The position numbers and the translations under genes are program-made. Below are positions 1 through 27,218 of a stretch of 27,218 nucleotides of DNA, one piece after another. The notes beneath the pieces are model-generated. The model saw nothing but the letters and a program-made list of their open reading frames with translations. It was not told the origin of the DNA and did no database searches. This stretch comes from a bacterium. Lineage in GTDB: Bacteria; SZUA-182; DTGQ01. The DNA is taken from assembly GCA_040752695.1 (NCBI GenBank), contig JBFMGO010000084.1:1-27218 (forward strand), in the 5' to 3' direction. Position 1 is the stretch's first letter, and the number at the start of each line of letters is the position of its first letter.

Positions 1-125
1 AAAATGGATTCGTCTACACCGACCTGAGAAATTAGCCAAGGTGATTGAAGGGGTTAAATTCGTCAACGGGGAAGAAATTGATAGGATCGCCGCCTAATGC
101 TATACACAACATTTGACAATAGCTC
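1..125 (+). mobile_element. IS256-family insertion sequence, right end (rest outside window)
   Basis: Frame 2..97 reads KWIRLHRPEKLAKVIEGVKFVNGEEIDRIAA*, matching the W.RL...L..VI.GV.F.[DN]G...AA C-terminus of a subgroup of IS256 transposases; followed by TATACACAACATTTGACAATAGCTC (101-125), resembling their right inverted repeat. Confidence 0.8.
2..97 (+). CDS. IS256-family transposase, C-terminal 31 aa (5' partial)
   Basis: Manual translation (absent from ORF track); TAA at 95-97. Confidence 0.78.
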   Translation, partial: KWIRLHRPEKLAKVIEGVKFVNGEEIDRIAA

Positions 126-1710
126 GGGCTATTGTCCTATCTTTGTTGAGTGATCCAAGATAAAGCCTAAATAAGTAGTTAAGATTCCTTGAAAACGATG
201 AGAGCTTTTCAAGGGTAGCTTGACCTCGAAAACCCTTGCTGATAATTTTTCCCATATTATCAGCATCCATCCTTAAAGCCCCTATAAGTTTTGCCCCTCT
301 TGAACTTGCAGCCAAGTGCTCAAGCATAGCAGCATTTTTATCTCCCAAGGAGTCAATTTCATCCTTTAGCCATTGTTTTTCTTCCTGATCCTCTGTCGCT
401 GATAATTGGGTATAAAGCTCCTCTTTTTCTTCAGCTATGTCTTGACGTATATCTTTAGGTAACATATCAACTGTTGTAACATATGTTCTCGCAAAAAGGG
501 GTATTGCCGAAGTACCAAGATCATTCAAAAAATCAATGCGTTCATCATAAATGACCCAGCGGCATGGAAGGTCGTAACGGTGAACCTTTGAAAGAAGATA
601 GTAGGAATTCTCTATTTGAAGACAATGGCCTGAATCTTCATTAGAAATTTGCACATACCTTATTTCTGGAATAACATTACCAAGACGTACAAGTCTATCA
701 CAAAAACTACATCTTATAGGTTCCTCGTAATCCTCTCTCCCCTTAGGCTGTGGCAAGACAGAATCTCGAAAGCAGATTTCACAATGTTGAGGGCTTGGAT
801 CTGTTTCATTAATAAATACAAGGTCCCCTTTTTGAATAATAGCTTGGAATTTCTGATTCTTTTTAATAAAGGCAGCCTTTGCTATTTCCTGCAAGGTAGA
901 TGAGATATCGAATTTGAGGTTTTCGTCAGATGCTTCTACTGTGGAAAATGTAATGTGTAACCTGCCATTAAACTTTTCTAAAAGCCAAGAATTTATATTA
1001 TAGTCAATGCTGCCTAACAACTCATTGTAGCCTGGAGGTTTGCTGGATAAGATGTATATGTTCCCACCACCATTCATAAGGATATTAACGTCATGTAAAT
1101 TAAAGGCATCAATGCAACGGTCAATAGCATGATTACAGAGTAATTCTATAAAAAAGGAACGAGAACGGAGGTTTTTTAATGCTCCTTGTGAAGTGATGTT
1201 ATAAATGAAACTTTGTATTCCCGATAAATCAAGATTGATTATCAAGTTTCCTGGATCATGTTTAAATTCTTTCCTATTTCTAGCTATAATTGCTTTGGCT
1301 GCCCTAACTTTATACGTATCGAAGATCGAAATATTTTCGTTTCCCTCAATGGGTATAGTTCCACCAAATTTTTCCAATAAAAACATAAGCTTATTAACGG
1401 TTAAAAGTCTAAGGTAGTTTTCATCAAGACTCTCATATCGGGTTTTTATTTCATTTAATGTTCCTGCCTTGATTTCATCGAGAAGGACATCCTTTACCTT
1501 TGTTGGGTAAGATATGTTAGATGTGATGCTAGTTGGCTTTACATAATAGGCACTTATAGTTTCATCCTTATCCTTAAAACCTACTTGATCAAAAATGGAT
1601 CTGAGGTACGGAGCATCTTGTTTGTGGAACCAATCTCTGACTTTCAGTAGTCCTTCAATGAGGATAGGTTTTAAGACATCTTCGCTCTTATAATATTCAT
1701 TTCCTGTCAT
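126..1710 (-). pseudogene. cas10: Type III CRISPR Cas10/Csm1-like large subunit, HD-less, interrupted by IS256 before the GGDD motif
   Basis: Palm1 LDLSGIQSFIY..GALKNLRSRSFFIELL, GGGNIYIL, Zn finger CEIC..CSFC, Palm2 ALRMDADNMGKI, LSSFSRNLNYLF; ORF runs into the IS end and stops at 100 without GGDD. Confidence 0.88.
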
Positions 1711-1821
1711 TCAATTCTCCCCGCGCTGTACAGATGCTCTGAGAAAACATGTATGGCTATTCGCCTTTTTATTTCACCTTCTAAATTAAGGCGCATTTTC
1801 AGCTATATATCAACTTGACTG

Positions 1822-2793
1822 CTAAGGTAGCGAAACCTCAAACCTCCCCAAGCCGAAGCTGCTGCCTTTGCCTACGTGTACATACTCTCCCAGCCTGATA
1901 TATGGCCAGAAGGGAGAAAAATCCCCCTCGTAGATGGCCTCGCCCAAAAGGCCGCCCATCTTCATCCGCGTCTCCTGGCGATTGGAGTAGCGCTCCCAGT
2001 CCTCCCAGTGGAGGTTCCGGCTGACTGTATTGATCTTCGTGGCCTGCTCAATGAGATCCTTGAATCCGCTGTCTTCAAGTTTCTGGCCGCAGTGAAAATA
2101 GGAGAGCATAGAGATGCGGCGGAGGAGGTTCCTGAAAAAGACATGAAATTCAAGCTCTTTGGTCAGGCTGTTTTCATACTTGATCCGGGTTGGAGTGAGA
2201 AAATGCAGGCGAACTCTGGATGGAGGTGGAGAATTAATAATGTCCGGCCAGTGCACGGGGCCAAAACCTGTAGCCAGCATTTTATCATGGCCGCGATAAA
2301 TAACCTTTTGGTGATTTTCCCCGCCCTGAGATGAGTGTTCCAGTAAAGGGCTCTCCTCAGCCACTTTCACCAGATGGTATTTCCCCTTTCCTCTACCGAT
2401 GCCGATACGGCCAAGCTCCTCAAAGGCGTAAATAAAGTAAGGGAGATAGTCGATGGCCCGGCCAATAAGGACCAAACCAAAGCTCATCTCCTGCTCTGCC
2501 CGGTATGTTTCCAGGTCCTCCATCGGTGGCTCGATGATAAAAGGGTGTGGGGCGGCAGTGTATTTTTTCATCATCTCGGCCTCACTTGGCACCGGTGTCT
2601 CGAAAACCCAAGAGTACACGCACTGCTGCCTAAGGAGGCAATCTGAGCATTCCTTACCTTTAAACACGCAGACAACGCGCCGGAAGGCATGCCCGAAGCC
2701 TCCACGGAGCGTGGAACCCTTATATGCGGGCAGAAGGAGTGCTGTCTCCCCCTTGATGGTGAAGATAAACCGAGAAAAGCAAAATCGTTGCAT
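1822..2793 (-). CDS. cas6: CRISPR pre-crRNA processing endoribonuclease Cas6 (RAMP)
   Basis: GSTLRGGFG, Cys cluster C..C..C....C, FLTPTRIK, C-terminal Gly loop HVGKGSSFGLGRF. Confidence 0.95.
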   Translation of the reverse strand: MQRFCFSRFIFTIKGETALLLPAYKGSTLRGGFGHAFRRVVCVFKGKECSDCLLRQQCVYSWVFETPVPSEAEMMKKYTAAPHPFIIEPPMEDLETYRAEQEMSFGLVLIGRAIDYLPYFIYAFEELGRIGIGRGKGKYHLVKVAEESPLLEHSSQGGENHQKVIYRGHDKMLATGFGPVHWPDIINSPPPSRVRLHFLTPTRIKYENSLTKELEFHVFFRNLLRRISMLSYFHCGQKLEDSGFKDLIEQATKINTVSRNLHWEDWERYSNRQETRMKMGGLLGEAIYEGDFSPFWPYIRLGEYVHVGKGSSFGLGRFEVSLP

Positions 2794-2860
2794 GGTTACT
2801 CCGATGTGAGGAAAGATATATCGGGAAAGCCTTTATGAAAAAAATCCCATGTTTAACTGA

Positions 2861-2889
2861 ATATTAATACAAAATCGGTTTATGAGCAA
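2861..2889 (-). promoter_or_regulatory. Candidate sigma70 promoter for cas6-cas10
   Basis: Minus strand TTGCTC-17 bp-TAATAT, about 70 bp upstream of the cas6 ATG. Confidence 0.3.
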
Positions 2890-3035
2890 GGAATTTGTTT
2901 TAAGAAAAAATACGTTATTTATACTCCGCGAAATTAGGCGGGGTTCAGGATGCTGTAACGGTAAAGATTTATTTGGGGAAGATTTTGGTTGGAGCAGATC
3001 TCAAGCGTTGAACTTAAAATGCGCTTCCGGCTCTT

Positions 3036-3157
3036 ATCGCAATCTCTTCTTCATCAGGTCACTGTTTCCGAGAATAGTGATCGAATTTGGAGTCTAATAG
3101 GCGCCAAAAATGGAGAGTTGCAATCCCCTTTTTCGCATAAGTCTGCTTCTTTGCAAG
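3036..3157 (-). CRISPR. Degenerate CRISPR-like mini-array: repeat (3157-3117), 44-nt spacer (3116-3073), repeat (3072-3036)
   Basis: Minus-strand repeats CTTGCAAAGAAGCAGACTTATGCGAAAAAGGGGATTGCAAC and CTCGGAAACAGTGACCTGATGAAGAAGAGATTGCGAT (37 nt) share GAC.T.ATG..AA.AAG..GATTGC.A.; 3' ends resemble type III handles; co-oriented with and upstream of cas6. Confidence 0.6.
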
Positions 3158-3259
3158 GTCTGCTTCTTTGTACTGCCTGCTTCTTTGTACTGCCTGCTTC
3201 TTTGCAAGGTCTGCTTCTTTGCAAAGCCTGCTTCTTTATATTGCCTGCTTCATTACAAA
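3141..3259. repeat. 7 tandem copies of a 17-bp unit, GYCTGCTTCTTTG(C/T)A..
   Basis: Units start at 3141, 3158, 3175, 3192, 3209, 3226 and 3243. Confidence 0.95.
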
Positions 3260-3270
3260 AACCGCTCGAA

Positions 3271-3642
3271 AGGGGATAATATCGAAAAAAAATCTAATTT
3301 ATACATATAAAAGTATAAACTTATATAAAAATGAACACGTTTCTTATGGGGCCGGGGAAATTCTGATATTCAAGTCCATTTTCCAAATGGTTAAATACCA
3401 AATCCATCGACTTATCCACAAATTTTCCACATTTTCTGGGGAAAACAGGGTTATCATCCTGTTTTTAAAAGCTATAATCTGTGGGGAGCATATACACCAA
3501 CCACCACTAATCATCGTAATTAGTTACCTTCTATGCAAAGGTAACTAATTACGCGGATATCCGTCTTGTTTATTAAACTTATCATGCTTTCGCATGCTTA
3601 TTTCGCTTTCGTACAACCAGCCGTCTCAAATACTCATCCACA
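3271..3642. promoter_or_regulatory. DnaA-box cluster with AT-rich tract (oriC-like or other DnaA-binding locus)
   Basis: TTATCCACA 3412-3420 (perfect), TTTTCCACA 3423-3431, inverted TGGGGAAAA 3437-3445, TCATCCACA 3634-3642, weaker boxes at 3271, 3299 and 3480; AT-rich tract about 3280-3335. Confidence 0.5.
3515..3553. repeat. Perfect 16-bp inverted repeat with 7-nt loop
   Basis: CGTAATTAGTTACCTT-ctatgca-AAGGTAACTAATTACG. Confidence 0.95.
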
Positions 3643-3826
3643 TTGCATCGATTATCTTATTGAGCTGATCTGTTCAAGACGCAACTTTTGAAAATTCCTC
3701 ATCCCCTCTGGGAAGCGGTAGCCGTATGCTCAAAATAAGCCAAGAGGTTACCATTATTAGGAGAGGGAAGAATGGTAAACGATGAAAAAGCAGTGCGGAG
3801 GCCGCTTGAGTGCGACCGCTTTTCCC

Positions 3827-3854
3827 TTGACATCTCCAGGAAAACAGATAAAAT
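3827..3854 (+). promoter_or_regulatory. Candidate sigma70 promoter for the homocysteine biosynthesis operon
   Basis: TTGACA-16 bp-TAAAAT. Confidence 0.5.
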
Positions 3855-3939
3855 TGGAGGTTATTTAAAGCTTATGCTAAACTAAGTACTGGCTGCGGGA
3901 ATTCCTAAAGGCCAGTAATTGAATGGAGCCAGGTGTCGA

Positions 3940-3974
3940 AAATCCCCCTCACCCCCTGTATAAAAAGGGGGAAT
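3940..3974. repeat. REP-like palindromic element
   Basis: AAATCCCCCTCACCCCCTGTATAAAAAGGGGGAAT: C-run pair plus CCCCCT/AGGGGG hairpin, as seen in widespread intergenic REP-like repeats. Confidence 0.45.
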
Positions 3975-4161
3975 AAAAATTCTTTAGAAAAGATAAGGGA
4001 ATAACTTTACAAAAGGATGGGAATATCCTTACCGAATTCATCACTGAATTCGCCGGCGAATTTATCAGAAGGATCGAATTTATCAGCAGAATCTCATTTT
4101 ATTATCGGGCTCTCTTAAAAAAATGAGAGTAAGCCGTCTTTTTTGAAGGTGAGAGTAAGCC

Positions 4162-5340
4162 GTGAAAACATATGAAGAAATAAACGAGAAAATCAAGGAG
4201 GGGAAAGCTGTCGTAGTCACAGCCGATGAAGTATGTGATCTGGCTGATGCAGAAGGCATTAAGGCCGTTGCCGAAAAGGTCGATGTAGTTACAACGGCCA
4301 CCTTTGGACCGATGTGCTCATCCGGTGTCTTTTTAAATTTCGGGCATGCGGACCCTCCGGTCAAAATGAACAAGGTCTTACTGAATGACGTGCCCGCTTA
4401 TGCGTCTCTGGCTGCGGTGGATGCCTATCTGGGAGCTACCGCCATGTCGGAGACGGAAGGGATCGAGTATGGAGGGGGGCATGTGATCGAGGATCTTCTG
4501 GCAGGAAAGGTCATCCGCCTGGAGGCAGAAGGCTACAAAACGGACTGTTATCCAGGAGAAATGGTGAAAGCCGAGATTACCCTGGAAAGTATCAATCAGG
4601 CCATATTGCTCAACCCCCGCAACGCCTATCAGAACTATACGGCTGCAACCAATTCCTCGGCCAGGACGCTGCATACCTACATGGGCACCCTGTTGCCCAA
4701 GTTTGGAAATGTCGCCTATTCCACCTCCGGCCAGCTCAATCCGCTGATCAATGATCCGGAATACCGCACGATCGGCCTCGGTACGAAAATTTTTCTGGGC
4801 GGAGGAGTAGGGCACGTCCTCGGAGAGGGAACCCAGCATAATCCACATCAGATTCGGGCCGTCAATAAAGTTCCGCTCAGCAGTGCCGGAACCTTGATGC
4901 TCATGGGCGATCTGAAGCAGATGAACCCACGCTATATCCGGGGAGCGACCATAAAAAAGTACGGTGTAACTCTTATGGTGGGCGTTGGCATTCCGATTCC
5001 CGTGCTGGATGAGGGGATAGCCGAGTCAGTATCCATTCGGGACAAGGATATTTTTACGACTATTTACGATTACAGCGTGGAAAAGTTATCCAAGCCGACC
5101 TATGGCAGGGTTAATTATCAGGAATTGAGGTCCGGGTCAGTCCAGATTAATGGAAATCGGGTGCCGGCAAATTCCGTCTCCAGCCTTTTTATGGCCAGAG
5201 AAATTGCCTCAATCTTAAAAGATTGGATCAGGCGGGGTGAGTTTTTCCTGGTAGAGCCGATTCAGCTCCTCTCGCGCGATACCCGATTCAAGAACTTACC
5301 GCAAAAAGAAGGATCTAAAAAGGACGGCTTAAAGTTATGA
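4162..5340 (+). CDS. Homocysteine biosynthesis protein / L-aspartate semialdehyde sulfurtransferase (DUF39, MA1821/MJ0100 family), without CBS domains
   Basis: KTYEEINEKIK.GKAVVVTA, VDVVTTATFGPMCSSG, NPRNAYQNY, HTYMGTLLP, NDPEYRTIGLGTKIFLGG. Confidence 0.92.
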   Translation: MKTYEEINEKIKEGKAVVVTADEVCDLADAEGIKAVAEKVDVVTTATFGPMCSSGVFLNFGHADPPVKMNKVLLNDVPAYASLAAVDAYLGATAMSETEGIEYGGGHVIEDLLAGKVIRLEAEGYKTDCYPGEMVKAEITLESINQAILLNPRNAYQNYTAATNSSARTLHTYMGTLLPKFGNVAYSTSGQLNPLINDPEYRTIGLGTKIFLGGGVGHVLGEGTQHNPHQIRAVNKVPLSSAGTLMLMGDLKQMNPRYIRGATIKKYGVTLMVGVGIPIPVLDEGIAESVSIRDKDIFTTIYDYSVEKLSKPTYGRVNYQELRSGSVQINGNRVPANSVSSLFMAREIASILKDWIRRGEFFLVEPIQLLSRDTRFKNLPQKEGSKKDGLKL

Positions 5341-5747
5341 CAGTCACCAGAAGAATTGTTTTGACCTTTCCGGCTAACCTCGTGGAAGATACAGCTATTT
5401 ATCACCTCATAAAGGACTATGACCTTATCGTCAACATCCTGCGTGCCAAGATCATACCGAAAGAGGGCGGGCGAATCGTTCTGGAACTGCGGGGGAAAGT
5501 CGAGAACATCAAAAAAGGGGTGAATTTCCTCGAAAGCAAGGGCATTGGTGTCAAATCTCTGGCCCAGGACATTCAACTCAATGAGGATAGGTGCGTCAGT
5601 TGCGGCATGTGTATGGCCGTATGCCACCAGAAAGCTTTATCCTTAAATCCGGTCTCATGGAAGATAGAGTTCAACCGGGATGACTGCATCTTATGCGAAC
5701 AGTGCGTAACGGTTTGCCCCCTGAAGGTAATCCAGGTGTCCTTTTAA
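5337..5747 (+). CDS. NIL-domain 2x[4Fe-4S] ferredoxin (MA1822 family), partner of DUF39
   Basis: YDLIVNILRAKI (NIL domain), CVSCGMCMAVC and CILCEQCVTVCP; ATGA overlap with the upstream gene. Confidence 0.92.
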   Translation: MTVTRRIVLTFPANLVEDTAIYHLIKDYDLIVNILRAKIIPKEGGRIVLELRGKVENIKKGVNFLESKGIGVKSLAQDIQLNEDRCVSCGMCMAVCHQKALSLNPVSWKIEFNRDDCILCEQCVTVCPLKVIQVSF

Positions 5748-5770
5748 ACACATTACAAAATTCCAGTAAC

Positions 5771-5840
5771 TACACTACAGCGGACCAGCAAAACTACGGA
5801 CCATTAAATACATTACAGCGGACCAGCAAAACTACAGACT
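5771..5840. repeat. Direct repeat of about 32 bp, period 38
   Basis: TACACTACAGCGGACCAGCAAAACTACGGACC (5771) and TACATTACAGCGGACCAGCAAAACTACAGACT (5809). Confidence 0.9.
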
Positions 5841-5869
5841 AACAAATCAATGAAGGATAAAAACATACC

Positions 5870-6955
5870 TTGCAGTCCTGGCGATTACTCGATTTAGCTG
5901 CCTACAATGCCTATGCAAACATGGCTATTGATGAGGCCGTGCTGAGAGCTTGCATCCAGCAAAAAGGCTCTCCGGCAACCATCCGGTTTTATACCTGGGT
6001 TCCACCGGCTGTTTCAATCGGACGTTTGCAGAAAATCGGAGGGAATCTCGATCTTGCTCAAGCCAAAGAGCTTGGTCTTGATGTCGTGCGAAGGCCAACC
6101 GGAGGAAGAATGGTGTTGCATAAGGGAGATGTTACCTACTCCCTCATTTTTACCGAGAATAATCCTGTCATTCCCAGGGGGATTCTGGCCAGCTACCAAA
6201 AGATAAGCCAGGCTGTTCAGCGCGGACTATGGCTTTTAGGGATACCAGCACAGATAAGTCTGGAGCGGAAAGCCAGTCATTCTCCTTTTTGCTTTTCAGG
6301 GGTGGCAAAACACGAAATTCTTGTTCACGGAAAGAAGATCATCGGTAATGCCCAAAGGAGAGAAAAAGGCGCCTGTTTGCAGCAGGGCTCAATGATGGTG
6401 GAAGACCAGCAGGCAGTGGTCCGCCGGTTGCTTTCTTGCGCCCGGTATTCTTCATTCCGGCAGGGTTTCCCGAATCCGGCTGAAGGTGCGAATCCGGCTG
6501 AAGGTGCGAATCCGGCTGAAAATGCGAACCTGGCTGAAAATGCGAACCCGGTAAGCAACGGGAACCCGGTAGACAGCGGGAGACCGTTAGACAAGGGAAT
6601 CCTGGCCAGGGGAGCGAACCTGTCCGGTGAAGCGAATCTGGCAGAGGGGCTGAACCCGGCAGGGGAGTCCAATCTTTCGGCAACTGCGGATCCGGCCAAA
6701 GGACTAAGCCGCTCCTGGGCGCTCGGATCGAATCGAAACGGCTGTGGAATGCCGGAATTTATCTCTCTCGAGGAGGTATTTTGTAGTCCCGTTGCTGTAT
6801 CCCTGATCAAGGAGGCCCTGATCCGCGGATTTGAAGAAACGTTTCACATCTCATTTACTTACGGTTCATTGACTGACTGGGAGGAAGAAGAGGCCGCAAG
6901 ACTTATTCAGGAAAAATACTCCCGGGATCTATGGAATAAGGAGGGCCATGTGTGA
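5870..6955 (+). CDS. Lipoate-protein ligase A / LipM-like octanoyltransferase with internal repeat insert
   Basis: NMAIDEA, TIRFYTW..PAVSIG, VVRRPTGGRMVLH, CF, GKKIIGNAQRR, LQQGS, C-terminal EKY...WN. Confidence 0.9.
   Translation: MQSWRLLDLAAYNAYANMAIDEAVLRACIQQKGSPATIRFYTWVPPAVSIGRLQKIGGNLDLAQAKELGLDVVRRPTGGRMVLHKGDVTYSLIFTENNPVIPRGILASYQKISQAVQRGLWLLGIPAQISLERKASHSPFCFSGVAKHEILVHGKKIIGNAQRREKGACLQQGSMMVEDQQAVVRRLLSCARYSSFRQGFPNPAEGANPAEGANPAENANLAENANPVSNGNPVDSGRPLDKGILARGANLSGEANLAEGLNPAGESNLSATADPAKGLSRSWALGSNRNGCGMPEFISLEEVFCSPVAVSLIKEALIRGFEETFHISFTYGSLTDWEEEEAARLIQEKYSRDLWNKEGHV
6473..6706 (+). repeat. About 13 in-frame 18-bp tandem units encoding (NPAEGA)-like hexapeptides
   Basis: AATCCGGCTGAAGGTGCG twice, then progressively diverged units. 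Confidence 0.9.
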
Positions 6956-7395
6956 GTATTACGGCTGCCATTGCGACTATTGACGAGATCGATCCATCCT
7001 GGCGGGAACTGATGCAAAAAGCCGGTCAAGCCAAAGAGAAGGCCATCGCCCCGATATCAGGATTCAGAGTAGGTGCAGCTCTTCTCACCGCCGGGGGAAG
7101 GTGCTACCTTGGCTGCAACATCGAAAATATATCTTTGAGCCTCAGCATCTGTGCTGAACGGGTGGCCTTTTTAAAGGCACTCTCCGAAGGAGAGACCAGT
7201 TTCAGTGCACTGGCTATTGTAAGCGACAGCGAGTCGGTAGTAACCCCCTGTGGGGCCTGCCGACAGTTAATATGGGAGTTTGCTCCTGAGATAACCATCA
7301 TCATGGGTAATCCGGGAGGGGATATTCAGTGGACCAGGATAACTGACCTGCTGCCGCAAGCCTTCCATTATCTTGACAGCGCCTGTCCACAGTAA
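6952..7395 (+). CDS. cdd: Cytidine deaminase (homotetrameric type)
   Basis: AP.SGFRVGAALL, GCNIEN, ICAERVA, PCGACRQ, LLPQAF. Confidence 0.95.
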   Translation: MSITAAIATIDEIDPSWRELMQKAGQAKEKAIAPISGFRVGAALLTAGGRCYLGCNIENISLSLSICAERVAFLKALSEGETSFSALAIVSDSESVVTPCGACRQLIWEFAPEITIIMGNPGGDIQWTRITDLLPQAFHYLDSACPQ

Positions 7396-7500
7396 GGGCG
7401 GGTGCGATTAGAATCCAGGCAGCACCTGCCCGCATTAAGGGCGGGTAAGATCCGAATCTTGACAGTGCCTGTCCGGCAGCAAGGGGCGGGTAAGATCCGA
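7370..7500. repeat. Three tandem 43-45 bp units with GC hairpin, overlapping the cdd stop
   Basis: Units at 7370, 7413 and 7456: ATCTTGACAG.GCCTG.CC.CA..AAGGGCGGGT..GAT..GA. Confidence 0.9.
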
Positions 7501-7534
7501 AACGTATGAAAAGAGAGAGGGTTGATATTTTAAG

Positions 7535-9637
7535 ATGAGCGAAAAAAAATTCCATTCGCCGGTCTTGACGCTGGTGGTGACCGGGCTTCTCCTAGGCCAT
7601 ATCACAGCAGGGTATCTGATTGCATCCAAAAGCGTGTGTTTTGCTGGACCCTCACTCTATGTCTCTCCTCAATCCAAACCACCCTGGGGAGATGAAGATA
7701 GCTGGGGATCAAGGCCCGTTATCGTGGGAGACCGCTTATACCTTTATACCCTTACCCCGGCGGGAAAGTGCCGACTGTGGCGAGGTGGTCCGAAAAAGGA
7801 GGATGACCCGAATCTGGTCTGGAGCGAGATTAACCTGACAGATTTAAACAGTCCTGATATTACGGCTCTCGGCTCGCATAAAGAACATTTATATGTGGCT
7901 ACCAGGGAAGGAGACAGCCCTCGTTTGAGGTTGAGAGAAGACCCCAATCAAGGGGAATGGATACAGGTCAACCCTTCTGAGATGAATTCAGGCACGATAA
8001 CCTCGATCTCTTCATTCAATGACTACCTCTACCTGGGAGTGACGGTAAAGGGGACCGAAGACACAGCGGACTCAGTCCGGCTATGGCGATCCAAGGAAGC
8101 TAAATCGACCAAAAAGGTTGCTTCTACTGATTGGAAGCAGATCGGCCAGAGTCACGCAGGTCTTATCACCACCAGCAACTTTCAGGAGTTTGAAGACAAG
8201 CTGTATCTTGGGGTTAAAAACACTCAAGATAAAGCTGAAGTCTGGATGCTGGACAAAAGCGACAGTGACCGCACTATCTTTTCACCCTGGTCTGAAGGAG
8301 CGCTGAGCATTGCGGATATGGCTGCCTCGGACCATACCCTCTCTGCGATTATGCTGGATAATGACGACAACGGCAGTGCCGGCGGCAGTGGCAGTGACAA
8401 TAAAAGCACCTGCCGGATATGGTCTATGGCCTGGAATGAGGCGAACTTCAGCGAGGCGCCTTCCTCCTGGGAAAAAACCATCGACCCTAATCAATCCGCA
8501 TCCCTTTCGATGGAGAGCCTGGGCTCTTACCTTTTTCTTGGCTTTAACAATACTGACAAGAAAATGGAGATATGTCAGGCATATCATGATCCGAACCAGG
8601 TGAATCAAGAGAACAAAAAGGATCAGGAAGATACGAAAGAAAAGCGGCTTGAGCCGATTACCGTCAATGACATGAGTAAACCCCAGGAGCAGACTGCCCT
8701 GGATGCGTCCTCAAACCATTTTCGCTGGCTCTATGCTGATCACAATCAGGGGTACCTCTATCTGGGCACCGAAGACCCCAACCAGGGGATCACCCTGTGG
8801 AGATCAAACAAACTTCCCATTATCACGATCATCTACGATCCTTCTAAAATCGATGCTAAGAATCCTGAAACCGGGAAAGCTTACCCGTATACCTTCCTGG
8901 GCACTTTCAATTCGAAAGTGCAGGAGAACATGTCGGTTGAGTGGAAGTCTACCAAAAAGGGCTCTTATACGGTTGACCTGATACAGTTGAAAGATCCGAA
9001 TGATGCGATCAGTCAGGATCCCGACTTTTCAATCCCCAGCCAGCAAGTCGATAAGGAAGCAAAGGAGATCCGTACCATCCTTCCTGTCCAAAAGCAGGGG
9101 ACCTATGTTGTTGAAATTGCCTGGCATCCAGACCCAAACTCTTCGGTTGAAAATAAGGAGCGGTATCCTGTACTGTTTTCCCTTATTAATGATACCGCCC
9201 CTCCGGAGACAGCACCTTCAGTGATCAGTGTAACCTCGGGAAACGAAAAGTTATTGGTGAAATGGAGTGAAGCCCACGACAAACTCTCAGGCGTGAAACT
9301 GTATCGGGTTCAATGGGCACAAGTGCCGCCGGAGGTCGATGCCGGTTCGGACCCCAACACTATTGAATTTCCCGGCGAGAACATCCATGAGCAGTCAAAA
9401 GATGAAAACTGTAAATATACCATTGACAATCTTATCAACGGTCAGAGATACGTAGTATTGGTTTCCGCAATAGATGCTGCGAATAACGCCACTTCCCGGT
9501 CGGCTATAACGGGCAAAAGCTTTGGAACTCCGGTCAAGGGTCTGGGTCTGACCGACCTTGTGGATGAGAGCGGCGGATGCTTTTTGGAAACCGTACGGAA
9601 AGATCAGATCATATTTCGAAGGAGAGAGAAGAGGTAA
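7535..9637 (+). CDS. Secreted protein: probable beta-propeller N-terminus, fibronectin type III domain, C-terminal GGCF motif (MXAN_2561-like position)
   Basis: N-terminal hydrophobic signal; repeated LYLG..N/T..LWRS blades; DTAPP..SGNEKLLVKW..Y.V.W..IDNLINGQRYVVLVSAIDAANN (FN3); ends ESGGCFLETVR. Confidence 0.75.
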   Translation: MSEKKFHSPVLTLVVTGLLLGHITAGYLIASKSVCFAGPSLYVSPQSKPPWGDEDSWGSRPVIVGDRLYLYTLTPAGKCRLWRGGPKKEDDPNLVWSEINLTDLNSPDITALGSHKEHLYVATREGDSPRLRLREDPNQGEWIQVNPSEMNSGTITSISSFNDYLYLGVTVKGTEDTADSVRLWRSKEAKSTKKVASTDWKQIGQSHAGLITTSNFQEFEDKLYLGVKNTQDKAEVWMLDKSDSDRTIFSPWSEGALSIADMAASDHTLSAIMLDNDDNGSAGGSGSDNKSTCRIWSMAWNEANFSEAPSSWEKTIDPNQSASLSMESLGSYLFLGFNNTDKKMEICQAYHDPNQVNQENKKDQEDTKEKRLEPITVNDMSKPQEQTALDASSNHFRWLYADHNQGYLYLGTEDPNQGITLWRSNKLPIITIIYDPSKIDAKNPETGKAYPYTFLGTFNSKVQENMSVEWKSTKKGSYTVDLIQLKDPNDAISQDPDFSIPSQQVDKEAKEIRTILPVQKQGTYVVEIAWHPDPNSSVENKERYPVLFSLINDTAPPETAPSVISVTSGNEKLLVKWSEAHDKLSGVKLYRVQWAQVPPEVDAGSDPNTIEFPGENIHEQSKDENCKYTIDNLINGQRYVVLVSAIDAANNATSRSAITGKSFGTPVKGLGLTDLVDESGGCFLETVRKDQIIFRRREKR

Positions 9638-10344
9638 AAGAGAGCATGACCATGAGATCGAGATTTTCTTTATTGGTACTGTGGTGCTTTGTATGGGTGT
9701 TTATTTCTACTCTTTTGTTTTCTCCCGGGCATAAAGTCATGGCCGAAAGCCTGCAGGGAAGTTATTCCGCTTCTCTGTGGGGAGGATATTACCTGCCGAA
9801 GAATTCCACCTTCCAGGAGGTTTACTCCGATGACGGGGAATTCGCCGGATTTTTAGAATTTTCCAAAACCTGGAGCAGCCAGATCGTGGTAACCCTTGGC
9901 GGGGGCTGGATCCATTTCAGTGGACGTCAGGTCAATCCTAACGCATCCCAGATCGATACCGACAATGAAAAGTACAGTGCTGATAGTGCCAAGATGACTC
10001 TGGTTCCCGGATATTTACAATTCTCATACCTCTTTCGCTATTCACAGGAGCAGAAATTAGTTCCGTATCTGGGCGCCGGTCTGGATGCCTGGGGATTCCA
10101 GGAGAAAATGAAAGACGGCGATACCGTCACGGGTGCCAAGTACGGCTACCATGGCCTGGTCGGGGTCCGGTTACTCCTGGATTGGCTCGATCCCGATGCA
10201 GCTCAAAGTTCGCTTCAGGAGTATGGCATTGATAATACTTACTTGATTCTTGAGGCACGCTGGCTGCGGATTGACGATTTTGGTGGAATTGGACTGGACT
10301 TAAGCGGTCCACTCTACCGCGTAGGATTGCTGTGGGAATTTTAA
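9577..10344 (+). CDS. Outer-membrane beta-barrel protein, MXAN_2562-like family (true start probably the ATG at 9646 or 9652)
   Basis: Signal peptide, LVPYLGAG, GAKYGYHG..G..LLLDWLDP.AA....EYGIDNTYL, GLDLS, terminal beta-signal VGLLWEF. Confidence 0.8.
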   Translation: MLFGNRTERSDHISKEREEVKESMTMRSRFSLLVLWCFVWVFISTLLFSPGHKVMAESLQGSYSASLWGGYYLPKNSTFQEVYSDDGEFAGFLEFSKTWSSQIVVTLGGGWIHFSGRQVNPNASQIDTDNEKYSADSAKMTLVPGYLQFSYLFRYSQEQKLVPYLGAGLDAWGFQEKMKDGDTVTGAKYGYHGLVGVRLLLDWLDPDAAQSSLQEYGIDNTYLILEARWLRIDDFGGIGLDLSGPLYRVGLLWEF

Positions 10345-10501
10345 TTTTATTTGCTTCGCTCGTATTGGTATAGCCAATAGCCATGGCCATAGCTAAGGCC
10401 CGCTTATAACGTAACTCAAGCCTAACCTGGCTGCTGGCTAGAGCCTGGCTTTGCTGGCTAACCTGCTAGCTAAACCGGAGCGCTGCACTAAGGAGAAATA
10501 T

Positions 10502-11164
10502 ATGCCAATATCCTGTCCCAAATGTGGTGTTCTTAGCCCCAGCGGGGCTGAAACGTGTGGCGAGTGTGGATGGACCCTCGATTCCAGCCCTCTCTTTTCC
10601 CCAGAGAAGGTAACCAAACCATCCACCTCCACTTCCCAGTCATCAACGGCGCATAAGAATAGTTCCGAGACTGCCGGTAAAGAAAACAAGGGAGTGCACA
10701 GAGAGGAGAGCAAAAACCTGTCTGGCGCTTCTATCTTATCAAAAAAGGAAAAGAAAAAGGCACCTGTCTTCGTTCAAATTTTATCTGGGATACTATGGGT
10801 TTTGAGTGCCGCTATGATCGCCTTTTCCATCTTTCTCGTAAAGCCGGGTAAATCGCTTACCCTCCCGGTTTCCTTTCTTCCAATTCCATTGCTTTCACCC
10901 GATCTTCCCCACCGTTCCCGGATATTTCTTGCTCTTTTGGTTCTTGCTTCCGGAATTTACACCTTGATTACCGCCTATGGGATTTCCAATCTAAAAAAGT
11001 GGGCTATCAAGGTTTACACAACATGGGTAATGATTCAAGTAGTTTTGGAGATTCTGGCCCGAATGTATCATCTGCAATACGGGGTAAATTTTTCAATCGT
11101 TGTTTTAGTTGAGTTGATTTTCATCCTCCTCCTGTGGAGGGTTAATAACCAGTTCCTCTACTAA
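10502..11164 (+). CDS. Zinc-ribbon-containing membrane protein (about 4 TM helices)
   Basis: AAGGAG RBS before ATG 10502; CPKCG...CGECG, S/T-rich linker, then hydrophobic helices. Confidence 0.8.
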   Translation: MPISCPKCGVLSPSGAETCGECGWTLDSSPLFSPEKVTKPSTSTSQSSTAHKNSSETAGKENKGVHREESKNLSGASILSKKEKKKAPVFVQILSGILWVLSAAMIAFSIFLVKPGKSLTLPVSFLPIPLLSPDLPHRSRIFLALLVLASGIYTLITAYGISNLKKWAIKVYTTWVMIQVVLEILARMYHLQYGVNFSIVVLVELIFILLLWRVNNQFLY

Positions 11165-11180
11165 AACCGGTTTTTCACCT

Positions 11181-12086
11181 GTGTGCATACTGCACATAAG
11201 CGAGAATATCACTCCAGGAGACAGATTATTGGCCGAGCAAAAATTGGAAAATAAAGACAAACAATGGTGGGATGCCCTTTATGACTGGGAAAAGAAATGG
11301 AAGGAGAGAAGGCAAGAGGAACGAAGAGATGAAGCCCTGCTGCTGAAGGAAGCCGAAGAAGAATATGAGCGTTTTTCCAGACCAATGAAGGTTTTGGATC
11401 CACCCAAAAAGGCAAAACTGATCCTGGCTACGCAGAGCCGCGAACCAGGATGGTCGAAGATGCGCCTTCGCAGTATGAAGGATTTCCAGGAGGGGCCGCC
11501 TTTTCTTATAAAACGCATTGACTATTATGGCCATCAAGATAAAGATGCGGATTGCCATCTTACCATTCGCATCACTCCCTTGTCGGAATTTCAGGATATG
11601 GGATTACCGGTTAAAAGAGTACAGGGATGGCAGGATAAAAGATTGCAGGATAAAAAAGGGAATGCCTCGATGCATCTTGCCTTCAGTCTTAGAAAGGCCC
11701 TGGAATTTCAAACAAATGAGAAGATCGACTCAATTCTGGAAGAGGCAGGTGCTGGAGAATTTTCAATAAAAGCACTCGATGGGGCCACCTTTATCCCCCT
11801 ATGCCGGGTTTTTTGCTCCCCCAGCCAAATAAGACTTCCTGACCCGCCCGGCCAGGGTCTCGACAATCCTGACATGACTGAAGATCCAGCCAGGTCTGCC
11901 AGGCATGACCATCACGAACTGCCTGTCCGCCCCGGCTGCCAGCCTTGTGCAGAAGATCAGATTATCATTGAGGTGCAGACATCTTCTTTCCCCTATTTTC
12001 ATAATTACTTTTTTTCGATACAGGAGATCGTGCAAAATTATCTTGTCTGGCTGCATTCTGCATCTCATTCTTCCCCTCAAGAATAA
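11181..12086 (+). CDS. Hypothetical protein
   Basis: 301-aa ORF co-oriented with neighbours; charged helical N-terminus; no family recognised; start uncertain. Confidence 0.6.
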   Translation: MCILHISENITPGDRLLAEQKLENKDKQWWDALYDWEKKWKERRQEERRDEALLLKEAEEEYERFSRPMKVLDPPKKAKLILATQSREPGWSKMRLRSMKDFQEGPPFLIKRIDYYGHQDKDADCHLTIRITPLSEFQDMGLPVKRVQGWQDKRLQDKKGNASMHLAFSLRKALEFQTNEKIDSILEEAGAGEFSIKALDGATFIPLCRVFCSPSQIRLPDPPGQGLDNPDMTEDPARSARHDHHELPVRPGCQPCAEDQIIIEVQTSSFPYFHNYFFSIQEIVQNYLVWLHSASHSSPQE

Positions 12087-12132
12087 AGCATCCCACCCTT
12101 TACCTGAAAGCAAGATCTTGCTGGAAAAAATT

Positions 12133-12161
12133 TTGAAGAAAAATGTACAGTTTGATATAAT
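12133..12161 (+). promoter_or_regulatory. sigma70 promoter of hisS
   Basis: TTGAAG-17 bp-TATAAT with extended -10 TG. Confidence 0.65.
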
Positions 12162-12234
12162 TTATGTTTCAATAGGATACAGGAACATGAATAACGTGAA
12201 TGGATGATAGTATTGAAAGAGGAGAGAAAAATCC

Positions 12235-13503
12235 ATGATCAAGGCGATTCGGGGAGTTAAGGATATACTCCCTTCAGAAATTGAAATCTGGCACCACCTG
12301 GAAGAAACCAGCCAAAAAGTACTCCGTAACTATGGATTTTTGGAGATTCGGATTCCAATCTTTGAGGATACCGCTCTTTTTATTCGGAGTATCGGAGAAG
12401 AGACGGATATCGTCTCCAAGGAAATGTACTCCTTTCCTGACCGTAAAGGACACAGTCTGACCCTGCGGCCTGAAGGAACTGCATCTGTCGTGCGGGCCTT
12501 CGTGGAACACAAGCTGTATGCTCAAGGCCCTTACCAGAAACTCTACTACCAGGGACCAATGTTCCGCTACGAGCGGCCGCAGGCCGGACGGTCCCGTCAG
12601 TTCCACCAGATCGGTGCCGAGGTTTTTGGTCTGACTGAGCCGGGCATGGATGCCGAGATGCTTGTACTGCTCCATGACCTGTTTGCAAAACTTGGGCTTA
12701 GCGATGCCACTCTTTTCCTCAACTCGGTTGGGTGCCGGGAGAATTGCCGCCCTACGTACAAAAGAGTGTTGCAGGATTTTTTGCGGAAAGATCTGGATGA
12801 TTTATGCCCTGACTGTCAAAAACGCTACGAGAAAAACCCCTTGCGCATTATGGACTGCAAAAATGAAGCCTGTCAGGCCAAACTAAATAAAGCACCGGTC
12901 ATCCTGGAGCATCTGTGCCCTGACTGTCAAAGACACCACCAAGAGGTAGAACGCCTGCTCAAACTGGCTGGCATCCCCTACCAGATTAATTACCGGCTGG
13001 TCCGGGGGCTTGATTACTACACTCGAACCGCCTTCGAAGTGACTGCCAGCGGGCTGGGTGCACAAAACGCCATTGCAGGCGGAGGCAGGTACGATCATCT
13101 GGTGGAGGATTTCGGAGGTCCACCGACACCTGCTATCGGCTTTGCTCTCGGGATGGAACGGGTAGTCCTGGCACTACAAGGACAGGGGATTGCCCCACAG
13201 CCACACCCTCTGATCTATGTGGCCGCTCTGGGGCAGGCCGCCCGGGAAGAGGCTTTCCTGATGGCACGAACCTTGCGGCAAAGTCATCATCTGCGGGTAG
13301 TCATGAATTATGAGGACCGCTCACTGAAGGCTTTGCTCAAGCAGGCCAGTCAAATGGGTGCCCGGTTTACTCTCATTATAGGAGAAAACGAGCTGGCCAG
13401 CCGCCAACTGGTACTGCGGGATATGGTGCAATCCCTGCAAGAGGAAGTCGCTATGGATGATATTGCCGCGGCGGTACAGGCAAAAACAAGCTGTTTGGTT
13501 TGA
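12235..13503 (+). CDS. hisS: Histidine--tRNA ligase
   Basis: IVSKEMY, LRPEGTA, FRYERPQAGR.RQFHQ, LVRGLDYY, GGGRYD. Confidence 0.99.
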   Translation: MIKAIRGVKDILPSEIEIWHHLEETSQKVLRNYGFLEIRIPIFEDTALFIRSIGEETDIVSKEMYSFPDRKGHSLTLRPEGTASVVRAFVEHKLYAQGPYQKLYYQGPMFRYERPQAGRSRQFHQIGAEVFGLTEPGMDAEMLVLLHDLFAKLGLSDATLFLNSVGCRENCRPTYKRVLQDFLRKDLDDLCPDCQKRYEKNPLRIMDCKNEACQAKLNKAPVILEHLCPDCQRHHQEVERLLKLAGIPYQINYRLVRGLDYYTRTAFEVTASGLGAQNAIAGGGRYDHLVEDFGGPPTPAIGFALGMERVVLALQGQGIAPQPHPLIYVAALGQAAREEAFLMARTLRQSHHLRVVMNYEDRSLKALLKQASQMGARFTLIIGENELASRQLVLRDMVQSLQEEVAMDDIAAAVQAKTSCLV

Positions 13504-14797
13504 TTACCACATTGTTGACGAACCTATAAGTATAATAATTATGGGATATAAGTCAGGTATAATAATCAGGTATAATAATAGAGGAGTTGAAAGGAAAGCA
13601 TCATTGTATGTACCCAGTAACAAAAATGCCCCTTCGAGAATCTCCCTTGACGATGAGAGGTGATTAACTGATGGAAATTAAAGAAATTAAAAGGATTATT
13701 AGGGAGGAATTGCCCAGGATAATGCAGACCGATGAGGAAATCGCACGGTTTATTCTGCGCCTTACCTCTCAATATTATGCAGGGAAACCTGAAACTGAAG
13801 ATCGGTTTGATCGTATGCTCAAAGAGCTCCAACGGGATAGGGAAGAGCAGACCCGTAAGTGGGATGAACAAAACAAAAAATGGAAAGAAGAGAAAGAGGA
13901 GCAGAACCGCAAGTGGGATGAACAAAACAAAAAGTGGTGGGAGAATCAAAAACATATTGATAAACAATATGAAGAGATCAAGTCTTTAAACCGGAAACAT
14001 GATCAGACAATTGGAGCCCTCGGTGCCCGTTGGGGCCTTTATATCGAGGAATCATTTAGAAATGCCCTGGCGGGTATACTCAAAGATTCTTTTTCGGTCC
14101 AGGTAACACATATTACTGAATTTGACGACAAAGGAGAAGTGTTTGGTAGACCGGATCAGGTAGAAGTAGATCTGATTATTAAAAACGGGCTCTTGATTAT
14201 CAGTGAGATTAAATCCTCTATGAGCAAATCAGATATGTATACCTTTGAGAGGAAGGCCAGATTCTATGAAAGATCTCATGAATGTAAGGCTAACCGGCTC
14301 ATAGTTATTTCCCCGATGGTAGATGATAAAGCAAAAAATGTTGCTTCACAGTTAGGAATTGAAGTATATTCCCATGCTGAAGATGTGAAAAATATATGAT
14401 GCTTTTAATGCTTATCCAGTGAAAATTAATTGCCGTCAGCCGGGTATTTTGGATTATCGACCAATAGTGACTATCTCGCGCATACCGGTACCTGGCGGAT
14501 TCATGAAAACCGGTATCGCTGATCCTCGGATGATACAGAAAAATGATAGAGAAAAATAATCGTTTGACTTCCTGGAAGATTCGGATATGATTAAAAGAAA
14601 TGCCGGTATCTATCTCCAAAGCTTTGCTCAAGCCGTCTTAAGCGAGTATTATGCAAGAGGCAAGGACGGGATAATAAGAGCTGTTCCGAAGGACTGCACT
14701 TACCATAAAGACCGTATCGTATATTAATTTTCTACATCTCATTGTTAATTATTAGGATACTGTTTGGCATAAGGCCACTTATTGAGCCTATAAGAAG
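13491..14797 (+). repeat. Degenerate ~40-bp direct repeat pair bracketing the hisS-aspS insert (13491-13530 and 14760-14794)
   Basis: CTGTTTGGtttgattaCCACaTTgTTGAcgaaCCTATAAG versus CTGTTTGGcataaggCCACTTaTTGAgCCTATAAG. Confidence 0.6.
13671..14399 (+). CDS. Coiled-coil plus PD-(D/E)xK nuclease-fold protein (DUF3782-like)
   Basis: IGALGARWG..E.SFR, G.VFGRPDQVEVD.II, EIKSSMSKSD, F.RK..FYE, LIVISPMVD; 54-bp internal duplication (EEQ.RKWDEQNKKW) at 13842 and 13896. Confidence 0.85.
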   Translation: MEIKEIKRIIREELPRIMQTDEEIARFILRLTSQYYAGKPETEDRFDRMLKELQRDREEQTRKWDEQNKKWKEEKEEQNRKWDEQNKKWWENQKHIDKQYEEIKSLNRKHDQTIGALGARWGLYIEESFRNALAGILKDSFSVQVTHITEFDDKGEVFGRPDQVEVDLIIKNGLLIISEIKSSMSKSDMYTFERKARFYERSHECKANRLIVISPMVDDKAKNVASQLGIEVYSHAEDVKNI

Positions 14798-14888
14798 TAT
14801 GCACTTCATGATTCGACCAATGAAACAGCAAAAACGATTAAAATCTCGATAGCAGCATTATGGCTATCCTTTTTGGAGGGTTAAGAAG

Positions 14889-16676
14889 GTGGATTATTTA
14901 GATGGATGGAAACGGACAGGGAGTTGCAACACTCTCAACAAATCCCACGTAGGCCAAAAGGCTACCCTGATGGGCTGGGTACAGCGGCGAAGGGACCATG
15001 GGGGCGTTATCTTTATCGATTTACGGGACAGGGAAGGGATCACTCAGGTTGTGTTCAACCCGGAGCACGCACCGGAAAGCCACTTGAAAGCCCATGATGT
15101 CAGAAACGAATATGTAATTGCAGTTAAAGGGAAAGTATCCCCGCGGCCCGAAGGGATGGCCAATCCGAATCTGGCCACCGGGGAAATTGAATTGATGGTG
15201 GAAGAGGTCAAGATTCTCAATCAAGCCAAGAATCCTCCCTTCCAGATCGAGGATGGGATTGACACGGCAGAAGATATACGGCTGCGCTACCGGTATCTTG
15301 ACCTTCGGCGGCCATCGCTGCAAAAAATCATGATGATGCGCCACCGGATCTGCCAAAGGGTCCGGCAGTATCTCGATCGGCAGGGTTTTCTGGAAATCGA
15401 AACTCCGGTGTTAACCAAGAGCACCCCGGAGGGGGCGCGTGATTATCTGGTCCCAAGCAGGGTCAATCCTCACTGCTTTTATGCCCTGCCCCAATCTCCT
15501 CAGCTTTTTAAGCAGATACTGATGGTTTCCGGCTATGATCGATATTTTCAGATCGTACGCTGCTTCAGGGATGAGGATTTGCGGGCGGACCGCCAGCCGG
15601 AGTTTACGCAGATCGACCTTGAAATGTCTTTTGTAGAGAGGGAAGATGTCATGCAGCTCGTAGAAGGAATGGTCCGCGAGATCTTCCGGGAAGAAAAGCA
15701 GCTCAGTTTCAATGCTCCCTTTCCACGGATGACCTATCAGGAAGCTATGAGCCGTTTTGGCGTAGACCGGCCTGACACCCGGTTCGGGCTTGAATTGGTG
15801 GACATCGGCGATCTGGTCCAAAATTCACAGTTCAAAGTCTTTGCCGACGTTGTTCAAAAAGGAGGGCAGGTCAAGGGCATCAATTGCAAGGGAAGCTTGG
15901 GGTGTGGAAAACTCTCCCGCAGTGAAATCGATGATCTGACCAGGGTAGTCAGTATCTACGGGGCCAAGGGGCTGGCCTGGATTAAGATCAATCCGGACGG
16001 GATTCAATCGCCCCTCAAAAAATTTCTCTCTGAAGAGGAAGTATCCAATATTCAAAAGCGCATGCAGGCCGAGGTCGGCGATATCCTCTTCTTTGTGGCT
16101 GATGCTCCATCGGTTGTGGCTGCAAGCCTTGGGGCTTTGCGTCTCACTCTGGGTCAAAAACTGGATCTGATCGATCCCGATAGATATGATTTTTTGTGGG
16201 TTACTGACTTTCCCCTGCTGGAATACGATAGTGCGGAAGGCCGCTACGCGGCCATACACCACCCCTTCACTGCACCGCTGGAAGAGGATCTGCCTATGCT
16301 GGACACCGACCCTTTGAAAGTTCGCGCTCAGGCATATGATATTGTCTTAAACGGCCAGGAAATTGGCGGGGGAAGCATCAGGATTCACACAACGGAATTG
16401 CAGGGCAGGCTTTTCGGCAAACTTGGTATCAGTGAGGAACAGGCCAGGCTGAGATTTGGTTTTCTCTTAGAGGCATTGGAATATGGAGCCCCGCCACATG
16501 GAGGATTGGCACTGGGACTGGATCGGCTGATCATGATTCTGGCAGGCACCACCTCCATCCGGGACGTTATCGCCTTCCCGAAAACTCAAAAAGCTACCTG
16601 CATGATGACCGATGCGCCAAGCGAGGCCATGCCTGAGCAGTTGAAAGAGCTTCGAATCAAACTTGACCATTCATAA
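14889..16676 (+). CDS. aspS: Aspartate--tRNA ligase, probably non-discriminating (Asp/Asn)
   Basis: [58 protein letters not shown]; His and Gly at ND-type anticodon-domain positions. Confidence 0.98.
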
Positions 16677-16696
16677 GGACTGGTCATTCTGGAAAT

Positions 16697-16722
16697 GGGA
16701 GGGGGACAAAAGACACCCTCCC
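16697..16722. terminator. Possible terminator hairpin between convergent genes
   Basis: GGGAGGG...CCCTCCC 7-bp stem, 20 bp after the aspS stop; U-tract weak. Confidence 0.3.
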
Positions 16723-16744
16723 TGCTCTTCAGGCACTCCTTGTT

Positions 16745-16814
16745 TTCATTATTGCTCAAGAGCAGGTCTTCATTATTACTCAATACCAGTTATACAATTA
16801 CTCAAGAGCAGTTA
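16745..16814. repeat. Three degenerate 22-24 bp tandem units
   Basis: TTCATTATTGCTCAAGAGCAGGTC / TTCATTATTACTCAATACCAGTTA / TACAATTACTCAAGAGCAGTTA. Confidence 0.75.
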
Positions 16815-16850
16815 ATGGTACTGCTCGTATTGCCCTGAGGATCGTTATTA

Positions 16851-17675
16851 TTAATCCACCTTGAGGACTTTTCGCACCACCAGGCCAAAGGAGATGGCCA
16901 GAATGGGAAGCACCAGCAGCCAGTGCATGTTCCAGCCGAAGAGGATGCATTTGAAGTGTTTTGGCTGATAACCGATTTCAATGCTCTCAAGGAGCCCTTT
17001 TTTGGGGAGTGCAGGTTCAGCGGCATTGACAAAAGAGGCCCAGAATCCCTGCCTTATGAGCTCTGGGCAGAAAGGATCGGAGATCTTGCCGATGACGATC
17101 TCTTTGGTGTAATTCTCGTCGCAGGTCTGAATGCCTATCCGATACTTACCCGCTTCGGATGCCCGCAATTGCCAGCTTACTTCGTTTTCCCCTCCAAGGC
17201 GAAGAGCAGGCGTAAGCGCCTCGAATCCTTCGGGCAGGGTAAGCAGCGGGTCGGGACGCCGGTCAGCGTTCTGACCATAAGTGACTTTTACATCGAATGG
17301 TTCCCCAGGCATGATGGGATCATACCCATAGCGCAGGTTTATCTGAGAGAGTGTGACCAGAAATAAGAGAATAACAGGAACCGCTCCTTGCGTATTATAG
17401 GCGATATACCGGAAATTATTTTTCAGAATTTCCTTCTGGGCTTTTAATACTTCACGGAAATCGTCTTTGTAGATCCTGATTTCCAGAAAATGGATCTTGA
17501 TCTGGTTTTTTACCGCTTTAATTTTTTTCTGGTTGGATACATATTTGAAGATAATGACAACAATCGTGCCCATGACAAAACAGATAGCCATAAAACCCCA
17601 AAAGGGTTCAAGGCTTTGAAAGGGCATGGCTACCAGATCCAGAAATTGCCCGATGAATTGTAAAATTGTCAGCAT
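16851..17675 (-). CDS. Membrane protein, DUF106/EMC3/TMCO1 (Oxa1 superfamily)-like, with an inserted soluble beta domain
   Basis: TM1, K-rich coiled coil (SNQKKIKAVKNQIK...KAQKEILK), TM2, about 120-aa loop, C-terminal W..HWL......FG..VRK.LKV TM. Confidence 0.6.
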   Translation of the reverse strand: MLTILQFIGQFLDLVAMPFQSLEPFWGFMAICFVMGTIVVIIFKYVSNQKKIKAVKNQIKIHFLEIRIYKDDFREVLKAQKEILKNNFRYIAYNTQGAVPVILLFLVTLSQINLRYGYDPIMPGEPFDVKVTYGQNADRRPDPLLTLPEGFEALTPALRLGGENEVSWQLRASEAGKYRIGIQTCDENYTKEIVIGKISDPFCPELIRQGFWASFVNAAEPALPKKGLLESIEIGYQPKHFKCILFGWNMHWLLVLPILAISFGLVVRKVLKVD

Positions 17676-17759
17676 GATGGCCTCATACTCTGTAAAATAA
17701 ATATAGGTTGCCCTTTTACAGGGAATTCTACCTTATGTGAGCCTGAGCATAGTCTTATG

Positions 17760-17954
17760 TCAGGAGATATAGCCAAGCCCTTGTAATTTTTTCTTCAGAT
17801 CTTCCTGCGACTCAGAAGACTCGTCCTCTTCCCGCATTTCTTTTTCCAGCACATGGCTAATGAATTCTTCGACTGAAGAATACCCTTTTCGGCTTGCATA
17901 TTCTTCGGCACGATTCAATAAGTCCTTATCGATTTTTACCTTACTCCCGAACAT
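17760..17954 (-). CDS. Small CopG/RHH-like protein ending in an L..LGY motif
   Basis: AAGGAG RBS; KVKIDKDLLNRAE..A...GYSSVEEFI.HVLEK then EDLKKKLQGLGYIS. Confidence 0.8.
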   Translation of the reverse strand: MFGSKVKIDKDLLNRAEEYASRKGYSSVEEFISHVLEKEMREEDESSESQEDLKKKLQGLGYIS

Positions 17955-18111
17955 ACTGAAAACTCCTTATTTAACTGATTATTCCTTTGATTCTGCTGGT
18001 AATAACTGGAGATAACTTTTCCACAAATAGTATTGACGATAAGGTCTATCTCCTTATCTATAGGTGACTTACTCCCTACCGTGTCCACCAAGGCGTTATA
18101 TCTCCCGCAAT

Positions 18112-20190
18112 CTAAAATATCACCCTGCCGGTCATTTTCGGTTGCTTTTTCATCTTGAATTCGTTGAGGATCGTAGGAGCCAGATCGATAATGGCCGGAT
18201 CATCGACCTTGATCTTCTTATTGGCCAGAACAATCCCCGGTACCAGTTGGCCGGCTATGCAGTGATCGCCGCTCCACTTGCTCGTGTTGTCGCCCAGGAT
18301 ATCCGCAGGCGCCTGTCCCAGGGCTGTCCACCACGAAGCGCGGTATCCCCGGTTGTAGCCGATGATCAGGTCAGGGGCTTTATCCCGGTATTCCCCCTGA
18401 TAGGCTGTCGCCGGTACATCCACGTAGCTGATAACCTGCTGGCCGTTGTTCGGGTCGCGGTAATTCAAAAGTCCCTGCCGGATTTCTTCGAGCAGCGCCT
18501 TGGCTCCTTGGCCAGGATCGACGATTCCATGACCTTCCCTTCCCTTGAGATTGAGATAAAGGGCGTTCAAGCCCATGGCGTAGGCTTTGGTGCGCTTCCA
18601 GTTCACATTTTCGAAAAACTCGCCACTTGTCCTTTTATATTCATCGACATAGGCCATATATCCATTCCGGTGCAGCCAGGTGTTCAGGTTAAAATATCGG
18701 CGATAGCTCGTAAATCCATGGTCTGAAAGGATCAAAAGGGTAGTGCCCGGGTCCATCTCTTTCATGGTTTCACCCACGATTTTATCCATCTTCCGATACA
18801 GTTCAGGAATGACCTGGCCGTACTTTTTGTTATTCTCCTCGGTATATCCGGGGAACTGGGGGTCCATACAGCCGGTAAACATGTGCTGGATGGTGTCGGT
18901 AGCGGAAAAGTAACAGAACAAAAGTCCTGTTTTTTGTTTTTTCAGGTTGGCCAGCTCCAGTCTGTACATTCTCATCCGCTCGGCTTGTGAGACTTCGCTC
19001 TGCTGCAGGAACTCCTCCTCATTCAGCCGTTCTTCATTCAAGGCCCAGGTATCCTCCGGTATCCCCTGCGTGTGAAACAGGCCGATTTTCTCTGCCAGTT
19101 CCCTGGCGTAGTCTTCAGGGCAGGAAATAGTGAAGGGGGGCTCACGAGGATCGACATTGACCGGGCTTAAATAGAGTTGGAACACGGGGCGCACCTGCTT
19201 GAGATAAAAGCGGCCAATGCCTGCGGCTTTGGAGAAACTCATCTTAAAGGTCAGCGGAAGCCATCCGGACCAATCTCCCTCTTTCAGAATAAGGTTTTGA
19301 TCGCCGAACTTGAGTCTGGCTATAGGATTTTTCGGATCGAGCGTGATCGTTAACGGTATTTTGGATATTGGGCGATCTTCCTTGAAGGTATTGACCGGTC
19401 CCTGGATCTCGGTTTCAATTGTATTGTTTTTGACCTCTACCTGATAAACCCTGCCACCCTGTTCTTCTCCTCCCTCACCGGCTTTCGAAGTATAGAATTG
19501 AAAAGTTCCATAGGTGCCGATGAGGTCCGGAGTTCCCATCCCGCTCAAGGATTTACCCTTATGCTGCACCGGCGGGAAATTGGAGGGAACCTGAAGAATC
19601 GTGGATGAGATACCACCCTCATCCAGGTATTCCCAGAAGGTTTTCCCTTTCCGGTAAAGCTTTGCCTCTACCTTGGAAACAGGAATAACCCAACGCAAAA
19701 GAGGGATGGTTATTTCCTTTTTGGGAGGGCAGATCTCGCCAATGGAAAGGTATGGCAGGTAGGTATTGGGATCTCTGGCAATAAAGTCGTAAATATTGGT
19801 GCCTCCGGGATCCTGACCGGTGATGAAGGTGGCCCAGGCGACCGGGCTTTGGGGTGGAATCGTGGTAGCAAGGGGCTTGAAATCACCGGTTTCGGCCAGC
19901 TTTTTGAAATTGGGGAGCATCCCAGCGTCCATATATTGTCGTAATAATTGCGGATCCATACCATCGAATCCCAGGACAATCATTTTAGTGCCGGCCTCGG
20001 CCACCGCCGTAGTGCAGGACCAGGCAAAGGAGAGCAACAACCCAAAGAGCACTGCCAGTATGATCAACCTCTGAAGTATGAGGTGTGATTGTTCCTGTTT
20101 TTTGATGAATCTATCTCTTTTCATACCTTTCCTCTCAATCGAAAGCTTTTCCTCGCCTTCTCTTCGAATCACAATCTTTTCCTCAATCAA
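18112..20190 (-). CDS. Alkaline phosphatase superfamily (type I phosphodiesterase/NPP-like) protein, exported; start may be downstream
   Basis: VLGFDGMD, TTIPPQSPVAW (Ser nucleophile position), D.IQHMF, LSDHGF, APDLI.GY..GYR, WSGDHC, IIDLAPTIL. Confidence 0.9.
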   Translation of the reverse strand: MIEEKIVIRREGEEKLSIERKGMKRDRFIKKQEQSHLILQRLIILAVLFGLLLSFAWSCTTAVAEAGTKMIVLGFDGMDPQLLRQYMDAGMLPNFKKLAETGDFKPLATTIPPQSPVAWATFITGQDPGGTNIYDFIARDPNTYLPYLSIGEICPPKKEITIPLLRWVIPVSKVEAKLYRKGKTFWEYLDEGGISSTILQVPSNFPPVQHKGKSLSGMGTPDLIGTYGTFQFYTSKAGEGGEEQGGRVYQVEVKNNTIETEIQGPVNTFKEDRPISKIPLTITLDPKNPIARLKFGDQNLILKEGDWSGWLPLTFKMSFSKAAGIGRFYLKQVRPVFQLYLSPVNVDPREPPFTISCPEDYARELAEKIGLFHTQGIPEDTWALNEERLNEEEFLQQSEVSQAERMRMYRLELANLKKQKTGLLFCYFSATDTIQHMFTGCMDPQFPGYTEENNKKYGQVIPELYRKMDKIVGETMKEMDPGTTLLILSDHGFTSYRRYFNLNTWLHRNGYMAYVDEYKRTSGEFFENVNWKRTKAYAMGLNALYLNLKGREGHGIVDPGQGAKALLEEIRQGLLNYRDPNNGQQVISYVDVPATAYQGEYRDKAPDLIIGYNRGYRASWWTALGQAPADILGDNTSKWSGDHCIAGQLVPGIVLANKKIKVDDPAIIDLAPTILNEFKMKKQPKMTGRVIF

Positions 20191-22360
20191 AGAGCGGCTT
20201 TCCCTCTACTAAAGAAGGAGCTTGCAAATTGAATTCTCGTAAGATAGTTGGAGCGATATCAATTATACGGGGTGTGGCAGCCTTGATTTTCCGGCTGCAA
20301 AAAAGAACTCCCGGGACTGCCTCCGGATCAATGCAGTGATCGCCGCTCCAGCTCTTTGTATTATCTTCGAATATGACAGTATTGACCTTGCCCACCACTG
20401 AGTCCCAGGACATCCGGTATCCTTTTGCATAACCGATGACCAGGTCCGGGCCATTATCGGTATACGGTCCCTGATAAATGCTCTTGCAATCGTACACCTG
20501 ATTGATGGCGACTTTCCCTTCGTCCTTGTCCATCAGCCCGGTCAGCCGGAGCGAAATTTCTTCCTTCAATCGCTTGAATTCAGCGCCCGGCTGAACAATG
20601 CCTCTGGACTCCCGGCCCTTGAGATTGACGAATATCCCTCCAAGACCCAGCGCATAGGCCTGCGTTTTTGACCAGTCCACCTGGCTGAACCATTCACCGC
20701 TCTCTTTGGCCCCTTCCTTCAGGGCAAGGAACCGGTTCAGGTAGAGCCAGGAATTCAGGTTGACGCAACGGCGGAACGACTTAAACCCATGGTCGGACAT
20801 GACGATTAAAAGGGTATCGCGGTCGATTTTCTGGCGCACCCGGCCCAGGAGATCATCCATGTTTCGATATAACTCTTCGATGGTGTTTTCATATCCCGGA
20901 TCGCCAGCCACCTGGTGAGTGGGGTGATCCTTTTCCAGATAGCGCCAGAACATGTGCTGAATTCGGTCTGTGGTGTCGAAGACGCAGGCGCATACCCCTT
21001 TGCGCACCTTGTCGAGCTCGTGGAAGAACATCTTTTCCCGCTCTTTATGATTTGCATAGGCCTGGTCAAGAAAGCTTTTTTCATTCAAAACCCGCTCGTT
21101 CAATGCCCAGGTATCTTCAGCCAGGCCCAGCGTGGCATAGCTATTTATAACCTTTGACAGATACATGGCGTAGACGAAGGGGTGTGAAATCGGCAGCACC
21201 GGCTTTTCAGGATCGATATTGATGGGAGTTACATACATTTCAAATTCCGGCGTTATTCTTTGAATCAGAAAGCGGCAGATACCGGATATTTTTTTTCTGC
21301 CTATCGGGAAAGGAATCCGGATCCAGGGAGAGAACTCTCCCTGCTTCAGGGAGAATTTCTGGCCCGCTATCTGTAACTCTGCATCATAGCCACCTTCAGT
21401 TCCGCCCCTTTCAGCTCCACCACCTTTCGTTCCGGCGCCGTTCGTTCCGGCATTCTTGCCGCCGGCATTCCTGGACAGGAACACCTCGAAGGGAATCCGG
21501 CTTTCCGGCGAGCCTTTCTTTTGTGGATCTTCCGGTCCATAGAGGAAGGAGGAGATTTTCCCTCCCTGGTTCACAACCTTGAAACAGACCCCACCCGTGC
21601 GCTTTTGCAGCAGGTCGTCACAGGTGGTATAAAAACTGAAAGTTCCTTGAGTCCCTTTCAAATCAGGGACACACATGGCAGACAGAAGCCTGCCGGCAAA
21701 CTTTACTGGTGGAAAAGTGATCGGTACCCGGATAATGGAGCTGCAAATGCCGACGTCTCCCAGAATTTCCCAGAAGGCCCGGCCCTTTTTCAGTGACTTG
21801 ATTTTCGGCCCGCTCAACTTCCCGGCAGATTTTTGGATGTCCACCGAAGAGAGGATCGGCAGGTAGGTTTTTACATCGCGGGTGAAGAAGTCAAAAATAG
21901 CGTGCCTGGCAGGAGTCATGCCAGTAGCAAAGGAAGACCAGGCCACTGGAGAAATGGCCGGGCAGGTAGTCTGAAGCCTGCTGTAGCTGCCCTCTTCCTT
22001 CAGTGCAGAAAAATGCGGCAAAATGCCCTTTTGCATATACTGTTCAGTCAGGACCGGATCGAGGCCGTCAAGTCCCAGGATCACTACCTTCCTGGTTTTG
22101 CTGTGGGAATTTTTATCAAAATATTGCCTGTACTTGAATCTGCGCTTGACAGACTGCCAAAAGAGCCGTACAGGCCAGAACAGAATGATTAAAAATGCAA
22201 GAAGAAACGTAGCCAAAAGAATGAAGAACGAACTGAAGAACGCTATCCCGGCTCCCGGGCCAATATAAGCGGATGCATCCCGAACCAGGACAGGAAAAAA
22301 GAGAACCACCGCTGCCAGCAGCCAGACTGCAACAACCATAGAGCTTTTTAATTTTTTCAC
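20183..22360 (-). CDS. Alkaline phosphatase superfamily (NPP-like) protein, membrane-anchored paralog with AYIGPG N-terminus
   Basis: Signal peptide, ASAYIGPGAG plus TM, ILGLDGLD, TTCPAISPVAW, DRIQHMFW, MSDHGF, WSGDHC. Confidence 0.9.
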   Translation of the reverse strand: MKKLKSSMVVAVWLLAAVVLFFPVLVRDASAYIGPGAGIAFFSSFFILLATFLLAFLIILFWPVRLFWQSVKRRFKYRQYFDKNSHSKTRKVVILGLDGLDPVLTEQYMQKGILPHFSALKEEGSYSRLQTTCPAISPVAWSSFATGMTPARHAIFDFFTRDVKTYLPILSSVDIQKSAGKLSGPKIKSLKKGRAFWEILGDVGICSSIIRVPITFPPVKFAGRLLSAMCVPDLKGTQGTFSFYTTCDDLLQKRTGGVCFKVVNQGGKISSFLYGPEDPQKKGSPESRIPFEVFLSRNAGGKNAGTNGAGTKGGGAERGGTEGGYDAELQIAGQKFSLKQGEFSPWIRIPFPIGRKKISGICRFLIQRITPEFEMYVTPINIDPEKPVLPISHPFVYAMYLSKVINSYATLGLAEDTWALNERVLNEKSFLDQAYANHKEREKMFFHELDKVRKGVCACVFDTTDRIQHMFWRYLEKDHPTHQVAGDPGYENTIEELYRNMDDLLGRVRQKIDRDTLLIVMSDHGFKSFRRCVNLNSWLYLNRFLALKEGAKESGEWFSQVDWSKTQAYALGLGGIFVNLKGRESRGIVQPGAEFKRLKEEISLRLTGLMDKDEGKVAINQVYDCKSIYQGPYTDNGPDLVIGYAKGYRMSWDSVVGKVNTVIFEDNTKSWSGDHCIDPEAVPGVLFCSRKIKAATPRIIDIAPTILREFNLQAPSLVEGKPLFD

Positions 22361-22422
22361 CGCATCTCCATGAATTTTTTAGCCTCAAAACTCTTATTTT
22401 CTTGGAACTTGTAATAAGAATA

Positions 22423-22450
22423 AGTTTACCCTGTTTTTCGCCTGTGTCAA
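22423..22450 (-). promoter_or_regulatory. Candidate sigma70 promoter for the AlkP operon
   Basis: Minus strand TTGACA-16 bp-TAAACT, about 60 bp upstream of the start. Confidence 0.5.
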
Positions 22451-22532
22451 ATTACCGAACTGAAAGCTTTTTAAGATGAGAAACGGGGTCACGATGGGGC
22501 AAGAGGGGCAAGAAAAAAGTGGAGCGGAGAAA

Positions 22533-23783
22533 TTATATTTCCATCTTTTTAGGAACCACTACGATTCCTGATGTGGTTACCGTATATTTCTTAGCATCCT
22601 CTTCCAGATTATAGCCAATGGTCGTATTGGGAGGAATCATAACTTCTTTATCAATGATTGCATTTCGAATCCTGGAATACCGCCCAACCTCGACCCCTTC
22701 CATCAGGACTGACCGATAGATATAGGAGTAGCTGTGTATATGCACATTCTGTGACAAAATCGAATTCTGAACCCGGCCACCACTGAGAATGCAGCCGTTT
22801 GAAATAAGGGAATCTACTGCTACTCCGAAGCGGGGCTCATGCCGCTCGCCATCACCAAACTCCTCGGCAAACACAGTCTTGGCGGGGGGAGCCTGCAGGT
22901 GATGAGTTCGGATGGGCCAGTCCCGGTCATAAAGGTTAAAATGCGGATTCACGGATACCAGATCCATATTGGCCTCCCAATAGGCATCGATGGTTCCTAC
23001 ATCTCTCCAGTATTTTGCATGCTTTTTATTCTCATCCTTAAAATTATAGGCAACCACATGGTGAGTGGGAATAGACATAGGGATGATATTCTTGCCAAAA
23101 TCATGTTCCGATTCTCTCCAGGCATCTTCCTTCAGGACATCCCGAAGCACTTCAGTGGAAAATACATACACTCCCATGGAAGCGAAACAGAGATTGGGAT
23201 CATTGGGCAGTGTTTTGGGTTCGCGGGGCTTTTCCTCGAAACCGATAATCTTGTTGTCAGCATTGATCTGGACAATCCCCAATTGCAGGGCAGCCTGCGA
23301 TTTTTCCACCTCTATGGCGGCTACGGTGACATCTGCCTTCTTGTCAATGTGGTACTGGATCATTTCTGCATAATTCATCTTGTAAATGTGATCACCGGAA
23401 AGGATAAGGACATATTCAGGATTCTCTTCGCTGAGGGTATAAAGGTTCTGAAAAATGGCATTGGCTGTTCCCTGATACCAGTTTTCATCAATTCGCATTT
23501 GAGGTGGAATCGAGATGATGAATTCTCCGAGCTCCGGAGAGAAAATGTTCCAGCCCAGCCGGAGATGGCGCTCGAGAGATTCGTATTTATATTGGGGTAA
23601 TATATAGATGCGGCGAAGGTTAGAATTGATGCAATTACTCAGGGTAATGTCGATGATCCGGTATATACCGCCAAAAGGTACCGCCGGTTTGGCTCGATCT
23701 CTGGTCAATGGATAAAGCCGTTTGCCCACGCCTCCAGCCAGAATATAGGTTAAAATCTTTCTTAAATTCACTCCGAACCTCAC
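22533..23783 (-). CDS. glgC: Glucose-1-phosphate adenylyltransferase
   Basis: LAGG.G.RL.PLT.DRAKPAVPFGG.YRIID, WYQGTANA, LSGDHIYKM, ASMG.Y.F, DFGKNIIP, YWRDVGT. Confidence 0.98.
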   Translation of the reverse strand: MRFGVNLRKILTYILAGGVGKRLYPLTRDRAKPAVPFGGIYRIIDITLSNCINSNLRRIYILPQYKYESLERHLRLGWNIFSPELGEFIISIPPQMRIDENWYQGTANAIFQNLYTLSEENPEYVLILSGDHIYKMNYAEMIQYHIDKKADVTVAAIEVEKSQAALQLGIVQINADNKIIGFEEKPREPKTLPNDPNLCFASMGVYVFSTEVLRDVLKEDAWRESEHDFGKNIIPMSIPTHHVVAYNFKDENKKHAKYWRDVGTIDAYWEANMDLVSVNPHFNLYDRDWPIRTHHLQAPPAKTVFAEEFGDGERHEPRFGVAVDSLISNGCILSGGRVQNSILSQNVHIHSYSYIYRSVLMEGVEVGRYSRIRNAIIDKEVMIPPNTTIGYNLEEDAKKYTVTTSGIVVVPKKMEI

Positions 23784-23894
23784 TCTCCTGCATGTAAGTA
23801 TTCAATCAATTGTGGCCAACTTCCTAAGAAGGCCACAGGGATTTTTCAAAGGATTCCCATTTTTTTCTATAACCTTATCACATGCGCAGAACTC

Positions 23895-23924
23895 ATTTTA
23901 CCACAAGAGAAAAGACTCCTGCAA
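23895..23924 (-). promoter_or_regulatory. Candidate sigma70 promoter for glgC
   Basis: Minus strand TTGCAG-18 bp-TAAAAT with extended -10 TG. Confidence 0.45.
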
Positions 23925-24010
23925 GGGAAAATCTCTGGCTCAGGACGAGGGGTAATTCGATCTGCCTGTTTTTACGGCGATTTCGAGATGATCACGAGGC
24001 AATATCGAGA

Positions 24011-26332
24011 TCATGGCCTTAGACTGGCGATAAAACACCCGAACGTATTTTTACCGGATGAATCCTTGGCTGTGCCCGGTATCGCAATCGAAATATCCCT
24101 TCGAAACAGAATGGGAGGATCGGATGCATCATAGACGGTAATGATATAGATATATTTCGTATTTTCCTGGACCTGGTGATCGGTATAGGCAATAACAGAT
24201 GACGATTCTACTGGTGTTTCCTCACGAATAACGGATGACGATTCAGACCCTTCGATTTTTCTGTCAATCCGATAAGCCGCGATGCTTGAGTCAACCTCAA
24301 ATGAAACCTCAACCGAAAAAGGGGCGGCAGCGGTGTTGTATGCGGCCTTGAAGTTATGAAAAGGCAGAGGTTGAGTCGTTACCTGGATGATCTCCGAAGA
24401 GGAAATTTCTGTATTTTTGCTGATGAATTTCACCTGGTAAAGGTATGGTTGATTTTCGTCGAGGGAATGATCGCTGTCTTCCCAGGAATTGCTGTCCTGG
24501 TAGGGAGTGTCCTGATCGTTGCTGTCCCGATAAGGGAATGAAAACTCCTTCGATTGGAAAACCATCGTTTGATACTCCCCTTCTCGTCCCCGAAAGATCT
24601 GATAGTGGCCAGTTTCCCTGACGGGTTCAAAGACCAGTCGTACCGAGAGGTAGCGATCAGCGCTGATCGTCGAGGTGTAGTCCGTAATGCGGGGTGCAGA
24701 GGGTAAAGACCCAATGGGCACCGCTGTCAGGCAGTATCTGGATGTCTGCATATCCAAAGGGATGTTAATGGGGGAGGACAGATTGATGGGGATGATGACC
24801 AGCTTTGAATAGTCCGGGTTCTCCTGAAATGAGAAATCATACGTCCCGTCATGATTTGTACCTGGGGGAATGAGTTGAGGCGTACCGAACTGAGGAGAAG
24901 ATTCCGGCAAGGATCGATAGGAACCAGCCGGGATGGCCAGAGCGATAAGATCCGCCGGGCCCTCGTTATCGAAATGGATGCGAAGAGCTCCCGACGAAGG
25001 TTTCTCGAAAGGGACATATTGACAGCTCAAGGGTGCAAGTTGATTTGACAAGCTGTCATCATGGCGCGGGATAGGGTAGTTCTTTCCCTCCTCATAATCC
25101 CGGCGCAGGTTGGCCAGTTTAAAGTGAATAAATTCCTGAGTAAAGGACGTTTTTCCAGCCGTGAACTCTTTCACCGACTGATCGATAGCCATAAGAACAT
25201 TGTACGATGAGGGAAGAACCTGTTCGAAAATGGACTTAATCATATCGTTTCCAAAGCGCTCGGAGAGAAATTTAGCCCAGATGACCCCTCCGTATTCAAA
25301 GCCTGGGCAGGAAGAGCCTTTCCCGTACAGGGCCATCAGGGAGTCACCGGGATAGTCGAACCAGCCCTTATTTCGCGAACCAAACCCTTGAGCGGAAGAA
25401 AGCGTAAAATAGGGCTCGCCGGTATCCCACTGGCCGTTATCGTTTTCGTCCGTATAGGGCCAGCCAAGGTAGTTGCGGTGATCATCGACCGTGGGGTAAA
25501 CTGCATCTTCGATCCAGACGGCGGTATTTTCCTCCCACCATGTACTATCTACCGGCGACTTCGGCCAATGGTCATAGCCCGCCTGGACCACGTGAAAGAA
25601 TTCATGAGCTGCCGTTACCTTCATAGCCCCATTTTCCCATCCTTCCGGGTCAAGGTTTTCTCTGAAGCCAGAGTAATTATTCTTCACCATGATATACAGC
25701 CCGGCGCCATCGGCGCTGGTAACTCCATAGGCCTCGATTCCCAGGATGAAAACCTCGGTCTTTCCGCCACCGGCTGGACTGTAGTGCAGCGTATCGGTCA
25801 GGTAAGCATAAGCGTATTCAAAATAGCCTCCAAAATCGCTTACGTATTCAGGGACGGTCTCGGGATCTGCATCTGAATCCTCAACTGCATCTCCATAGTT
25901 GTTATCGAGGGTATAATAGAGGCGAAAATGCCCTTCCGGGGTATCATAATGCAGGGGTGTAAGCCCATAGTAATCCTTATCTCCGAAATCCGTAGGGCGG
26001 TGGAGGATGAACTGGTTTTCCGGGTTCAAGAGCTCTGGATGTTTCATCGCCTGCCGAAGCAAGGGGGTGGCGCATTTTCGTATGGATGACGATGGAAGGA
26101 GCAGGGAACCTGATCGCAGCACACTCTGCTTTTGCGGTCGGAAAAGGCTGGAAATTTCCCGGTTCAATTCCTCACGAAACAGTTCCGGTGATGATTGCTG
26201 CGCCTGCACGCTTTGGTTCGCACATGAGAGAAGAAGACAAAGGCCGGTGAGGAAAAACTTCAGATATCTAGCCTTGACTTTTAATGCTTGGGCGAAATTG
26301 TTCATGCCATTCCAGATAGTTCGAGTTGTCAT
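24011..26332 (-). CDS. Secreted zinc metalloprotease, MXAN_6640-like family, with FN3-like domains and C-terminal GCFI motif
   Basis: Signal peptide; KCATP, TPEGHFRLYYT, VPEYV, KVTAAHEFFHVVQ.GY, WWEE.TAVW.ED; ends FGCFIASLRP. Confidence 0.8.
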   Translation of the reverse strand: MTTRTIWNGMNNFAQALKVKARYLKFFLTGLCLLLSCANQSVQAQQSSPELFREELNREISSLFRPQKQSVLRSGSLLLPSSSIRKCATPLLRQAMKHPELLNPENQFILHRPTDFGDKDYYGLTPLHYDTPEGHFRLYYTLDNNYGDAVEDSDADPETVPEYVSDFGGYFEYAYAYLTDTLHYSPAGGGKTEVFILGIEAYGVTSADGAGLYIMVKNNYSGFRENLDPEGWENGAMKVTAAHEFFHVVQAGYDHWPKSPVDSTWWEENTAVWIEDAVYPTVDDHRNYLGWPYTDENDNGQWDTGEPYFTLSSAQGFGSRNKGWFDYPGDSLMALYGKGSSCPGFEYGGVIWAKFLSERFGNDMIKSIFEQVLPSSYNVLMAIDQSVKEFTAGKTSFTQEFIHFKLANLRRDYEEGKNYPIPRHDDSLSNQLAPLSCQYVPFEKPSSGALRIHFDNEGPADLIALAIPAGSYRSLPESSPQFGTPQLIPPGTNHDGTYDFSFQENPDYSKLVIIPINLSSPINIPLDMQTSRYCLTAVPIGSLPSAPRITDYTSTISADRYLSVRLVFEPVRETGHYQIFRGREGEYQTMVFQSKEFSFPYRDSNDQDTPYQDSNSWEDSDHSLDENQPYLYQVKFISKNTEISSSEIIQVTTQPLPFHNFKAAYNTAAAPFSVEVSFEVDSSIAAYRIDRKIEGSESSSVIREETPVESSSVIAYTDHQVQENTKYIYIITVYDASDPPILFRRDISIAIPGTAKDSSGKNTFGCFIASLRP

Positions 26333-26361
26333 GTCAAGATTACGGCTTACTGTTACAGACT

Positions 26362-26410
26362 GATCGAGGTTACGAACTCAAGATTACAGATCAAGGTTAG
26401 GAACTCAAGA
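26362..26410. repeat. Direct repeat, period 27
   Basis: GATCGAGGTTACGAACTCAAGA and GATCAAGGTTAGGAACTCAAGA. Confidence 0.8.
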
Positions 26411-26476
26411 ACGCCGTAATTGTTTATAGAAAACACAGGGAAATGAGCCGGTGATGCATAAAACTAAGGTATCCGT

Positions 26477-26749
26477 TTAATTGACCGAGCTTCTGAAAAT
26501 CTTAGACGGTTTGAAAGTAACAACCTTTCGGGCAGTAATTTCAGCTTCCTCACCTGTCCGGGGATTTCTTCCTGTCCGCGAGGTTTTTTCGCGGATGATG
26601 AATTTACCAAATCCACGGATTTCGACCTGATCGCCTTTGGCCAAAACATCTTTCAAGGTATTGAAAACAGTCTCCACCACATCCTTTGCTTGTTTGTTGC
26701 TGATGTTTAATTCAGTCCAGACATTTTTAACGATATCCTCTTTGGTCAT
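26477..26749 (-). CDS. Integration host factor subunit (HU/IHF family)
   Basis: MTKEDIV, VEIRGFGKF, RTGRNPRTGE, I.ARKVVTFKPS; alpha versus beta not resolvable. Confidence 0.93.
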   Translation of the reverse strand: MTKEDIVKNVWTELNISNKQAKDVVETVFNTLKDVLAKGDQVEIRGFGKFIIREKTSRTGRNPRTGEEAEITARKVVTFKPSKIFRSSVN

Positions 26750-26835
26750 CTGGCTATCTCTCCTTCTTTCCGGGCGTGAAATGAGACAATAAAATATTTA
26801 AAAAGCAGGAATCAAGTCGTGAAAAGCTATTACAA

Positions 26836-26863
26836 CTTATAACAACTCATTTTCCATTGTCAA
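26836..26863 (-). promoter_or_regulatory. Candidate sigma70 promoter for the IHF gene
   Basis: Minus strand TTGACA-16 bp-TATAAG with TG extension. Confidence 0.45.
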
Positions 26864-27037
26864 GTTTTTTATTGTTTTTTGAGGTTATGAGATAACTGTC
26901 TGATAATGATAAGGAAAAATGAGCTTGATTTGTTCTGCGGAGTGTGTCATAATTCAAAAAAAATTATAATTATTAGATAGTTAGCAAATCAAAGGGCCGG
27001 TCTGACGCTTCTTTGCGGCCTTATTCATCAAAAAACA

Positions 27038-27218
27038 ATGAATTATTTTTTTCAGGGAGAAAAAAGCTTTCACTTCGCGGTGCTGATCCTTTGGTTCGTG
27101 ATGGGTCTATTCTGGGGTGGAGAGGCTCTGGTGAAAGCGGACCCGATGCGAAAACCCTGGCCGGAGAGCGGTTGCGGTGTCCGGTCAGAATTGTTGGTCT
27201 CCTCGATGCGGAAAACGA
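27038..27218 (+). CDS. 5' part of a probable exported protein (runs off window)
   Basis: Open frame MNYFFQGEKSFHFAVLILWFVMGLFWGGEALVKADPMRK... with a signal-peptide-like hydrophobic stretch. Confidence 0.45.
   Translation, partial: MNYFFQGEKSFHFAVLILWFVMGLFWGGEALVKADPMRKPWPESGCGVRSELLVSSMRKT

What the first reader, a model, noticed from the sequence alone, without database searches (positions are those of the whole stretch)
3036..3157. Hidden one-spacer CRISPR-like mini-array upstream of cas6: candidate regulatory crRNA in a type III locus
Seen: two mutually divergent repeat-like sequences on the cas strand, ending ATTGCAAC and ATTGCGAT, flank a 44-nt spacer (TCTCCATTTTTGGCGCCTATTAGACTCCAAATTCGATCACTATT), about 240 bp upstream of cas6, with an AT-rich leader-like tract further upstream. 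Known: degenerate repeat-spacer-repeat units act as CreA/CreR (type I) or scaRNA (type II) regulators, and array finders tend to miss them. Inference: a Cas6-processed regulatory or antitoxin guide for a type III complex, or a decayed array remnant. I found no convincing target in the window.
Basis: partly seen in the sequence, partly recalled or inferred. Interest (0 to 1): 0.75.

Follow-up and report, generated by a model that had tools for sequence, protein, structure and literature searches.

The report
Decayed one-spacer CRISPR array remnant
The two repeat-like sequences upstream of cas6 are the worn-down last unit of an ordinary CRISPR array in a broken type III locus, which is a common and already described kind of leftover, not a demonstrated regulatory RNA.

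Summary
On the cas strand, R2 (3072..3036) is a true CRISPR repeat. It matches the repeats next to related cas6 genes at 32 of 37 positions and is the only strong hit to that repeat family in the 6.05-Mb assembly. R1 (3153..3117) is a much-eroded copy that keeps the 3' GGGATTGCAAC. A 44-nt spacer lies between them.

The unit sits where relatives carry ordinary arrays: upstream of cas6, on the same strand. Those arrays have 1 to 12 spacers that differ between strains, and a degenerate last repeat.

The locus is broken:
- cas10 stops about 15 codons before its GGDD motif, at the edge of a multi-copy element.
- No RAMP gene, no cas2 and no other piece of cas10 is in the assembly, which is 96.6% complete.
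- The family's leader sequence is missing.

The spacer has no match above chance in the window, the genome, related loci, phages, plasmids or viral contigs. The nearest cas6 relatives lack the unit.

Verdict: a decayed array remnant, about 0.8. A published survey reached the same view of type III mini-arrays (PMC10120712). A regulatory crRNA is not excluded, about 0.05. One odd detail is that the 5' half of R1 is amplified into about seven 17-nt tandem copies.

The parts
1..125 (.). End of a multi-copy element, probably an insertion sequence, that abuts and truncates cas10. The contig ends inside it.
   Evidence: Window 1-125/128 is 99-100% identical to the terminal 124-128 nt of contigs C198, C161 and C6, all at contig ends. 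On the + strand it encodes the last 31 codons of an ORF. No NCBIfam match was found for that peptide.
100..1710 (-). Truncated cas10/csm1: 536 codons against about 809 in relatives.
   Evidence: Matches Pfam Csm1_B and only positions 2-48 of the 133-position Cas10 palm2 model. Matches NCBIfam TIGR02578 over positions 91-558 of 753. Aligns to residues 19-540 of the 809-aa L007 Cas10 at 57% identity and stops just before that protein's ...IYAGGD... motif. No other Cas10 piece is in the assembly.
1822..2793 (-). cas6, intact, 323 aa.
   Evidence: Pfam PF10040 at 2.7e-22. Full-length matches at 62-75% identity to cas6 in relatives, with no stops.
2801..2906 (-). Conserved promoter-like block just upstream of cas6. 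It lies downstream of the mini-array and is separate from it.
   Evidence: 77% identity over 100 nt with L067, 74% over 61 nt with L124, and 77% over 66 nt with G002:C33. The shared CTTGCT/CTTGAT ... TGTATTAATAT motifs were read. Its role as a promoter is inferred.
3036..3072 (-). R2: terminal (cas6-proximal) CRISPR repeat, well preserved, with a degenerate last base (..ATTGCGAT against ..ATTGCGAC).
   Evidence: Terminal repeats of relatives also differ only at their 3' ends.
3073..3116 (-). The single 44-nt spacer.
   Evidence: Its length falls within the 36-46 nt range of relatives. No match above chance was found anywhere searched.
3117..3153 (-). R1: eroded leader-side repeat. Its 3' GGGATTGCAAC is intact, so the 8-nt tag would be AUUGCAAC.
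   Evidence: The best gapped match is to the L009 repeat, 30 of its 36 positions with 4 gaps.
3143..3258 (-). 17-nt tandem repeat, 6.4 copies (cas-strand unit about TGCAAAGAAGCAGACCT). It is continuous with the 5' half of R1 and is probably an amplification of it.
   Evidence: TRF gives period 17, 6.4 copies and 84% matches. The last unit is the 5' part of R1. The 5' part resembles family repeats only marginally: 3.5% of shuffles score as well.
3262..3349 (-). AT-rich tract at the outer edge of the cas remnant. It is not recognisably the family leader.
   Evidence: GC is 0.19-0.29. A profile of five related leaders finds nothing in the window better than E = 4.8, yet finds 10 other leaders at E <= 1e-20. 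Synteny with same-genus genome G002 starts at about 3360.

Best explanation
This is the vestige of an ordinary type III-A-associated CRISPR array. The last spacer survives with its two flanking repeats, in the normal array position just upstream of cas6 and on the same strand. R2 is the array's terminal repeat. R1, once the leader-side repeat, has eroded, and its 5' half has been amplified by slippage into about seven 17-nt tandem copies. The original leader is no longer recognisable.

The surrounding locus is decaying too. cas10 is cut off before its cyclase motif by a multi-copy mobile element. The backbone (RAMP) genes and a nearby adaptation module are not found. Without spacer acquisition to renew the repeats, and without an effector to select for the crRNA, the unit drifts.

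At most, the intact Cas6 may still cut a transcript at R2, and perhaps at R1, giving an orphan RNA with no complex to load into.

Shown here: repeat homology, position, truncation of cas10, and absence of targets and of conservation. Inferred: the order of events, slippage as the origin of the tandem copies, and lack of function.
For: 1. R2 is cognate to the repeats of this Cas6 clade. R1 is a significant but eroded copy.

2. The position and strand are typical. Of 88 related cas6 loci with at least 600 nt upstream, 11 have family repeats within 900 nt upstream. All are on the cas6 strand, and the last repeat ends 116-586 nt from the start codon. Here the figure is 243 by that script's count.

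3. Relatives' arrays are ordinary. L070, L074 and L077 have 1 spacer, L072 and L076 have 2, and L073 has 12. Spacers differ between loci. The terminal repeat differs only at its 3' end. G005:C285 has leader, repeat, one spacer and a degenerate terminal repeat.

4. cas10 is truncated before GGDD at a repeat-element junction.

5. In the assembly (96.57% complete) there is no RAMP family hit, no Cas2 and no other Cas10 fragment. Apart from R2, no family repeat scores better than E = 0.8. The only cas1 is a lone cas1-cas4 pair on another contig, with no array nearby.

6. No family leader is present.

7. The cas block is strain-specific. Same-genus genomes G002 and G001 are syntenic only from about 3360 and 3816 rightwards.

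8. A survey of repeat-like elements found mini-arrays beside 10-16% of type III loci, with no conservation and no targets. It judged them degraded repeats (PMC10120712; passages and its Table 1 read).
Against: - R1 is more degenerate than R2. That is the reverse of the usual pattern in live arrays, where the trailer repeat decays first, and it is the pattern reported for functional CreA RNAs (PMC9458426).
- The parts a mature crRNA would contain are the better-preserved ones: the last 11 nt of R1 at 10 of 11, and the first 26 nt of R2 at 22-23 of 26.
- cas6 is intact and has a conserved promoter-like block.
- The genome is a 239-contig draft. The rest of the csm operon could lie on an unbinned contig, and the insertion into cas10 could be recent.
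- Expression could not be examined.
Confidence: 0.8

Rival explanations
1. It is a small but live CRISPR array. The single spacer is transcribed, Cas6 cuts at R1 and R2, and the crRNA arms a type III complex encoded on a part of the genome that was not assembled or binned. This would be ordinary immunity, not regulation.
For: One-spacer arrays with this architecture occur in relatives. cas6 is intact. The 8-nt tag of R1, ATTGCAAC, is exactly the tag of the L009 array. The spacer length is normal.
Against: R1 and R2 agree at only 20 of 37 positions, whereas the repeats of live one-spacer arrays in relatives are near-identical. There is no leader. cas10 is truncated. No RAMP genes or cas2 were found. 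No protospacer was found.
Confidence: 0.08
2. It is a cr-like regulatory or antitoxin RNA of the CreA/CreR kind, but for a type III complex. The degenerate repeats would stabilise a fixed guide that represses a host or cas transcript through partial pairing.
For: It has two mutually divergent repeats, with the first more diverged than the second, as in CreTA (PMC9458426). The preserved segments are those found in a mature crRNA. It lies in a long intergenic region next to cas6.
Against: - The best full-length match of the spacer is 23 of 44 in the window, against a mean maximum of 24.5 for shuffles.
- The best match in the genome is 27 of 44, against 27-30 for shuffles.
- The longest exact match in the window is 10 nt, against 9-14 for shuffles.
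- The unit is absent upstream of the closest cas6 relatives, L124 and L067, and the spacer is absent from 135 related loci.
- The effector is broken or missing. An active addiction module should have opposed exactly that loss.
- The survey in PMC10120712 found no evidence of function for type III mini-arrays.
- The CreR preprint's abstract names only types I-B, I-E and V-A (listing and abstract only).
Confidence: 0.05
3. It is a Cas6-centred element. The seven tandem copies of the repeat's 5' half, together with R1 and R2, would make an RNA that binds or titrates Cas6, or that Cas6 processes for a role outside immunity.
For: The tandem units are continuous with the 5' half of R1 and resemble the 5' part of family repeats. 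cas6 is the one cas gene still intact.
Against: The resemblance of the 5' part is marginal: 3.5% of shuffles score as well. A TRF scan of the regions upstream of 105 related cas6 genes (96 of them with at least 300 nt) found only other short tandems at 13 of them, none comparable. Slippage explains the copies without any function. How this Cas6 recognises its repeat is unknown.
Confidence: 0.03
4. It is a chance resemblance, and there is no CRISPR-derived sequence here.
For: Taken alone, R1 is weak and invisible to nhmmer.
Against: R2 is unique in the genome at 39 bits, with E = 4.9e-5. R1 lies on the same strand at a normal spacer distance, and its gapped score was reached by only a fraction of 0.0001 of 20,000 random 44-mers.
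Confidence: 0.01

Closest known systems
Degraded repeat mini-arrays flanking type III CRISPR-cas loci (Shmakov et al. 2023, PMC10120712)
   Same: A repeat-spacer-repeat unit with degenerate repeats lies at the edge of a type III cas operon. It has no target and is not conserved in related genomes. That is exactly the class the survey describes and judges non-functional.
   Different: Here the decay of the whole locus is also visible: cas10 is cut by a mobile element and no RAMP genes are found. The 5' half of the first repeat has been tandemly amplified.
Ordinary one- to few-spacer CRISPR arrays upstream of cas6 in the same Cas6 clade (L070-L077, L007, G005:C285)
   Same: Same repeat family, strand, distance to cas6 and spacer length, and a terminal repeat altered at its 3' end.
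   Different: Those arrays have near-identical repeats and a conserved leader with GGTTACAG motifs. Here R1 is eroded and the leader is not detectable.
CreTA / CreR cr-like RNAs of type I and V-A systems
   Same: Two degenerate repeats surround a fixed spacer, the first repeat is more diverged than the second, and the unit lies next to cas genes (PMC9458426).
   Different: No partially matching target or toxin gene was found, the unit is not conserved, no intact effector is present, and the locus is type III. The sources I read report no such RNA for type III.

Membership tests
CRISPR array of the 37-nt repeat family linked to this Cas6 clade | At least two same-strand copies of the family repeat | tested here: met
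   R2 is strong. R1 is weak but significant.
CRISPR array of the 37-nt repeat family linked to this Cas6 clade | Spacer length in the family range | tested here: met
   The spacer is 44 nt. Relatives range from 36 to 46 nt (n = 55).
CRISPR array of the 37-nt repeat family linked to this Cas6 clade | Position upstream of cas6 on the same strand, as in relatives | tested here: met
   11 of 88 loci have same-strand repeats 116-586 nt from cas6. The window's figure is 243.
Active (acquiring) CRISPR array | Near-identical repeats | tested here: not met
   R1 and R2 agree at 20 of 37 positions.
Active (acquiring) CRISPR array | Family leader upstream of the first repeat | tested here: not met
   The leader profile finds nothing in the window better than E = 4.8, but finds the leaders of relatives. 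Leaders diverge fast, and L009's was not found either, so this is weak evidence.
Active (acquiring) CRISPR array | cas1 and cas2 present | tested here: not met
   There is no Cas2 hit in the assembly. The single cas1-cas4 pair lies on contig C6, away from this locus.
Complete type III-A (Csm) effector locus | Full-length Cas10 with the GGDD palm domain | tested here: not met
   Cas10 is truncated at about residue 529 of about 809, before GGDD. No other piece is present.
Complete type III-A (Csm) effector locus | RAMP backbone subunits (Csm3/4/5) | tested here: not met
   PF03787 gives no hit in the assembly, which is 96.57% complete. tblastn with the neighbours of relatives' cas genes also found none. 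Absence from a draft is not proof of absence.
CreTA (CRISPR-regulated toxin-antitoxin) | Degenerate repeat, pseudo-spacer, degenerate repeat, with the first repeat more diverged | tested here: met
   R1 matches family repeats at 22-23 of 37 positions and R2 at 31-32 of 37. The feature is taken from PMC9458426.
CreTA (CRISPR-regulated toxin-antitoxin) | Pseudo-spacer partly complementary to the promoter of an adjacent toxin gene | tested here: not met
   No match above shuffled controls in the window or the genome.
CreTA (CRISPR-regulated toxin-antitoxin) | Works through an intact cognate effector complex | tested here: not met
   cas10 is truncated and no RAMP genes are found.
CreR (Cas-regulating RNA) | Spacer partly complementary to a cas promoter, and the unit conserved among related loci | tested here: not met
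   There is no match to the cas6 promoter block or elsewhere in the window. The unit is absent from L124 and L067, and the spacer from 135 related loci.
scaRNA / tracrRNA-dependent regulation (type II) | A type II locus with Cas9 and tracrRNA | not tested
   The locus is type III by its Cas10/Csm1 hits. I did not search the genome for Cas9.
Any functional crRNA | Transcription and Cas6 processing | not testable with these tools
   No RNA run was listed. This needs small-RNA sequencing or an in vitro cleavage assay.

The most novel reading that the evidence does not exclude
The unit is the first CreA/CreR-like fixed guide of a type III system. Its first repeat would have degenerated on purpose, and seven tandem copies of the repeat's 5' half would serve as extra Cas6-binding sites. 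The effector genes would then lie on an unassembled contig, or have been lost only recently through the insertion into cas10.
Probability: 0.04. Interest if true: 0.75.

Novelty: new member of a known kind. Interest (0 to 1): 0.12.

Why it matters
It matters little. It is one more example of how CRISPR-Cas loci decay: a mobile element cuts cas10, the effector genes are not found, and the last spacer and its repeats drift.

It does serve as a worked control for scans that look for regulatory mini-arrays. A degenerate repeat-spacer-repeat next to cas6, with the first repeat more diverged, can arise by plain decay. Target, conservation and effector integrity should therefore be checked before function is claimed. 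If the regulatory reading were true after all, it would be the first such RNA for a type III system.

Tried and rejected
- **Sequencing runs.** One DNA run was listed, holding 0.06 of the sampled words. No RNA holder was listed. Laying that run gave 20 short pieces, 17 of them under 90% alike, so other organisms. None covered 3092-3352, and they say nothing about the unit.
- **Fuzzy regex scan** for repeats timed out. I replaced it with nhmmer and a position matrix.
- **nhmmer on the R1 region alone** gave nothing.
- **Rfam, permissive threshold, 2600-4300.** Only two far-sub-threshold miRNA-family matches on the palindrome at 3510-3558.
- **Promoter scan.** No minus-strand promoter-like site in 2700-4200. 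The same scan also misses the conserved block upstream of cas6, so this is uninformative.
- **Spacer target searches.** None gave a match above chance:
  - phages: best hit 24 nt, E = 3
  - plasmids: E = 2
  - IMG/VR: exact 44-mer, 0 hits, and an exact search misses mismatched protospacers
  - own genome
  - window
  - 135 related loci, 851 kb
- **Folding.** R1 and R2 are unstructured, like the family repeat. A hairpin between the 3' part of R1 and the start of the spacer has -11.8 kcal/mol, and 7 of 200 shuffles fold as well. It was picked after the fact and is not significant in the 81-nt context.
- **Tandem half-repeats upstream of other cas6 genes.** Nothing comparable was found.
- **Identity of the element at 1-125.** No NCBIfam hit for its 31-residue ORF end, so calling it an insertion sequence is an inference from copy number and contig breaks.
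- **Earlier notes of this scan.** None for this place.
- **The ORFs on the + strand across the unit** (2989-3279 and 3168-3548) have no credible family hit. I treat them as spurious.

Full report
**Layout.** The window is a whole 27,218-nt contig (C84) of a 6.05-Mb, 239-contig draft genome that is 96.57% complete. The cas genes lie on the minus strand.
- cas10/csm1 is at 100..1710. It matches Pfam Csm1_B and the start of Cas10 palm2, and NCBIfam TIGR02578.
- cas6 is at 1822..2793 and matches PF10040.
- Next comes a 1.37-kb non-coding stretch.
- At 4162 a housekeeping operon on the plus strand begins: homocysteine synthesis, a NIL-ferredoxin, a lipoate ligase and others.

Read on the cas strand:
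- R1 is 3153..3117 and ends ATTGCAAC.
- The 44-nt spacer is 3116..3073.
- R2 is 3072..3036 and ends ATTGCGAT, 242 nt before the cas6 start.

Beyond that lies an AT-rich tract with GC 0.19 at 3280-3349.

**Are these real CRISPR repeats?** The assembly has no CRISPR array that a k-mer scan could find. Every hit was a coding Gly/Tyr-type repeat. I therefore took the cognate repeat from relatives.
- Searching the Cas6 protein in genome and metagenome collections gave 52 and 65 loci. A search of 40 related genomes added more.
- Arrays next to these cas6 genes carry one family of 36-37-nt repeats. An example is GTCGGAAACAGAGACCTGATGAATAAGGGATTGCGAC, found in same-family genomes G004 and G005.
- R2 matches that repeat at 32 of 37 positions, and the array-2 repeat of L002 at 31 of 37.
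- With a profile of the family, R2 is the only significant hit in the whole genome (E = 4.9e-5). With a position matrix it is the only one of 12.08 million positions to score 15 bits or more, at 39 bits.

R1 is much weaker.
- nhmmer does not see it.
- Ungapped, it matches family repeats at 22-23 of 37 positions: 10 of the last 11 but only 12-13 of the first 26.
- Its matrix score of 5.4 is the second best on the window's cas strand and is reached at about 3e-5 of genome positions.
- Its gapped score of 26 was reached by a fraction of 0.0001 of 20,000 random genomic 44-mers and by none of 5,000 shuffles.
- It sits on the right strand at a normal spacer distance. Relatives' spacers are 36-46 nt, n = 55.

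So this is a real repeat-spacer-repeat unit with one good repeat and one eroded repeat.

**What relatives have at this place.**
- Of 88 related loci with at least 600 nt upstream of cas6, 11 have family repeats within 900 nt. All are on the cas6 strand and end 116-586 nt from the start codon. This is a lower bound, because distant loci use repeats that the profile misses.
- In one set of close relatives the arrays are plainly ordinary. They have 1 spacer (L070, L074, L077), 2 spacers (L072, L076) or 12 spacers (L073). Spacers differ between loci. Repeats are identical except for the last one, which is altered at its 3' end (..GAGCG in place of ..GAGAC).
- G005:C285 shows leader, perfect repeat, one 43-nt spacer and a degenerate last repeat ending ..ATCGAT.
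- R2, with ..GCGAT in place of ..GCGAC, looks like such a terminal repeat.
- These arrays share a conserved leader with GGTTACAG motifs. A profile of five leaders finds ten others at E <= 1e-20 but nothing in the window better than E = 4.8.

**State of the locus.**
- The window's Cas10 aligns with residues 19-540 of the 809-residue Cas10 of L007 at 57% identity. It stops a few residues before that protein's ..IYAGGD.. motif.
- Pfam sees only positions 2-48 of the 133-position palm2 model.
- Homology ends at about window position 125. From there to position 1 the sequence is 99-100% identical to the last 124-128 nt of three other contigs, all at contig ends.
- That is the signature of a multi-copy element, most likely an insertion sequence, that the assembler could not cross. 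Its family could not be named.
- In the assembly there is no RAMP hit, no Cas2 and no other piece of Cas10. There is also no homologue of the other cas-neighbour genes of relatives.
- The one cas1 lies with cas4 on contig C6, without an array.
- Same-genus genomes G002 and G001 share synteny with the window only from about 3360 and 3816 rightwards, and have other genes on the far side. The block from the element through cas10, cas6 and the mini-array to the AT-rich tract is therefore strain-specific.

**Tests of the regulatory reading.**
- A CreA/CreR-type RNA needs a partial target. The spacer's best full-length match in the window is 23 of 44, against a mean maximum of 24.5 for shuffled spacers.
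- Its longest exact match in the window is 10 nt, against 9-14 for shuffles.
- Its best match in the genome is 27 of 44, against 27-30 for shuffles.
- No phage, plasmid or viral-contig match was found.
- It should be conserved, but it is not. The closest cas6 relatives share only a promoter-like block just upstream of cas6 (window 2801-2906) and have no repeat there. These are L124 (92% identity over the first 64 residues, with 4 kb upstream) and L067 (75%). L067 has only 261 nt of upstream sequence.
- The spacer occurs in none of 135 related loci.
- It needs an effector, which here is broken or missing. An addiction module of the CreTA kind should have opposed exactly that loss.

In fairness, R1 is more diverged than R2, and the better-kept parts are those a mature crRNA would contain. 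That is the pattern described for CreA (PMC9458426, abstract and passages read). With a single example this is weak.

**Literature.**
- The survey by Shmakov and colleagues (PMC10120712; passages and its Table 1 read) found mini-arrays beside 10-16% of type III loci, not conserved and without targets. It concluded they are probably degraded repeats.
- The CreR preprint names types I-B, I-E and V-A (10.1101/2023.03.10.532045; listing and abstract only).
- In a 2025 review of CreTA, CreR and CrePA, every use of 'type III' refers to toxin-antitoxin types (PMC12737573; passages read).
- In two full-text searches I found no report of a type III cr-like regulator. Supplements of these papers were not read.

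**The tandem repeat.**
- The 17-nt units (cas strand, about TGCAAAGAAGCAGACCT) run straight into R1, and the last unit is R1's 5' part.
- In a gapped alignment R1 matches the L009 repeat at 30 of its 36 positions with four gaps. The unit corresponds to that repeat's first 16 nt.
- On its own, the resemblance of the 5' part is marginal: 3.5% of shuffles score as well.
- Slippage of the repeat's 5' half is the simplest account. A TRF scan of the regions upstream of 105 related cas6 genes (96 of them with at least 300 nt) found nothing comparable.

**Verdict.** This is a decayed, one-spacer remnant of an ordinary array in a decaying type III-A locus, with confidence about 0.8. A live small array served by an unassembled effector stands at about 0.08, a type III cr-like regulator at about 0.05, and a Cas6-centred RNA at about 0.03. 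It is a real feature and an ordinary one.

Noticed in passing
window 1-125 and 100-1710: cas10 is cut off about 15 codons before its GGDD motif, at the edge of an element that is also found at the ends of contigs C198, C161 and C6. It is probably an insertion sequence, and the contig breaks inside it.
   Followed up: yes
window 3143-3258: A 17-nt tandem repeat of 6.4 copies, with a higher-order 51-nt period. It is continuous with the 5' half of the eroded repeat R1.
   Followed up: partly
window 2801-2906: A promoter-like block upstream of cas6 (CTTGCT ... TGTATTAATAT). It is conserved at 74-77% in L067, L124 and two places in same-genus genome G002, even where the Cas6 proteins are only about 41-45% identical.
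   Followed up: partly
window 3360-3446 (boxes at 3412-3420 and 3424-3432): This block is 86% identical to G002:C2. It holds TTATCCACA and TTTTCCACA 3 nt apart, both kept in G002 as TTATCCACA and TTATTCACA. They look like DnaA boxes; that label is from memory, not from a tool.
   Followed up: no
window 3882-3979: An intergenic element of about 100 nt, with 8 further copies at 77-81% identity on G000 contigs C26 (two), C12, C71, C37 (two), C157 and C6.
   Followed up: no
window 3510-3558: A near-perfect palindrome with 21-nt arms, 90% complementary, and a 7-nt gap. No T-run follows it. Its only Rfam matches are far below threshold.
   Followed up: no
G000:C6, locus L066 8638-10595: A lone cas4-cas1 pair between unrelated genes. 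No cas2 hit exists anywhere in the assembly and no array lies within 5 kb.
   Followed up: partly
L070, L074, L076, L077 (about 3215-3390): Relative to L072 and L073, the CRISPR leaders of these loci carry an insertion of about 175 nt with inverted ends, between the conserved leader motifs and the first repeat.
   Followed up: no
L135 (G005:C285), last 250 nt: A one-spacer array with an intact family leader, a perfect first repeat and a heavily degenerate last repeat. It is an intermediate stage towards what the window shows.
   Followed up: partly
window 3098-3138 (-): The 3' part of R1 pairs with the first 16 nt of the spacer (-11.8 kcal/mol), which puts the 8-nt tag in the loop. It is not significant in context.
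   Followed up: yes
window 7370-7501: A 43-nt tandem repeat of 3 copies at the end of, and just downstream of, the deaminase gene (6952-7395). Each copy has a GC-rich inverted repeat.
   Followed up: no

Follow-up and report, generated by a model that had tools for sequence, protein, structure and literature searches.

NPP-clade enzymes are hydrolases, and those of Pfam family PF01663 are phosphodiesterases or pyrophosphatases; we know of no NPP-type sulfotransferase. The periplasmic modification of cell envelopes is carried out by lipid-carrier systems and transferases such as ArnC/ArnEF/ArnT, GtrA/GtrB/Gtr and the LtaS/EptA-type enzymes, and docking by means of a C-terminal tail is known from CysE-CysK. 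Among membrane proteins, the DUF106 type of the Oxa1 superfamily has been described as archaeal and eukaryotic (PMC5868721; PMC8675477). Those members of this superfamily that have been characterised insert simple proteins of which only small parts are translocated (PMC5868721), and its insertases have also been reported to scramble lipids (PMC11047089). In archaea, a sulfate-activation cluster of Pyrococcus yayanosii comprises copG, ATP sulfurylase, a DHH pApase, a type I phosphodiesterase and APS kinase (PMC8268124); for the PF01663 enzyme of such clusters, the authors speculate on a mere removal of pyrophosphate.

The locus described herein combines two PF01663 enzymes, a small protein with a conserved C-terminal tail and a bacterial DUF106/Oxa1-type membrane protein. 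These form a bacterial membrane module that is widely conserved and apparently unstudied, and which likely helps to decorate the cell envelope.

Gene set and conservation of the cassette

The window, i.e., the whole 27,218-nt stretch of DNA that was analysed, belongs to contig JBFMGO010000084.1 of assembly GCA_040752695.1 (GTDB SZUA-182; DTGQ01). The cassette occupies positions 16851..22360, between glgC and aspS and distant from the sulfate genes of the genome. Four open reading frames were found where the original prediction had placed them; these, and all features given below, lie on the minus strand. In the order of transcription they encode AlkA (20183..22360, 725 aa), AlkB (18112..20190, 692 aa from a TTG start or 670 aa from the ATG at 20124), a small protein resembling the ribbon-helix-helix (RHH) type (17760..17954, 64 aa, assigned by a weak family match) and the membrane protein (16851..17675, 274 aa).

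A promoter of its own had been proposed for the cassette. A sigma-70-like candidate (22423..22450, TTGACA-16-TAAACT, 10/12 matches) indeed precedes AlkA by ~63 bases, but the region holds sites of this kind at no higher frequency than shuffled sequences do (12 observed vs 8.7 +/- 2.8). The proposed overlap of the paralogous genes depends on the start codon of AlkB: it amounts to 8 bases with the TTG start of AlkB and disappears with the ATG at 20124. An 8-base AlkA/AlkB overlap recurs, with other start choices, in three related loci (L029, L039 and L042). AlkB is separated from the small gene by a gap of 157 bases, and in a same-genus relative two extra open reading frames, a toxin-antitoxin-like insertion, lie at this position. 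Inverted repeats that could serve as operators were found neither in this gap nor upstream of AlkA, and an Rfam scan of the window returned no family at gathering score.

The expectation that the genes would occur together across phyla was borne out. Of the 21 related loci long enough to show it, 19 have all four genes in the same order, the loci coming from metagenome-assembled genomes labelled KSB1, Calditrichota, Bacteroidota and others. The small gene directly precedes the membrane-protein gene in every one of 24 loci. In L029 and L013 these two genes are translationally coupled, the stop of the former overlapping the start of the latter. As had been anticipated, no characterised pathway that matches the module was encountered: the literature search, which covered papers without their supplementary files, found no publication on it.

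Paralogous enzymes predicted on opposite sides of the membrane

AlkA and AlkB both match PF01663 well above the 23-bit cut-off (E 1.2e-26 and 94.6 bits for AlkA, E 2.5e-34 and 119.8 bits for AlkB) and share 40% identity over 649 residues (E 5e-161), which confirms their designation as two paralogs of the alkaline-phosphatase fold. The motifs predicted to be common to them, i.e., DG.D, SPVAW, SDHGF and WSGDHC, occur in both and are invariant in 21 AlkA-type and 16 AlkB-type sequences. Residues D98, S137, D465, H469, D523, H524, D674 and H675 are retained in 20-21 of the 21 AlkA-type and in all 16 AlkB-type sequences; by homology to NPP enzymes, we take them to be the ligands of two metal ions and, in the case of S137, the nucleophile. 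The large beta-rich insert suspected in both paralogs is also real, as the Pfam match covers only residues 92-167 and ~403-617 and the AlphaFold model is rich in strands over ~159-380. When the insert of AlkA was searched alone against the Atlas, matches were confined to the same subfamily.

The AlkA model (pLDDT 89.2) is closest to the solved structures 7n1s_B (E 9.5e-11), ENPP1 (1.8e-10) and 1ei6_A (1.9e-10), with a target-normalised TM-score of ~0.6. Overall, Xac NPP, ENPP1, PhnA and PafA/SPAP were the closest solved folds at E 1e-10 to 1e-9, with identities of just 10-12%; a single-sequence search of AlkB against PDB sequences gave no match. AlkA and AlkB share with the NPP/PhnA/PafA clade (7n1s/2gsn, ENPP1, 1ei6, SPAP/PafA) the PF01663 family, the fold, the presumed two-metal ligands and the position of the nucleophile. 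They differ from it in having serine instead of threonine as the putative nucleophile and in the strand-rich insert of ~200 residues, which is found only in their subfamily. A formylglycine sulfatase was considered and rejected, since the nucleophile site reads I-S-P-V-A-W in both paralogs and not C/S-x-P-x-R; the match to the Pfam Sulfatase family lies under its cut-off (16.3 vs 25 bits).

A further difference from the clade concerns localization. The N-terminal anchor of AlkA (residues 1-90, 22091..22360), delineated from sequence and model, consists of a signal-like hydrophobic stretch, the sequence DASA-YIGPGAG, one transmembrane (TM) helix and a stretch rich in K/R. The YIGPGAG motif is present in 22/22 AlkA-type sequences, the 25 residues after the TM helix hold 5-10 K+R against 0-3 D+E, and the model places the N-terminal helices at residues 2-29 and 35-83. 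AlkB begins with a single signal or lipoprotein-like sequence, with a lipobox-like cysteine in 10 of 17 AlkB-type sequences (AWSC here). The contrast in targeting signals drawn by the original prediction is repeated throughout both families (22/22 AlkA-type, 17/17 AlkB-type). Judged from these sequences, the catalytic domain of AlkA is predicted to be cytoplasmic, behind a membrane anchor, and that of AlkB periplasmic, so that the paralogs would form a pair inside and outside the membrane.

The membrane protein and the small tailed protein

The membrane protein is predicted to consist of a three-helix membrane core, a cytoplasmic coiled coil and an inserted Ig-like domain. Its model (pLDDT 88.8) shows helices at residues 24-46, 49-68, 73-116 and 252-271. 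The coiled-coil hairpin (residues 47-95, 17391..17537) carries an invariant Y69-x-D71-D72 tip, as seen in the alignment, and is formed by the model helices 49-68 and 73-116; lysine and arginine are concentrated on the coiled-coil and C-terminal side, from which the cytoplasmic placement is predicted. Between TM2 and TM3, the Ig-like beta domain (residues 118-250, 16926..17324; model strands 126-251) is predicted to be periplasmic.

Membership of the Oxa1 superfamily, initially a guess, is supported by several comparisons. A profile of 26 membrane-protein sequences matched archaeal MJ0480 (5c8j) over positions 4-118 with E 1.6e-9, while the single sequence reached only E 0.22 against PDB sequences. 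In a wide VIA structure search, the best hit was chain 8 of 7tut, the ER multipass translocon, with Z 11.7 and an rmsd of 2.9 over 135 residues, on a scale where arrangement alone can give helical proteins Z 13; this chain is presumably TMCO1. The next row had Z 8.7, and YidC (3wo7_A) had Z 7.9. Structure matches in the Atlas included archaeal EMC3_TMCO1 clusters at TM-scores of 0.68-0.71, beside Invasin/BatD-like rows at low TM-score, and Foldseek against the PDB found Ig-like chains alone, weakly (E ~0.01). Pfam assigns the protein to no family, and PF01956 matches 2 of 26 members at E up to 1 (best 0.0025). By its profile, and possibly by its fold, the membrane protein is akin to archaeal MJ0480/Ylp1 (DUF106) and eukaryotic TMCO1/EMC3/Get1 (PF01956). 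Unlike these, it is bacterial, fails PF01956, carries an Ig-like domain of 130 residues between TM2 and TM3 and is encoded in an enzyme cassette. At E <= 1e-30, its bacterial branch numbers 1003 representative clusters or more. As a canonical YidC is encoded elsewhere in the genome, it is an additional Oxa1-type protein.

The small protein joins an RHH-like part to an acidic linker and a C-terminal LGY tail, the protein ending in LGYIS. Its match to the NikR N-terminus is weak (E 6.5e-4, far under the cut-off); over 26 family members, the RHH models gave matches in 1 (RHH_1), 3 (NikA-like) and 16 (DUF7557, best 0.0013) sequences. Across the 26 sequences, G24, Y25, S27, E30, H34, E37, L57, G59, L60 and Y62 are invariant. 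A motif scan located the tail, LKKKLQGLGYIS, at 17763..17798 and in 7 other proteins of the genome, i.e., in 8 of 51157 open reading frames, whereas none of 7 control motifs occurred in any. The tailed set includes an APS kinase and a second RHH protein, which heads an operon of ATP sulfurylase, APS kinase and a PF01663 gene on another contig (C26). The tail is also found at the ends of PF01663 and sulfatase-like proteins, and a PF01663 gene always adjoins the tailed APS kinase. Like the tail of the CysE-CysK system, this is a short conserved C-terminal peptide common to pathway proteins and a regulator-like protein; unlike it, the LGY tail also ends PF01663 and sulfatase-like proteins.

A role of the DUF106-like protein as the general receptor of LGY tails was rejected, given 9 genomes (five 90-95% complete, the rest 59-89%) that encode a tailed APS kinase and give no match to the membrane-protein profile. 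A dependence of the tailed, membrane-anchored sulfatase-like proteins on the cassette was considered as well, but this family is so large, with up to 18 matches in one genome, that its distribution gives no answer. One genome that lacks the cassette (G008) has a sulfatase-like match extending to the tail.

Sulfate activation and possible functions

Beyond the tail, sulfate activation is linked to the cassette by its neighbourhood. In 11 of the 24 related loci, in other phyla, the cassette is followed at a distance of 1-4 kb by Sat and CysC, within a block that resembles the P. yayanosii cluster; the window itself is without this row. Clusters in other phyla also contain polysaccharide enzymes and membrane-anchored sulfatase-like proteins. 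On C26, an RHH-LGY protein, ATP sulfurylase, APS kinase and a PF01663 gene stand in one row, which is similar to the P. yayanosii cluster except for the DHH pApase, as no DHH family was detected among the 13 scanned proteins of that contig. The available part of the description of that archaeal cluster makes no mention of an LGY tail, of AlkA/AlkB or of a DUF106-like protein (PMC8268124). The PF01663 protein of the C26 type is short (450 aa) and without the 200-residue insert of AlkA/AlkB, and in locus L032 a Sat-PF01663 fusion was found. No PAPS-reductase family match was obtained in the 96.6%-complete genome under study, where controls were detected in 14/14 cases; PAPS is thus presumably made here for sulfation.

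With the sulfate-activation genes and the common LGY tail as context, a relay of a sulfo- or phospho-group fits the cassette. We tentatively favour a module by which activated sulfate would be passed from the cytoplasm to an envelope polysaccharide outside. AlkA would accept the sulfuryl group of PAPS or APS on Ser137 and pass it to a membrane carrier, e.g., polyprenyl phosphate. The Oxa1-like protein could then let the charged head group cross the membrane along its hydrophilic groove, while its coiled coil and Ig-like domain might hold the two enzymes. AlkB would deliver the group to a periplasmic glycan or to exported sulfatase-like transferases, and the small protein may dock by its tail on a cytoplasmic PF01663 enzyme, either as an adaptor or as a regulator sensing enzyme occupancy. 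The identical catalytic set of both paralogs, their opposite predicted sides and the retention of the pair order in 19/21 loci speak for a relay, as does the lipid scrambling reported for insertases of the Oxa1 superfamily (PMC11047089). In its full form, in which AlkA loads the carrier from PAPS, the DUF106/Oxa1 protein is a flippase rather than an insertase, and AlkB together with LGY-tailed exported sulfatase-like transferases sulfates envelope glycans, the proposal is decidedly doubtful. The logic of loading inside, flipping and unloading outside would be that of the Arn, Gtr and LtaS/EptA systems; unlike them, the module would load and unload by means of two paralogs with a single hydrolase fold, flip by means of an Oxa1-like protein and transfer sulfate. 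Several points count against this reading. NPP-clade enzymes are known as hydrolases, the cassette of this genome is distant from its sulfate genes, and for the PF01663 enzyme of sulfate-activation clusters a mere removal of pyrophosphate has been speculated (PMC8268124). Ordinary sulfotransferases are present in the genome, and also directly upstream of AlkA in L029, so that a second sulfation route is not required. Genome G006 (97% complete) has the cassette, its contig ending inside the membrane-protein gene, and gave no match to APS kinase, ATP sulfurylase or the PAPS-reductase/CysD family. Finally, no polyprenyl-phosphate enzyme was found tied to the cassette.

Genome G006, together with the absence of sulfate genes near the cassette in the genome studied here, would suit a two-sided relay of a phospho-group (a phospho-alcohol or phosphate) decorating a glycan or lipid, as would the phosphodiesterase and pyrophosphatase character of PF01663 and the closest folds (Xac NPP, ENPP1, PhnA, PafA/SPAP). 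Such a relay is unlikely, considering that the small protein has its LGY tail in common with APS kinase and is thereby tied to sulfate-activation operons, and that Sat and CysC are recurring neighbours in other phyla. Alternatively, the PF01663 enzymes, membrane-tethered here, would be helpers of sulfate activation, hydrolysing by-products (pyrophosphate, PAP) and thereby pulling PAPS synthesis. The speculation published for the archaeal copG-Sat-pApase-PDE-APS kinase cluster and its PF01663 gene points in this direction (PMC8268124), as do the Sat-PF01663 fusion and the constant company of the tailed APS kinase with a PF01663 gene. Yet the fusion and neighbour evidence concerns the short 450-aa type, which lacks the 200-residue insert of AlkA/AlkB, and a periplasmic paralog with an Oxa1-like partner would make no sense for by-product removal, which renders a helper role very unlikely.

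A reading without any relay is doubtful: the Oxa1-like protein would be a dedicated insertase or chaperone of the procoat-like hairpin of AlkA, the RHH protein a transcription factor, and AlkA and AlkB independent cytoplasmic and periplasmic hydrolases of phospho- or sulfo-esters. The AlkA anchor, with a signal, a very short periplasmic loop and one helix in 22/22 sequences, has the shape handled by Oxa1-type insertases (PMC5868721); the second RHH-LGY protein heads a separate Sat operon, as a regulator would, and a toxin-antitoxin-like insertion parts AlkB from the small gene in the same-genus relative. Against an insertase speaks the presence of the canonical YidC. This reading would also leave unexplained why the periplasmic Ig-like domain is conserved and the tip of the coiled coil invariant, as well as the strict pairing of paralogs predicted on opposite sides and the translational coupling of the small gene to the membrane-protein gene in L029 and L013. 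That the four genes are chance neighbours with no joint work, as the 157-base gap might suggest, is extremely improbable, for it is contradicted by the adjacency of small and membrane-protein genes in 24/24 loci and by the full order in 19/21, in distant lineages.

DUF106-type Oxa1 proteins have been treated as archaeal and eukaryotic (PMC5868721; PMC8675477), and the membrane protein of the cassette belongs to a bacterial branch of at least 1003 clusters. This branch appears to be tied to two constant enzyme partners predicted on either face of the membrane, and not to general protein biogenesis. If the sulfate relay were true, it would explain how bacteria could sulfate polymers outside the cytoplasm, out of the reach of PAPS, and would extend the alkaline-phosphatase fold to a new kind of catalysis. 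It would also be the first extracytoplasmic route of sulfation in bacteria and the first enzyme-coupled, non-insertase task of an Oxa1-family protein. Even if the relay is false, the module and its portable LGY tail, which extends to APS kinase, regulators and sulfatase-like proteins, represent undescribed envelope biology in many uncultured phyla.

A conserved four-gene cassette

ORF calling gives four consecutive minus-strand genes in the window: AlkA (22360..20183, 725 aa), AlkB (20190..18112, 692 aa if translation starts at a TTG, 670 aa if at the ATG at 20124), a small protein of 64 aa with a good AAGGAG ribosome site (17954..17760), and a membrane protein of 274 aa (17675..16851). Their upstream neighbour glgC is on the same strand, while aspS downstream is convergent. 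The original prediction gave the cassette its own promoter candidate; a candidate promoter-like site does lie upstream of AlkA (22450..22423), but the region shows no enrichment in sites of this kind (12 versus 8.7 ± 2.8 in shuffles). AlkB is separated from the small gene by 157 bases, and in L025, the locus of a same-genus relative, two extra ORFs sit within this gap (8987-9722). Thus, a single transcript across all four genes stays putative. The two inserts overlap (8987-9337 and 9321-9722; 116 and 133 aa) and look by eye like a nucleotidyltransferase/HEPN-type pair.

The window also carries a type III CRISPR locus (100-2793) with a Cas10/Csm1-like fragment (100-1710) and Cas6 (1822-2793), a DUF3782 and PD-(D/E)XK nuclease-family protein whose repeat region is rich in lysine and glutamate (13671-14399), and a 773-aa secreted-looking protein (24011-26332) whose HExxH metalloprotease domain is of the MXAN_6640 type (NCBIfam E 9.4e-36, below cut-off).

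Searching with the membrane protein yielded 24 loci from one-per-species genomes labelled KSB1, Calditrichaceae/Caldithrix, Deferribacteres, Cytophagia/Bacteroidota or Pseudomonadota, or carrying no label. The small gene directly precedes the membrane-protein gene in all 24, and AlkA is followed by AlkB in 19 of the 21 whose contig reaches far enough upstream, so that the neighbourhood is conserved across several phylum labels. The two exceptions keep a single AlkA-type (L034) or AlkB-type gene (L035). Among further relatives, G007 and G037 retain all four genes, G036 has them more loosely arranged, and G015 shows only the small/membrane-protein pair within the 10 kb examined.

Both AlkA and AlkB pass the PF01663 model in Pfam and share 40% identity across 649 residues. 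D98, S137, D465/H469, D523/H524 and D674/H675 are conserved in both groups (alignment of 21 AlkA-type and 16 AlkB-type sequences); by homology to NPP enzymes, we assign them to the two-metal site and the nucleophile. Neither protein has the sulfatase motif C/S-x-P-x-R. Orthologs of AlkA are 48-76% identical to the window's AlkA and the AlkB group 37-42%, which places the duplication before the divergence of these lineages. No solved relative was found by sequence search alone; the AlphaFold model of AlkA (pLDDT 89.2) has its closest folds in Xanthomonas NPP, ENPP1, phosphonoacetate hydrolase and SPAP/PafA (E ~1e-10, 10-12% identity). The PF01663 match is interrupted by about 200 strand-rich residues, an insert that, searched by itself, resembles only the same subfamily. 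The predicted paralogy with shared catalytic residues and the large beta-rich insert are therefore both borne out. AlkA additionally has a glycine-rich low-complexity loop (NAGGKNAGTNGAGTKGGG...; window 21395-21457, residues 302-322) with no AlkB counterpart and pLDDT <50. PF01663 and sulfatase-like (PF00884) proteins are strongly expanded in the organism's own genome (G000) and its relatives, with 29 PF01663 matches in G000; one sulfatase-like query gives 13 matches there and as many as 18 in one relative.

The contrasting topologies originally proposed are supported across lineages by sequence rules. In all 22 AlkA-type sequences a signal-like stretch leads into YIGPGAG and one hydrophobic helix, and in 20 of them this stretch ends in small-x-small immediately ahead of YIGPGAG. 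Past the helix, the next 25 residues contain 5-10 K+R and 0-3 D+E in these 22 sequences, which under the positive-inside rule predicts a cytoplasmic catalytic domain. AlkB-type sequences carry one N-terminal hydrophobic signal (17/17), with a lipobox-like Cys in 10 of 17 (AWSC in the window), and are predicted to be exported.

The small protein and the membrane protein

The small protein is strongly conserved (46-91% identity across 25 orthologs). It combines a strand-helix-turn-helix-like pattern, an acidic linker and a terminal K-x-L-x-G-L-G-Y-[IL]-S. A weak match to the NikR N-terminus (E 6.5e-4) and weak family matches among 26 small proteins (DUF7557 in 16, RHH_1 in one) leave "ribbon-helix-helix (RHH)-like" as a predicted label.

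The window's membrane protein reached no Pfam family, yet a profile of 26 orthologs matches MJ0480, a YidC-like protein of archaea, at E 1.6e-9, in agreement with the Oxa1-superfamily likeness first suspected. Its model (pLDDT 88.8) comprises a helix (24-46), a helical hairpin whose second half would re-enter the membrane (49-116), a strand domain (120-250) and a final helix (252-271). The top match among 48,161 chains is 7tut chain 8, presumably TMCO1 (Z 11.7, rmsd 2.9, 135 residues, spanning 20-274), where likeness of helical arrangement alone can reach Z 13; the next row has Z 8.7, B. halodurans YidC 7.9 and the Get1 cytosolic domain 7.5. With the Atlas's own model, archaeal EMC3_TMCO1 clusters reach TM-scores of 0.68-0.71. 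Invariant residues cluster in two places: Y69, D71 and D72 mark the hairpin tip, and R115/Y116 and H251/W252 the outer ends of TM2 and TM3. The family counts 3182 representatives at E <= 0.001 and 1003 at <= 1e-30, and an ordinary YidC is encoded elsewhere in the genome. In the available text of PMC5868721 and PMC8675477, DUF106/PF01956 proteins are described as archaeal and eukaryotic, whereas the related protein of the window is bacterial.

Links to sulfate activation and possible mechanisms

On contig C26 of the same genome, an operon-like row (6303-9921) encodes an RHH-like protein ending in LGY, ATP sulfurylase, APS kinase also ending in LGY, and a PF01663 protein of 465 aa. It is a bacterial counterpart of an archaeal cluster of copG, ATP sulfurylase, DHH pApase, type I phosphodiesterase and APS kinase, as outlined in the available text of PMC8268124, but lacks the DHH pApase. 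In 11 of the 24 related loci, the genes downstream of the cassette encode a methyltransferase and then ATP sulfurylase and APS kinase. ATP sulfurylase and PF01663 are fused in an 878-aa ORF of L032 (11721-14357, Pfam), and probably also in L042 (11761-14397), where one ORF spans both tblastn hits. Clusters with ATP sulfurylase/APS kinase further encode LGY-tailed sulfatase-like proteins, heparinase II/III-like proteins, tailed DUF2061, glycosyltransferases, a deacetylase and PMT_2. The gene directly upstream of AlkA in L029 encodes a sulfotransferase. Among 41 relatives, which are kin and not independent, APS kinase occurs in 10 of the 11 genomes that encode the membrane protein versus 15 of the 30 that do not. 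The PAPS-reductase family gave no match in the organism's own genome (96.6% complete; controls 14/14), which agrees with the sulfide-based methionine route indicated by HcyBio (homocysteine biosynthesis, sulfur incorporation) and the subsequent NIL-ferredoxin gene at 4162-5747.

We tentatively favour a two-sided relay of sulfate across the membrane. PAPS or APS would supply the sulfate that AlkA loads on a membrane carrier, the Oxa1-like protein would move the head group across while scaffolding both enzymes, and AlkB would unload sulfate on the outer side. PAPS has no access to the periplasm, which argues for such a relay, as do the identical active site on both faces and the fixed AlkA/AlkB pair. 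The third constant partner also has a fold whose hydrophilic groove is exposed to lipid, and lipid scrambling by such insertases is reported (available text of PMC11047089). Against sulfate count the cassette of the window, which has no adjoining sulfate genes, the ordinary sulfotransferases encoded in the genome, and G006 (97% complete), which has the cassette, on a contig stopping within the membrane-protein gene, but no match to APS kinase, ATP sulfurylase or the CysD/CysH family (PAPS reductase).

The Oxa1-like fold beside an RHH-like protein could instead belong to a dedicated insertase with its regulator, AlkA and AlkB being two independent hydrolases; this reading, which leaves the fixed enzyme pair unexplained, is only slightly less probable than the sulfate relay. 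The same two-sided relay might carry a phospho-group instead, which is unlikely next to the recurrent sulfate-activation genes. The authors of PMC8268124 speculate, in the text available, that the archaeal phosphodiesterase only removes pyrophosphate, a point that weighs against the sulfate relay; by-product removal supporting PAPS synthesis is nevertheless quite improbable for the cassette. Literature searches returned no publication that describes the cassette, the tail or a bacterial protein of the DUF106 type, and a published counterpart was found only for the C26-type row, in archaea.

Carriers of the LGY tail

All 51,157 ORFs of at least 50 aa in the genome were scanned for [KR]L[KRQ]xLGY[ILV] at the end. 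Eight carry this tail, and each of seven permuted or altered control motifs, run over the same ORFs, found none. Besides the small protein of the cassette, the eight are the second RHH-like protein (76 aa, C26 6303-6533), the APS kinase (C26 7782-8543) and five proteins encoded at C29 31126-31974, C22 33996-35879, C65 10529-11779, C70 1014-3248 and C93 19671-21749: an ABC-type ATPase, two soluble proteins (one PF01663, one sulfatase-like) and two multi-TM membrane-anchored sulfatase-like proteins.

Tailed APS kinases occur in 16 genomes among the 41 relatives. Dependence of the tail on the DUF106-like protein was considered and rejected, since the membrane-protein profile has no match in nine of these 16. 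The tail instead tracks cytoplasmic PF01663 enzymes: a PF01663-like gene adjoins APS kinase in 16/16 tailed versus 0/14 untailed loci of the relatives, and in 4/4 versus 0/6 of the related loci, one being cut by a contig end. By this correlation, the tail of the small protein would, within the cassette, most probably have AlkA as its partner. For the C70 protein, manual prediction places both catalytic domain and tail in the periplasm; if so, the tail would act on both sides of the membrane.
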